NCBI GenBank assembly: GCA_958009085.1
Contig: OY253684.1
Location: 868,001-932,000 of the forward strand
Origin: Protoeuglena noctilucae
Lineage: Eukaryota
DNA: 64,000 nucleotides
Direction: 5' to 3'
Both the position numbers and the translations under genes were made by a program. Below the pieces are notes generated by a model. It had not been told where the DNA came from. It saw nothing but the letters and a program-made list of their open reading frames with translations, and did not search any database. This document shows, piece by piece, positions 1 to 64,000 of the stretch (positions are counted from its first letter, which is position 1; each line of letters begins with the position of its first letter).

Positions 1-435
1 CCAGCGCGGAGGAAATCCGGGAGAGGTTCCAGAGGGGGCTGGAGGTGAGGGGAGTGTCCGTAGAGATCCGGGAGAGGTTCCAGAGGGGGCTGGAGGTGAG
101 GGGGCTTGGGGCTTGGGTGCTGGATTGGGCATGGCAGTCAGCAGTCGGGGCTGGAGGCGCAGGGCTGAGGGCGCTTGTGTGGGAATGCCTGCACTTGTAC
201 TCACAACCTCGGCGGTATCGTGCCATCTCTTCGCTTACTCTCGCTTACTCTCGCTCACTCTCACTCTCTCTCGCCCTGGCGGTCGCAGGAGGCAGAGAAA
301 GAGGACCAGGAGAGCGACAAGGGGGCGGCAGTGGGGGCAGTGGGGTCATCGGAGGGGGCCAAGGGGAGGAAGGGGCCGGTGGTGCTGGGGGCGGGGACGC
401 CGCCCCCCGAAGAGCCCAAGAAACTCATCTTGTGA
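1..435 (+). CDS. 3' end of an unidentified protein-coding gene (partial; exons <1-44 and 289-435)
   Basis: Exon SAEEIRERFQRGLE ends at GAG|GTGAGG (45). Acceptor TCGCAG|GAG at 288/289 continues in frame as EAEKEDQESDK...EEPKKLIL-TGA (433-435). No family recognised. Confidence 0.6.
15..103 (+). repeat. 38-bp direct repeat (period 51) duplicating an exon end and its 5' splice site
   Basis: ATCCGGGAGAGGTTCCAGAGGGGGCTGGAGGTGAGGGG at 15-52 and 66-103. Confidence 0.95.
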
Positions 436-932
436 AGCCACGAGTGGCTGCGTGAACGTTTGAAAGACACAATCTGCTAAGGACACAATCTGTTGCATAT
501 ATTCTAAAGGATGGCCCAGCCGACGCGCGCATCGACGCAGACGGCGGCGCGGCGGCCATCGCTGGCCTGGCACGCAACCAGCACAGGGCCTCCCCCGCGC
601 GGCCCGGACACCGACCGCGGGGCTCGGGGCCGGCGCAGCGCACATCTCGCGGGTCGTCGGATGCGAGCTTGCGCCATCGATCGCGAGCACACGAGCGCAG
701 AGAGCTGCAACCAGCTTGGTCACCGTTCAAAGCTTGCGGCCTTGCCTGCGTCTGTGCTGCGTCGTTCCGGGTCCGACGGGGCGGTGTGTAGGACGCGTGA
801 GTGGGTCGTAAGCTGCAGAATAGGACGGGACCCGCATCGCGCCATCCGTCGCGGCAGCCGAGCTGGCTGACTGGGGCGCATGCCTGGGCAGATTTGACGG
901 TGCGCGGGGACGTGTCCGCAGGTCCGTGCGCA

Positions 933-2577
933 ATGGCGGGCGGATATGTCCAGCAAACGCTGCAAGCCGAGCTTGAGGGACCGGTGGTCGGTGAGGGCGT
1001 GCAGAGGGAGGACTTTTGTTGCATGAGCACCGGTTGCCTTCGCGATACTCAGGGTGGGTCAGGTCGCTTGCGCAGGGTGGGGCGACCTGCCCGGGGAGCT
1101 GCATCGCGAGATCCTGCGGCTGGTGCCGCTGAGCGACGCGACGGTGGCGCGGCAGGTGTCGCTGGAGATGCGCGACGAGGTGGACGAGGTGTGGAGGGCG
1201 TGGAGCATCCGGGCCACGGCGGAGGACAAGCGGATAAAGATTCGCAAGCATGTCACATTTCAGGTCCAAGAGGGTGCCCTTCACCACACCCCGCTGGTTG
1301 TGCACGCGCATGGCGGGTCGCATGCGCACCACCTGGCAAGCCTGGGGCTGTGGTGGCTGGCGGTGTTGGCGGCGGAGGCGCCGGACATCAATGGCTTCTC
1401 TTGGGCCGTGGATACGGACGGGGACATCAAGTAGTCGCCGCTGATGGTGGCAGTGCGGGCACTGCGGCCGGTGGGGCGCCGGGTGGGTGGCGGGGTGGAG
1501 TGGGCGCACGCGCTGGGGGATGGGGAGGTGGCGCAGATGGTGCGGGTGGTGGTGGGGATGGGCGCGGACGTCAATGGGCGGCTTGAGGAAGCCTTGCCGC
1601 TGATGACGTACTGCGCGGCGCGGGGTTGCGTGGAGGCGGTGAAGGCGTGCCTGGCAGCGGGGGCGGAGGTGGACGCGCCTGGAGACGACTATGGTAACTG
1701 GATGACGGCGCTGGTGCATGCCGGACGCGGGGGTCACGAGGCGGTGGTGGAGGTGCTGCTGGAGGCGGGGGCGTCGCCCACGGTTGGGGAAGGTGACGAG
1801 GATCACACCTTGGCGACGGTGTGCGAGGTTCATCCGACGCCGGGCATTGTGAGGCGGCTGGTGGAGGCGGGGGCGGACGTCAACGCTTGGGATGAAGATG
1901 GCTATCCGTCGATAGTCTATGCTTCGGAGCGTGGTGACCTGGCCTTGATGAAGGTCCTGGTGGAGCTGGGGGCCGACGTGAGGGCCACCACTGAGAATGA
2001 GAAAACCGCGATGCACGAGGCGGCATCTGCGGAGGTGGTGCGGTGGCTGGCGGCACGTGGGGCGAGCGTCCAGGGCGATGGGGTCAACGACTCCCCACTC
2101 CAGAGGGCATGCGCTTATGGCCGCGTCGACGCCGTCCGTGCTTTGATCGAGCTGGGCGCGGACGTCAATTACAAAGGCAGGGAACCTGCTACGGCTTACC
2201 GCCATAGGGGTGTGGCTCTCCGTTACGCGGTGCAATTTGACCACCCGGAAATCGCGGTGGAGATGACGCGGCTGCTGCTAGCGGCGGGGGCGGACGTCAA
2301 GGCCGTCGATGATGATGGCCAGACGCCCCTGCACTGGGTCTGGCATCCCGCGTGCGTCGACCTGCTGCTGGCCGCGGGGGCAGACCTGGAGGCGCGGCAT
2401 GGCAAGGGCATGACGCCCATCTGCGTCGCTGCAAGCGATCTGCCGCACAGATCCAAGGTGGTGCTGCGGATGGCCGACCGCGGCGCGGACCTGGTCAACA
2501 CGGGCGGGGAGGCGGGGATGGTGGAGCGCGTAGTGGCGGAGCTGCAGGCCGAGTACAGCGGTGGACAGGCAGACTGA
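933..2577 (+). pseudogene. F-box + ankyrin-repeat protein gene interrupted by one in-frame TAG (1432-1434)
   Basis: Exon 933-990 (MAGGYVQQ...), phase-1 GT-AG intron 991-1075, then F-box-like WGDLPGELHREILRLVPL...ARQVSLEMRDEV. ORFs 1054-1434 and 1444-2577 share a frame. About 10 ankyrin repeats follow (e.g. QTPLHW...LLLAAGADLEA, SPLQRACAYGRVDAVRALIELGADVN). Pseudogene status is uncertain because the stop could be a base-call error. Confidence 0.75.
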
Positions 2578-3237
2578 CCAAGCACGCACGGTGAGGGGAA
2601 AAGCGGGACAGAGTCGGCTTGTGCTGCAGCGTGCAGGTGGGTGCGATGGATGGGGCGTGGGATGTCGGGCATGGGTTGTGGATGCGTGAGTCGCCATATC
2701 AGCGGCCCTCGCCAATCGTGCACAGCCCAACCAGCCTGCCCTATGGGCCTTGTTCCCTCACGCAGGTGGCTCATCGCCACACTCGTCGACCCACCTAACC
2801 CACCCAATCCCATCTCTGCTCCGTGTCCCGTGCTCGCAGCAGCCCCAGCAGCTGTCAGTGGGCATCTGACCCCACGTCGAGCTTCGAGTCTTCCGAACTC
2901 TCCACGATGAGCTGATTAGTGAGTGGTGTGGGAGGTGGCAGGGCGTGTTTTGACGCATGACGCGTGAGCAAGGTCGTCTTTCGCCAACCCTATGTTGTGG
3001 TGTCGTCTCACTGTGTAAGCGAGCCATGTGTCGCAGTGCGTGGCGCAGCAGGGATTGAACAAGAGACGAGCCGTCCTGCCCACCAGCCTCCGACACAGCA
3101 CCGCGCACCCGTCATACACGTGGGTGCGTTACTGCCACCAACGCCCTGCTATGGCCAGGATGCGCTTTAACGAGGCTAGCCGCAGTCACTGCCACGCCTC
3201 GCCGTCTCATCGACAGTCTCCCTTTCTTAAGAGTAAG

Positions 3238-5627
<2,390 letters not shown>

Positions 5628-5946
5628 CGCCCCCCGCAGCCAGGCGACCTCGACGTCCAGCCCAGCGCCACGAGCAAGCAATTATCCTCCCTTTGACGAC
5701 CCCGCACCCGGCTCAGAGCGCGTCGATGTCAGGTTTCCTCAGACCCAGCCAGCTACCGTCACTGCAGGATCTCCGAATGCGTAGGAGCGTCAAAATTACA
5801 TAATCAGATGCGTTGAGGTCCTGGGGATGCACGCCTCCCCTGCAACACTTTTCTGACCAGTCGGCCGCCCCGCGAGAACGCCGTCTTTGGGCCTCAGCGG
5901 CCGGCCGCGACCGCCCTTCCAACCCCTTCAGACGGCGCGCGGAGAG
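5628..5946. promoter_or_regulatory. Probable bidirectional promoter/5' UTR region between METAP2 and RPL39
   Basis: Only 319 bp between divergent ATGs, with a relatively AT-rich core near 5790-5860. Inferred from gene geometry. Confidence 0.5.
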
Positions 5947-6610
5947 ATGGTGAGGGCGCGCGTCCTCGTTTGGCTGGGCGGCGCAAGCCGGCTCGGGAGC
6001 GTCCCTGGCCCTCCTCCCTTTCCTCGCTGGCTTCGCCGGCGCGTCTGCTGCACTCTGTCGCCACATAGCCCGGCAGGCGGGCCCTCGCGGGCTCCCCACG
6101 CCCCAGAGACGTCCTGTTTCCCACGGGCCCCCGCGGAGGCGCTCCCTGCGCTGTCCTTGCGCCCCTGTTGACTCTTGATTAGCTCCTTTCCCAGACCGCT
6201 GGCGCTGCGGGCCTCGCCGGGGCGCGGGACGGCGAGCACGCGGGCGTCGGTCCGCCCCGCTGCTCGCTCGTCCCCTTGCGCGCCGCGCCTCCCCCGTCCT
6301 CCCCGCCCGTCGCCCGCCCCACTTCCCCTCCCCAATTCCCTGCCGCAGCCGTCTAATAAGACCTTCCGGGTCAAGCGGGTGCTGGCCAAGAAGGCCAAGC
6401 AGAACCGCCCCATCCCCTACTGGATTCGCTTCAAGACGGACATGAAGGTGCGCGGGTCATTTGCGTTTGTCACAGACTTGCCGGGTCGCACGGGCGCGCC
6501 GCGCCGGAGCGTCCGCCCGCCCCTCGCGACCTGTTGCCGACGTGTTGCCGCTGCAGATCCGCTACAACGCCAAGCGCCGGCACTGGAGGCGTACCAAGCT
6601 GGGCATCTGA
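5947..6610 (+). CDS. RPL39: 60S ribosomal protein L39 (eL39)
   Basis: Exons 5947-5949 (ATG|GTGAGG), 6349-6447 and 6557-6610 give 51 aa: [51 protein letters not shown]. Confidence 0.97.
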
Positions 6611-6954
6611 TCCAGCGACGTAGCAGCCATAGGCGGGGCGGCCGCTCCCCGGTCGGGGCAGCGATGCCGGCGTGAGCTCATGTCACACAGCGGGGTCACG
6701 CACTTGCTTTCTGAAATTCAACCCAAACCGCTGCCCTTACCGGTGAAAGGAAGTGCAACGAGTGTGGATTGCGACTCCTCGTGATCCGAGAAGAGACGCG
6801 AACGGGCAGAGAGTACAGTGGCAGGTCCGCAAGACCTGGCCATGCGAGCGCTGCAGCTCCCATCCGTTTATGGGCGATTGATCCCACCAATGCCATTAGT
6901 AGAGAGAACGTATAAGCCCCGCAGCGCACGCTTCCATCACCGCTGCTACCACCG

Positions 6955-9900
6955 CTACCGGTTCCCGGCCGAGCCGCCCCGCCCCACGTCCCCTCCCCTG
7001 GCGTGTGGCATCTCCCAGGGCCGCACCGACAGCTGCCGGAGGAAGGGGATGTCAGCCGCGGCCACGTGCCCGGGCGCGACGTCCATCGCCACGTTGAAGA
7101 TCTCGTGCATGAAGGCGCGTGCGGCACGGGTGTGGTAGCGGCGCTGTCCGGTGACCAGGTGCAGCTTGCGGGCCAGGCGGCGCCCACGGATGCGGACTTT
7201 GCAGAGGAGGCCCAAATCGACCTTCTTGGCCACTGCCGCGGTGCTGCGGGGTGGGGGGGAGGGGTGACGGTGGTGAGCACGTGCGGTGGGGAGGTGCGAG
7301 GGCGGTGGGGAGGTGGGGAATGGGAGAGAGAGAAGGGGAGAGGGGGGCAGTGGGCGATTTGCGATGTCACCTCCGCGCGTCTCGCATCGAATGCAGCGCC
7401 ACTCTCTACCCACCCCAGCACTGCACCCACCTCTGCTCCCCACCCACCCCACTCTCTACTCACCCCGCTCACCTGAGGAAGGCCACCCCCAGGTTGAACT
7501 GCACGGCGCTCTTGATGGCCTCGACGCTGTTTAGCTGCATGCTCTCTCGGATGCGGGACCAGTCCACGCCCGCGCTGGCGATGAGCTCGCGCTGCACGTC
7601 GCGCGTGTTGCTCTCGTTGTTCTGCGAGGGGAGTGGGATGCATGATGTCAGCTATCAGTGCCTCCTCTAATCTCATATCCTCTTACTTCATCCATCCCCT
7701 CTCCTCTCACCAGCGTGATGAAGTCGTGCGCACACAACCCCACTCCACTCATCCTCTCTCCCCATTCCCTCACCAGCGTGATGAAGTCGTGCGCGTACAG
7801 CTCCTCCACATCCACCACGCCCCTCTTCGCCAGTGGGTGCGCCAGACCCACCGCCATCACCACCTCATCCTCCGTGTAGGCTGCAGTTGGGATGCAGGGG
7901 GTGGCATGAGGTGCACGGGGTGTGGCATGCGGTGCTTGGTGATTGGCTGGTGGTGTTTACATGCTAGTCTTGACAACCAAGCATGTGTCGTTGTGCCGAG
8001 TCACTTGTCGCTCTTACCCACGGAGCTTAGCTGCCCCATCGTCACCTGGGTATCAAATTGATAACAATCGACACAACCCACTCCCTCACCCACGGAGCTG
8101 AGCTGCCCCATCATCACCTAGCAGTCAGATTGACAACAATCGATACAACCAATACAATCCACTCCCTCACCCACGGAGCTGAGCTGCCCCTCCAGGTGTG
8201 CGGGCACCCCGTTGGCGACGATGGCGGCGTCGAGGTCACCCCTGGCCACGCTCTCGCACACCGATGGGGAGTCGCCCACCGTCAGCTTGACGCTCACGCC
8301 GGGGTGGCGGGATTTGAATATCGACACCAGGCGGGGCATCAGGTACGTGCCTGGGGGGGCGAGAGAGATGGGGGTGAGTGGGGGAGGGGTATGACTGGGT
8401 GATGGTCGTCTCAAGCCACAACCCTCACCTCAATCCCCATGCAATGCTCGTGTCACTCCCCATCCCCATTCCCACACCTCCACCCCCCCTCGCCTGTCAT
8501 GTGCGATGCTCCCAGTCACATGCCACCCATCCCATGCATATCCCAAATCACCACATCTCGCCTGTCATGTGCGACGCCCCCAGGTGAATGGCCCCGATCT
8601 CCGCGGCCTCCATGTCTCGCAGCGCCACCACCGCCTCTGTGCACAGACGCAGCACGCGCTCAGCGAAGGGGAGCAATGCCTCTCCCTCCACGGAGAGAGA
8701 CGAGTAGTTGGTCTTGAGGCGGTGACGCTGGAAGAGACTGGGGGGGAGAGGAGGGTGGGGGGGGGTGAGGGGAGAGTGGGGGGCAGAGGGGTGTGGGGAT
8801 GGGATGGGAGGGGTGAGGAGGTGGGGTTGGGATAGAGTAGGGGGGGCTGAGGGGGGCGATGAAAAGTGGGCTTTGTGTTTGCCACTCTCGCACTCATCAC
8901 TCACCTGCACCTCCCCTCCATGCTCTTCATCGCCACCACCACTCACTCACTCACTGATCACTCACTCATCGCTCACCTGCACCCGCACCTCCCCTCCATG
9001 CTCTTCACCGCCACCACCGTCCCCGGTGATGTCATGCCCAGCGCCTCCGCCGCTCCCTTGATCGACTCCCTAGACGCGCATGCCAGAAACACCGCCAGCT
9101 CCTCCAATAGGAATGGCACGGGGATGGGCTCTTCCATGGTTGCTAGGAAGTCCTCCTCGGGGCGGTCACCGCCAGAGGTGCGGGGGGCACTGGGGGGGGG
9201 GAATAGGAGTGGGGTGGGGGTGTTGGTGAGGGGGAAGGGGGATGTGAGGGGTGTGAGGGGGGGGGGGGGGGGGTGAGGGGGGTGAGAGGGGGGGTGTGAA
9301 GGGAGAGGGTGTGTGAAGGGGGTGAGGGACGTCAAAAGGGGGATGAGGGTAGGAGGTGGTGAGAGAGGGCGTGAGGGGAGGGGTGAGTTGAGGAGAGGGT
9401 GGGGGAAAGCGAGCGCAACATAAGGCGTGGCCATAGCAGCGAGCCCACCCCTCACCGTCCCCCCCCTGGCCCCCCCTCCTCCTCCTCCCCCATCGTCACA
9501 CCGCGGAATCTCTCAGCTTCCGGCCTCAGCGCATCCAAATCGGACATGTGAGCCCTCACGTCCACCCCACCCCCCACCCCGCGCCACGCCCACCCCGCCC
9601 TCCTCACTCCTGCCCCCCCCGCATGCTCCCCTGATTGCCCCTCCCCCACCGTTGCAGCCTCGCCCACAATGCCGCTCCCTGCACCCCTCTCGCCCTCCCC
9701 CCCCCCGCCCCTCCACCGCGCTCTCCTCTACCTGACAGTGCGTGTCGCCACCCCCGGGCACCTCCTGGAAGCACTCTAGCACTCGGTCGCCTAGCGGGTA
9801 TCGCCCCACCACCTCCACAGCCGGCGTGGCATTACGTGAACGCCCACTGCCACCCATCCCACGCCCTGTCGCCACTAACAGCGCCTGCCCCTCTCGCACC

Positions 9901-12900
9901 ACCCGCGACGCGCGGGCTTCCCAGGCAAACTCGCGGCCATTTACGCGATCGCTGTCTTGCGACGAAACACTCTCTGACACGCCGCTCTCTGGCACTGCTG
10001 TCCCTGGCGCGACTGCCCTGTGCCGCGCGCCCTGCGCTGGGAGTGTAGCAGCGTCGGCGTGTGAAGCCTCGGCCGGCCCTCGCGCGGCTGCCGCCCCGTT
10101 GGTGTGAAACGGGACACTGGCGCCGTCTCTGGCAGTGGCGGGTGCCAGTCGGTGGGGCAGGGGGCGGGGAGGGGCGGCGACCTGGGGTCCCTCCTGGGCG
10201 GCAGACACGGGGGGGGATCAATCGCATTCATGTGATAGGAATTGAATGCATTCAGCGAGAGTAATGAAATGGAATGGGTCTCGTTTGACACACACGCACG
10301 CCGCCCACCCACGCTCCCGTACCTTCACGCCGTCATACCACCACACCATCACGCAACCATGCCACCATCCCACCCCTCGCCTGCATCTCCGTGGCCATCT
10401 CCCACATGGCCTCCACCAGCGCCGCCGCTGCCTTGGACTGGTACCTACGCTCGTTGGTCAGCATCAGGATGTGACGTGACAACTCCAGGCCCTCCACGCA
10501 CACCTGGGGGGGAATGGGAGACGCGAGATGGTACTGTTGTGACAATGCAAGAGCACTAGCATGTGCTGCAGCAGTAGTTGTGTCGCGCTGGTAAGCAGCG
10601 CATCTGACTTGCACCTCGCAACACTGAACAACAGCACACTCCGTCACGAACCCCAGTCATTCCCTCCCCACCCCCTGTCACCCACCTCCTTCAGCAGCCC
10701 CTCCTTGAGCTCCCTCATCGCCGCCGCCGCAGACACGAACGCCACCCCGATGCCCTCCTCCACGGCGTTCTTGACGGCCTCGACCGAGTTGACCTCGAAC
10801 GCCACGTGCAGCTGGGAGGCGTCCACGCCGCGACGGGAGAGGAGCTCGGACTGGCGGCGGTACACTGGGGGGGGAGGGGTGAGGGGGTGATGGGGGATAA
10901 GAGCTCGGACTGGCGGCGGTAGACTGGGGGGACGCATGCGTTGAGCGATCGACCACCCTCCCCGCATCGAGTGCATCTGTGTCACACTCACATCATCCAT
11001 GGACACGTCATGTGCAAGTGACTCTCACCCGACGAGTTGCGGTTGATGGACATGAGACAGCATGCGTGAGACTCACCGCAGCGACTGCAGTCGTGACACG
11101 CTCACATCATCCATCGCATGTGACACACACTCACCCGACGAGTTGCGGTTGATGGACACGAACCGCAGCGACTGGAGGTGCGATGCGGAGATGGGCCCCA
11201 TGGACCACACGGGGTCGTCGGGGGCACACACCAGCGCAATGCGATCGGACAGATACGGCTCCACCCTCACGCCGCGTGGCAGCACGGACGCGGGCACCAC
11301 GCCGCCCACCAGGGCAGCGTCGAGGTCGCCTGGGGTGGGAGAGGGGGGAGTGGGGTTGGATGGGGGTGAGGGGGGATGGGGGAGGGGGTGAGTAATACCA
11401 GCGGGGTGCGAGACTGTGGAACGAGTGTTGTGTTGGATACTGTTATCAGAGTTGGTCAGTCATAAGTACTCGCATGCGCACTTATAACATTGCATGTGCA
11501 CCTGTGCCAAATGCTCCCGTCACATACGCACCCCCTCCCCACCCCCCCTCACCCGATGCCACGGCCAGTGCGATCTTACACATCCATTCCATAAGCACCC
11601 CCCTCCCCCTTTCTCCCCCCCTCCCTCACCCGATGCCACGGCCAGTGCGATCTTGCACATCCACCCCACATGCACCCACCCCCTCACCCGATGCCACGGC
11701 CAGTGCGATCTTCCTCGTGCTCTCCACCGCCAGCTGCACCTCCACCCCGGGGTGTCTCTCCAGGAAGCGACGCACCAGGCGGGGCATCAACTCCACGCCC
11801 ACTGTCTGCGATTGGGAGGGGGGAGGGACTGGGTCACGAGGCATCAACTCCACGCCCACCGTGGGGAGGGCAGGGCGTAGGACTGGGGTAGCGACTCCTG
11901 ACATGGCAGGTTCAGCCATGTCAGGCTTACTATGCGCGCCTCACCCGCTCCCATCTGCCGCTCCCATCTGTCACTTTACTGCCTATCCGACCTTGCACCC
12001 ATCTCTCACCTCATCGCACCCCATCTCTCACCTGGCTGCCCCCCAGCCGCACCCTCCCCGCCCTCACGCTCTTGAGGTCCTCCAGCGCCGCCACTGCATC
12101 CTTGCACTCGGCAATCACCAGGGAACTGCGAGGAAGGGAACGAGCGACGCTGTCTGGCCTGTGGCAAGCATCGCTGTGCCGTTCTACGACTTGGGCCTGC
12201 AAAGATGACTCAGTAACTACTATTAATAGTCAGTTACACTCCCATTCCCACCCCCACCTCGCTACCACACTCGCCTGTGATAGCACAGCACAGCACCACC
12301 CCCACCCCACTCCCATGTTAATACTCGCCTGTAGTGGTACAGCACCACCCCCGCCTCGCTGAGCCTCCACGGCGGCATGGTGCGCGACCACAGCTGCACC
12401 CCCAGCGACTGCTGCAGCTTCAGCAGCCGACCGCGGAGGCAGTTGTGGTCCAGGCCCGACCACTCCGCCACCTGGGAGACAGGCGATAGATATGTCATAT
12501 GTCATGGACAACCACAATGCAATGCAATGCATGGGAAAGCGCACGCGCCAACACCCCCGCATGCACCCACGCACCTTGTACACCCCCCGCCGCTCCGCCA
12601 CCCAGTGCAGCGCCTCCAGCTGACTCAGCGAGAAGGGGTAGTTGCTCAGAACCGTGCCCCCGGACCGCAGCCGCAGCGTCGGCTCGGGTCCCGCGCTGGC
12701 GGTGCTTCCATTGGTGTCGTCGCCTGCCACTTCGCCCTCGTCTGGGCTGAGCCCCAACGCCCGGGCCGACTCCGCGGCAATCTCCGCGACCGCGCCATCG
12801 AGACGCGACAGCGACATGCGCTTCCGCCGCTTTCGCTGCACGGGGGGCGCGGGCGGGTGCGGGGGAGCCGCGCGGCCGGGGTCGTCGGCCCCCAAAGGGC

Positions 12901-13161
12901 CGCGCCCTCCCTTCAGGCGCACGCGCGACTGCCCGGCGCGCTGGACCTGGCCGGAGGATACCCTCGGGACGTCCCCCGTCGACGCCCTGGCGCAAGAGGG
13001 CCCGACTGCGGGCGAGCAGTCTGGCGGTTGTTGCGGGCCAGCTCGGGAGCGCCCGCGCGGACCGCTCTGCCTCCCGCGAGGGTCCCACCTCTTTGACGCG
13101 GTGGAGCTCGCCAGGTCTGACTCACAAGCGGCGCGCGGAGGCCCCTCCGCGCGGCGAACAT
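6955..13161 (-). CDS. rbcR: Nuclear-encoded, probably plastid-targeted tandem (double) LysR-type regulator of RbcR/Ycf30 type
   Basis: 16 exons with consistent phases: 13161-13089, 13005-12923, 12835-12575, 12471-12329, 12125-12032, 11805-11688, 11329-11135, 10864-10686, 10503-10381, 10193-9456, 9189-8977, 8737-8562, 8350-8171, 7880-7774, 7621-7473, 7243-6955. Unit 1: YPFSLSQL...LGGSQTVGVELMPRLVRRFLERHPGVEVQLAVESTRKIALAVASGDLDAALVGG...FEVNSVEAVKNAVEEGIGVAFVS...RRYQSKAA. Unit 2: VPFLLEEL...LGASHMTGTYLMPRLVSIFKSRHPGV...AYTEDEV...MQLNSVEAIKSAVQFNLGVAFLS...RRYHTRAARAF. The linker exon needs a 1-nt correction in a G10 run near 9697-9706. Confidence 0.88.
7706..7790 (-). repeat. Exon-end/donor echo repeat in LysR intron (period 63)
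   Basis: CTCACCAGCGTGATGAAGTCGTGCGC occurs at about 7706 and 7769. Confidence 0.95.
8016..8190 (-). repeat. Three-copy exon-end/donor echo repeat in LysR intron
   Basis: ACCCACGGAGCT(T/G)AGCTGCCCC at about 8016, 8088 and 8169. Confidence 0.95.
11548..11712 (-). repeat. Three-copy exon-end/donor echo repeat in LysR intron
   Basis: CTCACCCGATGCCACGGCCAGTGCGATCTT at about 11548, 11625 and 11683. Confidence 0.95.
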
Positions 13162-13715
13162 GCCGCCTGGCAAGCTGTGAAGAGCGCAGCCCCGGGCGGC
13201 CGCCCGGGGCATATTCTTGCACGAATGCCCCCCGAGAGGATACATCTGGACATCCATTTTCGCAAGACGAACTCGGGGTCCGCTAGGGTGGTCTGCGCGG
13301 CTAGCAAAACAGCCTCATCAGCCAAACTGTCGTCTCCGGTGCGCGCCAAGCTCACGCGGCACCAAAACTCATACGCCATGGAACAGGGAAGTGACGCATC
13401 ATGGGGGACGAGCACCGGGCGCGGCGCCGCGAGGAGGGACGGATCCGCTCTGGCACAGCGGGTCTTACCTGAGCTGCGAGCGCAGCGAAAAAAGGAGTGA
13501 ACGCGTTTCCCGGCGCTCGCAAGGACTCGCGCAGTTGCGGTGGCACTGGGCAAGCGACCCCCGCGCGTAGGGGCTGCGCGTGTATTTCAAATTGCCTGCC
13601 CGGACAGACGGGCCGCCCTGCGCCCCGATGGTGCCGCCCTGCGAGCTCGCGTGACGCGCGACGTGCTTATCCATCCCTGCTGCGGCTCGCGGGTCACAAA
13701 GGAGGGGCGACCGCC

Positions 13716-16700
13716 ATGAGCTCGACGCAGCTCCTCGATCAATACCTCGCCAACAACTTCGTCACTCACCTCGAGGCGAGGGGCGCTTCCCGTGGCTCAA
13801 GCGTAGCACTAAGACCTGATGCCTTCGTGTACGCTAGCGGCCGGCTCTCAGCCTCGCGGACGCTGTAAGTAGCACGGTCTCTTCACCTGCCCAGCTCCTC
13901 CGTGACACTGCCCCTCGCAGGACGACCCGCCCGGCGCAGGCAGGCGCTATGACTTCCGACGGTATATGTCCTCCGAAGACGTGGGCCCGAGCGACCCGCC
14001 CGGCCCGGCCGGCGCTTCCACCGCTGACAGGGCATCAAACGGAGCCAGGGCTCGCGCTGCCGTCCCCGCACCGCAACGGCGCCCGGGCAGCCTGCCGAGC
14101 TCCAAAACGATGACCAGCAGCGAGCGCGTGCACGGCATGAGCGTTACGGAGGTGAGCCACGCCGGCTCTATCGCAGGTCCCTGACCCCGCCCACCCAGGC
14201 CAGCCCACCCCACAGGTGGCATGGCGGCACGTGGCTATTGGACATGCGGCCATCATATTCAACATTGTGTTCGTCTCCTCTTCCCCGCAGCGCCTGCAGA
14301 TCCTTGCGTCCGGTCGCACCCGCCCCCGTCCCGACCCCACCGTCGACCGTGCCAGCCGCCGCGCCGCAGCCCTGGCCCGGCTCAAGCAGCGCACCGTCGG
14401 CAGCCGGGGCCCCGCGGGGTCCTCGAACGCCGCCGACTCCGCCCGCCCGTCCCGCAGCCCCTTCCGGCCCCTCTCTGACAACGTGCCAGAGGCAAGCGGT
14501 GGCCACCACGCACGCCACCACCTTCCACACTCATCCAACGCAGCGCCCACGCACAGCACCCGCATGGCGACTCTCTTGTCCCACGACACAGCGACAACCG
14601 TGCCCTCATGACCCCTCGCTCCCCTCCCGCAGTACGACGACGTGTCGTGGCCGGACCGTGCTGCCCACATGACCCGACCCAACGCACCCCCCTCGTCCTT
14701 CACCACTTCTCTCACAACGACAGCCACCGCTTCCCGCCCCTCCTCCGTCCTCGCCAGGCGGGACGGTGTCACCACCGCCGCGTCTGCCACAGCCGGGGCG
14801 ACAGTCGTGAGCTCCAGCAAAGTGTTCCACCCCCCGGCGCCCGGCCCCCGCAACGCCGTGGACGTCCGCCGGGCCGGCGGTGCCCTCTCCGGCACCGCCG
14901 CCCTCGCCCCGCGCGGCCGCATGGCTCGCGAGCGCCTGGACCGTGTCGCGGCCGACGCCTCGACCCTCATGCGGGGGGCGCCGCACCAGGGGGACTTCCA
15001 CGACGCCATCGACGCACGACTGGTGAGGAATGTTTGGACATAGCTAACGCTGACTAGTTCAAATGCCACCCTGTGTAAGTAGTTGCATCCAATGGGCACC
15101 GCCGGTGTCCCAAGCCGCCACGTAGCGACCCCCGTGCCCACCCTCTGACAAGCGCAGGTGGCCCGGGGGATCCCGCGGCCGCTGTCCGCCGTGCGGAGTG
15201 CAGCGGAGGCGGCGATGCGTGGGGACGCGGAGGTGCTGGGCGACCGGGGCCGCCCTGGGACCACACGGGCCGCGGCGTCGGTGCGTGCGGCCAGCACAAG
15301 GGGCGGACCCTGGCAGGCGGAGGGCAGCGGCGACGGCGGCGTGGCACCCCGCGGCGCGTCGTTCTGGGACGCGGTGCGGGCCGAGGCTTTGGATGCTCGG
15401 GGCATGCACTCGGTGCTGGATCTGATTGCGGACGAAGCGCGTAGGGCGGGGGCGGAGGCACGGGCGGTGGGGGCGGGGGCGAGGCGCGAGCCGGCGTGGG
15501 AGCCGCCGGCGAGCGAGGCGTGGGGGAGGGCGCCGGAAGGGCTGGGGGGCGCCGGGCACGCGGGGCGCGACGTGGAACGTGACAGGCTGATGCCCCTGGT
15601 GAGCGTGGGGCGAGCAGAGCAGAGGGCGACATGCAGGATGTGTGACATGGCACCATCGGCTGGTTTCTATTTCATCCCATCCGTGCACCCAATAGCCACT
15701 GCTTCATCTTCCCCCTGCGTGCTTGCCCCAGGCCGCCCGTCGCGCCGACGGTGCCAGCAGCGAGGACGGGGAGGGCGTGACTCCGCGGCTGGCGCGCATG
15801 CGGAGGAGGGTGGGGAGGAAGATGCTGGCCATGGACAAGGTGAGGGGGTGTGAGAAGGGACCAGGCTGCGCTGTGCACGGGCGTGGGTAGGCATATTCAT
15901 GGTGTGCAAGGGACAGACACCCCAGCCCTGGCTGCGGCCTGCAGGCGAGGAGGGCCACCGCCGGCGTGATTCGAACCTCATTCGATTCTTGCTCGATCGC
16001 AGGCGATGCTCGCGCTGCCCCACGACGACTCTCTGTCAGAGCCGGAGCCCGACATACGCAGCCGCGGTCTGCTGATGAGCGCACAGCCGCCAGTGCCGCC
16101 CCCGCCCCGGGCGCTGCTGTCGGCGGCGGATGGGAGGGTTGCTGGGGCAGAGACCGTGAGGGTGAGGGCCGGGGGGGGGGGGGGGGGGGGGATTACTTGC
16201 GCTGGGATGAGACTAGAAGTGCATGCCGCCCACCCCGCCACCCCAGCCCCCCCACCGCCACCTGTTGCCACCCCTACCCTGGCTGCAGCCGCCTTCATCG
16301 CGTCTGCCCGAGCACGTCGCAACGTGGCCTCCCCCGCCCGCCACCCCCGACCCCAACCAGCTCCCCATGCCGACCCTGGCCCACGCCCCGGACAGCCCCG
16401 ACGTTGGCACGCGCCGCATGGCGAGCGTCACTGGCGATCCACGGGCGCTGGACGGGGCCTCAGATGCCGGTGAGATGCGGGTGCCTGCTCTATCCGCAAT
16501 GAAAGGTCCCCTGCTGTGGTCCATCCTATGAAAGCGGTCGCGTGTTCTAACCCTGAACATATCTGATCATCCACTGCGCGTGCAGGGAGCGACTTGGAGG
16601 CGCGCACCGTGACCCTTCTGTCCCCCCACGGCCTCCTGCACCCCAGCCCCCGGGCCATGCGCCTCCTGGCCGCACCCGGAGTCACGGGACGCACCCGCGC

Positions 16701-18880
16701 CGCCCTCGCCTCCTCTCGAGCCCTGCGGTGGGTCCATGCACCCGGCCCCCACAGCCACATGCTGCATGCATGTACACGCACCGTGCATCTGCTTGAGCAG
16801 TGGCACCCCTCCGCCCTCCCACCGCGTGCTTGGTCGCCATGCCAGTCGCAGCCCGCCCCACCGATCCCCACCTCCCCCTCTCCTCTCCGCAGGCGCTCTG
16901 CCCCCGCGCACCCGGGGTCACTGACGGCTGCCGAGCGCGCCCAGCTGCGCCGGGCACTGGGCCTGGGCTCAGCGAGCCCCTCGGATGACTCAATGGACGG
17001 AGACGATGATAGCAGCGATGGGGACGCAATGGTGGAGACGGTGGGGGTCGAAGCATCGACGTCGATGGCCTGGCCATCGACGGCGTCGGCATCCGGGGCA
17101 CCGGCACCGGAGCCGTCCGCACCCCCGATGGCGTCGTTGGGGCGGGGCGGGGACTGGGCGGGCGGGAGAGGAGGGGAAGGAGCGGGGGTGGAGGACCGCG
17201 GGCCGCTGCCGCGTGCGGGGGGGTCGACGGTGGCGGAAGAGCTGCGGGCGAGGACGCGGGCGGTGGCGGAGGTGACTGGCCCGTGGAGCAGGGACAGCAC
17301 TCATATGCTCGTCACCACAAGGGCATGACTGGCTCGCTTGCCAGTCCCTCGCTGCTGCCAGCCCTTTATGCTTTGGTCGCCCCTTGGCCTCACCACAACC
17401 TGAGCTTGCTTCGCCCGCAGCGCGTGCGTCGTGCCCTCCAGACCGGTACCAAGGCCGAAGCCGACTCTCCCGGGTCGCTCACCGCGTCTCCCCACTCCCG
17501 CGCACTGCCCAGCCATCAAAAATGGCAGGTGGGGCTGCACAGGGGCGTCACATATCAGGATTACCGCATTCAGGATAACTATCGCATTTGACATGCGAGA
17601 CGCACACGCTGCCCCCGCCCCTGCCCGCAGCCAGTGCCGTCTCCCTCCCCTGCGCCCCCCACCGACGCTGCCCGTTCCATCCACCGCGTGAATGGGGCAC
17701 AAGGCAGCGACGACGTGCCTGCCCCCAGCGCCCCGCCCCTGCCACAGAGAGACGCCCGCGACCTCCACACCACACACACGTTCGCCCTGGCCCAGAGACC
17801 CTCGCCTGCTGACCCCGAGCCACGCCCACGCGCCCCCGCTGCCCCACCCTCGCCCCCACTGTCCTCCCCGCCCGGCCGACCCAGCCCAACGCGCATCCAC
17901 CGCGGCTGCCAGTCGCCCCCGCTGTCGTCCCCGCCCCGCCGCCGCCCGCTCGACTCCAAGCGTGCTCTGGATTTCACCCCCACGCCCGCCTCCACCGCCG
18001 CGTCCACCCCCGCGCCCGCGCCCGCCCCACGCACCCCGAGCAGCCCCCTCGCCGCGCTCACCGACCGCCTGGGGCTGACGACCGGCGATGCCTCGGTCCC
18101 AGGCGCGGGGTGCATCATCGTCCCCGACTACACCCCTGCGGCGCGCATGGTGTCGACATCAAGCCACGGCACCGGCAGCCACGGCACCGGGGCAGAGGGG
18201 GGCGACAGCCTCGCACGCAACCATGCGGGGGCGTGGTCGGCTAGCGGCTCCGTCTCCCTGTCGATCGGTGCAGCCAGGGCCACGGGGGCGGGGGCGGAGG
18301 CAGACACGTCGCCCGAGCCCAGCCAGGTGCGGTGGCATACCTGGCGTACCTGCGCTGTGGACGCCTGTGCCTGTTTGGCGATGACCTGTGTACTTCTGCT
18401 GCGATCAACGCAGCCGTGTGCCTTTTCACCTCTCTGCAGGTCCCCTCCCCCGACTCCCTCACCACGCCCAGCACGGAGACTCCCGGGCCCAGGCCGTCAG
18501 TGCAGGTAACAGCCACTCAGTGCAATTCAAGCATCCAATTCTCACATTAACACAGTGGCGCGTGTCAGGAGCAGTCGCGACATGCAGGATATGACTCAAA
18601 AGCTGCCTTGTCCCGCAGAGCACGCCTGCCCCCACGTCTGCGGCACGTTCCCCTGCCACGCCGGGGTCGGGTGCCTCCTCGGCGTCTGTCCGGGAGCTGG
18701 TGGCGCAGGTGAGGGTTGCAGGGATCTATACAAGTGAATATAGATGCAGTTGAGGGCGACAAGAGGAGATGGGCAGGGGTGGTATGCACGCCGGGTGACA
18801 GAGCTGTGACGTTCGCCCCGTGCACGCAGGCCCAGAGCCTGATGAGGAAATGCGACGACGTGCTGCAGAGGGCCCGGTGA
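13716..18880 (+). CDS. Hypothetical multi-exon Ser/Pro/Arg/Ala-rich, probably largely disordered protein
   Basis: GCCATG start at 13716 (MSSTQLLDQYLANNFVTHLE|GC donor) splices in frame to 13921 (DDPPGAG...MSSEDVG). A chain of GT/GC-AG-bounded exons follows, ending ...ASVRELVAQ|AQSLMRKCDDVLQRAR-TGA (18878-18880). No domain recognised and internal boundaries are only partly verified. Confidence 0.6.
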
Positions 18881-19677
18881 CGATTGGAGAGGAGTGCGCT
18901 GTGCAGTTGTCTTCCCTGTTCCCTGATGGATTCATTTTGAAGCGTGGTCGCGTGCTTGACAACTCAGGCAGAGGGGCATGTAGAGCGCCAGGGGAATTGA
19001 CCATGCGATGGGACTGCAGCTTGAGCTACGCAAATGTGCCGTGCAAGTGCTTTCAGCTCCAGCTCGCGCAAAGCCTCAACTGGACTTTGATCGCCAGAGA
19101 AAGGCTGGCAACTCACTGGCATCGCGAGACTTCTGCGCCGAGAGCCTTTCCACACCCCGACATCCGTCGAGAGCTGCAGTGTTTCGCTTACGCAACCAGC
19201 GATCGCACCTGTGCGCGCCTGTGCATCCATCTGCGGAGGCTCTGAGAGCGAGGCGAGTGGCCCTGCGGATGTAGAGCACTGCCTGTTGTGTATTTTTGCA
19301 TCATAACTCCATCTGTGCGAGCGTGGGGGTTGATAGCTTGCGTGCGCGGCAGGCGGCACGGGTGCCTTCTCGACTCTCCTTCTCGAATCTCTGGGAATGG
19401 CGATGCAGCGGACCCGCCTGCACCCTCAGTCAGCTGCAATTGTCGCTTCAGGCCTGTGCGCGGCCCCTTTCGGCCAGCTGCTCGCTGCCCATGTGCACTG
19501 CGTGCGGCCGGCCATTTCCAAGTCCGCTCCACGCGTTTGCGCCTTCCTGCATTGCTCCGACCCTCGCTTCGAGTCACTGTTGTCGACATCTGCGCGGGGA
19601 AGTGGAACTTAGGGCGCTGCTGGGCCATCGCGCGCTACAGCGAGCTCCGCTTCCGGACCCCGTCCGCAGAGGCCGCG

Positions 19678-22478
19678 ATGTCCGACAGCGACGACGCGAG
19701 CATGCCCGGGTTCCCCGAGGAGGAGGAAGAGGTCGAGATGGAGGACTTCCAGCCCATGGATTTCCCCGTCGGCGAAGAGGTGCGGAGTTCTCGCGGCTCG
19801 CGCAACTCGCACTGTTCCGGACCCGCCCGCCCGCCGCCCCGCCGCTGCGGCTCACGCGCGCCTGCGCACGGCCCGCAGAAGGACGTAACCCCTGACGGTG
19901 GCGTCAAGAAGAAGGTGCTCGTGGAGGGCGAGGGCTTGGAGCGTCCTCGGAAGAGGGACAAGGTGTTGGTCCACTACGTCGGCACGCTCGCGGACAATGG
20001 GGACAAGTTCGACTCCTCCCGGGACCGCGACGACCCTTTCAGGTGACTGTGACTGCGCGGGGCTCAGCGGCCATCGGAGGTGCGGATGGGTGGGTGCGGA
20101 TGGGTAGCGATGGATCAGGATGAGCACCTATCCACATCGTATGCTTCTAATGATGATAATCATGTCATCCTTCTTGCTGGTTGCTCGTCGCCGTCATTGC
20201 AGCTTCACGCTGGGACAGGGTCAAGTGATCAAGGGCTGGGACAGGGGCGTGGCGACCATGCGCAAGGGCGAGAAGGCCATGCTCACTTGCCGCGCCGACT
20301 ACGCGTATGGGGACGCGGGGTCGCCTCCGAAGATCCCTGGGGGCGCCACGCTGTGCTTTGAGGTGGAGCTGCTGAGCTGGGTCGACTCGAGGTGAGAGAG
20401 AGAAAGGGGCGTGCCACGCTGTGCTTTGACAAAGATAGAAGGGGAGTAAGAGGGTCAAGAGCACAGATTGCTGGAGCTTGCATTGCTGTGAGTGTCATCC
20501 ACAGCACAGCACACCCGTGGCTGTTGTGCCGCTGGCCGACCGCACACACACGACATTGGTATCGGTATCACCGCACATGACTCCACTGCCCGTTAGGTTC
20601 ACGTTCGAATCCCGGCTGCGTTTTCCAGGGACATTTCCGAGGAGAAGGACGGCAGCCTGGTCAAGTCGATCGTCAGAAAGGGCGCGGGGTACGAGCGCCC
20701 TCGCCCGGCGGACGAGGTGGTGGCGAGGGTGGAGGTGCGGGTGGCGGGGTCTGATGATGTGGTGTTCAGCGATGATAAGGCGACGTTTACGGTATCTGAG
20801 GGTCTTCTGTGCCCCGCGGTGGGCGCGACGGTGGCCACGATGCTGGTGGGAGAGGTGGCGCGGGTGGCAGCCAAGGCGCGTCAGTGCTTTGGGGAGACGG
20901 GGGGTTTGGACGGGAGGGTGCCGCCGAACGCGGACCTGGACATCACGGTGGAGCTGATCGAGATGCGAGCGGTGGACGACATGGGGTACAAGGCGAGTAT
21001 ACTAGTGGGGGGGTTGGGGTCGATGGGGTGACACGGTCAGTCCGGGTGGGGTGGTTGGGCAGCGATGCACAGGGGGTGGCAATGGTGGTAAGGTGCATAG
21101 ATGGCATAGATGGCGACGCGGGGTGTAGATATGGTGGTGATGCAGCGCATGACAGTGCGAGGGTGGCCGGCAGGTGCAGCGCAATCGTAGGTGTGGGGCA
21201 CCGACAGTGAACTCTCTCATAACTGCTACTGAATGGCTTAGTTAGTCATCACTACTACTAGTATAGACTAATTGACTATCCGTTACTTCGCCTGTTTGCA
21301 GGACGGCAGCCTGAAGAAGATGACCCTGGCGAAGGGCACTGGGTACGAGAAGCCCGACGAGATGGCTAAGGTGAAAGTGCGGTACACGCTGCGGCTGGCG
21401 GACGGGACGGTGGTGGACGAGGCGCACGCGGGGGAGGGGAACGAGCTCGAGTTCGTGACGGGTGAGTGAAGGGTGGAATGCGGGGTGACACGGCTGCTGT
21501 GTGCATGGCATGGGGTGGACTGGCAGGGATGGGGTGTGGCACGGCTGCTGTGTGCATGGGTGATGGGTGATGGGGTGGCATGCACATGACGGTGACCATC
21601 CACACCCCTCACCTGCAGATGAGGACGAGGTGTGCCCAGCCCTCGACGCGGCGGTGCGCCGGATGAAGGCGGGGGAGCGCGCGGTGGTGACGTCCGCGCC
21701 GCAGCACGCGTTCGGCGATGCCGGCAAAGAGTTCGCCAATGGCGCCCGCGTGCCTCCCAACGCGTGGGTGTCGTTTGAGGTGGAGCTGGTGGAGATGCGG
21801 CGCGACAGGGATACCTGGGAGATGAGTGGGGAGGAGAAGGTGGAATACGCAGAGCAGAAGAAGGCCAGCGGCAACCAGTGGTTCAAGGCGGGGGCGTTCG
21901 ACCGGGCCATGCGTCGGTACAAGAAAGCAGTGTCAGCCGTGGAGTATGACTCTGGGCTCCCGGAGGAGGCCAAACGAAAGGTGAGGCCTTTGCCTTGCAT
22001 TGACGTGGAGGTGGCTGCGGGCATTGCTTGCTCTGTATGAGCGCTTGCTTGCAGCTAGCTTCTGACACAACGTGCTTGTAGTGCCCTACGTCGGCAACCA
22101 AGGTAGGACCTGGAACTGGACTCACCTGCTGCATGTCGATTGCTGATTCCCGACACCCCACCCCAGGCATCGGAGGTCAAGTCCGCGTGTCAGCTGAACA
22201 TGGCAGCCGTGCACGTCAAGCGGGGCGAGTGCAAGGAAGCCGTCGCGTGCTGCGACAAGGTGCTGAAGAGCAACGGGCAGAGCGTCAAGGCGCTGTTCCG
22301 GCGAGCCCAGGCGCGCGCGGGCGAGGGGGACTACGACCTGGCGGAGCAAGATCTGCGACAGGCGCTGCTGATTGACCCGGAGAGCCGCGAGGTGGCCGCG
22401 GAGATGAAGAGGGTGAAGCAGGCGGCGCGGGTGCTCAACGAGAAGCAGAAGTCCATGTTCGCAAAGATGTTCGTGTGA
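19678..22478 (+). CDS. FKBP62: Multi-domain FKBP peptidyl-prolyl isomerase with three FKBP domains plus TPR (FKBP62/ROF1-like Hsp90 co-chaperone)
   Basis: [64 protein letters not shown]; two more FKBP-like domains ([22 protein letters not shown]); TPR region KASGNQWFK...LNMAAVHVK...[11 protein letters not shown]-terminus KSMFAKMFV. Confidence 0.93.
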
Positions 22479-22727
22479 TATGTGTGTTGGTGTGATGGTG
22501 GATGCTGGTGGCCTGTGTGAGCTTGCCGGTGTGCTCCGCCGGTGGCCACGCCAGCAGCGCTGCAGCACAGCGTCGGTTGAAAGGACAGGCAACGTGGCGA
22601 AAGCCAGGAACTCAGCTATCTTAATTCACTGCTAGCACAGCTGTCGTCACAGCATTTACACCCAACAACCATCCAACATGCGACTCTCCACCGCACAACA
22701 AGAACACAGAAGCACCCGCCACCCTCG

Positions 22728-25700
22728 TCACTCCTCCGCCCCCCGCTTCCTCCCCCGCTTGGCCGCCGCCCTCGCCAGCTCCCCAAGCGGCGCCCCGGCC
22801 GCCTTGCGCCGCTTCACCTCCCCCATCTTCGCCCTCTCCGCCTCGCGCTTGCGGCCGTGCTTGCGCCGCCGCGCCTCCGCCGCCGCCGCCGGGTCCACCA
22901 CCGCCTCCACCGCGCGCCGCTGCCGCCTGGCCGCCCTCCTCGCCGCCACTGCCTCCCTCGCCCCCGCAAAAGCCGACAGCGTGGCATCCACGCCCATTGC
23001 CGCCCTCAGGTGCGAGTGCACCTCCTCCCCTAGGGATTTGATGTCCGCAGGGACACGCTGGGACCCCTCGTTGAGTCGATAGATGGGAACCATGGCCAAT
23101 GGGAGGTAAGGGGCGAAGCGCGATGGGCCCAGGGCAGAGCACGCGCCCGCCAGGAATCTGTGAAAGGGAGTGGGGGATGAGGGATGATGGACATGTGTGT
23201 ATGTGTATGAATGCATGTATGGATGGAAGTTGCAGTGGCTGCGTGATGCTGCAAACACATGCCAGCTACACCCACACCCACACCCACACCCACACCCACA
23301 CCCTCCCTCACCGCAGTGCCGCCATCCTCGCCGCCCTCTTCCCCCTCCTCCCGTCGTCCGCCAGCCGACACACGCGCCGCATCAGCCCATGCAGCGTCAC
23401 TCCCGCCTCCGACAGGCGACGCTGCCCACTCCCACTTCCCCTCTTCACATACGCACCCTCCCCGTCACCCTCCCCCTCCCTCGCCACACCCGCACCCGCA
23501 CCCGCACCCACTCCATCCTCGTCACCCTCACTGCCGCTGCCATCGCCACCCTCCCCATCCTCCCCCTCGCTGCCACCCTCCCGCCCCCCCTCCACCCCCA
23601 CCCCGTCCCTCAGCTCCCCCACCACTCCCAGCAAACACCGCACTGTGGCCGCACACCCCTCCTCGTCCTCACCGTCTGCCTCTGCCAGCTGCACAAACAG
23701 AGACAAAGCCACGCGCCCCGCCGCCCCCTCCGCCCCCAGCAGCTGCGACCGCGAAACCGCGTCCCCCAAACACCGCGCCACCACGCGCGTCGCCGCCTTT
23801 CGCACCCACGCATGCTCGTGGGCCAAACACGCCGCCGCCGCCTCCCAAGCCACGCTGGCCTCCTCCGGGCACGCCTCTGCCAGACCCGGCACGGACTCAG
23901 CCACTCGCTCCAACGCACACAGCGCCTGGTGGGCCGCACGCCAGTCCCCGCCCCCCTCCGCCGCTTCTGCTACTGGGGCCAGCAATGCGGGGATGGCCCC
24001 AGACGCGCGCCGCCCGAACGCCGCCCGCTCCGCCCCCGCAAACACCCCCACCAGCGCCGCCCCCGCCCCCCGCAGCCGCGCGTCTCTCGCCTCCGCCCAC
24101 GCCGCCGCCATCCCAAACAGCCGGTCGCGTTCCCCCGCAGGCAGCCTGGTTAGCAGCGCGGCGACGCACTCGGCCGCCGCAGCCCGGCAGTCGGGGTGCG
24201 TGTCTCCCCCCACCCTGGCAGCCAGCGGCACAAAGGTGAGCTGAGCGCGTGGGGCAAGGGCGGGGGCGGGGAACTTGGTGACGACCGCTTTCACCATCGC
24301 CAGCACTTCTCTCCTCCCCTCGTGGTGCTCGTAGGCGAGATTGGCGAGGAGGAACCTCAGGTGGGCGTCGAGTCGCTTTTCCCCCAAAGGGAAGTCCAGC
24401 AGGTATTGAAGGAGTGACCTTGCGCACTGGGCGCGCACGGTGGGGGACTGGGCCCTCACCATGAGCTCCTGCACTCGGTCCATGACGTCAAAGACCTCTG
24501 GGACCACGATCTGCGATGAATGAGGGAGATGGAGGTAGGGGATGTGACGAGGGAGAGGGAGGGAGGTGGGACGTGGAGATGAGAGAGATGGGATGAGCTG
24601 TAGATGAGAGAGGGAGATGAAATGGGCTCTATACAACAAGGAAATGGGACGAACGCTGTGCGCAATTGCACAAAGCATACCAGAGCACAACAGACAGCAA
24701 ACCGTCGTCACTACCCCCCACCCCACCCCACCCCAACACTCACCTGCCGTGCGACCATGGCCCTCAGCAGCGCCATCAGCGTCCCCCTCTCCGTGTGCTC
24801 TTCCATGTCCTTGAATGCCCACTTGAGCAGGAACCGCAGCTGCTGCGTCGACGGCTGGAAGTCCGCGCACTCCCGCAACAGCGACGTCAGCAGCGCCACC
24901 CCTTCCTGCGCCACCGGCTCTGTGCTCGAGGCACACCGCTTCATCGCAGCCGTCAGCGCCGCGCCCGCCTCTTTCGCCGCGGCGGGCAGCGACGGCAGCG
25001 GCAGGGGCGCCATGGCCTGCAGCGCGCGACACGCCAGAACCACGCAAGTCGCGTGGCGTGACCCCAGCACCCGCACCATCGCCAACAGCAGCGGGTCCAG
25101 CAACCCCAGCGTCTCCGCGTCGCGGCCGCTCAGCGGCCCCCGCCGCAGCGCCGCCACCAGCATCGACAGAGCCATCTCAACAAACGCATGACCGTGCGCA
25201 CCCCCCGCCAGCCCCGCCACCCCCTCCCCCTCCGTTTCTGCACTCGCGCCCCCCTCCGCCACCCGCCGCTCCGCCCGCGCCCCCGGCACCGCCCTCGCCG
25301 CCACCGCCACCCCCCTCCTCCCATCCTTGTCGGTCGTTCGGTCTTTGGCGACCGCCTCTGCCGTCCGCCCCCCCGCCCCCGCCGCCGCCTCCACCGCGCG
25401 CCTCTGCGCCTCCTCCGCCCCCATCCCCGCCGCCACCGTTCGGGCAACGAATCCCGCCAGCGCCGTGGCAGTCAGCGTGGGGCTGGACTGGGCACCCCGC
25501 GCCACGCACCCCAGCAGCTCCGTCACCCTCGCGTGCAGGGCTGGGTCGGTCCCCGCCTCCGCCAGCCGCCCTTTCGCGACCCCCACCAGCGCCCCGGCAT
25601 AATCGGCGAACGTGCACGCGGATGCCAGCAGCTGTAGGGTGTCTGGCGCCCTCGTTCGCTTGGCCTCTGCCGTTTGCGCCCTCACTTGGGGAGTGCGTCT

Positions 25701-28700
25701 ACCCTCAGTCGTCTCTTCGCTGAAAAGGTCCTCCTCCAGCATCGGCAGCAACACTGGGATGGCCTCGTCCAGGCATCCGGGGGGCTGGGGGGGAAGGGAG
25801 GTGGTGTGGGGTGAGTGGGGGAGATGTGTGGGGGGGAGGTGAGTGGCGTGGGGAAGGGAGGTGGGGTGGGGTGTGGGGTGGTAAATGCCACACTGACAGC
25901 CGTGCACATGCCATAACACAAGTGATCAAGCCAGCCCCAAAACACCCAGCCCCCTCCCCCTCACCGCCTCTCTGCTGAGCGCCGCCTCCACCGCCGCATG
26001 CAGTGCGTGCCCCCGCACATGAGCCGTGTACCCCCGCATGGGGAGGGCATACCGGAGCGTCTGTGCCACGAATGGGACGCAGTAAGGCCCAAGCTCGGCG
26101 CAGACCTGGGCCAGAGCACGTCGCGCGTCGTCCCGGACGTGCTGTGCGCGGCTCCGCAGCACGTTGCAGGCCAGCTGCAGGGCAGGGGGCAGCTCTGCGG
26201 CCTCTGCCGCGCGGGGCAGCAGCCGCAGGAGCTTTGCGATCGCGATGGCCACGGGGGCGCGGACGGTGTCGCCGGAAACCAACTCGGCACGCAATGCGGG
26301 GAGCACGCTGCGACGCAGGCGGTCTGCCACGGCACCACTCGCGCCACCCGTCTCCTCCACACCATTACTAATCACAGCATCAGCACCCTCCGCCCCTTCC
26401 CCGTCCTCATCGCCGCCCTCTGGGCCCCCATCCACACCCCCCCCTTCCTCTGCACCCGCGCCCCCACCACCCTCCACCACTCCCATATCCTCCCCCACGC
26501 CCTCGCCCTGCTCTGCCTCCGGTCGCATGAACCCCACCAGCGCCGCCGTCGCGTCCCCCTTCCCATCCCCAGCGCCCGCAACCTCCCCATCACCCCCCTC
26601 CCCACCCTCAAGTGCCGCCCTCACCGCCCCCGCCACATCCGGCCGTGCACCATCCCTGGCCCCATCCAGGAAATGGAAACTGTCCAGCACCGCGCACACC
26701 GCACGCAGCACTCGCTTGGACGCCTCCCGCGCCCTCCTTGCCTTGAGCAGTCTCAACTGCCGCATCAGTAGGGGCTCGTATTGCGCCCACGGCAGAGCCA
26801 GGGCCACTGCCCCCAGGCACCTGACTGCGGCCTCAGCCACGTTGGCCTCTCTGTCGACATCCTTGGCTTTCATGGGCACGCCGCCCTCCGCTGCCCTGCC
26901 CTCGAGCAGGCACTGCTCCAGGAGTGGGACGACCACGCTCAGCAGGGCGCCGGGCAGAGTGGCGGGGTCCTTGGGGAGAGAGGGGGCCAAGGCGTCGGCA
27001 TCTGGGGGGGTGGAGAGAGGAATGTGAGGGTGAGGGGGTGCGGGGGTGTGAGGTGAGGGAGAGAAGGTGCGGCTGAGAGGGTGCGACAGCGAGGCAATGC
27101 GATGCAAGGTTGAAAAGCGAGGGTTATAAGCAACAAACGTGTGTGCAAATGCAACAGCCAGGTCCCTAACAATAGCAATTTTCACCCATTCTCTTCCCTC
27201 CTCACCTCCCGCATCATTCCCCTCCCCTTCCTCATCGCCCCCCATCCCCCGCACATCCCCGCACGCCGCCCGCAGCCGCGCCGCCAGCCCATGGAACGCC
27301 CGCACCCGCCGCGACTGCTGCAGGTGCGTGGCGTTGGTCAGGAAACACCGAGTCTCGTCCGCGTCCACCAGCGCCGCCACAGTGGCCATAGACCCCGGCC
27401 ACTTCAGTGCCGCCCTCCGCAGCAACGCCGCACACTCTTGCCGCACCGCAAGGCTCGACGCCCCCAGCCCAGAGCGCAGCTGCGGGCCCGCCAGTCGCAC
27501 CACCGCCACTCCCAGCGCGTCCCCAGCACCAGGGTCACCCCCCGCATCCACCAGCCACTCCATCGCACGCGCCGCCCCCTGTCGCAACGCCAGATCCTCT
27601 GCCCCCCGCACGTCCCTTAGGCACTGGAACACCGCGGGCGCCACCCACGCACCCGGCAGGCCCCGCCACCACTCCCCATCCATCGCACGGTAGCCCCCCA
27701 GCCTGGCATCGTAGTCCGGCTCCCCCAGCCCCGCAGTTGCATTCACCGCAGCCAGCTGTGCCGCCGCTGCCTCCCCGCTCCCCAGCAGCCCCGCCAGCGC
27801 CGTCAAGCACCGGCACAGCGCAGTGCGCGCCTCGTCATGCCCCACCGACGCAAGCAGAGGGGCAAGGGAGCTGAGGTACCCCTCTATGCGCGCACGCGTC
27901 AATCGCCCACTCTCCGCGCCCGCACCCTCACGTGCCCGCAGCCCCGCGGCGCGCATCCCCGCCAACACCGCCGCCAGCGCAGACGCCGCCCTCCCCGTCG
28001 CCTGCCCTTGTCTCGGCAGCCCCGCCATTGCCCTTCCCCGCCCATCCCGCCTCCCCAGCAGCGCCACCAGTGCGTCCGCCACCCCCACCCCTCGCTCCTC
28101 GTCCCGTACCGTCACTCCCAGCGCCTCCAGCAGCCCCAGCTCCCGCAACGACCCTCGTGACCCCCGCCCAACCTCCCCCACCAGCCCCGCCAGCCACTGC
28201 AGCACGCGCCCTGCGTGTGGCTCCATCGCCCGCCGCTGTGCCTCTGTCACTCCCTCCTCTGCATCCCCGTCCCTCACCGCCCCGCTCCCCGCCCCCATCA
28301 GCCGCTCCGCCACCCCCAGCGCCGCCCCCGTGCTCTCCCTGCTCGCCCCCTGCATCCCCAACACGGCAAGCGCATGTCCCAGCACGCTCTGCCCCTGACC
28401 CTCTCCCAGCACCCCCGCCAGCTCCGGCCCCGCCAGCGCCAGCGCCAACTCCAAAGCTGCAGGTGGCCTCGTCGCCACGCACTCTGCCCCCAGCCGTGCC
28501 GCCATGGGCGCTGCCGCTGCCAGCATCGGGCCCCACAGCGCAGACAGGTCGGCGGAGGCCGGGAATCGCTCCAGCGCCGCGGCTAGGAGTCGCAGTGCCT
28601 GGACGCGGAGGTCGCGGAGGTGACGAGGGTCCATTATGGGGTCGGCGTGGAGTGACGTTGTTGTCGATGAGTCGATAGTGTGCTTGGCAACGATACTGGT

Positions 28701-31700
28701 GGGTACCGTTGTCGCAGCCGGGTGATCTGCACTAGAGTGGTTGGCGTCGGGCATCTGAAGAGTGCCGGGTAGGGCACTGGCGCCGAGTCTGAGCAGCGAC
28801 GTCACCGCAGCCATGAGCGGTGGAAAGAAGGGGGGCATGCGGTGACCCAGGTGGGCCAGCATGTCAGACACCGCGTGCAGTGCCGCGACGTGGGTGCCGG
28901 GGGGCAGTGTCGCTAGCGGAGTGGGGTCGAATGCCGCGAGCCACCAGCTGAGGGGGCGCGTGAGCAAAGCAGGGGCCCACCAGTGACCGGGAACAAGCGC
29001 GGTGTCCGATGACGCATCTGGGAATGGGGCGAATGGGGTGTCTGCCGCCTCTGCCGCTGCCGCATCCGCCAGCGCTTCCCTCTCGCGCGGCAGTGCGGGT
29101 GCGAGGGGTGACAGGAAGAGCTCTACTAGCGTGGTGAGCTCGTGGGGCGGGGCAGCTGCAAGGAAGTTGAGGATGGCCGACCGCGCTGACCCAGCCGCAC
29201 CCCTGCCGCCCAGGCGACCGGTGCGCTTGCGCATTTTGGAGAAGAGGAGGCGCGTCAGCACTGCGGGTGTGTGGGGGAGAGAGAGGGTTGCGGGGGTGGC
29301 AGAGCGGACCGCTTGTCACTATATGGTGCTTTACAGTTACCGTATCCCATACTCCATATACCATATACCATATACACCAATCCACACCACACGACACCCT
29401 CCCTCACCTGGCATGAGCCCCGGCCGGTGTTTGTCGAGCAGCCCCTCCTCGCCCTCCCTCGCCGTGGATGGCGCCAAGGGGAACGCCGCCAGCTGCTCCC
29501 TCAGCGTCTTGTCATCCGCCATCTTGACCAATCGATCCAGATGGGGACCCAGGAATCGAAGTTTGAATGGGCGCAGGGCCTTCAGGGCTGCCGCCTGCAC
29601 AGATCCGTCCCTGTCGCCCACCAGCCGCGCCACGGCGGCGCGGATGCGGAGGAAGAGGGGATTGTCGCGAGTGGATGGGACGGCGGAGAGGACGGACAGC
29701 CTGGGGGTGTGGGAGGAAATGGGGTGGGGATGAGGGAGGGGTGGGAGTGGCGTGACGGGCGGTGGTGGTGGGCGCAAGCGTGTATGCACTTGCAAGCGTT
29801 CATGGCGATTGCTCCCACACAAGCATGGATGTACTATATAAACAAGCACTGCTCTGATATGCATGTGCCCACTGCACGCACCAGTTCATGGCCCTTTGCC
29901 GCCACTCCCTCCCCGACAGCGACCGGCCCTGGCGACCCGTGTCCACCGCATCGATTGTAATGCCATCGCCTGCCTCAGCATCACCCTCGCCATCACCATC
30001 ACCATCGTTATCATCCCCCTCCTCCCCCTCTCCACCCTCATCCTTCCCCTCTCCCTCCCCCTCTCGCCCGTCCTCTCCCTCACCCCCGTCGCCCACCCCC
30101 GCCCCCCCACCCCTCGCCTCCAGCAGTGTCACCATCACCTCCCCCCAGTCCTCGGCACGTGATTGCAGCACGTTCCCGGGGCTCTGGGCCATCGCCGTCA
30201 GCAGCCACCCCAGTCGAGTGGAGGGGTCCGTGCACCCACCGGACGCACTCACGCTGCCCTGCCCCACCACCGTGGCAAAGCGGTCTAGGAGAGAGAAGGG
30301 CAGGGCGTGGTCGCGGAGGAGAGCCTGGGGGGGGGGGGGGGGGGGGGGGGTGGAAGAGGTGAGAGGAGGCGTTTAGAAGACAGGTGGTTGAGAGAGTTGA
30401 GAGAGGTGAGTGGGGAGGCGAGAAGGCGGCACGTGAGAGGGACAAGAAGGGCGGACAGTCAGACCATTTCACATCAGTAAGTATGTACTACGATACTGCC
30501 CCACACCGACGCTCATTCTCTCCCCTCACCTGCATTTGCATAACAGCATCTCCCACCCCCCCGCTGTCTCACCTGCACTTGCGTCCCTGCCCCCGCCACC
30601 CCCTCCCCCCTCAAAAACGCCCCCTGCGCCTCCTTCACGTGCCTCGCCACCACCCCCCACGCCTCGTCCCCCAAATGCCCCACCGCCGCTGCCAACGCCG
30701 CTGCTGCCGGCGCCCACAGCACCGCAAAGCGCACGTGCAGCACACCGCACAGGCCCCTAGCCACGGCACCCGCCAGCGACGGAGGCACTCGCTTGAACTC
30801 CACATCTGCTTTCAGCTGCCCCAGCGCCGCCACCCCCCTTCGCCCCGCCTCAAGGGTGCAAGGGCCCGCCTCCACTGCTAAGAGAGATGCGAACGCACGG
30901 CAGGGGCCATGGGAAGTGGAGGGAGCCTCGAAGCACGATAGCAGGCGCAAGGCCTCGACGCGCACTGCCTGGGAGGGGCTGTCGAGGTGGGTGAGCACGG
31001 CAGCGAGGGCAGAGTCGAACGTGCCTACCGATGCTGGAGGGGGGTGGCCGGACACACGGAGAGCAGTTAGGGGTGCGGATGCCATCCGCAGGGCGTGGAC
31101 GCTGCCCGGGTATGTGCGCGCGGCTGCGGCCCCCGCCTCCGCCAGCTGTTGCAGTGCTGCGGGGTCGTCTGCGTGACACGCGGCCATCATTCTCGCCACC
31201 TCCGCTGCCACCGCAAGCGCAGGCTCGGTGGCAGCCGGGGCAGCCACGGTGGCGCGGCATGCGGCCCAGGGGCCCTCGAGTGCGGATGCCAGGTGAGTGC
31301 GGTCGGGGAATGCATGGGGCAGGCACTGCAAAGCGCACCACGCCTCGGCCAGGGCAGACTGGTGCTGGTCACTCGCAGCAGCGGTGGGTGCGGACTGGGG
31401 CATGTCGCTCGTAACAGCAGTGGATGAAGTAGGCTGTTGCTGTGGTGCGCTGAGGGCGGTGGGGATGGCGTCCACGCACGCCCGCACGCGTGATGACAGG
31501 CGCACTCCCCCTGGCTGGGCCGTCAGCAGCGCGGGGACGCCCTTGCGACCCACTGCGGGTACGAGAGAGCTTAGACACGTTGTAGCATTGCTGGAATCCG
31601 CAGTGGCTTGGTCTACCTGCCAGTAGACACTCGCCCACTTGTCATGTGCATGTGACCCATCCGTGGCAGCGTGCTACCACCCCCACTCACCCTCCAGTGC

Positions 31701-34296
31701 CCCCTGCCCCATCGCGGCGCACAGGTCGGCCAGCAGCGGCAGCGCCCCGTCCACCCCCGCGTCCCAGCACCGCCCCGCCGCCCCCAGCATCTGCGGCCCC
31801 ATGGAACGCACCGCCTCCCCCGCCCCCTCCCTCGTCGCCAGCAGCGATCGCAGGAAGGCGGCCTCCTCCATCGCAGGGGGCCTCGTGAACTGCGGAGGAT
31901 AACAGAGGCACTGGCAGGTGAGGGTCCATAAATTACAAATGTCGCAGATTGATATGAGCATCACATGCGCATCAAGGCATAACGTGGGTGTGGGTGTGCA
32001 CTGGACATGCTGATGGGCTACGTAGCCATCTGTCACCCACTCACCACGCATCAGAGCTTACAACTGCGCATCCCCATCTACCTCAGCCACCCCACCATCA
32101 GTCATTCCCTCACCAGCACGTGCCATGCCGCCGCCGACGCCCCAGGCCCCCCCCACGTCCCCTTTGCCCCCTCTTCTCCCTCCTCCCCCCTTCGTCGCCT
32201 CGACCATCCCCCCACCACCGCAGACGCCAGCCGCAGCGTCTGGCCCGACAGCGTCAAGCGCAAGTATCGCCTGAGAGCCACGTGACGGAATCAGAATCCT
32301 TCATAACTCCATCTCCAGCAGCGAGGAGCATGGCAATTTCATGTCATCTCCATGCGCCATATTCATATTCCACACTTTAGATGCCACACCGGGCATGCTC
32401 CACTCCACTGCACACCCTGCACCTGCCATCGTGCTACGGCGCAGTCGTCACCTGTAATCGTGCTCTTCGTAGTCTTCGCCATCCACCGCGTCCGTGACCT
32501 CCCCCCCCACAGCGAACCCCGCATGGCCCGCCATCCCCTCCACCGCCTTCGCCAGCCGGCCCCAGTCACGCACCCGCGACCCGCCCCTGTGCTCCGTTGC
32601 CGCCGCTACCAGCCCCACTGCCCGCGCCACGTGGCGCGCGGACGCAGCGTCTCTCGCCTGGCCCGCCCTCGCCTCGCACTCTTGCAAAAGCACGTCCCAC
32701 ACCTCCCCGCACGTCGACGCACGCACGTGCTCCAGCACTCTGTGGGGAAGGACAGAGGGCAAGTTGGGATGCATGGATAGCCCATTGAATATACACAGCC
32801 CCACCACTCCCATCTGCAGCACCCGTATCCCTCCCACCCCTCGCCTGTGCAGCACCAGTGCCGCCACGGCCGTCACGCGCGCCCGTGCCTCGTCCACCCC
32901 CAGGGCGCCCCCCTCCCGCACCTCCCCCGCCTCCGCCAGCACCATCGCAAGCAGACGGGCCCCGCGGGAGTGCAGGCCATTCTGCAAGCATATATCACGC
33001 GATGTGTGCTAACCACACTCTGCCACTTGAACTCCCGGGTCAGCTGACCTGCTTTGCTACATTGGCCATTACCCCACATGGCATTCACACACCCCCTCAC
33101 TGCCACCCCACCTCACATCCACAACCCCACCTGAACCAACACCCTAACCCTAACAACCCCCACCATCCTCGCCTGTGGCCCCACCACCGCCTCCGCCAGC
33201 GCCACGGCTGCCCCGTGGGTGCGCGCCTCGCTGGGCCTGGCCGCCTGCTCCGCCAGCAGCGCCCGCACGGCCCCGGCAAGTGCCGCGCCCGGGCAGGTCC
33301 GCAGCAGGAATGCCGCGACCTCCCCCGCAAAGCTGCGGACGTGGGATGCGTTGGCGTACCTCAGCCGCTGCGTTGGCCTGAGCACACCGGGGATGTCGCG
33401 CACCAGTTGACGCTGCAGGTCCTTGAACACTGCGGGAGGAGCCAGTGGCGCAGGGTTTGTGTAAAGGCGAGCAACGGCAGTGCCACTGTTGTGCCACCGC
33501 AGCACCCCCGCCTTAGCAGCCCAGTCGGTAGCCAACACGGCCCGTCCCTGCCCATGCTCACCCATTCCCAGACACGTGAATGCCGCGCGCATGGCCTCTG
33601 GGTCCCGGTCTGCCCCTGCCTCCACCAGCGTCGCCAGGGCATCGGCCACGCGAGGCACGTACGGCAAGAAGTCAGCCTGGAGGTCCCGGGCGAGGTGGCC
33701 GACGAGGGCGCAGACGGCTTCCAATGACAGCTGCGATGCGCACGGGACGGCGCGGTTGCCGCACTGGAGCCAGGCTGTGTGTGAAGCTGCGTCACGCATT
33801 GCGACGGCCCCGTACCTTCGCTTCCAGCGTCAGACAGCCCAGCAGCACGTCGAGAACCTCGTCCTTGTGGTGCAGGAGCAGCGGCATGGTGCGGCAGAGC
33901 GGCGCGAGGCGGCGCTGCGCGTCCGCGAAGTGGGGAGCGAGGCACAACTCGCGCCAGGCCTCGAGCTGCTCTTGGAAGAAGGACGCGGCGCCATTCAGGG
34001 GCACGCTCCGGACTGCCTTGACCTCGCGGAACACATCCACGTCCACCTGCGCGGGAAGCCCAGCTGGCCGCCGGCGTGAGAGGGGCGCGGCCGCCGCCGG
34101 GCCACCTGGTCCCCGCGCGCCCGAGCCGCGGCATACAGGAGCCACCGCGTCTGCTGCGACATCTTTGCAGTGTTCCGGTTGCAGTGACACCATCGCGCAC
34201 CTCATTGACGACGTCGGCGAAGCGCTGGAAGCGATACTTCCTCGGCCGCTTCGTCCGCCGCCCCTCCGGCGGGGCCTCGCCGTCGCTGTCCGACAT
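22728..34296 (-). CDS. UTP20: Small-subunit processome component UTP20 (HEAT-repeat U3 snoRNP-associated protein)
   Basis: N-terminus YRFQRF...SFFQEQLEAWREL...TMPLLLHHKDEV...LARDLQADF. Internal motifs LRSRAQHVRDDARRAL, RGYTAHVRGHALH, LLQYLLDFPLGEKRL...NLAYEHHEGR. C-terminus EAVVDPAAAAEARRRKH. Many exons across about 11.5 kb. Confidence 0.9.
23269..23301. repeat. (CACCCA)n hexanucleotide microsatellite in a UTP20 intron
   Basis: About five tandem copies visible directly. Confidence 0.85.
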
Positions 34297-34618
34297 GTCC
34301 GCACAGACAAGACGAACGTGTGCAGCGCACGCAGTTACTTGGCCCGAAAGTCGCGCAGGCGGGCCAGGTAGCTATGCAAGGTAGAACAAACGTGCTCAGC
34401 GGTGTGGCAGAGGCGCGAGTGGCCCAAATGTTGTGACAACCCGGCCACTCTCTGCCTCGACATTGATTGGGAATGTGCAGTGGCCGGGCTGACGGGTCCG
34501 TGCGGCTAGAGCTTGCTGGAATCAAGTGTAGGGAGGGCAACTGTAGGGGAAGGCGCAAGTCACAGTAGTTTTTTGCTACCCTTACAATCCTTGCGAGGCG
34601 TAGCTCATCCGCATCGCA

Positions 34619-37600
34619 ATGGGTCCGAAGGAGAAGGACGAGAGCGCCACCGAGACCGATGGGGGCGTGGCGCCCCCCGCGGCGCCCGCGGAGGAGCCCG
34701 CGTCGGCGTCAGTGAACGGGGCATGTCCGAGCAACGAGGCGCAGGATGGCTCGCATAGGCGGGGGGGAGGCGGTGGGCGGGACGAGAGGCGGCAGGGGCG
34801 TGGCGAGCAGGAGGAGATCAAGGTGCGCGGGGTCGCCGGCTGCGGGCGCTGGCCGGCATGAATGGGTAACCGTCCGAAGGCGCATGTGGTGGAAGGCGAA
34901 GTTGGGAGCGCTGCCCGTCCTCATTGGGGCGAATGGCTTGCTGGGCAGTGCTGTTGGTCCCGGTCGGCGGCGGCGGGGTTTTTGCGGCCTCTTCAAGCAC
35001 ACGCATCGGTCAGATTTGCAACATGGTTTATGCCAGGATCCGAATGCATGGCGCGCGCCCTCTATTCGGCCACCTCTCAAGCAACCCCTCCCCCGATCCG
35101 TGCCCATTCTGAAAGATCGGCAGAGTCCTCTCGCCAGGCACCTCCTAGCCCTGCTCTCGAGCGCTCCACCGTGCGCGATGCCCGCAGAGGTACACCGCCA
35201 CGGAGCACCGGCAGAGCGTGGAAGACGTCTCCCGCTCCCTCGGCACGCATGTGAACGTCGAGGAGCCCAAGGAGTCGCAGGGTCTGATCGCGGAGGAGGC
35301 GAAGGCTCGGCTGGTGCGAGGCCGGCCGCGCTGAGCCGCCCAGCGCATGCCACGGTGGGACGTCCCGAGGTTAGCCCGTTTAACTCCCTCCGCAGGAAAG
35401 GGACGGGAAGAACGAGCTGAAGCCGAAGAAGAAGGTCCCCGAGATTGTCAAGTTCCTCCTGCAATTCACCAACCTGCTGATGGTCCTGCTCCTGGTCGCC
35501 ACCGCCCTCACGTACCTAGCGTACGGCATCCAGGCGACTGCGGATGGCACCCAGATGGCCGCAATTCTCGACTACATTTGCATTTCTCGCGTGCGCTCAC
35601 CTCCTCCCATCTTGTCACCCTCCAGATCCCCCATGACACCACGAACGTCGTCCTGGCCTCCATCCTGCTGGGGGTCATCACCCTCACGTGCTTCCTCTCC
35701 TACTGGCAGGAGCACGCCACCGAGTCGGTCATGAACTCCCTCCTGCAGCTCATCCCCACCGAGTGCGCCGTCATCCGCGACGGGGCAGAGATGCGCGTAC
35801 CTGCCACGGAGGCGAGGCATTCATCACTGCTTGCAGTTGACTTGGCACATGGGTATGAAGCAGTAGCCACACGCCATATTTGCATTCTCTCCCGCAGCTG
35901 GTGGTGGGCGACCTCGTCCGCCTGGGCATCGGGTCGCGTGTGCCGGCCGACCTCCGCATCGTGGTGTCGAATGAACTCAAGGTGGAGACGAGCTCACTCA
36001 CGGGGGAGTCAGACGCCATCGGACTCGACGCGGCAGGTGATGGGATAGGATGCACGCATGCAGACATGCATGGTCTAGAACACACAGCGCCGCATGCGTC
36101 ATCACGCCATACAAGCAAGTCATGTGACCTGTTCTCGCTTGCCCTCACGCAGTGTCTCAGGATGAGGCCCCCAACGAGGCCCGCAACCTGGCCTTCATGA
36201 GTTCCCTGGTCATGACGGGCGAGGGCTGGGGTGTGGTCATCCGCACGGGTGACGACACCATGATCGGCTCCATCGCCAGCCTCGCCACGGGTGAGGGCAT
36301 TTGAACGAGGCTCATGCGGAGGGTACTAGCCGACAGTGCGCCATTCTCACAATCTCGCCAGCGCTTGCGCCCACCCGTGCTCATCCCACCCACACCTAAC
36401 ACCGCCACCACTTGTGCCCACCCCATCTCCACCCCACCCCACCCCACCCCCCTCAGCCACCCGAACGGAGAAGTCGACGCTTCACCTCGAGGTCAAGCGA
36501 TTCGCCATCTTCATCGCCTGCCTGGCTGCCGTCACCGGGATCGTCTTCTTCGTTGTGGCCATTACCACGGGCTCCAGCTTCGCCCAGGCACTCGTCACCG
36601 GCCTCATCACTGTGCTGGTCGCCAACGTGCCTGAGGGGCTGCCCGCCACCGTCACCACGCAGCTGACGGTCGCGGCCGACCGCATGCGCAAGGAGCACGT
36701 GCTGGTCAAGCGTATGGACATGATTGAGGTGAGGGTGGGAATGGACGAAGAGTGGGAATGGACAAGTGAGTGTGAGGGGATGAAATGCAGCAGCAGTCTG
36801 GCCTAGCAGTTCCCTCAGCCAGGTCGCTGCCACGCTGACTGGTGTGCTGTGTGTTGCATAGCGCCCACGGTGCTCGTCGTCCCTGTCTCAACCCCCGCAG
36901 ACGCTGGGGTCGGTGACGGTGATCGCGTCGGACAAGACGGGCACGCTGATGCAGAACCGCATGACGGTGGAGAACCTCTGGGTGGACGGCCAGCTGTTCC
37001 CCGCGCAGTCCGTGTCGGGTGCCGTGAGCATGGCCCAGGTGCGCAAGGCCCAAGAGCGCAGCTCCATCGCCCGCGTCAGCCGGAGGCCCACCAATCGGCA
37101 GTCTATGACCCACCTGGTCCGCACTTCCATGCGACGGGAGGCCAAGGGGACGAGGGGCAACACCGAAGGTGCGGGGCAGAGCGGTGCAGAGCACTGGGTG
37201 CAGGGAGCGAGGTTGGCACCCTAGCAAGCATGCCGGCCACTTCTGTCGTACTGTTAGACAGATTGTGTTGCTGGTTGCGAACTGTTTGCACGAACAAGTG
37301 CCAGGTGCAGCCATGTATGTGGTACGGCTCCCAAGCCGCACGCTGTCCCTTGACCCATGCTTGTGCAGGGGAGGCGGACATAGAGATGCCGCGCTTGGAC
37401 CGAGCATCCCGCGGCGCTCCCTCCCCGTCGCGCGTGCGTGCGGGGGAGCCCTCGCAGGCGATGCCGGACGCGGCGGCTGTGGCGAGGCGCGTCAGCATGG
37501 GAAGGCGGTCGGTGATGACTGGCGAGGGGGCACTGCGGGTGGTGGACGAAGTGCCGGTGAGGACAAGGATGCGAGCATGCTTAACAGGTAGTGCTTGCCT

Positions 37601-40600
37601 GCCACTCATATGCATAGCTGGCACACGTTAACCTGCCACCCTTCCCTCGATGCCATCTGCATCACTGCTCTCTTCGCCCCTCACCTCCCTTTCCCACCCC
37701 ATGCCCTCACCCTCGCCGCAGTCACCAGGCCCCGACTCCCCGCCCCCGCCCGGTCGTGGCGTGGGCCGTGCGTCCATAGTTCGCCCGAGCATGCGCCTGG
37801 GCCGCCTGTCGATGCGCACGGCGCGGCTTCTGGAGACGCTGGCGGGCGTGGCGGAGCTGCGGGAGGGCAGGCTGCCTTGGGGCCGCAGCACACCCCTGGA
37901 GCGCCTGATGGTGATTGGGTGCCTGAACAACGAGGCGCGGGTGCTGGCGGAGGATGAGGAGGGGCGGAGCGAGGGCGACCGTCGAGATGGTGACTCTGGG
38001 AAGCAGGGTGACGGAGACGGGCAGGGTGACAGGGAGGGGCAGGGGCCGGGCGACCCAGGGACCGTCAAGCTGTCCGGCAACGCCACCGACCAGGGCATCC
38101 TGCGGTACTGCATGGGCGTCATGGACGTGGACAGCACCAATCGACAGAACCCCATCACATTCCGGCTGCCCTTCAACAGCGTCAACAAGTTCGCTGCCGT
38201 GGTGTGCAACGCGGGAGAGGACGACACCGTGGATGGGCCCCCCAGGCAGCTGATGCTCATGAAGGGGGCCCCGGAGTACGTCATCAAGCGCTGCGACAGG
38301 TGACGGGCGCACTGCGAGCGGGGCTGCCACCGCGGGTGCCTTCACAATGCCCGACCCTTCACAATGCGTCCCTTGTGCGGTGGTCTGATGCACAGGTACC
38401 TCAGCTGGGGCAACGAGGTGCGGCCGATGAACGAGGCGTATGAGGAGGAGATGATGGCTGCCTACGAGCGTTGTGGGCTGGCGGGCGAGCGCGTCATTGG
38501 CCTGGCCTTTAAGCACGAGGGTGACGCTGGGTCAGGGGACTGGCAGTCGTGCGTCAGGGTTCAATGCTGGCAATCTCTTTCCTTCCTCGTTAGCCAAGTT
38601 GCTGAAGACTCATTTTTGACCTCCACTACGCACGCAGAGGCTCGCAACCCTCATGAGTGGGGCGAGGCGTGCAAGAGTGGCGAGGTGCTGCAGGGGTTTG
38701 TATTCACGGGCCTCATCAGTCTTGTGGACCCACCCAAGGTCGGCGTCATGGAGGCAGTTCTGCAGGTGGGGATGCTCGGCGACCGCTGCTTGGGGTGGTA
38801 GCTTGTTTGGGGTAGTGGTTGCAATGGTAAGCATGGCGACACAAGGACCTCACACCGTCTTGGGCCTCTCTGTGCCCCAGTGCCGCACGGCGGGCATCCG
38901 CGTCGTCATGGTCACCGGCGACCACCCCCTTACGGCCGAGGCCATCGCCCGCAAGGTCGGCATCATCACCAAGGCGAGTGCTGGCGCCCTCCGCTCGCAC
39001 AGGGCCAGGCCTGGCCGCACTGTGCAACTGTCGGCTCTCACAGCCGCCGCCCCTTATGTTTTGCAGAAGACGCCCGCCGAGCTGTCCAAGGAGGATGGCC
39101 GGCCGGTGGACATCAGCGACGAGCGTGCCCGCGCCGTGGTCATCCCGGGGTCCCAGATCGTTGAGATGACGACGGAGGAGCAGTGGGACGCGGTGCTGAC
39201 GAAGGACGAGATCGTGTTCGCGCGCACCACGCCGCAGCAGAAGCTCGAGGTCAGCAGGGCGGGGGCGAGGGCGGCAGGCGGGGCACATGCTGCGGGGCGG
39301 GGCTGGCATGCTGGCGGGGGCGAGGGTGGCAGACAGCGGGGTCGCTGAGCGGCGCTGTGGCCTGCACTGAGCCCGGCATTGTGTCATCAGCCATCTCACA
39401 AAGCCCCGCCTCGCTCGCAGATCGTGAGCAACCTGCAGCGGCTCAAGGAGGTGGTGGCGGTGACGGGCGACGGCGTGAACGACTCGCCGGCGCTGAAGCG
39501 CGCCCAGGTCGGCGTGGCCATGGGGTCCCCGGAGGCCAGCGACGTGGCACGCGACGCGGCCAGCGTCATCCTGCTGGACGACAACTTTGCGTCCATCGTC
39601 ACCGGTGAGGGGTGGGAGGGTGGCCTAGGGGGCAGAGGGCAGAGGGGCGGTGAAGCAGCGGCAGAAGCTAAGCTACGGCAGACACGAGCGATGAGCATGA
39701 GACTCTGCGAGCGCCGAGCCGCCCACCACCCCGCAGGCATCCGGGAGGGGCGCATCCTGTTCGACAACCTGGTCAAGACGGTCACCTACACGGTCACCCA
39801 CCTGGTGCCGGAGCTCGTCCCCGTCTTTCTGACCATTGCCTTTGGCTTCCCTCTCGGCATCACGGGTGGGGCTCTGTGCCGACCAGTGCGGGTGTCTGCA
39901 GCATGAGTGGCTCTGCTGAGTGTTTGACTCAGCCACCCGCTCTCTCGTCCCCCCCAGGTCTTGGGATCATCCTCATCGACCTCATCACGGAGCAGGCCCC
40001 CGCCATCTCCCTGGCCTACGAGCCTGCCGAGGCCAGCGTCATGGAGCGCCCCCCGCGGGACATGAAGCGCGACCGCCTGGCCTCGTGGCCCGTCATCCGC
40101 TACGCCTACCTCATCGCCGGGCCCTGGCAGGCCGTCCTCGCCCTCATCGCATATTTGATTGTTTTTTGGGAGCACAACATCTGCATCGCGGACTACGTCG
40201 CCTTCTCTGGCACACACCACTTCCAGCCCCAGCCACACAACAACCGCCCATTCACCACGCGGTCGGGTCTTCTCGTGACGGGCGCGGACCAGTCGAACCT
40301 CCTCGGCCAGGCCCAGGCCGGTGCGTGGCAGCAGCTGGCATGTGTTGGACGGTGGAGTGAGTCCTGTTGTGATCCAGCGTTGGTGCTTTTCCCGCAGCGT
40401 GGTGGCTTACCATCATTTTCTGTCAGGCCTGGCACATCTGGATCTGCAAGACGCGGTTCGTGCCCATCACCTGGAAAACATCCCGCAAGCACTTCCGCAA
40501 CCCGGTCACGTGGCTGGGCATTGCCATCGAGCTGTTCGTCATCTTCGTCTTCATCTACGTCCCGAAACTCAACGTGAGCAAGCATGGGATTTCTCGCGCC

Positions 40601-40897
40601 CCCGCGTTCGCAGCCGCCGGCTTTGGATCAAGGTGCCGGTTCCACGCCTGCCCTGCAGTCCGTCTTCCAGTTCACGGCGCCCCCGCCACTGTCGTGGATC
40701 ATGCACTTCGGTTTCCCGCTCTTCATGCTCCCCCTCACGGGTGACGGCGCGGCGCAGAGTCCTGTTTCGCGACGCAGGCTCGCCGGACGTGTCGTTGGCA
40801 CGCCGAGACCCATCTGTAGCCCTCGGCCGCAGAGTATGCCAAGTACAAGGCGATTGTGCAGCCCAACAGCCCCTGGGCGAGGTGGATTCCCTTCTAA
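34619..40897 (+). CDS. P-type ATPase, P2C (Na+/K+- or H+/K+-ATPase alpha-like), copy 1
   Basis: [108 protein letters not shown]. Ends ...WARWIPF-TAA (40895-40897). Confidence 0.93.
38878..39815 (+). repeat. 938-bp block identical to 45396-46333 (four exon pieces plus three introns)
   Basis: Offset 6518. The ORF-track translations across both regions are identical in several frames, and no mismatch was seen by eye. Confidence 0.92.
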
Positions 40898-41755
40898 GAA
40901 CGTGGCTGGGGCAGACCCTCCTGGCTGTGCCACTGGCGGGCGGGCGCCTCGGCCATCTGTGCGAGGCGCATCGCTAGCGTTCCATTCGTTTGAAGCAAAG
41001 CTCGCGGCCGGGCGCTTGAGCACCGCGAAGGACTCGTCTCCTTCGGCTTCGAGCCGCCGCGGGCTTGTCAAGGCTCGCTTGAGCCCAGCGAGGGCTGGTT
41101 TGTGATCCAAATGGGCAAGAATGAGGGCGCCGGCAAGGCTTCGGCCGGAGACGCCGGGGCGGGGGAAATGAAGGCGAGGACGCGGGCCCAATGTTGCGCC
41201 CCAGTCAAAATCGGGGCCCGTTTGGCGGCCCTTCCGGTAGTTTATTAATGATTTTGGCGGGTGGGTCTGCCTTCGGGGGCTTACAGGGGCCGTGGGCGTC
41301 GAAATTTCGGGGTGCAGCGGGCTGGGTGGCCTTCCTGGATCGCGGCGAATATGCGGGCGGCGCGGCCTTTTTGCGGGAAGCAAACCCCCGCCGCACCTTT
41401 CAATGGTCCACCTCCACCTGAGGATCTCTTGCTAGCCCCTTATTTCCCGCGGGGCCGTGGGAGGAGGCTGACGACTGGGCCCGCCACGTCCCCTCGCCGC
41501 CCCTCGGCGGCCAATGGCAGCAATTCCGCGCGTCTTACGTGACATTTATGGTCGAATTAAGCCATTGGCGCCCGCATACAGGCTGCAGTTGCTAAGCAGC
41601 GGCGCAGATGCGGGATGAGGGGCCCACGCATGCTCCCTGGGCCGTTCGCGGCCCCGCGCCGCGCCTGCGGTCAGCGCTGCTTTCCCTGCGCCATAAATTC
41701 ACGCAAGATGTAGTTTTCGCTCCACTATAGCCCCGTCAAGGGTCCCTGTCGGGAG

Positions 41756-44700
41756 ATGGGCAGCCCTATGCAGGATCTGTGGGAGCGCAGTCGTGGCCGT
41801 CCGCGCGTGGCATTCGCCCATCCCACGCAGTGTCCTGAGGACGAGTCACCTCAGGGCCGCCGAACCGGCCCCGTGGCGACGCCCCTCGCAGAAGTATACG
41901 GTGTCGGAGCACAAGCAGACCGTGGAGGAGGTGGCGGCCGCCGTCGGCACGCACATCGACCCCCACGAGATCAAGAAGTCGAAAGGACTCTCGATCGCTG
42001 AAGCGAAGGCGCGCCTGGTGAGGCTCGCTGCGCCGCGGCGTGGGCTGTGAAGGCATGCGTCCCCCCTATCGGCTCGCTGCGCACTCCGGCGCCGCCTGAT
42101 CCCCGCAAGCGATTGTCGTTGACTCCTGCTTGACTCCGAGACTGACCCGCGCAGGTCGGAGGCGGAATGAGCGAGCCTTGACCTCTCACGCTAGCCGTTG
42201 ACCGCCTCCCTGCACCCTGCCTGCAGGAGAAGAACGGCCCCAACATGCTCAAGCCCAAGGAGAAGGTGCCGGAGATTGTCAAGTTCCTCCTGCAATTTAC
42301 CAACCTGCTCATCGTCCTCCTCATCGTGGCTGCCATCCTCACCTTCATCGCCTATGCCGTCCAGGCGAGCGTCATGCCAAAGTGGCAGACGAGCATCCGA
42401 CAAAGCCAACGAGTGGATTGCAGCTGCGTGACTCCTGCCGAAGCATCCTCCCCCCGCAGACCCCCCGCGACAACCGCAACGTCGCCCTGGCGTGCATCTT
42501 GGTGGCGGTCATCATCCTCACGTGCGCCATGTCCTACTGGCAGGAGCACGCCGCCGAGTCGGTCATGAACTCCCTCCTGCAGCTCATCCCCACCGAGTGC
42601 GCCGTCATCCGCGACGGTGTCGAGTCCCGGGTCAAGGCCATCGAGGTGACCCATTCCACTCATTCGACAGAGCACGAGCCACGGTAATCCCATCTCCATT
42701 CCCGATCTTGTGCACTCCCCTGCTCCACGCAGCTCGTGCTGGGCGACGTGGTCCGCCTGGGCCTGGGCGACCGTGTGCCGGCCGACATGCGCATCATCGC
42801 ATCGAGCGAGCTCAAGGTCGAGACGAGTTCGCTGACGGGCGAGACGGACGCCATTGGCCTGGATGCCGCCGGTGACGCGCGTGCACAAGCGCTTTTCCGA
42901 ACTCCCACACCACACCTGTTGTGAATGCACTGCGCTTTGCCTGCACCCGGATGCACTAGCCCACCGGAACTCACCTACTGGATTCCTTGACTGCCGTCGC
43001 AGTTTCCAACGAAGAGCTGCCGACCGAGGCCCGCAACCTGGCCTTCATGAGTTCCCTGGTCATGACGGGCGAGGGCTGGGGCGTGGTCATCCGCACGGGC
43101 GATGACACCATGATCGGCTCCATCGCCAGCCTCGCCACGGGTGAGGAAGAGTGGAGCGAAGCACTAGCTAAAGTAGAGTGAAGCACCATTTGGCTTCCGT
43201 GGGTGCCCATTAGCCATCGAGTGGCGGGCAGGCGGGCCCCAGGTGAACACCCATGTCAAGGTCCGTGGCCCGCAGCGACCAAGACGGAGAAGTCGACGCT
43301 GCAGATCGAGGTCAAGCGCTTCGCCATGTTCATCGCCGGCCTCGCCATCGTGACTGGCGTCATCTTCTTCATCATTGCCCTCGCGACCGGGTGAGGCGCC
43401 GCAAGCACTGTCCTAGCCCCACCGCCACGCGCCATCCCGCCCCTGGAAGCAAGCAAGGCGACTTCCCTGCTTGCAGGCTGGGCATCGCCCAGGCCCTCGT
43501 GACCGGCCTCATCACTGTGCTGGTCGCCAACGTGCCTGAGGGGCTGCCTGCCACTGTCACCACGCAGCTCACCGTGTCTGCGGATCGGATGCGGAAGCAG
43601 AACGTGCTCGTGAAGCGCATGGACATGATTGAGGTAGGTGGTTGTGCTTGTGTTTGAGCAGCAGCACATGACGTCGTGCTGTCACAGGGCGCACACCCTG
43701 CTCGTCCCTGTCTCAACCCCCGCAGACGCTGGGGTCGGTGACGGTGATCGCGTCGGACAAGACGGGCACGCTGACGCAGAACCGCATGACGGTGGAGAAC
43801 CTCTGGGTGGACGGCCAGCTGTTCCCCGCGCAGTCCGTGTCGGGTGCCGTGATCATGGCCCAGGTTCGCAAGGCCCAGGAGCGCAGCTCCATCTCCCGGA
43901 TCAGCCAGAGGCCCACCAACCGCGAGTCTATGTCCAAGATCGTGCGCGCGTCCATGCGCCCCGCCAACCAGCCCAAGCTCGCCAATGTGTCGGGTGGGTG
44001 GCGCCGCCTGAATTCCTGCTGGCAAGCCAGGGTGTCTCCCGGCATCCACGTTGCTCACCAACCTTGCCCCTTCTTTGCCCCGCAGAGGAGGCCGAGATGC
44101 AGGTCCGTGAGGGCGATTACAAGCCCGGCGACAACTTCAACGTGGTGAACAACAGCGCCAACATCGCCTCCCGCATCAGCATCGGCCGCCGGTCGGTGAT
44201 GACGGGCGAGGGCAGCCTGAAGATCGAGGACGAGGTGGTGGTGAGGGAGCCTTGGCGTGTTGGAATGTAGCGACGCCCAGCGCAGCACGCGTGGGCAAGG
44301 TCGGGGCCCTTGCGACCCTTGTGACCCCTGTGCATGCGCTCGCGCCCGCAGCCGGCCGGCAACAAGGCGACCTCCCCCAAGTCGGTCGAGGCCACGAGCC
44401 CCGGGGGCGGCCGCCTGGCGCGTCTGTCGCAGCGCACCAACCAGCTCCTGCAGGCGCTGCAGGGGGCGGCGCAGATGAGCCAGGGCAAGCTGGCCTGGGG
44501 CAGCGCGTCCCCCCTCGAGCGCCTCATTACCATAGGGTGCATCAACAACGAGGCGCGCCCCATCGCCGACTCTGCCACGGGCGAGGTGGAGAAGGACAGC
44601 AAGGGCCAGGTCAAGCTGTCCGGCAACGCCACCGACCAGGGCATCCTGCGGTACTGCATGGGCGTCATGGACGTGGACAGCACCAACCGACAGAACCCCA

Positions 44701-47343
44701 TCACGTTCCGGCTGCCCTTCAACAGCGTCAACAAGTTCGCCATCACTGTCTGCAACGCGGCGGGCGGCACTGCCAACGAGGACGGCAAGCAGACGCAGTT
44801 GATGCTCATGAAGGGCGCCCCGGAGTACGTCATCAAGCGGTGCAAGCGGTGAGCCGCGCCACGGAGACTTGGTGATGCCAGCTGCACCGTGGCTGCGTGT
44901 GATGGTGGCCCCACCCTGCGTCCATCCCTCCCCCGCCCCGCAGTTATCTGGACAGGAACAACACAATCAAGGACATGGACGAGGCCTACCAGGAGGACAT
45001 GATGGCCGCCTATGAGCGCTGCGGCCTCCTCGGCGAGCGCGTCATCGGCCTGGCCTTCAAGGAGGCAGGCGAGGATACACTGACCATGGCAGCCGAGAAG
45101 GGCCAGCTGCAGTGGCATGGCTTGACGGCAATTGTGACCCACACCGTTCCTGCAGAGGCCCGCAACCCCCAGGAGTGGGGTGAGGCATGCAAGGCTGGCG
45201 AGGTGCTGCAGGACTTTGTCTTCACGGGTCTCATCAGTCTCGTGGACCCGCCCAAGGTCGGAGTCATGGAGGCCGTGCTCGAGGTAAGTGACTGACAACT
45301 CATGGCTCCAATGCTGTCGCGTGGGCATGAGGTTTGGCGGTGCCAGTGCACGTCGCATCGTCACTTTGCCACGACTTTGCCACGACTATTGCATGCAGTG
45401 CCGCACGGCGGGCATCCGCGTCGTCATGGTCACCGGCGACCACCCCCTTACGGCCGAGGCCATCGCCCGCAAGGTCGGCATCATCACCAAGGCGAGTGCT
45501 GGCGCCCTCCGCTCGCACAGGGCCAGGCCTGGCCGCACTGTGCAACTGTCGGCTCTCACAGCCGCCGCCCCTTATGTTTTGCAGAAGACGCCCGCCGAGC
45601 TGTCCAAGGAGGATGGCCGGCCGGTGGACATCAGCGACGAGCGTGCCCGCGCCGTGGTCATCCCGGGGTCCCAGATCGTTGAGATGACGACGGAGGAGCA
45701 GTGGGACGCGGTGCTGACGAAGGACGAGATCGTGTTCGCGCGCACCACGCCGCAGCAGAAGCTCGAGGTCAGCAGGGCGGGGGCGAGGGCGGCAGGCGGG
45801 GCACATGCTGCGGGGCGGGGCTGGCATGCTGGCGGGGGCGAGGGTGGCAGACAGCGGGGTCGCTGAGCGGCGCTGTGGCCTGCACTGAGCCCGGCATTGT
45901 GTCATCAGCCATCTCACAAAGCCCCGCCTCGCTCGCAGATCGTGAGCAACCTGCAGCGGCTCAAGGAGGTGGTGGCGGTGACGGGCGACGGCGTGAACGA
46001 CTCGCCGGCGCTGAAGCGCGCCCAGGTCGGCGTGGCCATGGGGTCCCCGGAGGCCAGCGACGTGGCACGCGACGCGGCCAGCGTCATCCTGCTGGACGAC
46101 AACTTTGCGTCCATCGTCACCGGTGAGGGGTGGGAGGGTGGCCTAGGGGGCAGAGGGCAGAGGGGCGGTGAAGCAGCGGCAGAAGCTAAGCTACGGCAGA
46201 CACGAGCGATGAGCATGAGACTCTGCGAGCGCCGAGCCGCCCACCACCCCGCAGGCATCCGGGAGGGGCGCATCCTGTTCGACAACCTGGTCAAGACGGT
46301 CACCTACACGGTCACCCACCTGGTGCCGGAGCTTTTCCCCATCTTCTTCAACATCGCTCTCGGCTTCCCCCTGCCGCTGTCGGGTAACTCGCAGGCCCTG
46401 CCAGTGTCGTCTTGGCCACCCGCGGCGGCATTTCTGGCATGTCATGGAATAAAACGCTTTTCCCACCCCGCCCTGACCCCCAGGCCTTCTCATCGTCCTC
46501 ATCGACCTCATCACGGAGCAGGCCCCCGCCATCTCCCTGGCCTACGAGCCTGCCGAGGCCAGCGTCATGGAGCGCCCCCCGCGGGACATGAAGCGCGACC
46601 GCCTGGCCTCGTGGCCCGTCATCCGCTACGCCTACCTGTACGCCGGCATGTGGGAGAGCTTCCTCTGCCTCATCGCATACCTCATCGTCTTCTGGCAGCA
46701 CGACATCAACATCTCCAAGTATGTGGCCTTTGCCGGTGGCAACAAGTTCCAGCCCCAGGCGGTCAACAACCGGTCCTTCGTCACCAACACGGGCCAGGTC
46801 ATCACCGCGGACGACCAAGTCCGCCTGCTGGGCCAGGCCCAGGCCGGTGAGCCACCGCCGCAGAGAGAGCGTCAGGCGCATGCAGCTCGCGACTCATGCC
46901 CGCTCACGCTCCGCTCCGTGCTTGCCCGCAGCGTGGTGGCTGACGCTCATCATGTGCCAGTTCTGGCACATCTGGATCTGCAAGACGCGGTTCGTGCCCA
47001 TCGCGCGCAAGGCTGCCCTCGAGCACTTCAAAAACACCATCACCTGGTACGGGCTCGCCATCGAGTTCGCCATCATCATCCTCATCGTGTATGTGCCGGG
47101 CCTGCAGGGCCTCTTCGGGACCTCCCCGCCCCCCGGGGCCGTCTGGGTCGTCCACTTCGGTTTCCCTCTCTTCATGCTGCCGCTCACTGGTGAGGCAGAC
47201 AGCCCCGCTCCCACATCACCATCTGCCCTCCAGCCTCGGGTACCCTGCTTCACCTCACCTCATCCATCGCGCCCGCAGACTTCGCCAAGCACAAGGCTCT
47301 CAATGAGCCCAACAGCCTCTGGGCCAAATGGATTGTGTTCTGA
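41756..47343 (+). CDS. P-type ATPase, P2C (Na+/K+- or H+/K+-ATPase alpha-like), copy 2
   Basis: Same motif set with canonical [13 protein letters not shown]. First secure exon starts at 41892 (KYTVSEHKQ). Ends ...WAKWIVF-TGA (47341-47343). The start codon is uncertain. Confidence 0.93.
45396..46333 (+). repeat. Second copy of the 938-bp identical block
   Basis: Matches 38878-39815 including introns. Confidence 0.92.
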
Positions 47344-48256
47344 GACCCTCGACAGACTCACTGCTGCCCTGCTCTTGCTCTCGTTCCCGTCAGGCGTCGT
47401 GCTTGCCACCGCTCCTGCGATCCCATAATTGCGGGTAGAAACACTCCACCTTTTTTCGCTCGCGTCCTTAAAGCGCTTTCCGCTTGCGGCTCCGACGTGT
47501 CAGGAGTGTGTGAAGCGAACAAGTAATACCACATGGCCGCTGGCGGAGATTGACGTCTCTGTTCGCACTGCAAGCGTCTCTGCGCAGGCGGGTCAGGGCA
47601 GCGGCTTGAGGGACGCGTGGACCCTGGTTTTGCGAGGTGAGCGCCGTCAACACACCTCTATGGGAGTAGCCGGCAGGTCTCAACCTGATCTTCTTCTTTA
47701 TTATTTGCGATGGCTGCGGTTTCGCCTGCTCTGGGCCCCGCTGGCCAGCGCACGACTCCCGCCATCCGTGAGGCGTGCGCATTACCGGCCCGAAAAGCTC
47801 GTGGCAGCACCGGCGTTTCATAACAATCGTACAGCCCCACAGGCAGAGCAATCGCATCTCCTTGATCGACCTGTGGGTCTTGCCTGGGCCACCAGCGCGC
47901 TTCCACCTCGCACCCGCCCCGCATCAACCTCTCACACACCACTTATATGACGTTGTGCAGCTTGCGAGAATTTCAGGCTGCCTCTCGCGAGCGGCAGGCG
48001 CCTGGGCGCTGGCATGTCGATCCTGCGGCGCCTCGCGCGGCTTTCACCCGGCGAGCCTCGCCGAGCGGCGTGCCTTGTCATTATGCGCTGATTTTGTCAA
48101 TACGCAGGTCATACGTGGGTCCAAACGCGCGCTGCCGTTCTCCCGGACCCTCGCAGGTGCCAGGGTGACCCTTCGCCTCTGCGGAGGCCCCGCGGAGTGA
48201 CCGGGCGGCCATGGCGACCCTTACCGTTGGCAGTGAGTCAGTCTTGCTTCCCGGAT

Positions 48257-49952
48257 ATGGTTGCGTCAGCAAAGAAGGCGGCCTGGGCTCACCCAGGGCG
48301 CGACCCCTCCGTCGCAGACGTCGACGCGGGCCCCATGTTTGGCTACCAGGAGGGCGCCCATGTGCCGGGGTATACGGGCCACATTCCGGCAATGCGCACG
48401 CACGTGCACGGCCAGACCTACGCCAAGACGACGGTGAACGCGGTGAGTGCCAAGGCTTCGTTTACATCACCTCCGGGGCAGTCTGTGAAGCCACTCCCTG
48501 GCAGCAGTGGCTCAGCCCCGAGTCGGACTGCCCGCCGCTCTTTCACCCCACGCAGCGCACGGCGTCGGAGCTCCTCCGCGAGGGCCTCAACCCCAGCGGC
48601 CTGGAGGAGCTGGTGGACCGCCGCCCCCAGGGCCGCAACTTCCTCTACGCCCAGTGCACCAGCAAGGGCGCCACGATGTACCGCGACGGGACGCTCGCCG
48701 CCCCCCCGCCCTCGTACCAGCTCCCCACCCGGCAGACGGCGTCCCTCCCCGCGCTGTCGTTCCAGGCCCGGGAGTTTGTGGGCCGCAAGGTCCCCTCGGA
48801 GGCCATCCCCACCACGCGCAAGCTGGGCAACCGGCAGATCCCGGGCTACACGGGCCACATCCACGGCATGCAGCACGTCTACGGCACGTCGTTCGGGGAG
48901 CTGAGCGCCGCCCTCCGCGCCTCCGCCCTCGACACCACCCGCTCCAGCCTCAACCTCGTGGGGTACGGGGAGTTCAAGCCCCAGGCGCCCCCGCTGCAGG
49001 GGGAGGGGGAGCGCATCCCTGGGTACACGGGTGAGAGTCAGGCAGTTACGGGGGGCACCCCACCCACGGCGGATGTTGGGAACGCGCCCCAGGCATGTGT
49101 GGGCGACTTCGGTCACATGCACACCCGTTCCTAAGCCCTCGCACTGTGGCTCCTCCCTCGCGACGGTCCTCGCTCCTGTCACCCGCCTCTCGCAGGCCAC
49201 ATCCCCGCCAAGGACCGCCACATCTACGCCCACACGTACGGCCAGTCCACGCGGCTGGCGCGCGACGCCGTGGGCGTGCAGAGGCAGGGTCTCCCGGCTT
49301 CCATGCTCCCGGAGCTGGTCGACCACCGCCCCCAGGGCCGCTGCGACCTTTACACCCAGAAGCGGTCCTCCGACCTGGCCACCACGAGCGAGCTCCGCGA
49401 CCGCACCGGCATGATCCCGCCCCACTACCGCAACAGCATCGACAGGTGAGACCCGGCTTGGCAGCTTGGCCCATGCGACCCGGGCGGACACTTACAGGGC
49501 TTCCGATCCACATGCGACGCGTCGCTTCCTGCCCCCTGCAGGTTTGAGCTGGCGGCTTCCCGCGCGCACAAGTCCAAGCACGCCGGCCGACTCTCCCAGA
49601 GCGCGCACTGCCTGCCGGGGTGAGAGCAAGGCGCGCTGCAGCAGCAATGCGCAGGGAGGGTCCTCAAGCGTGGGTGCGCGAGGCGTGGATCAAGCCCCTT
49701 GGTCGCAGGTACACCGGTCACATCCACGGCGATCAGCACGTGTATGGGATCACGTACGGCAAGATGACGGGGTCCATCCTGGAGCACGGCGTGGCCAAGC
49801 CCGTCACCCCGGCCCTCCTCAAGGTGACCTTGCCAGTGGCCACCGTACAGCACCCGCGTGGACGCAGGGCATCTGTAATGATTAGTCTTTCCTGCCCGCA
49901 GTACGAAGACACGCGTCCCCAGCGACAGGGAGGCATGGCGATCAAGTTTTAG
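48257..49952 (+). CDS. FAM166/CIMIP2-like PGYTGH-repeat protein (probable ciliary microtubule inner protein)
   Basis: Four motifs VPGYTGHIP, IPGYTGHIHG, IPGYTGHIP and LPGYTGHIHG, each followed by a (V/I)(H/Y)..T(Y/F)G-like segment. Internal two-fold repeat ELVD(R/H)RPQGR. Six exons, ending GMAIKF-TAG. Confidence 0.75.
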
Positions 49953-50227
49953 CGGCCCCATGTCAGGCAGGTCTGCCCGACGGGTCCTGCAGCGCTGCCG
50001 ACTTGAAGCAGCAATAGCGATTGAAAGATTACCGCATTTTTGGTTCCGTTCCTAGGGCGTCGACCGATCGCGCCCTGGGGGAGAGGAGAGGGCGTGCACG
50101 AGATGGCATCGTTTGTTTGATGATGCCGTCTGCGCTCGTGTAGCCCCACTTCCTGCATTTTATGGTTTCCTGTAGCAGCACAGCAGTAGCATAGGATCTC
50201 GCGCGGGGCCCGAACCTGCAAACAGCC

Positions 50228-53200
50228 ATGTCGCTGTTTCTCTCGGGGACGCGTGCGTTTCCCGAGCCTTCCGACCTGCCGGGGTCTCGAAATGCGTGCG
50301 ACGAATATGTCAGGTGAATATTTCGATCAACGCGCCGACGTGCGCGGCCTCGGCGGCTCATACATTTAACGCCGACTACCCTCGGCCTTGCGCGACGCGA
50401 TGCGACACACGGGCCGGCGCCCGCCCCCCGCAGAGGCAGCCCTTATCAATCGGATGGCGGCGCAGACCGCGAGACTGCCGACCATGGTCCCCCAAGGCCC
50501 TCGGGTGACTGCCTGTTGATGAATGACCCCGGATCCACGGACAAAACGAACTGCCGTGGCGTCAAACGCATTCCCCCCCCCCCCGCCCCTCCCCCCCCCC
50601 CCCCCCCCCCCCCGCAGTCGATCGAAAGTCGCCGCCGGGGTCGCTGCTCGTCTCCTCCGCGGTAGGATCGGGGCAGGTCCCGCAGGGGGGGTCCTCACGC
50701 CCGCCCCGCTCCGCCGAGCGCCGCTGGACGGCCGCGCCGCCGCAGTCCCATTCCCGCAGCATTACCGACAGCGCCTCCCTGGTCGATGCCGGCAGCCTGC
50801 CCCGAGACGCGGGCGCCACGCCCGACCCCATCCTTCACCCCAGCGCGTCCCCATTCCTCGCCCGCGTGGGGAACCAAGCCGGCACCCTCGCCGGCCACGG
50901 CGCGATCCGCCACATCCTGGCTCCTTTCGCCAGCGATTCGCACCCTACCACTCCCCAGGCAGGGACCCCCACGGGGCATGGCGAGCGCAGCCCGCGAGGC
51001 GTGCCGCTGCCCAGGGGTCCTTTAGGGGTGGAGAAGCCCCGCCGGCAGTCCGAGACCCCTGCCAAGGTGGACCGTCGCGTGCCGATGGTGCCGCCGGTGG
51101 TGGGGGAGGGGTCAGCGCACTCGCGGGGCGGCCCCTTGCCTGGCGCCGCAACCGCCTGGCACCACATGCACTGGGACACGGACGGCAACGACAGCGAGGT
51201 GACGAGACAAGGGCAGATCGCATGACAGTGGCACTGGCGTGGCACCCGAACCGTTCCTTCTCGCGCCCCACACACGGACGCGTGACCCCGCCCGTCTTCG
51301 CACCGCAGATCGGCTACCCCCGCCACTTCTCCAGCGCCGACCTCCTCGTCCCTCGCCGCGCGCTGCCCGTCCCCGCCCCCCCCCCCCCCCCCGCCCCGGC
51401 CTCCGCGGCTCCCTCGCGGCCTGGGCTGCCCGCGTGTGGGACCAGCTCCTGGGTGGCGAGGCCCACACGCTCGTGCACGGGGTGGAGGTCAAGGCGGACA
51501 ACACCGTCCGCGTCATGCTGCTGGGTCTCGTGTGGCTGCTGGGGACCATGGGGTTTCTGGTATGGGAGGGGGTCGACAACCCTTGCGGGTGGATGCGGTG
51601 GTGAGCGCCGGCAGCCGTCCGAAGGCGGTGGCGGGCACGTGCGCAAGCGAGCCTCGCCGCCGCCGACACCCCCCCCGCTCCCGCTCCCGCCCCAGGCTGG
51701 CCGGCCGCCCCATGCCCCCCGAGCTCTGCTCCCCGTCGGCCACTGCCGCCGGCCTGGTGCTGCTGGCCCTCCATGCCCTCGTCGCGGTCGCCTTCTTCTT
51801 CGTGCTCCCCATCGCCGCGCCTCTGAGCATCAAGGCGAGTCCATCAATGACATGGATGCTGTATACCAGTGGTTCGACACATTCACTGCGACCCGCTCTG
51901 GAAGCGCACCCCACCCACGCGCCATGCCATCCCCGCGCAGTCCCGCATGCCCCTCGCCGCTGCCCTCATCACGGCCAGCTTCCTCGGTGTCGCCATCTGC
52001 CACGCGGCCGGTGGCATGGCGCCAAAGCAGGCCACGCAGGCATCGGTGGGGAGGCAGCACCGGTGAGTCACACCCGTGGTCGTCACGTGACCTGCCTGTC
52101 ATATGACTTCGTCTTACACACACGGTTGCCTGCCTGTCATACGACTGCCAGCCACACAGCTGCCTGCCTGCCACGCAACACCTCCCCACGCCCCGCCCCC
52201 CCCCCCCGCCCCCCCCGAAGCCGCCTGGGCGTGGCCGTAGCAGATATGGGCATCGGCTACACCCTCGCGCCCCTCTTCCTCACCGCCATGCTCGTCGGCC
52301 AGTGCCCCGGGGAGTCCCCCTGGATCCGCCGCGCCATCTACGCCACCTCAGGCATCGCCTACGTCGCCTTCTGCGAGACCCTCGCCCACCGCCTCTCGCG
52401 CGCCTTGGCCCTCCCCCTCGGCCCCGCCGATCACGCCCTCATGTTCACCGGCCTCCTCGGCATCCTCCTCCTCGCCCTGGTCTGGCACAGCATATGCTCG
52501 GCCAGGTGACCGCACGCACGCACGCACGCATGTAGATGCAGCCAATGACGCTCGCGTGAGCACCCACGGTGTCGCTCCACCGAGCTCGGTGCATGTATGA
52601 GCACCCACCGCGTCCTTCTACGCTCCGCATATATATAGTCCTATGCATGCACCGCGTCACCCCGCTCCCCACAGCCACGCCTGGGCGACCGGTCCCCGTG
52701 CCATCGCCTGGCAGACGCGTGGCATCCTCACCCTGGCGTGGCTCTCCTCCCTCCTCCTCCTCGTCTACGGCCTGGGCTTCCTCATCACGTGAGGGACTCA
52801 CATGGCGCGCCATGGCATGCACGCGCACGCAGACCACACATGCCATGCGGCGACCATGACAGCTCCGTTCCATGCAACCATGACTGCTGTGTTCCATGCC
52901 CGACAGCCCAGGGTTAGCGTCGCGACACCCGCCCCACCACCCGCCCCTCGCAGCCAGATGGTGGTCCCCCTGCGCGGCTGGATGCTCCTGCTGGCTGCCG
53001 TGGCCATCGCCGGGGCCGCGCGTGCGGGCAACCTGGCCGGCATGGCGGCACGCGACCGCCTCCTCGCGCAGATGCTGCCGGCCGACGCCGCGCGCGACGT
53101 CCTCGACCGCATCGCCAGGGACGACACCAAGGCGAGACGAGAGAGGGGCAGTCGGTCGCACAGCCTATAGCCACGGAGCCTGCCCCTCGTCTGCGCGATG

Positions 53201-54467
53201 ATGCCCCACTCCCACTCTATCCAACATCCACACACCCCCCTCTCAGGCGGCAGACCCGCGTGCCAGCCTCGAGGGCCCCTCCGCCATGCGCCCCGGCACC
53301 GGCAGCCACGACGCCTCCCATCGGCCCCCGCGCCGCTCCTCCCGCGCCGCCTCCACCATCGCCCCCGCGCCCTCTGTGGGCGGAGACGCCCCAGCACTCC
53401 AACGCTCCATCCCGCCCTCCCGGATGGCCGGGAATGCGGACCCCTACCTCCGCCCCATGCGCGGCGCGGCGTTGGTCTACGCCCACGTCGACCTGCCCCA
53501 CGGCGGGGCCCCGGACGCGGCCGTCTGGGGGGAGCTGCACCGGTGAGCGGCGGAGTTGGGTCAGATGCACGCCGACAATGCACGGTCCACGTCGCACGCG
53601 TCGATCGTCGTGTGCCCGCCATCGCACGCATCGCCGTTAGTCTATCCAAGTAGATGGCATCCTCATCTTCCCCCCCCCCCCGCAGTCTCCACTGCGCCTT
53701 CGACGACCTCCTGCGCTCCTCCGGCGCATTCAAGCACGAGACGGGAACAGAGGCGTACTGTGCGGCCGTGGAGAGCAACGGGGGACCACCCCCCTCGCGC
53801 GCCCTGGTGCTGGCTTGCGAAATGCAGCTGGCCGCATGGGCGCTGGGGCCCGCGTCGTGCTTGCGCGTCAGGGGTGAGGCGCAGACTGCACCACCCACCC
53901 CAGCTCCCGCCGCTCCCCGGCTGCGCACCCATGGCGCTTTGACCACGCCACCCTCGCGCACCCCACGCTGTTCCCACGCGGCCACCCCGTCATTCTCCCC
54001 ATCTCCGTCGCCCTCTCCAGTGGCCGTGCACATGGGCGACCTCAATGCCGCCGTCATTGGCGCCGTTAAGCCCCTCCTGAAGGTGGTGGCGCCGGAGGTG
54101 CCCGTGGTGCAGGCGGCCGCCGCAGCCACGCCCAGGGGACAGGTCGCGGTGAGAGCGCGGCCTGACATGCCGATATCTGCCATATGAACAGGACACCCCT
54201 GTGGACACCCCTCTCGCTCCCCCGCTGTGCCGGCATTTGACCATGCGGCTCTCGCGTCACCACCGGTGTGTTCGAACACGCAGTCCCTCCCCCACCTCGC
54301 CCCCCCAGGTCACCCCCGCCGTCTTCCAGGCGCTGAGTTCCCAGGCGCGCACCCTCCTCAGCAGCCGCTGCACCGCCAAGCTGCCCGGCGGACACAGCAC
54401 GTTCCTCTACGCCATGGTCCCCACCCCCTGCGCCTCAGCCGCCCTGCAACGGTACCCCACCCGCTGA
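50228..54467 (+). CDS. Multi-pass membrane protein with a C-terminal degenerate class III nucleotide cyclase domain
   Basis: First exons 50228-50313, 50434-50504 and 50618-51198 splice in phase. About 8 hydrophobic segments at 51500-53030, then helical DRLLAQMLPADAA, then LVYAHV...LHRLHCAFDDLL...AFKHETGTEAYCAA...LACEMQ...LRVRVAVHMGDLNAAVIGAVKP. A frameshift falls in the C run at about 51377-51392. Confidence 0.72.
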
Positions 54468-54818
54468 CGGGTGCCGGGGCAGGAATCTCCTCGTCCACGC
54501 ACACCGACACGCATGCGTGACATCTGGCATGCACGATGCGGGCAAGCCCACCCCGGGCGAAGCTATGCCCGCGCTTTTGCGTCGTTTTCCACCACTAGGC
54601 GCGCTGCCAATAGCCAGCCGCGTCCGTTTCCTTTTCCTCGTCACGCATCTCCCATCCCACAGCGCACGGCGCCCTCAGTCCCCCACCCCCCGCGCACCCC
54701 CGGTGGCGATTTCTGCCACCCTGGGTCGCGCGTGCGGCGGTTGCCTCTGCTCCGTGCCCCCCTCCCCTGCCCCGCACCCTCCGCGTGCAGTCGCGCCTGT
54801 TCCTTCGGAGACGACAGC

Positions 54819-54887
54819 CGTCCGTTTGGGACCATGCCCACCACGCGAGGCCATGCCCACCACGCGAGGCCGTCGTCCGTTTGGGAC
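54819..54887. repeat. 19-bp tandem duplication flanked by 14-bp direct repeats
   Basis: CCATGCCCACCACGCGAGG twice (54832-54869), between CGTCCGTTTGGGAC copies at 54819 and 54874. Confidence 0.85.
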
Positions 54888-55238
54888 TACGCCCTTCCTT
54901 GCCAGCGCCGGCCAGTGCCCGCCGTCCCCGTCAAAAGAGTTGGCTCCCACGCAACTGGGACTGACTCCCTCCACCGCGACGCGGCCGACGCGGCACAGCG
55001 ACTCCTCGCCTAGACTCCGCGCATCGCAGCGCACCCCTGCTGAGGGGGCTCTCGCCCTCAGCTTTGTTGGCTGGCTGCATACGCCGCATTTCATTGCTGA
55101 ACGACCTCTGCTCTCTGCCCGTGACTGTGCCTCGTGACTCTTTCTCGCTTTCCTTGCCTTGCCTTTCACGCGACCCCTTCCGCTACGTTGGCGAGCACAG
55201 CTGGTGAAGTGGAACGACACGCGCTAGGTGTGCAGATG

Positions 55239-58200
55239 CTATGCGAAGCCCCGCTGCGACCCGCGCTGGTTGCCCCCGCGCTCCTCCGCCGTCGCTGGGT
55301 CCACCACCTCCGCGCGCGCTGCGGGGGACGAGACAGCGACGAGTGACAAAAACGCATGCATGGCACTAACTCGGCTGGCGCGCCTCAGCATTAGCCACAC
55401 TGCCAAGCCACTGAAATGATCAAAGCATTGATATCCCGCACCGCACCACCCCCACCCACTTGTCATGCACTGTCATGCACCCCAGCTCTTTACACATCCC
55501 ATGCACGCCTCACCTGGCACGCGGAAGACGACCGACTCGGACCTCACGACGATGTCCGTCTCGAAGGCGCCCGGCTCCTCCGCCGCAAACACCACCGTGA
55601 TGGGAGTCGCTATGCCCACCGCCAGGGGGCCAGGGCGGTACACCACCTGCCAGGGCGCGGGGGGGCGCTCGACCGTGAACCGCGCCACCTCCGCCGCCAC
55701 GTTGGCCAGGCGCAGGGTGGCCGTGGCGCGCTGCCCCGGCTCCAGCGCCCCCAGGTGCAGCGCGTCGGGGGTGAGTTCGAATTCCTTGGTGAAGCGGCCG
55801 TGCGACTGCAGGGCCAGGCCCGCGGCCGTGCGGCTCATGCGGAAGGCCCCCGCCTCCGTGGACAGGTGCGGCAGGTTGACCTCGGGGGGCGCGGGCACGC
55901 GGGTGAGGTACCCGGGCAGAGCGGGGGCGGCGCGGCGGGGGCCGCCCACCACGCTGCGCATCCAGGGGCGGTCGGGGCCGGGCGCTGCGCCCGGGAAGGC
56001 ATCCGTGGACGCCTGCGCTGCCATTCCCTGCGCCGCCGGGGCCCCGGGGAGCGGCTCGGCGCTGGCCGCCTCCCCCGTGCCCTGGCTGGGGCGCGACAGC
56101 CGCGGCACTCGGCCTCGCTCCGATGCGGAGGCGAGGCTGGAGAAGCTGCCGCCCCTGCGCAGCGACGACGACCCCTCCTGCACCCCCGACCGCGCCGTGG
56201 GCCTCTCCCCGTCCCTGCCCCTCCCCCTCCCCCTCCGCGACTGCCGCCTCTCCCGCCGGATCTGCTCCAAGTCCTCCACCGTCACGCTCTCCTGCCCCAC
56301 GTGCTCCTCGCGGCGCTGACGCACGGGGCGCGCCACCACCATGCCCCCGCTCAGCGCCACGAGGCCCTCCTCGCTGTCGAAGTAACGAAGCACCGCCCCA
56401 GCCGAGGGGGCACCCACGCCCGCCCCACGCGCGGCGCGGCGGTCGGCGCGGCGCTCCGCCCTCCGCGCCGCCACCTCCTCGGCATCTGCCGCCGCCTCCT
56501 CGCGGCCCTTGTACAGAGCATGATCGTTTCCACCCCCCTCCTGTTCGCGCTCGTGCCCCTCCTCCCCCACAGCTGCCAGCCCCGTCCCCTTCCTCGCCGC
56601 CTCCGCCTCCCTTCTCACCGCCCGCTCCTCCTCCCCCGCGTGCTCCCCACGGTCGTCCGGCAGCACGAACTGCGCCGCGGGGTCCCTGGCCCCGTCCTGG
56701 TCCTGCCAGGCCGCCACGCGGGCCAGGGCCTCGTTGCAGCGGGACAGCTGGTCACGCGACAGCGCGGGCAGCTCCAGCACCTGCCGGTGCACCAGCACGG
56801 GCGGGGGGGGCCGGCGACCGCACCACCGCCCGCGGCACCAGCACCCGGGGCACGAAGAGCGACCGCAGGACTGCCTCGGCGTCCGCGCCCGGGGGGGGCG
56901 AGGGCAGCAGGGGTGTCGTGACGGTGGACGGGGGGCGCAGCGTCGGGAGCGCCGCGGGGGGCGGCATGGCGGCGGGGGCGGGGGCGTCCGCGAGGGGCAG
57001 GGGCGGCACGTCCCGGGTGCGCAGGTGCAGGCGCGTGAGCATGTCGACCTGCACGGCCCAGGTGCCCGTCAGGCCCACGGCGGGGTGGTCTGCGGGAATG
57101 AGGGCAGCTATGGGGGTTCAAGCAACAGGCGAGGGCCAAGGGCAGAGACTCCACCCTCTTGACGATGGGCAGCGGGGGTGAGAGCACCGTCAGTGACGCA
57201 GCCATCGCCTCCACAGCCCGCCCCCTCACCCGGCGTGGGGTTGGTCTGCATCACTATGTCGCAGTCCCCCGCCGCCGCCGCCCTCTCCTTCTCCGCCAGC
57301 AGCGAAGCGAAGGCACGCGCGGGGAGCACCTCCCACCCGCTCCCGTCCGCACGCACCACAAACACGCGGGGGGGGACGCCGGGGGCCAGGGGGGGCACCC
57401 GCCGCTCCTCCACCACCATCATCGCCGCGCCCTCCGCCTCCCCCTCCGCATCGCCCGCGCCCTCCGCCCCCGCCCCCTCCCCACCCACGTTCCCATCACC
57501 CTCCACCTCCCCCTCCGTCGCCCGCCGCGACCCCCGCTCACCCGGGGACGGCGACGGCGCCCCCTCCGATGGAGAGACGCGGCCCGCATCCGCACCCGCG
57601 TCCTTCCCCGCCCCCTTCCCCTCCTCCGCAGCACCGCCTGTCTCGCCCTCGCCCTCCCCCTCGCCCTCCCCGTCGTCGCTGCCCCCCTCGTCCCCCTCCG
57701 CGGCCTCCTCCGCCCCCGGCTCCGGGAACACCGCCACCCCCGCCTGCCCCGGCATCACGTAGACCCCCGCGTCCTCACCCGTGGACAGCGCGCACGACCC
57801 CGCCTCCAGGTCCGCCACCCAGCACCGCGGCAGCAGCGCCGCCACCTCCCTGGCGGAGTCGGCGCGGGGCGGCGCGACGAACGACCGCGGCTCGGGGGGG
57901 GAGGGCAGCGACGGCAGCTCCTCCTCGTCCCCCTTGCGCCGCTTCTTGCCCTCGGCCTCCGCCAGCACCGCCTCTACCGCGGCCTTGTCCTCCTGGGGGA
58001 GCAGGTAAGGCGAGGGTGATACAGAAGAGAGAGAGAGAGTTGACATTGACATTCAAATGGACAGTTGCAGTTGCGGTGTGGTATGCACCACCCATACCCT
58101 CTTCCCCGCCCTCGCCTCGTATTGCGCCCACCGCCTGCGCTCCTCCTCCTCGTGCTCCGCCCTCGCCGCGTCCATCACCCGTGCGTACCCCTCCTGCAGG

Positions 58201-61200
58201 TCCGCGCTGGCGTCCGCCAGGGCCACCAGGGGCGCCGTGCCACGCGACAGCACCGCCATGTGCTCGGCCACGGCCAGGGACCCCACCCCGGCCACCTCCA
58301 CGGACAGCGCCCCCTCCGCCGCGTGCCACCGCATCTCCACGCCGGGCACAGGAGACACCCGCACCCCCTCCGCCGACCCCGTCACGCGCGGCAGCCCCGG
58401 CGCCTCCGCCACCCACGGCCGCACCTCCTGCCCCTCGTCCTCCTCCGGCCCCGCCGCCGCCACTGACACCCGCGCCCCGGGGCGGCTGGCGTGCGCGCTG
58501 CCGCGGGAGGGCGCGGGGGCGGGCGTGGTCACCACCCGCGTGCCGTCCGGGCCCTGCACCAGCACCGGGCCGCCCTCGTAGCACACCACGGAGACGCGGT
58601 CTGCGCGGGTCGTCACCGCAGCGCCCGTGTCCGGGTCCGTCACCGCCGCGCACGACACGGCGGCGCGCGGCTCCACCCGGCGGGGCGCAGGCGTGGCAGC
58701 CGCATCTGTCGGGGGATGCGGGGCGGCGTCGCCCGTCGCGGCCTCGGCAGCGGGGGCGTCCGCGGGCGCAGGTGCGGCGTCGCTGCCCCACTGCGCCCAC
58801 CGCTCCCCCCTCGCGTTGGTGCCCACCCACGGCTGCCCCTCCCCGGCCGCGCGCGTCAGCGTGGCCCCGTCCGGCAGCAGCGCCTCCGTCTCGCCCCCGC
58901 GCAGGTGCCGCACCACGGCGCCCGACCGCGTCACCGTGCGGCGGTCCTCCACCGGCGCCTCCAGCAGCGCCGCCGCCGACCCCCCCGGCAGCGGACCCCC
59001 GTGCACGTCCGCCGGGAGCAGCGCGGGGGCCTCCCACCCCCCGCCGGCGCCGGCACCGCGCCCTCCCGTGCGGTAGAAGGCCACGCTGCCGTCCTGCCGG
59101 ACCTCCGTCACCAGCCCCCCCGGCGCCACCAGCCGCACGGCCGAGTTGTACGCGATGGGCTCCCCCGCCCCGACGGGGGCCATGCGGGCCTCGGCGGCCA
59201 GCACGGCGCCGCCCCGCAGCGTCAGGAGCAGCGGGGCGCCGGGGGCGGGCGGCAGGCACAGCCCCGCCCCCCCCGCCACGGCCACGGCCACGTGCCCGGG
59301 CTCTACGCGCACCACCGCCCCCGCCCCAGCGCCTATGTCGGGGTAGTGGAAGGCCTCGGGCATGGCGCGGTCGGCGAGGGCGGGGGGCAGGACGTAGGCG
59401 AGGTCGGGGAGTGCCGGGGGCGCCCCCTCGGCCCTCACGCACTGGGCGAGGAAGCCGGCCAGGGGCACGAGGACCGGGAGGGTGGCGCAGTGGGCGCGGT
59501 GGGTGGTGCCGGCGAAGCAGGTGAGGAGGACGGCGTCGAGGGAGGGGAGGAACTGCGACGCGGCGTCCGGGAGGGTGCGCAGGGCCTCGGCGGCCGTCTG
59601 GCGCAGGACGGCGTCGGGGAGGACGTCGAGGTGGCGGCGGGAGAGCACCTCGGCGTGGTGGGCGACGGCGACGCCCTCGGGGGCGCCGCGGAGGGCGCGC
59701 TGCAGCACCTGCGCGAGCTCCACCTGCGAGGGGGTGACCCCGCCCACCTCGGCCGTCGCGGCCGCTAGCACCGCCTGGGACACGCGGAGGGACTGCCGGC
59801 CCAGGTCCGAGGGGGGGGGGGCGCGCGAGGCCGTTGGCGCCGGGGACGCGGGCGAGGAGGGCCATGTGCCGCTCCACGCGGGCGACGTCCAGGGCGCCGC
59901 CGGGGAGGAGGAAGGACCGCCAGCCGCCCTCGGACCCGCTCTCGATGTCCACGCGCACGCGGCCGTTCTCCCCCACGCGCACCCCCGCCACGGCCGCGGG
60001 CACCTCCGCCGCGCCCTTGCCCACGGGGGAGGCCGCCCTCGTCCCGCGCTTGTCCTCAGCTGCACTGGCACCCATGCCCGCTGCCACGCCTGCCGCCACG
60101 CCCGCGGCCGCCCCCGCCGCTGCCAGGGCGCTCTCGTCCCCCTCGGACACGATGAGGGGCTCCCACGCGGGGGCCTCCGCTCCCCGCCGCGGCAGCCCCC
60201 GCGCCTCGCCCAGCGCCCCCGCCAGCGCCCGCGTGGTGAATGCCACGGCGTCCGCCTGGTTGGCGCGGGGCGCCTCGGCCTGGCACGACCGCGCCACCTG
60301 CTCGACCATGCAGTGGAGCACCACCGGCACCGACGCCTGGCCCTGCGGGAGGGGGACCAGCAGGGGCATCGGTCACGCTGCCAGGGACAGGGTGGCAGGG
60401 ACTTGTGGGAAGGTGCAGGGTGCGAAAGCGGATGCGGGTCCGGATCGTGCTTACGATATGACATGCAGAGCAAGCTGTGTCGTGCTCGGTCCGCCACTCA
60501 CCGGGGGCACGGTGTCCATGAGGGTGCGGTAGAGCTGCATGTCGACGTGCTCCCGGGGCCGCGCGTCGGGCAGGGCGTAGATGACGGCGCGCCCCCGCCA
60601 GGCCCGGTACTCGAGCGTGGCGCCGGCAGCCACGGCCAGCGCCCCGGCCAGCTCGCGCCACCCGAGGGGCGGCTCCCCCTCCTCCCCCGCCCCCGGGCGC
60701 ACGCGGGGCGCCGCGCGGGTGAAGACGGCCGGGCACTCGCTCCCCACGGGCACGTCCAGCAGCACCATCTCCCGGTCGCCCTCCGCCATCGCCACCAGAG
60801 AGTCCCAGGCGCGCCCCGGGTGCACGACGTCCGGGGTGTCCGTGGGTGTCGCGTCGTCCACCCCCGGCACGCGAAGGCGCACGGCCCCGGCGATCGGGAC
60901 CCCGGCCACCCGCAGCTCCCGCAGCCGCTCGGCCGAGTACCCGAACCCCACCACCAGGAACACGCGCGCCGCCTGGGTGGGGCGCTGGGCGTCGCACTCG
61001 GCCGCCGCCAGCGCCGCCTCCACCTCCGCCACGTCCGCGTGCGCCTGCGCGTCGTCCATCTCCACCTCGGCCTCCTGCCGGGACGCGGCGCCCGCGTTGT
61101 CCGACCGGCCCCCGTCCTCCACATCCTCCTCCAGTCGCGAAGGGTCACGGGGGTCGCTGTGCGAGGGAGGGGGCTGCGGGACACGAGGAGCGGGGAAGTT

Positions 61201-61957
61201 GCGTTGGTTACTTGTGCTGCCAGCCCACACCTGGTGACCATGCCATGGCATCCCTTGTTCCGCACCTGTGTTGGCGCCCCCTTGGCGTCCGACAGGATCT
61301 CCCTCCGCTGCCGGAGCTCCTCCCGCGCCGCCGCGAGCGCCCGCGTCACCCTCTCCGCCGCCGCCCGCAGGTCCCCCGCGGCCGTCTCCACCATGGCCGG
61401 CACCAGCAGCTGGGCCGCCAGGGACGCGGGGAAGAGGTGGCCGGGGACGGTCGGGGGGGCATCCACCTTCCCCTTCCCCTTCCCCTTGGGCTTCCCAGGC
61501 GCCGCTTCCTGCGCCACGGTCTGGATCTCCGCCACCCGCGCTTTCAGCGGCGACCCCTCCTCCAGGGCACCCACTGCGGCGGGACGCATGCCGAGTGCCG
61601 TCGGCAGGGAGCGCAACCAGCGGCGCGAGCCGACAGGTGGACGATGCATTCACAATGGGACAAGTAGGCGAGCGCGCTCACCCAGCTGCGCGGCGTGGAG
61701 GACGGTGAACTGGCTGAACTGTTTCAAGTACCCGGCCAGCGCGTCGGGATCCACGGCCGGACCGGGAACCAGCGCAAGCGCGGCGGGGTACCAGTTGTCG
61801 GGCGGGGACGGCAGAGCGATCCCCTGCGGACGGATGGCGGGGCCGGCACTCGTGCAGGCACGCACATGCCGCGCATGCCCGGCGCTCCTGTACTAGGTGC
61901 GGGGCTCCCAGCGCGGGTTGCATTCCTAGAAGACGTGTCGCGAACCACAGTTGTCAT
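55239..61957 (-). CDS. SPAG17: SPAG17/PF6-like central-pair projection protein
   Basis: YRTLMDTVP, VPVVLHCMVEQV, RTVTRSGAVVRHLRGGETEALLPDG, TDPDTGAAVTTRADRV...GPDGTRV, RVFVVRADGSGWEVL, LVHRQVLE, and a C-terminal ASH/PapD-like domain (LHLGALEPGQ...LRLANV...YRPGPLAVG). Two apparent frameshifts in G runs (~56805, ~59815). The start is uncertain. Confidence 0.75.
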
Positions 61958-62901
61958 GGTTGAAAGCGCAAGCTGCGATTCTGGGCTATTCGGAAGAAAG
62001 ACGAGCGCAGGACGTCGCTCACCTGCCCGGGGTCCCCGGCAGCCTCCGCCATCGCTGAACACGGCAGCAGCCCCACTTTCTAAGGCAACACGTCCGAGAT
62101 GTGCCCGGCCTTAAGGCCCAAAGCGCAGGGCCCGCTCCCCCGCTGCGAGGGAAGGCTGCGATGGGACTTGCGGCCAGTGACTCGTCGATGCGGCAGCTAA
62201 GATTCAGTGTCAAACCAACCTCGCGATGACAAATTCCCTCGAGGACGTCAAGTGGACCATGGCAGTGCTCGAAACCGCCCCCGCTGGCAGGCCATCCCGG
62301 GGGTTCTGCCGTTAACGGGTCAGTTATCTTTACTTATTTCACCGCACAGGTTGTTGTTACAGATAGAGCGTTGTAAAGTTGGGCCAGCGAACTGCATGCC
62401 TCACCTTTGCGCGGATTCGGAAGTAACCAAGGTGAGGATGCTCAAGAGATGGCCATGATGATGGGCCAGGCACAGGAATCGACTGCGCTGGTTCTTGGAG
62501 GCTCGTAGCTGCGTGCGTGCCATGTGTGCCGCCGAGCAGCACCGACGCAAGCCGGATATTCAGCCCAGACGGGCTTGAGCACTGCATCTCCGTTACCTCT
62601 ACCGTGCGGACGATTGGCAGCTCCTGGAAGCCATACAGCCCACGGCTTGGCTGCGCTGAAGCGAGCCTTCCCCTGCCTGCAGGCCCTGTGGCCAGGCGCG
62701 TGGGGCATATCGAGCCGTCTGTCGTCGGAGGCGTGGAGAAGTGGATTGCGCGCAAGTTTGTTGCGCTGCGAACCCCAGCGGCGCGCGCGCTGGCGAGTGT
62801 GGCAGCGGGACATGCCACTCGCCATCCACCCATCGCAGGTGGATCGGACGCCTGCGGCGGGTGCCCCGGCGGGACCTTCTCGTTTGGGTCGTTAAGGAAC
62901 G

Positions 62902-63792
62902 ATGGTGGACGTGGGCATCAAGGGCGTGCTGGACTCGCGTCCCCCACGGCACGCGGTCATCTTCACGCCTGCCGAGGTCCAGCAGCACAACCACCCGGAC
63001 GACTGCTGGGTCTCACGTGAGGCTTAGCGTGCGATCACCGCTGAGCGGGTCGCGGGGTGTCGCTCGGCGTCACAGTGACACATTTGGCGCCCGTGCCGCC
63101 CGCAGTGCACGGGCGCGTGCTGGACGTGACGCCATTGATCAGCAAGTTCCCGGGGCAGCTGGTGGAGCCGCTGGTCAAGGCGGCGGGGGCGGATATCACG
63201 CACTGGTTTGACGAGTATGGCGACCCAAAGCGCAGCGTGGACCCGCATACCAACATCATCACGCCCTACTGGTGGGTCCCGAGGGAGCCCCGCTGCGCTC
63301 TGCTGCGCTGTGCTGTGTCTCGCGCATCCGCCCCGCGACCGCCCCTCCGTGCGCCCTCGCAGCCCCCAGGGCCTCTTCCTGCACGTCAAGCCCATCGCGC
63401 CTCGCACGGACGTGGCCATCGACGACCAGGAGGTGCCCTGGTGGAGGGACGGCACGCTGCAGGTGGGCTGGGTGAGCCGGCGCCTGATACGCGTGCGCGT
63501 CAAGAACGTGCTGACGAGCCAGGAGCACGAGATCGAGGTGCCGTCCGAGGAGACGCTGCGGCAGATCCGCCAGCGCTACCTGCGCTTCAACTGGCACGCC
63601 GAATCGTACATCTGGAAGGCGCTCATGATCCGGGACGGCGTCCTCGACTTCTATCCCCTCGACATGTCGCTGACGCTGGAGGAGAACGGCGTCCTGAACG
63701 ACAGGCCCGAGTTCGAGCGGCTCGACATCGACGACGACTTCTACCAGCCCATCATCCACCTCCACTGGGCCGACGACCTCTCTATCGCATAG
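62902..63792 (+). CDS. CYB5D1: Cytochrome b5 domain-containing protein 1 (radial-spoke associated)
   Basis: [29 protein letters not shown]...AGADITHWFD...PQGLFLH...PWW...EETLRQIRQRYLRFNWHAESYIWK...LDMSLTLEENG...IHLHWADDLSIA-TAG; two introns. Confidence 0.92.
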
Positions 63793-63854
63793 CGGGGGGA
63801 CCAGAGTGGCAGCGTGGCGAGGGCGAATCTTGAAGCGTGTCATGCGGCCGCCGT

Positions 63855-63950
63855 TCACACCATGGCCGCCTGCTCGTCCATGAAGCGCTCTGCCACAAAC
63901 ATGTCCTCGGGGGTCGTGACCTTGATGTTGGTGTAGTCACCCATGGTCAT
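63855..63950 (-). CDS. ispD: Last exon of 2-C-methyl-D-erythritol 4-phosphate cytidylyltransferase (MEP pathway), partial
   Basis: After acceptor CGCGCAG the exon reads MTMGDYTNIKVTTPEDMFVAERFMDEQAAMV-TGA. G..NIKVTTP.D...AE is the IspD C-terminal motif. Confidence 0.8.
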   Translation of the reverse strand: MTMGDYTNIKVTTPEDMFVAERFMDEQAAMV

Positions 63951-64000
63951 CTGCGCGACGAGGCACCCCGGGGCGGGTCTGCGCGACAGCCCACGGAGTC

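Follow-up and report, generated by a model that had tools for sequence, protein, structure and literature searches.

Ycf30, the product of rbcR in red-lineage plastids studied in Cyanidioschyzon merolae, belongs to the LysR type and descends from cyanobacterial RbcR. Transcription in green-lineage plastids is commonly attributed to nuclear sigma factors and RNA-binding proteins, whereas bacterial transcription factors that sense ligands are, to our knowledge, regarded as persisting only where they are plastid-encoded, among red-lineage algae and in a few green lineages that branched early. Excerpts of the literature describe Ycf30 as activating rbcL-rbcS-cbbX in the plastid on illumination (a review) and cyanobacterial CcmR and CmpR as metabolite-sensing regulators of carbon uptake. 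As excerpted, Lemieux 2007 reports rbcR in Chlorokybus cpDNA and its absence from the other green cpDNAs then known. The same distribution, with Chlorokybus as the exception, had been stated in a preliminary description of the locus studied here and agrees with that report; Prasinoderma also retains a plastid rbcR copy (YP_009057498.1). The only paper we found that touches on nuclear LysR genes gives counts in its Table 4, as excerpted, of none in Chlamydomonas, Emiliania, Tisochrysis and Phaeodactylum and one in Nannochloropsis.

We analysed a 64,000-nucleotide window of the Protoeuglena noctilucae assembly (contig OY253684.1, positions 868,001 to 932,000), in which the preliminary description had recognised a nuclear, intron-rich RbcR/Ycf30 homologue. 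That gene encodes two complete LysR units in tandem. Its LysR type had been seen correctly, while the presence of two whole units had gone unstressed.

Exon structure, expression and domain content

The coding region lies where it was first placed, on the minus strand from an ATG at 13161 to a stop at 6957-6955 (13161..6955), and comprises 16 exons in our model. RNA contigs from four marine metatranscriptome runs of one study covered the gene outside 9191..9722 and the first exon and intron. They were identical base for base to the window and carried the 3' end to at least 6700. All 11 RNA joints fell on predicted exon borders, with 3 of the 11 RNA-matched introns being GC-AG. With spliceosomal introns and spliced RNA, the gene is nuclear, spliceosomally spliced and expressed, as had been proposed. 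The original count of 15 introns stands in part: beyond the 11 matched in RNA, the evidence for intron 4 (12031..11806) is limited to the reading frame and to relatives in which 'SQTVGVELMPR' is uninterrupted, intron 10 (9455..9190) is indicated indirectly by an RNA contig that departs from the genome exactly at its acceptor, intron 1 (13088..13006; GT-AG, 83 nt) is predicted only, and the join between the linker and exon 10 has no canonical intron. The flanking genes are eukaryotic (UTP20, ankyrin and a HYDIN-like domain). Junction repeats were found by a repeat search and missed by TRF. In two runs the unit 2 contig exceeded those of unit 1 in word depth, a measure that cannot rank gene parts; in a third run the depths were the same.

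Predicted exon 1 (13089..13161) would provide the ATG and 24 codons with an Arg/Ala/Ser-rich start, and it depends on intron 1. Exons 1-8 sum to 1356 nt, a multiple of 3, so the frame closes with this predicted intron. Exon 2 (12575..13005) encodes the N-terminal extension, basic and then acidic, and the start of the unit 1 HTH. Unit 1 (HTH and effector domain, 10381..12649; phmmer envelope, residues 144-451) spans exons 2-8 (12575-13005, 12329-12471, 12032-12125, 11688-11805, 11135-11329, 10686-10864 and 10381-10503), as placed by Pfam matches per exon and by RNA joints at 12471|12575, 12125|12329 (GC-AG), 11329|11688, 10864|11135 and 10503|10686. It has no stop codon of its own; in RNA, exon 8 is joined across a GC-AG intron (10380..10194) to exon 9 (9723..10193), a low-complexity linker covered by an RNA contig over 10192..9723. 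A G-rich stretch with a one-base frame shift (9560..9722), lying outside the RNA cover and without a canonical intron, precedes exon 10 (9456..9549), which has a provisional 5' border and a donor at 9456 that is in phase with exon 11. Exon 10 carries a linker motif, DLDALRPEAER (9543..9511), that is conserved in three relatives. Unit 2 (HTH and effector domain, 7075..9128; phmmer envelope, residues 22-332) is encoded by exons 11-16 (8977-9189, 8562-8737, 8171-8350, 7774-7880, 7473-7621 and 6955-7243), again placed by Pfam per exon and by RNA joints (8737|8977, 8350|8562 (GC-AG), 7880|8171, 7621|7774 and 7243|7473). The C-terminal tail behind it (6958..7074) contains the motif RPWE (7023..7012), which was common to all seven relatives with the C-terminus included.

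Exon-by-exon translations matched the Pfam families HTH_1 and LysR_substrate twice over in collinear order, bearing out the LysR-type domains originally claimed. In unit 1, PF00126 was matched at positions 32-59 and PF03466 at 15-51, 56-113, 121-170 and 175-206; in unit 2, the matches were 1-43 and 19-63, 77-108, 112-155 and 159-204, respectively. Eleven of 14 pieces gave a LysR-family match at E<=0.1 (best E 1.6e-9), far beyond chance. Both HTH regions are divergent from the LysR consensus: HTH_1 of unit 1 was weak (E 0.036, 14.5 bits, below the Pfam cut-off), and that of unit 2, in exon 11, reached 28.8 bits against a cut-off of 26.6.

Related proteins showed the same asymmetry between units. 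All four complete relatives contained two stretches each of HTH_1 and LysR_substrate, the two HTH_1 stretches totalling 71-78 bits, and in each of the four proteins with both HTH_1 stretches detected the stronger was that of unit 2. Across seven two-unit proteins (one row without the start of unit 1), about 25 columns were invariant in unit 1 versus about 71 in unit 2. In an AlphaFold model of relative P0153 (mean pLDDT 78.7), both units are well folded, while residues 1-69, which include its N-terminal extension, and residues 377-440 and 752-773 are disordered.

Kinship with RbcR and Ycf30 and recurrence in green algae

The proposed kinship with RbcR and Ycf30 was upheld by both scores and phylogeny. 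Against the best cyanobacterial RbcR, unit 1 scored 201 bits (36% identity) and unit 2 scored 226 bits (40.5% identity, Gloeomargarita RbcR), whereas among 118 other LysR representatives the best reached 132 and 159 bits, respectively. An ingroup of 58 rows, made up of the units, cyanobacterial RbcR and plastid Ycf30, was separated from 12 other LysR rows with an SH-aLRT of 100, and the clade of RbcR and Ycf30 had a support of 99. In the free tree, the nuclear proteins fell beside the cyanobacterial and plastid clade, outside it, and the clade uniting units 1 and 2 had a support of only 83. Placing the nuclear rows nested above Gloeobacterales-type rows was better by 7.9 log-likelihood units, and such nesting inside cyanobacteria was unrejected by the AU test (p-AU 0.668), as was the union of every unit 2 row in one clade (p 0.586).

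The effector domain opens with a conserved stretch, GASQTTGTYLMPR, which is invariant in our alignment (A1) and reads GASHMTGTYLMPR in unit 2 and GGSQTVGVELMPR in unit 1. As a search pattern in prokaryote genomes, it led to 574 relatives among 600 matched stretches; the best 80 of the 574 were all cyanobacterial, with Gloeomargarita at the top by a small margin. A picocyanobacterial RbcR (P0012) used as a query returned near-identical variants only, with no plastid-named entries. No NCBIfam equivalog cut-off was reached by relative P0004, the protein on which this was tried: its best score was 150.8 bits for LysR_Sec_metab (cut-off 250), and CbbR of the Rhodobacter type gave 130.9 bits (cut-off 450). 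Atlas searches by features returned generic LysR clusters only. The structural search gave two clusters in its first two rows, one of them 52% eukaryotic with Rhodophyta predominating and the other cyanobacterial; we treat these as leads only. We are highly confident in the identity of the gene and in its RbcR/Ycf30 ancestry.

The window gene is no isolated case: the architecture recurs in Tetraselmis, a pedinophyte and picoeukaryote-like contigs. A transcript-derived protein of Tetraselmis sp. GSL018 (A0A061RBL0, 843 aa) contains both units and bears the automatic UniProt name 'Probable RuBisCO transcriptional regulator'. A partial protein of Pedinophyceae sp. YPF-701 (CAG9466870.1, 588 aa) belongs to the two-unit family, and the window unit 1 groups with its unit 1 at a support of 95. 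Both units are also present in an MMETSP transcript of 862 aa that is marked complete, and picoeukaryote-like contigs encode two-unit forms of 773 and 832 aa. In P0152 (823 aa), unit 1 runs into unit 2 in one frame, and relative L001 has the same GC-AG intron after unit 1, followed by one open frame through the linker, the motif and an intronless unit 2. A word-indexed protein search with a single exon as the query matched only three proteins. All three named nuclear relatives are chlorophytes, and it is these that point to a green-algal source; a haptophyte, pelagophyte, dinoflagellate or Micromonas source had been considered in view of the GC-AG introns. In the common layout, an extension precedes unit 1, a linker leads on to unit 2, and an RPWE tail closes the protein. 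The window copy is far more intron-rich than these relatives, unit 2 being intronless in L001 and in the 773- and 832-aa forms, and its HTH regions are more divergent. We found no published study of the two-unit family, and the database entries carry automatic names only; the family occurs in several green algae and has apparently gone unstudied.

Linker frame, N-terminus and alternative readings

LysR proteins are overwhelmingly bacterial (an exhaustive search gave 46880 matches at E<=0.001), a point in favour of contamination by bacteria or of recent acquisition from a bacterium outside the cyanobacteria. This explanation is refuted by the splicing evidence, with eleven spliceosomal introns confirmed in RNA. 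It is further opposed by the eukaryotic neighbours and by the cyanobacterial nature of the nearest prokaryotic relatives, and we consider it scarcely credible. The continuity of the two units needed closer weighing. The linker frame is open to 9516 and meets a stop at 9513, and exon 10 is in a different frame. Formally, 662 GT/GC..AG pairs could connect the frame of the linker with exon 10; none had the C-rich acceptor tract typical of the other introns, and no canonical intron joining the two across 9723..9560 was found. A candidate donor, CAG|GTAGAG at 9732, was dropped because the RNA contig reads through it for 9 bases. All frame-keeping joining introns have lengths of 3n+1, such that a single-base change restores one frame, and the break lies in runs of 8-10 G. 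G-runs of such length are often miscounted in assemblies. The frame change is possibly a homopolymer assembly error or a cryptic intron. Read literally, the window DNA holds two ORFs. A single fused protein in P. noctilucae is nonetheless likely, and it is the best reading because relatives repeatedly carry both units in a single open frame or transcript (762-862 aa). Alternatively, the fusion may be broken here, yielding unit 1 with the linker (ending at the 9513 stop) and a separate unit 2 whose start would be the ATG at 9549 or the one immediately ahead of its HTH, with the products made from one dicistronic mRNA or from two mRNAs. The differing frames without a canonical intron between 9723 and 9560 fit such a break, as does the position of an ATG two codons ahead of the conserved linker motif; relative P0006, a prokaryote-style call, likewise begins at a Met just before the motif. 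However, L001 and P0152 lack that Met and are in one frame throughout, unit 2 alone would have no N-terminal extension, and a one-base change in the error-prone G-runs restores the frame. We regard a broken fusion as improbable.

The destination of the fused protein was judged from its N-terminus. In the model with intron 1, the first 40 residues contain 8 Arg, 1 Asp and no Glu; without this intron, the sole in-frame Met lies at about 12815 and the start is acidic. The N-terminus quoted in the preliminary description is that of the model with intron 1, a predicted intron not seen spliced. One RNA-library contig, from run X4, is unspliced across the intron 1 acceptor; this run also has plainly intronic contigs. 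Relatives carry equivalent basic, acid-poor extensions, with 4-12 Arg and 0-2 acidic residues in the first 40 (seven sequences, six distinct proteins). From this composition, we infer that the extension is a chloroplast transit peptide, and a plastid location of the product is on balance probable. The same protein could instead reside in the nucleus or mitochondria, or serve as a metabolite-binding scaffold that no longer binds DNA, in which case its descent from RbcR would be a poor guide to what it does now. Such a location or role would accord with a KRRKR stretch in the window extension, which could presumably equally be a nuclear localisation signal, and with the fact that Arg-rich green-algal presequences cannot be assigned by eye to plastid or mitochondrion. 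Against it, the extensions of P0153 and P0161 contain no Lys, and in these two the basic stretch is not conserved as Lys/Arg. Loss of DNA binding would likewise suit the sub-threshold HTH of unit 1 and the divergent HTH of unit 2 in the window, whereas both HTH_1 matches persist in every complete relative. LysR proteins also need bacterial-type promoters and RNA polymerase contacts, and plastids have both, which argues against another compartment. Altogether, a different location or job seems rather unlikely.

Proposed role and comparison with known regulators

Taking these observations as a whole, we lean towards a plastid-directed fused RbcR-type regulator as the best explanation. The gene would trace back to a cyanobacterial regulator of RbcR/Ycf30 type that was present in the plastid ancestor, with tandem duplication and fusion long ago. 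Its product would be one polypeptide of about 900 residues, arranged as a basic, acid-poor extension, a divergent unit 1 with a weak HTH, a disordered linker with a short conserved motif, a canonical unit 2 and the RPWE tail. In the stroma, the two units may pair as a covalently linked LysR dimer, so that the tetramer usual for the family would need only two chains; unit 2 would provide both the effector pocket and the conserved head that reads DNA. The product might bind plastid DNA, the most plausible sites lying upstream of carbon-fixation genes such as rbcL, and its binding might respond to stromal metabolites by analogy with Ycf30, RbcR, CmpR and CcmR. Plastid import and rbcL control are what we infer for this protein, with rbcL itself a doubtful choice of target.

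A broader proposal, which we offer tentatively and as a possibility short of expectation, is that marine chlorophytes retained the Rubisco regulator of cyanobacteria by relocating it to the nucleus as a covalently fused pair, and that they import it into the chloroplast. There, an asymmetric single-chain dimer, in which one DNA-reading head is conserved and the other degenerate, would couple transcription of plastid carbon-fixation genes to stromal metabolites. If true, a ligand-gated bacterial-type plastid transcription factor would be under nuclear control in these algae and missing in Chlamydomonas and land plants. An RbcR-type protein that is encoded in the nucleus, probably directed to the plastid and present in several chlorophyte classes would offer a testable metabolite route to the expression of Rubisco or carbon-uptake genes in ecologically important marine picoalgae. 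The fused form would also be a natural experiment in LysR assembly, as a forced heterodimer with one half divergent.

Among described proteins, cyanobacterial RbcR is the best prokaryotic match of both units and has a like domain order, but it is a single unit that forms homo-oligomers, unlike the two-unit window protein. CcmR/NdhR (PDB 5y2v) and CmpR (PDB 5z49) of cyanobacteria are the closest solved structures. Full-length CcmR of Synechocystis was the best solved chain by both sequence (E 2.3e-23) and fold (Foldseek E 3e-20), and Foldseek also matched the CmpR effector domain with ribulose-1,5-bisphosphate. Both are more distant than RbcR: their 86 bits fall short of the lowest score, 114 bits, among the best 150 representatives. 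Ycf30 shares with the window units the motif around GASQT.G.YL.PR, and its plastid copies (Fibrocapsa YP_010444217.1 and the Prasinoderma protein) fall in their sister clade, with an identity to the units of only 28-34%. Ycf30 is plastid-encoded, a single unit of about 310 aa without a presequence. In contrast, the window gene is nuclear and has about 15 introns; it encodes two units fused together, preceded by an N-terminal extension and followed by an RPWE tail, and departs from the single-unit form of about 310-330 aa encoded in plastid or cyanobacterial genomes.

Gene structure and splicing

The LysR gene spans window positions 6955..13161 on the minus strand as a single gene. We assembled its exon model manually, using open frames, reading phase and GT/GC..AG sites. 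Exons 1 to 8 lie on that strand at 13161-13089, 13005-12575, 12471-12329, 12125-12032, 11805-11688, 11329-11135, 10864-10686 and 10503-10381. A linker exon (exon 9) runs from 10193 to at least 9723, exon 10 has its 3' end at 9456, and exons 11 to 16 follow at 9189-8977, 8737-8562, 8350-8171, 7880-7774, 7621-7473 and 7243-6955. Exons 1 to 8 total 1356 nt, and exons 11 to 16 plus two bases from exon 10 total 1116 nt; both sums are multiples of three without internal stops.

A sequencing-run search found 14-37% of the window's words in each of four marine metatranscriptome runs from one study, and 98-99% in four further sequencing runs. Contigs of the four RNA runs contained 11 joints, with no mismatches to the window in the supporting contigs. 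After the cut shifts listed by the alignment output were applied, these fell at 7243/7473, 7621/7774, 7880/8171, 8350/8562 and 8737/8977 in the unit 2 half, and at 10193/10381, 10503/10686, 10864/11135, 11329/11688, 12125/12329 and 12471/12575 from unit 1 to the linker. As all 11 coincide with borders of the exon model, the gene is evidently both transcribed and spliced in natural populations. The preliminary description had counted 15 introns; 11 are confirmed by these joints, and the remainder come from the model, the frame or relatives. Intron 4 is supported by the reading frame and by relatives with a continuous 'SQTVGVELMPR'. For intron 10, a 1545-nt contig holding the whole of unit 2 departs from the genome precisely where the acceptor was predicted and has 6 letters left over; contigs of the four runs showed no joint between 9722 and 9191. 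Predicted intron 1 (83 nt, GAG/GTGGGA ... CCCGCAG/TC) had no spliced joint in these contigs. One contig of run X4 crosses its acceptor, which says little because X4 also contains clearly intronic, unspliced pieces.

Of the 11 introns verified by RNA, three are of the GC-AG type (8351-8561, 10194-10380 and 12126-12328), each with the donor CAG/GCGAG. A relative on a metagenome contig, L001, has CAG/GCGAAG at the homologous place. One preprint gives 14-17% GC-AG introns for GC-rich pelagophytes.

Between 7690 and 12360, the exon/intron junctions of most introns recur inside the intron as one or two additional, slightly diverged copies (introns 3-6 and 11-14; 22-69 nt each, spaced 57-114 nt). Donor junctions are duplicated in introns 3, 4, 5 (3 copies), 6, 11, 12, 13 (3 copies) and 14, and acceptor junctions in introns 4 and 6. 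Wherever a joint is visible in RNA, splicing uses the copy adjoining the exon. The pattern looks like that of introns growing or arising through tandem duplication of splice junctions, or like decoy sites.

The flanking genes are ordinary eukaryotic ones. Neighboring open frames at 25926-29315 (-), 24711-25925 (-), 1435-2577 (+), 39672-40577 (+) and 55473-57068 (-) gave matches to UTP20, ankyrin repeats, a cation P-type ATPase C-terminus and a HYDIN/PapD-like flagellar domain. The UTP20 match is one uninterrupted frame of 1129 codons; intron density therefore differs greatly from one part of the window to another. Convergent with the LysR gene, a frame at 6557-6610 (+) ends in a stop; its end may be that of ribosomal protein L39, which it resembles. 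RNA contigs of the LysR gene continue beyond 6700 towards it. Positions 56001-60000 have 77-79% G+C, against 62-71% elsewhere, and many long overlapping open frames on both strands.

Two units and the linker between them

Each exon was translated and scanned separately for domains, and 11 of the 14 translated pieces matched HTH_1 or LysR_substrate. First-half exons matched HTH_1 32-59 and then LysR_substrate 15-51, 56-113, 121-170 and 175-206; second-half exons matched HTH_1 1-43 and LysR_substrate 19-63, 77-108, 112-155 and 159-204. The scan gave no such match for the other three pieces (the N-terminal extension, short exon 4 and exon 12), nor for the linker exon. The gene thus encodes two LysR units, not one, and these share only 33% identity. 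All four complete relatives likewise have two stretches of each domain.

Unit 2 is the conserved half; unit 1 has diverged, and its HTH has done so the most. Seven aligned two-unit proteins, one of them lacking the start of unit 1, have about 71 invariant columns in unit 2 versus about 25 in unit 1. The best HTH match was to unit 2 in all four proteins where both HTH_1 stretches were detected. Unit 2 carries GASHMTGTYLMPR. Another pair of LysR proteins with two units each, P0225 (625 aa) and P0266 (619 aa), falls outside the RbcR group in a FastTree phylogeny, where the two units of each protein are sisters. Tandem fusion of LysR units may have more than one origin.

The units could be made as one protein or as two separate products in the window organism. 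Separate products would account for the different frames of the linker exon and exon 10 in the window; in favor of one protein, RNA shows the last unit 1 exon spliced onto the linker exon through a GC-AG intron without a stop codon, and relatives have a single frame. On L001, a 13-kb contig of 70% G+C arranged as in the window, unit 1 lies in several exons, followed by a phase 0 GC-AG intron (3121..3255) and one open frame from 3256 to 5039 that covers a linker, the motif ADLEALRPEAER and a unit 2 free of introns (50% identity to that of the window). An exhaustive profile-free search with this unit 2 (P0004) returned 46880 proteins at E ≤ 0.001, of which 77 reached E ≤ 1e-30. Topping the list were long proteins matching in two or three stretches (823, 773, 832, 762, 588, 862 and 735 aa); next came a 565-aa ORF with unit 1 only. 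The 762-aa cluster includes the transcript-derived UniRef A0A061RBL0 (Tetraselmis sp. GSL018, 843 aa), automatically named 'Probable RuBisCO transcriptional regulator'. Pedinophyceae sp. YPF-701 is the source of the 588-aa protein (CAG9466870.1), and the 862-aa protein is an MMETSP transcript flagged complete. In the relative nearest to the window, P0152 (823 aa), unit 1, a linker containing LEIQALRPESEQ and unit 2 share a single frame.

Exon 10 of the window contains SDLDALRPEAER, and its phase agrees with exon 11. The one-base frame shift falls within 9560-9722, where the linker is G-rich and of low complexity and contains runs of 8-10 G. Between linker exon and exon 10 we found no C-rich acceptor tract of the kind typical of the 14 modeled introns. 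Every formal intron joining the two has a length of 3n+1, and one surplus assembly base would act alike. The shift is likely a homopolymer miscount in the assembly, or else an odd intron. Given these joining lengths and the single-frame relatives, we read the window gene as a probable fusion with a one-base problem in its linker, two separate products being the less likely alternative.

Two motifs lie outside the units. A C-terminal RPWE (7012-7023; RPWA in one form) is present in all seven relatives whose C-terminal end is covered. A linker motif (9511-9543; 3471-3524 in L001) takes an ALRPEAE-like form in the group of the window, and the 773/832-aa group has [YF]PHL..R.P.L.EL.

Affinity to RbcR and Ycf30

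Against 183 unit sequences, unit 1 scored 201 bits with its best cyanobacterial RbcR (35.7% identity), 162 bits with the best plastid or plastid-like Ycf30 and 132 bits with the best among 118 representatives of other LysR proteins; unit 2 scored 226 (40.5% identity, Gloeomargarita), 180 and 159 bits. A prokaryote scan (one genome per species) used patterns obtained by aligning unit 2 proteins with picocyanobacterial RbcR. At least 600 stretches matched, and 574 of the 600 listed encode relatives; the best 80 of these 574 are all from Cyanobacteriota, the top two from Gloeomargaritales. As such patterns favor RbcR, the scan shows where the motif lives, not an absence of other relatives.

A quick IQ-TREE search (LG+C20+F+G4; SH-aLRT support) covered 70 rows after removal of 11 short ones and separated a 58-row ingroup from 12 other LysR rows with support of 100. 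Together with the bit scores, this bears out the RbcR/Ycf30 affinity claimed in the preliminary description. Cyanobacterial RbcR formed a clade (99) with the plastid copies YP_010444217.1 (Fibrocapsa japonica) and YP_009057498.1 (Prasinoderma coloniale). One weak clade (83) took in most rows of unit 1 and unit 2, with the Tetraselmis-type unit 1 alone on a long branch. The window's unit 1 paired with P0152 (99), and this pair with the pedinophyte unit 1 (95); its unit 2 grouped with L001, P0006 and P0152 (99). Because many rows have unusual composition, two AU tests were run. A grouping of nuclear, plastid and crown cyanobacterial rows without Gloeobacterales-type rows was not rejected (p 0.668) and was 7.9 log-likelihood units better; all unit 2 rows as one group were not rejected either (p 0.586). 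These results fit, without proving, a single transfer from the plastid ancestor and a single old duplication. The putative 'green alga' label of the window rests on the tree and three named nuclear relatives (Tetraselmis, a pedinophyte and Picocystis).

Single-unit RbcR-like proteins (P0159, P0160, P0162 and P0166) also branch with the nuclear forms; the P0162 cluster includes Picocystis sp. ML proteins, and P0166 has a Lys-rich N-terminal extension of 140 residues. The Prasinoderma coloniale protein (P0232) has a plastid-type accession, so at least one green-lineage plastid besides Chlorokybus retains the gene.

The preliminary description's mention of Chlorokybus as the green-plastid exception agrees with Lemieux 2007, which places rbcR in Chlorokybus cpDNA, in no other green plastid genome known by then, and in Cyanophora, red algae and red-derived plastids. 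Ycf30 is assigned to plastomes having form ID Rubisco in a 2022 review, and a 2021 review describes its activation of rbcL-rbcS-cbbX in the light. Table 4 of a 2016 census lists no nuclear LysR gene for Chlamydomonas and one for Nannochloropsis, and a 2026 paper sets the green algal CCM1 system against cyanobacterial LysR repressors. Searches covering the main text of papers turned up no study of a nuclear green algal gene of the RbcR type, nor any of two-unit or fused LysR proteins. As its sequences are public under automatic names, the two-unit RbcR-type family is unstudied rather than unseen.

N-terminal extension and proposed mode of action

With intron 1, the model gives the N-terminus originally quoted, which had been called free of acidic residues; its first 40 residues include 8 Arg, 6 Ala, 5 Pro, 3 Ser, no Glu and 1 Asp. 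About 145 residues precede the HTH, a basic part and then an acidic stretch, and the extension also contains KRRKR. That of L001 (185 residues, one open frame from Met) has the same order. Extensions in P0153, P0161, P0157 and the Tetraselmis protein are 73-95 residues long, with 4-12 Arg and 0-2 acidic residues among the first 40; residues 1-69 are disordered in the AlphaFold model of P0153. Green algal transit peptides have such composition, and mitochondrial presequences look alike.

LysR proteins function as tetramers assembled from dimers; the effector domain has two lobes, and the ligand pocket lies between them. A tandem fusion would supply a ready-made dimer, and we infer one that would be asymmetric within a single chain, with unit 2 as its conserved half, imported into the chloroplast and binding plastid DNA under metabolite control. 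Foldseek matches of the P0153 model include full-length tetramers. Sequence (E 2.3e-23) and fold (Foldseek E 3e-20 with the P0153 model) both give full-length CcmR of Synechocystis as the nearest solved structure, and this model also matched the CmpR effector domain with ribulose bisphosphate.

Follow-up and report, generated by a model that had tools for sequence, protein, structure and literature searches.

LysR-type transcriptional regulators (LTTRs) act as four-unit oligomers on T-N11-A sites, bend DNA in an effector-dependent manner, and activate through contact with bacterial-type RNA polymerase. A recognition helix with the motif (S/T)QPA(V/L)S is typical of the family, though not obligatory. 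Known homotetramers, including CbnR (1ixc/1iz1/7d98), CcmR (5y2v), CysB (9fdd), and OxyR (6g1d), are built from single units of ~300 aa, with four identical chains adopting compact and extended forms. In its passage on rbcR, PMC1781420 describes a plastid location for the gene in Chlorokybus, Cyanophora, red algae, and red-derived plastids, and notes that as of 2007 it had not turned up in any other green plastid. A literature search returned no publication on a tandem LysR architecture. The single-chain double LysR layout described here, common to several green algae, is apparently new to the literature.

The window, a stretch of 64,000 nucleotides from Protoeuglena noctilucae (GCA_958009085.1 OY253684.1:868001-932000), carries two complete LysR-type units on the minus strand (13161-6955), each with an HTH_1 and a LysR_substrate domain. 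In spliced models, unit 1 comprises 365 aa ending in ...EMATEMQ (exons 12817-10381) and unit 2 comprises 353 aa (9137-6955); the two are 33% identical over 307 aligned residues (E 1e-49). Pfam matches HTH_1 or LysR_substrate in 10 of 14 exon or ORF pieces, with profile order kept in both units, whereas unit-1 exons 1 and 3, the linker ORF, and unit-2 exon 2 have no match among the 14 pieces scanned. Two complete units had been claimed from the sequence-only reading, and both the Pfam order and the mutual identity bear this out. It is likely that the locus as a whole is a fused gene with a product of ~980-1000 aa, a member of a chlorophyte tandem family whose single chain works in the plastid.

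The gene belongs to the nucleus of a marine green alga and not to a plastid or cyanobacterial genome. The locus is nuclear-type DNA of 65% GC, a ribosomal protein gene adjoins, and at least 13 spliceosomal introns are removed in RNA. RNA evidence comes from the metatranscriptomes of one study, in which X1 and X2 represent one sample. Of the 13 modelled introns, which span 103-358 nt, 11 are backed by joints in spliced RNA contigs. Inside 8 of the 13 introns lie extra copies of the splice junctions of this gene (7697..12360, minus strand; repeat families D1-D14, mapped on the exon model), on the donor side for introns 2, 3, 4, 5, 9, 10, 11, and 12 and on the acceptor side for introns 3 and 5. 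This interval contains 11 of the 15 local exact repeats of the whole 64 kb.

All exons lie on the minus strand. A putative first coding exon (13126..13161) read from the sequence starts at ATG 13161, encodes MFAARRGLRAPL, and ends at the donor CTT/GTGAGT; no RNA joint is seen there. RNA contig depth is 2.89 in the bin 13136-13372 and 0.35 in 12899-13135. More in-frame ATGs lie upstream of ATG 13161. The next exon (12575..12835) opens at the acceptor cag/CGAAAG at 12835, continues with RKRRKR and Met 12817, and encodes the N-terminal extension together with the first half of HTH 1; its donor side is backed by a joint in an X1 RNA contig (12468->12572, cut +3). Exon 2 of unit 1 (12329..12471) supplies the recognition helix (..SGLDHNCLRGRLLKLQQSLG..) and wing and ends in a GC donor, CAG/GCGAGT, with an RNA contig joint at 12125->12329 (ends CT..GC). 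Exons 3-7 (12125-12032, 11805-11688, 11329-11135, 10864-10686, and 10503-10381) encode the linker helix and LysR_substrate domain up to ...EMATEMQ. RNA joints back introns 4, 5, and 6, while RNA contigs show no joint for intron 3. LysR_substrate (PF03466, cut-off 28) covers profile positions 15-206 across exons 4-7, the top score being 34.6 bits. An intron divides the HTH of unit 1. Taken by itself, exon 2 reaches 14.5 bits (E 0.036), below the HTH_1 cut-off, and exon 1 scores nothing, but the domain matches, column by column, orthologues in which HTH_1 is hit twice.

Unit 2 occupies six exons (9189-8977, 8737-8562, 8350-8171, 7880-7774, 7621-7473, and 7243-6955), with an internal ATG at 9137 and the stop in the last exon. 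Together (6955..9189) they hold HTH 2 (..LGMTSPGTVVAVKSMEG..), LysR_substrate, and a C-terminal RPWE motif, and exon 8737-8562 ends in a GC donor, ACAG/GCGAGA. The first exon scores 29.8 bits for HTH_1 (PF00126, cut-off 26.6), and exons 3-6 cover LysR_substrate profile positions 19-204 at a best score of 37.9 bits (cut-off 28). RNA joints in X1 support 5 of 5 unit 2 introns, several of them also in X2 or X3.

Unit 1 is spliced to a linker exon. A joint at 10192->10380 in RNA contigs of both X1 and X2 skips 10193/4-10379/80 and confirms the GC donor at 10380 and the linker start at 10193 that had been read from the sequence. The resulting GC-AG intron 7 (10194..10380, CAG/GCGAGG ... CCCAG/) leads into a low-complexity linker exon of ~245 aa (9456..10193), of which an RNA contig covers 10192-9723. 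The accompanying claim that no stop follows ...EMQ is not literally exact, as the unspliced frame stops 15 codons further on (ORF 10333..10656); the point holds for the spliced message nonetheless, because the X1 and X2 RNA contigs skip that stretch. GC3 is 0.70 in the linker exon versus 0.88-0.91 in both units, and the linker's codon bias is weak.

The passage from linker to unit 2 depends on a homopolymer. The linker exon is open from 10193, but the window reads G10 at 9697..9706 (C10 on the plus strand), which shifts the frame as assembled and brings a stop at 9513. With G9 and a junction of donor 9456 to acceptor 9189 the gene forms a single frame of 981 aa. The intron so defined, intron 8 (9190..9455, ACG/GTGAGG ... 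CCCCAG/), closes the frame only when that pair is combined with G9. We infer that G9 is the true sequence and that 9456/9189 is the junction used. Removal of one G had been named as the price of continuity, and the DNA supports it in part: a long X5 DNA contig (record 16, 9257-11053) matches the window except for one letter absent at 9697, whereas in summed DNA depth at that position the deletion accounts for 161/454 and its absence for 293/454, other contigs there being without the deletion. G10 is possibly real, or the strain mixed, because the deletion holds only that share of the depth. RNA contigs span nothing in 9191-9722, so the length of the run in RNA and the 9456/9189 junction go unseen. 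At the acceptor side of that proposed splice, X1 RNA contig record 1 extends upstream beyond ATG 9137, stops at 9190, and carries 6 further unplaced letters. Six letters off the genome at 9190 are the pattern expected of a spliced upstream exon.

Conservation speaks for the shifted frame. A conserved linker motif, GVDVRAHMSDLDALRPEAER (9509..9568), lies in a frame reached only after a one-base shift, and DLDALRPEAER is kept only there. In tblastn, the N-terminus of P0007 matches 9568-9509 at 70% identity over 20 aa (E 2e-5), and ALRPE[AS]E occurs once across six frames of the 64 kb. The contig end at 9190, the motif in the post-shift frame, and the unbroken frame of the related genomic locus L081 together lend support to the 9456/9189 junction.

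These observations bear on the quite unlikely alternative that G10 is true, that unit 1 and the linker end at 9513, and that unit 2 is a separate product beginning at ATG 9137, by internal start or from its own transcript. Such a product is possible because unit 2 has its own plausible ATG at 9137; the assembled G10 with its stop, the larger undeleted share of DNA depth, and the stretch 9191-9722 bridged by no RNA contig all suit this alternative. On the other side, that base is the only difference between the window and the sole long DNA contig covering the locus, X1 record 1 passes ATG 9137 to the acceptor at 9189/9190 and on into its off-genome letters, the motif at 9568-9509 is kept in the shifted frame, and the close relatives examined are all continuous. 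Run X2 gives similar depths for unit 2 (4.6) and for the unit 1/linker joints (4.9), which suits continuity, though contig depth is no basis for ranking the parts of a gene. If the two units were separate paralogues, the window copy would be a recently broken or split version of a fused family gene.

A second alternative keeps the fused transcript and the G10 run but splices the linker elsewhere, from a GC donor after the run (last exon base 9694 or 9664) to 9189, giving a shorter linker. The linker may be spliced unlike the model, because under G10 35 GT/GC sites also join 9189 in frame. With G10, the two GC donors keep the frame open for 902 and 912 aa, and their sequences (AGG/GCGAGA after 9694, TGG/GCGAGG after 9664) match the GCGAG donors confirmed by RNA at 3 other introns. 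We regard this splice as highly improbable: it loses the only conserved linker motif, its intron of 475-504 nt exceeds all 13 modelled introns (103-358 nt), and the rescue is unnecessary because a G9 DNA contig exists. None of 35 candidate extra introns that would restore the frame under G10 has a pyrimidine tract (pyrimidine share 0.11-0.32, versus 0.74-0.95 in the 13 modelled introns). That units 1 and 2 belong to one chain, as the sequence-only reading had it, is supported by the RNA splice, the one-base-shorter G run in DNA, the frame of the motif, and the continuous relatives.

Full-length tandem proteins occur in Tetraselmis (P0174, a transcript ORF of 843 aa, UniRef100_A0A061RBL0) and in another MMETSP transcriptome (P0005, a transcript ORF annotated 'type:complete'), and more come from marine metagenomes; P0005 and P0174 carry both units in one frame. 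The metagenome proteins P0001, P0002, and P0004 likewise hold both units in one open frame. P0001 (823 aa), which is 65% identical to the window in exon 5, runs from the unit 1 effector domain through a linker into unit 2, and a pedinophyte genome encodes a truncated tandem (P0006). Among 15 proteins scanned with Pfam, P0002, P0004, P0005, and P0008 have two HTH_1 and two LysR_substrate domains. L081 has a GC-AG intron at the same position after unit 1 and one open frame (3255-5039) through linker and unit 2. Once G9 and the 9456/9189 junction are assumed, the window's product aligns collinearly with P0001, P0002, P0004, P0005, P0174, and L081. The linker motif (D/A)L(E/D)ALRPEAE is common to the window, P0001, P0003, and P0007, and RPWE or RPWA is present in 9 of 12 aligned rows. 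We propose a chlorophyte tandem LTTR grouping that may be recognized by the linker motif, RPWE, and the GC-AG intron after unit 1.

Bacterial double LTTRs (P0024, P0070, and P0123) also place two HTH_1 and two LysR_substrate domains in one frame, over 619-681 aa. Each forms a cluster by itself, one of them from a Bacillaceae MAG, and has a short linker or none, whereas the algal family recurs over several lineages and in transcripts. The bacterial proteins may be fusions produced by sequencing errors and were left out of the trees.

Both algal units descend from one LTTR gene by internal duplication. All 15 of 15 algal unit rows cluster (SH-aLRT 93-94), separately from the 20 single LTTRs and the 13 cyanobacterial rows; the trees are quick, unrooted searches that do not separate units 1 and 2 into clades and do not place the algal clade inside the cyanobacterial family. 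Among single-unit proteins, sequence comparison found none closer than P0195, a pan-cyanobacterial LTTR (45% identity over 96% of the query, the best full-length match found). Its family is present in Nostoc, Pseudanabaena, Prochlorococcus, and others and is 29-45% identical to the units. This family may be RbcR/Ycf30, the LysR-type regulators of the Rubisco operon. NCBIfam has no RbcR/Ycf30-specific model, and its best matches are generic and under the per-unit cut-offs; the UniRef name of the Tetraselmis orthologue is 'Probable RuBisCO transcriptional regulator'. RbcR/Ycf30 and the algal units share HTH_1 followed by LysR_substrate and a PF(T/S)L.QL N-terminal start. Unlike RbcR/Ycf30, the algal gene is nuclear with spliceosomal introns, its chain carries the unit twice, and its recognition helices are not conserved relative to the family presumed to be RbcR.

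Structure prediction agrees with two regulators in one chain. An AlphaFold2 model of the orthologue P0002, a stand-in for the window protein, shows two full LTTR folds (70-372 and 441-750) separated by a disordered stretch (375-440), with mean pLDDT 76.8 and pTM 0.56. In Foldseek its best match is CcmR (5y2v, E 3.6e-20), followed by 8sbf, OxyR, CysB, and CbnR, all full-length LTTRs, and sequence searches also match 8sbf, 5y2v, and OxyR. The P0002 units thus fold like those of the homotetramers (E 3.6e-20 to 1e-15), but the algal chain joins two diverged units by a linker of 70-250 aa.

The recognition helices are indeed rewired, and differently in each unit, as alignment with the cyanobacterial relatives reveals. 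In the place of VSQPAVSLQV stand LDHNCLRGRL in unit 1 and MTSPGTVVAV in unit 2, so that the (S/T)QPA(V/L)S motif is missing from the window (LDHNCL and TSPGTV). VSQPAVS is kept in unit 2 of some orthologues (P0002, P0004, and P0009) and in unit 1 by none of the orthologues aligned. Compared with the cyanobacterial protein, the recognition helix has an identity of 0.16 in unit 1 and 0.38 in unit 2. The sequence-only reading had suggested that such a chain could read an asymmetric site, integrate two effectors, or have one silent half; the data lean towards unit 1 as the degenerate DNA reader.

In both units the effector domains are the best-kept parts (pairwise identity 0.45 and 0.49), with the HTH at 0.30-0.33, unlike typical LTTRs. 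This pattern would suit a nuclear or cytosolic role for the fused protein, as a factor of eukaryotic style or a sensor of metabolites instead of a plastid DNA-binding regulator. So would the basic clusters that precede unit 1, both in the window (RKRRKR) and in L081 (an Arg-rich stretch), which are possible nuclear signals. Such a location seems unlikely. The orthologues P0002, P0010, and P0005 start with long Arg/Ala/Ser/Pro-rich extensions lacking acidic residues, which we take to be of the kind seen in green-algal transit peptides. LTTR activation needs bacterial-type RNA polymerase, which in algae is to our knowledge found only in organelles, and the nearest relatives are cyanobacterial. 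As a lead only, the nearest Atlas structure cluster for unit 1 is half eukaryotic, with Rhodophyta its commonest phylum, which may reflect plastid genes.

For the fused plastid protein, we infer the location, targets, single-chain mechanism, and division of labour as follows. The chain would consist of an N-terminal extension, LTTR unit 1, a disordered linker of ~245 aa, LTTR unit 2, and a short RPWE tail. Once imported into the plastid, one chain would supply both of the subunits that ordinary LTTRs draw from two identical chains, and two tandem chains would form the usual four-unit assembly, with four units of two fixed kinds because each chain ties two diverged units together. The roles of the units would be fixed by sequence: unit 2, which keeps more of the ancestral DNA-reading helix, would provide most of the specific DNA recognition, and unit 1, with a helix that varies even between orthologues, would mainly contribute its well-kept effector domain and dimer contacts.

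The gene appears to join two bacterial-type LysR regulators in one nuclear-encoded algal protein. A tentative and rather doubtful extension is that early-branching green algae swapped the plastid gene for the Rubisco regulator for a nuclear single-chain LTTR in which unit 2 reads DNA and unit 1 serves as a second metabolite sensor. If the single-chain mechanism is true, the tandem would hard-wire the compact/extended asymmetry that LTTR tetramers build from identical chains. Unit 1 would then be an independent metabolite sensor that leaves the bases unread, and two signals would be integrated on one plastid promoter.

The LysR gene on the minus strand of the window encodes two LysR-type (LTTR) units, each with an HTH_1 and a LysR_substrate domain. 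Unit 1, spliced from exons at 12817-12575, 12471-12329, 12125-12032, 11805-11688, 11329-11135, 10864-10686 and 10503-10381, comprises 365 residues ending in ...EMATEMQ; unit 2, from exons at 9137-8977, 8737-8562, 8350-8171, 7880-7774, 7621-7473 and 7243-6955, comprises 353 residues and closes at a true stop. Exon borders were set by eye, then frame and splice signals were verified by script. A probable first exon on the same strand (ATG at 13161, donor after 13126, acceptor before 12835) is suggested by sequence and depth pattern. The units align over 307 residues with 33% identity (E 1e-49). In a Pfam scan of in-frame pieces, 10 of 14 match HTH_1 or LysR_substrate and keep the profile order in both units; no Pfam match was obtained for exons 1 and 3 of unit 1, exon 2 of unit 2 or the linker frame of 234 aa. 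The two complete, head-to-tail, minus-strand units of the sequence-only reading are thus borne out by the spliced models and the Pfam order, and the two-LTTR observation is confirmed.

The window is most reasonably taken as nuclear DNA of a marine green alga, because its open frames are short pieces with GTGAG-type donors at their ends and C-rich tracts ending in CAG ahead of them, exon-only versions of the stretch occur in marine metatranscriptome runs, and those relatives of the protein that have a name come from green algae, namely Tetraselmis, a pedinophyte and Picocystis. G+C content ranges from 62 to 79%, with 77-79% at 56001-60000 and 62-71% in most of the window.

Contigs from three marine metatranscriptome runs of a single study (X1 and X2 share a sample, X3 is from a second) and from a DNA run of the same organism label (X5) were aligned to 6500-13600. 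The RNA contigs contain joints for 11 of the 13 modelled introns, the exceptions being intron 3 (12031-11806) and intron 8 (9455-9190). A DNA-contig joint from 8954 to 12842, one side of which is only 21 letters, was taken as a repeat artefact. The null reading is a pair of neighbouring genes with unit 1 ending by itself. The unspliced unit-1 frame does reach a stop 15 codons past ...EMQ (ORF 10333..10656), and to this extent the earlier statement that unit 1 lacks a stop at this point is inexact; an RNA joint skipping 10193/4-10379/80, present in both X1 and X2, nevertheless carries the transcript past that stop and matches both the predicted GC donor (10380) and the predicted exon start (10193). 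Because of this joint, we conclude that unit 1 is spliced into the linker exon (10193-9456) and not terminated at the nearby stop. The RNA contig with the joint extends through the linker exon to 9723.

GC-AG introns make up roughly one in a hundred introns in eukaryotes, and the LysR gene, with three of 13 (12328-12126, 10380-10194 and 8561-8351), lies far above this share. All three have the donor GCGAG, and the two outside the unit 1-linker boundary are likewise confirmed by RNA joints.

Continuity beyond the linker depends on a run of ten G on the coding strand at 9697-9706. As assembled, the linker frame meets a stop at 9513. With nine G, a donor ACG/GTGAGG after 9456 and an acceptor CCCCAG/ before 9189, a single open frame of 981 aa results. 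An X5 contig (record 16, spanning 9257-11053) agrees with the window at every letter apart from a single gap, and across the whole 7.1 kb the sole indel listed is a one-letter deletion at 9697. In line with the earlier caveat that one G must be removed, the frame breaks as assembled and the X5 contig is one letter shorter. Of a summed DNA depth of 454 at 9697, 161 carries the deletion; other, unlisted contigs at that low-complexity place are without it.

Conservation favours the shifted frame. The N-terminus of the related protein P0007, GGDPRALLADLEALRPEAER, matches the post-shift translation of 9568-9509, GVDVRAHMSDLDALRPEAER, at 70% of 20 residues (E 2e-5); the linkers of P0001 and P0003 contain the same motif, and ALRPE[AS]E occurs once across the six frames of the 64 kb. 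A weak match, VAPGAAVP, falls upstream in the pre-shift frame (10013-9990, E 0.6). GC3 in the three frames after the G run (0.64, 0.75 and 0.78) singles out no frame. Alternatively, the ten G could be kept and the linker spliced otherwise: 35 GT or GC sites can be joined in frame to 9189, two of which (last exon base 9694 or 9664) resemble the proven GCGAG donors of the gene, yet all 35 lose the conserved linker motif. Additional introns of length 3n+1 that would rescue the ten-G frame were rejected, as none of 35 candidates has a pyrimidine tract (pyrimidine share 0.11-0.32 vs 0.74-0.95 in the 13 modelled introns). A donor at 9732 (CAG/GTAGAG) is ruled out: its phase does not suit exon 9189, and X1 record 2, an RNA contig, continues across it as far as 9723.

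The proposed joint from donor 9456 to exon 9189 closes the frame when nine G are read, but it is not seen in the RNA contigs, which have no cover over 9191-9722. A contig covering unit 2 (X1 record 1) ends at 9190 with six further letters that fit nothing adjacent, the pattern expected from a spliced upstream exon ending in G. X2 contig depth is similar over unit 2 (4.6) and at the unit 1/linker splice joints (4.9), although such depths cannot rank parts of a gene. Intron 8 contains runs of ten and 17 C on the coding strand at 9192-9273 (G10 and G17 on the plus strand). Summed X5 contig depth jumps to 20,846 in the bin 9107-9343, so this C-rich, low-complexity sequence is highly repeated in the genome.

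The double layout recurs in other proteins. A word search with unit-1 exon 5 returned one longer protein, P0001 (823 aa, 65% identical), whose match starts precisely at the window exon 4 border. A single frame of P0001 takes in the effector domain of unit 1, a linker of 190 aa, unit 2 in full and a tail rich in acidic residues. Searched with phmmer against 1.84 billion representatives, P0001 gives 31,819 hits (E up to 0.001), and long proteins matched in two stretches head the list. Among 15 proteins scanned with Pfam, P0002, P0004, P0005 and P0008 carry each of the two domains in duplicate, and P0001, P0006 and P0009 show this layout in truncated form. P0003, P0007 and P0010 are one-unit calls, P0014 is a single-unit LTTR, and P0088 has a different architecture. 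Three bacterial-looking proteins (P0024, P0070 and P0123) share the doubled domains of the algal family, but each is a one-member cluster. P0006 comes from Pedinophyceae sp. YPF-701, and numerous contigs from marine metagenomes, some as long as 570 kb, carry members of the P0002 and P0004 clusters. Algal transcriptomes, which the sequence-only reading proposed to search, do hold the doubled architecture: P0005 is an MMETSP transcript ORF marked complete, and the P0008 cluster includes a Tetraselmis sp. GSL018 protein (P0174, 843 aa; UniRef100_A0A061RBL0) named 'Probable RuBisCO transcriptional regulator'. In a multiple alignment, the script-made translation of the window is collinear throughout with these relatives, and nine of 12 rows share RPWE or RPWA near the C-terminus.

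P0007 is encoded on a metagenome locus, L081, with unit 1 exons upstream on the same strand. There, unit 1 ends in ...AQPLFQ, followed by CAG/GCGAAG, a C-rich tract and CCCCAG/, with both borders in phase 0; the GC-AG intron right after unit 1 is thus conserved. The frame at 3255-5039 of L081 then stays open through the linker, which has no break and no further intron, and through the whole of unit 2 to its stop. With RNA splicing into the linker, a conserved motif in the post-shift frame and continuous relatives including L081, the fusion into one chain is well supported, and one junction (9456/9189) is not closed.

An AlphaFold2 model of the orthologue P0002, from a 66-row alignment, predicts two complete LTTR folds (residues 70-372 and 441-750), with disorder at 1-69, 375-440 and 751-773. 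Mean pLDDT is 76.8; the pTM, 0.56, gives no firm indication of how the units pack against each other. The best Foldseek matches of the model are full-length LTTRs (CcmR 5y2v, ACIAD0746 8sbf, OxyR, CysB and CbnR), and a PDB sequence search agrees.

The HTH, nearly invariant in cyanobacteria, is the least conserved part of the algal tandem proteins, with pairwise identities of 0.30 (unit 1) and 0.33 (unit 2) vs 0.45 and 0.49 for the rest. The 'rewired' recognition helices proposed earlier are real: over 14 residues, identity to the cyanobacterial helix is 16% in unit 1 and 38% in unit 2. VSQPAVS is retained in unit 2 of P0002, P0004 and P0009 and in unit 1 of no orthologue. By sequence, unit 1 looks more released from base reading than unit 2.

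Two quick maximum-likelihood trees place 15 algal unit rows (seven of unit 1, eight of unit 2) in one group (SH-aLRT 94 and 93; 98 with two short marine calls, P0011 and P0012), separate from 20 single LTTRs and also from 13 cyanobacterial rows; neither unit 1 nor unit 2 is recovered as a clade of its own. The trees omit P0008, which falls in one cluster with P0174, any unit below 250 aa, and those ends of P0009 and P0010 that are out of frame. Among full-length single-unit proteins, the one closest to P0002 unit 2 is P0195, found in a cyanobacterial MAG (45% identical across 96% of the query); its N-terminus is presumably that of RbcR/Ycf30, and NCBIfam returned generic LTTR models only. Of 600 matched stretches, 561 were confirmed as members of the P0195 family, and its best 80 loci, among them Prochlorococcus, Nostoc and Pseudanabaena, are all titled cyanobacteria but for one MAG labelled Gracilibacteria. 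The window units are 31-38% identical to this family, and unit 2 is the nearer in all three species compared. As leads only, the nearest Atlas structure clusters are half eukaryotic for unit 1, with Rhodophyta commonest, and cyanobacterial for unit 2. In the literature, Ycf30 is the plastid RbcR homologue (PMC9833100); the plastids of Chlorokybus, Cyanophora and the red lineage encode rbcR, and as of 2007 no other green plastid was known to do so (PMC1781420); and a survey lists no LysR gene in the nuclear genome of Chlamydomonas reinhardtii (PMC4827209).

At its 3' end, the LysR gene meets a plus-strand gene (approximately 6350-6733) that we presume encodes a ribosomal protein L39-like product, from its motif. 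RNA contigs join ...GACATGA to 6555 in this gene, and its last exon overlaps the LysR transcript 3' end, so the unstranded contigs merge the two genes. Minus-strand frames at 4605-5440, with a lysine-rich stretch followed by further protein stretches, presumably belong to a gene resembling methionine aminopeptidase 2.

The introns of the LysR gene contain spare copies of their own splice junctions. A repeat search found 14 local direct-repeat families in 6900-12900. In eight of the 13 introns (2, 3, 4, 5, 9, 10, 11 and 12), the intron's own donor junction, made up of the exon end and GTGAG or GCGAG, recurs once or twice, and introns 3 and 5 each contain a further copy of the acceptor junction with its exon start. 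All copies are found 22-114 bases away from the true junctions, within 7697-12360, and RNA splicing uses the outermost sites. The 64 kb as a whole contains 15 local exact repeats of 14 bases or more with a spacing of 40-150 bases, and 11 of them fall in 7700-11900; five trials with shuffled sequence gave no such repeats, L081 has no such repeat families, and Tandem Repeats Finder did not pick up the junction copies. An 'introner'-like repeat family was rejected, since the introns have only C-rich tracts in common and no matches elsewhere in the window. Intron creation by segmental duplication, as set out in PMC3265369, was also set aside: the donor or acceptor is itself part of each copy, and the copies sit within introns that were already there. 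The pattern would fit tandem duplications across a junction that persist since splicing removes the surplus copy, but these would not explain the concentration in one gene. Spare junctions inside most introns of one gene pose a separate puzzle on intron growth.

No family of bacterial regulators is larger than the LTTRs, which work as tetramers of identical chains in two different shapes. Joining two diverged units in one chain would fix both shape roles, and two such chains would form a four-unit assembly. The tandem protein is probably imported into the plastid, which fits the orthologue N-terminal extensions (long, rich in Arg, Ala, Ser and Pro and without acidic residues) and the cyanobacterial kinship of the family. 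A nuclear role is less likely but would fit the basic clusters ahead of unit 1 (RKRRKR in the window).

Full-text searches on green-algal LTTRs, fused LTTRs and junction duplication, with subscription journals outside their cover, found no description of the tandem architecture, and the sequences already stand in databases under automatic names. The gene belongs to a conserved tandem form, apparently undescribed so far, within a very well known family of regulators. A natural chain of two diverged LTTR units offers a ready-made test of the role of each shape, with halves that can be mutated separately. In green algae without a plastid rbcR, the tandem family is a candidate for the bacterial-type regulator that their plastid genes seem to be missing, with the Rubisco genes as the likely target.
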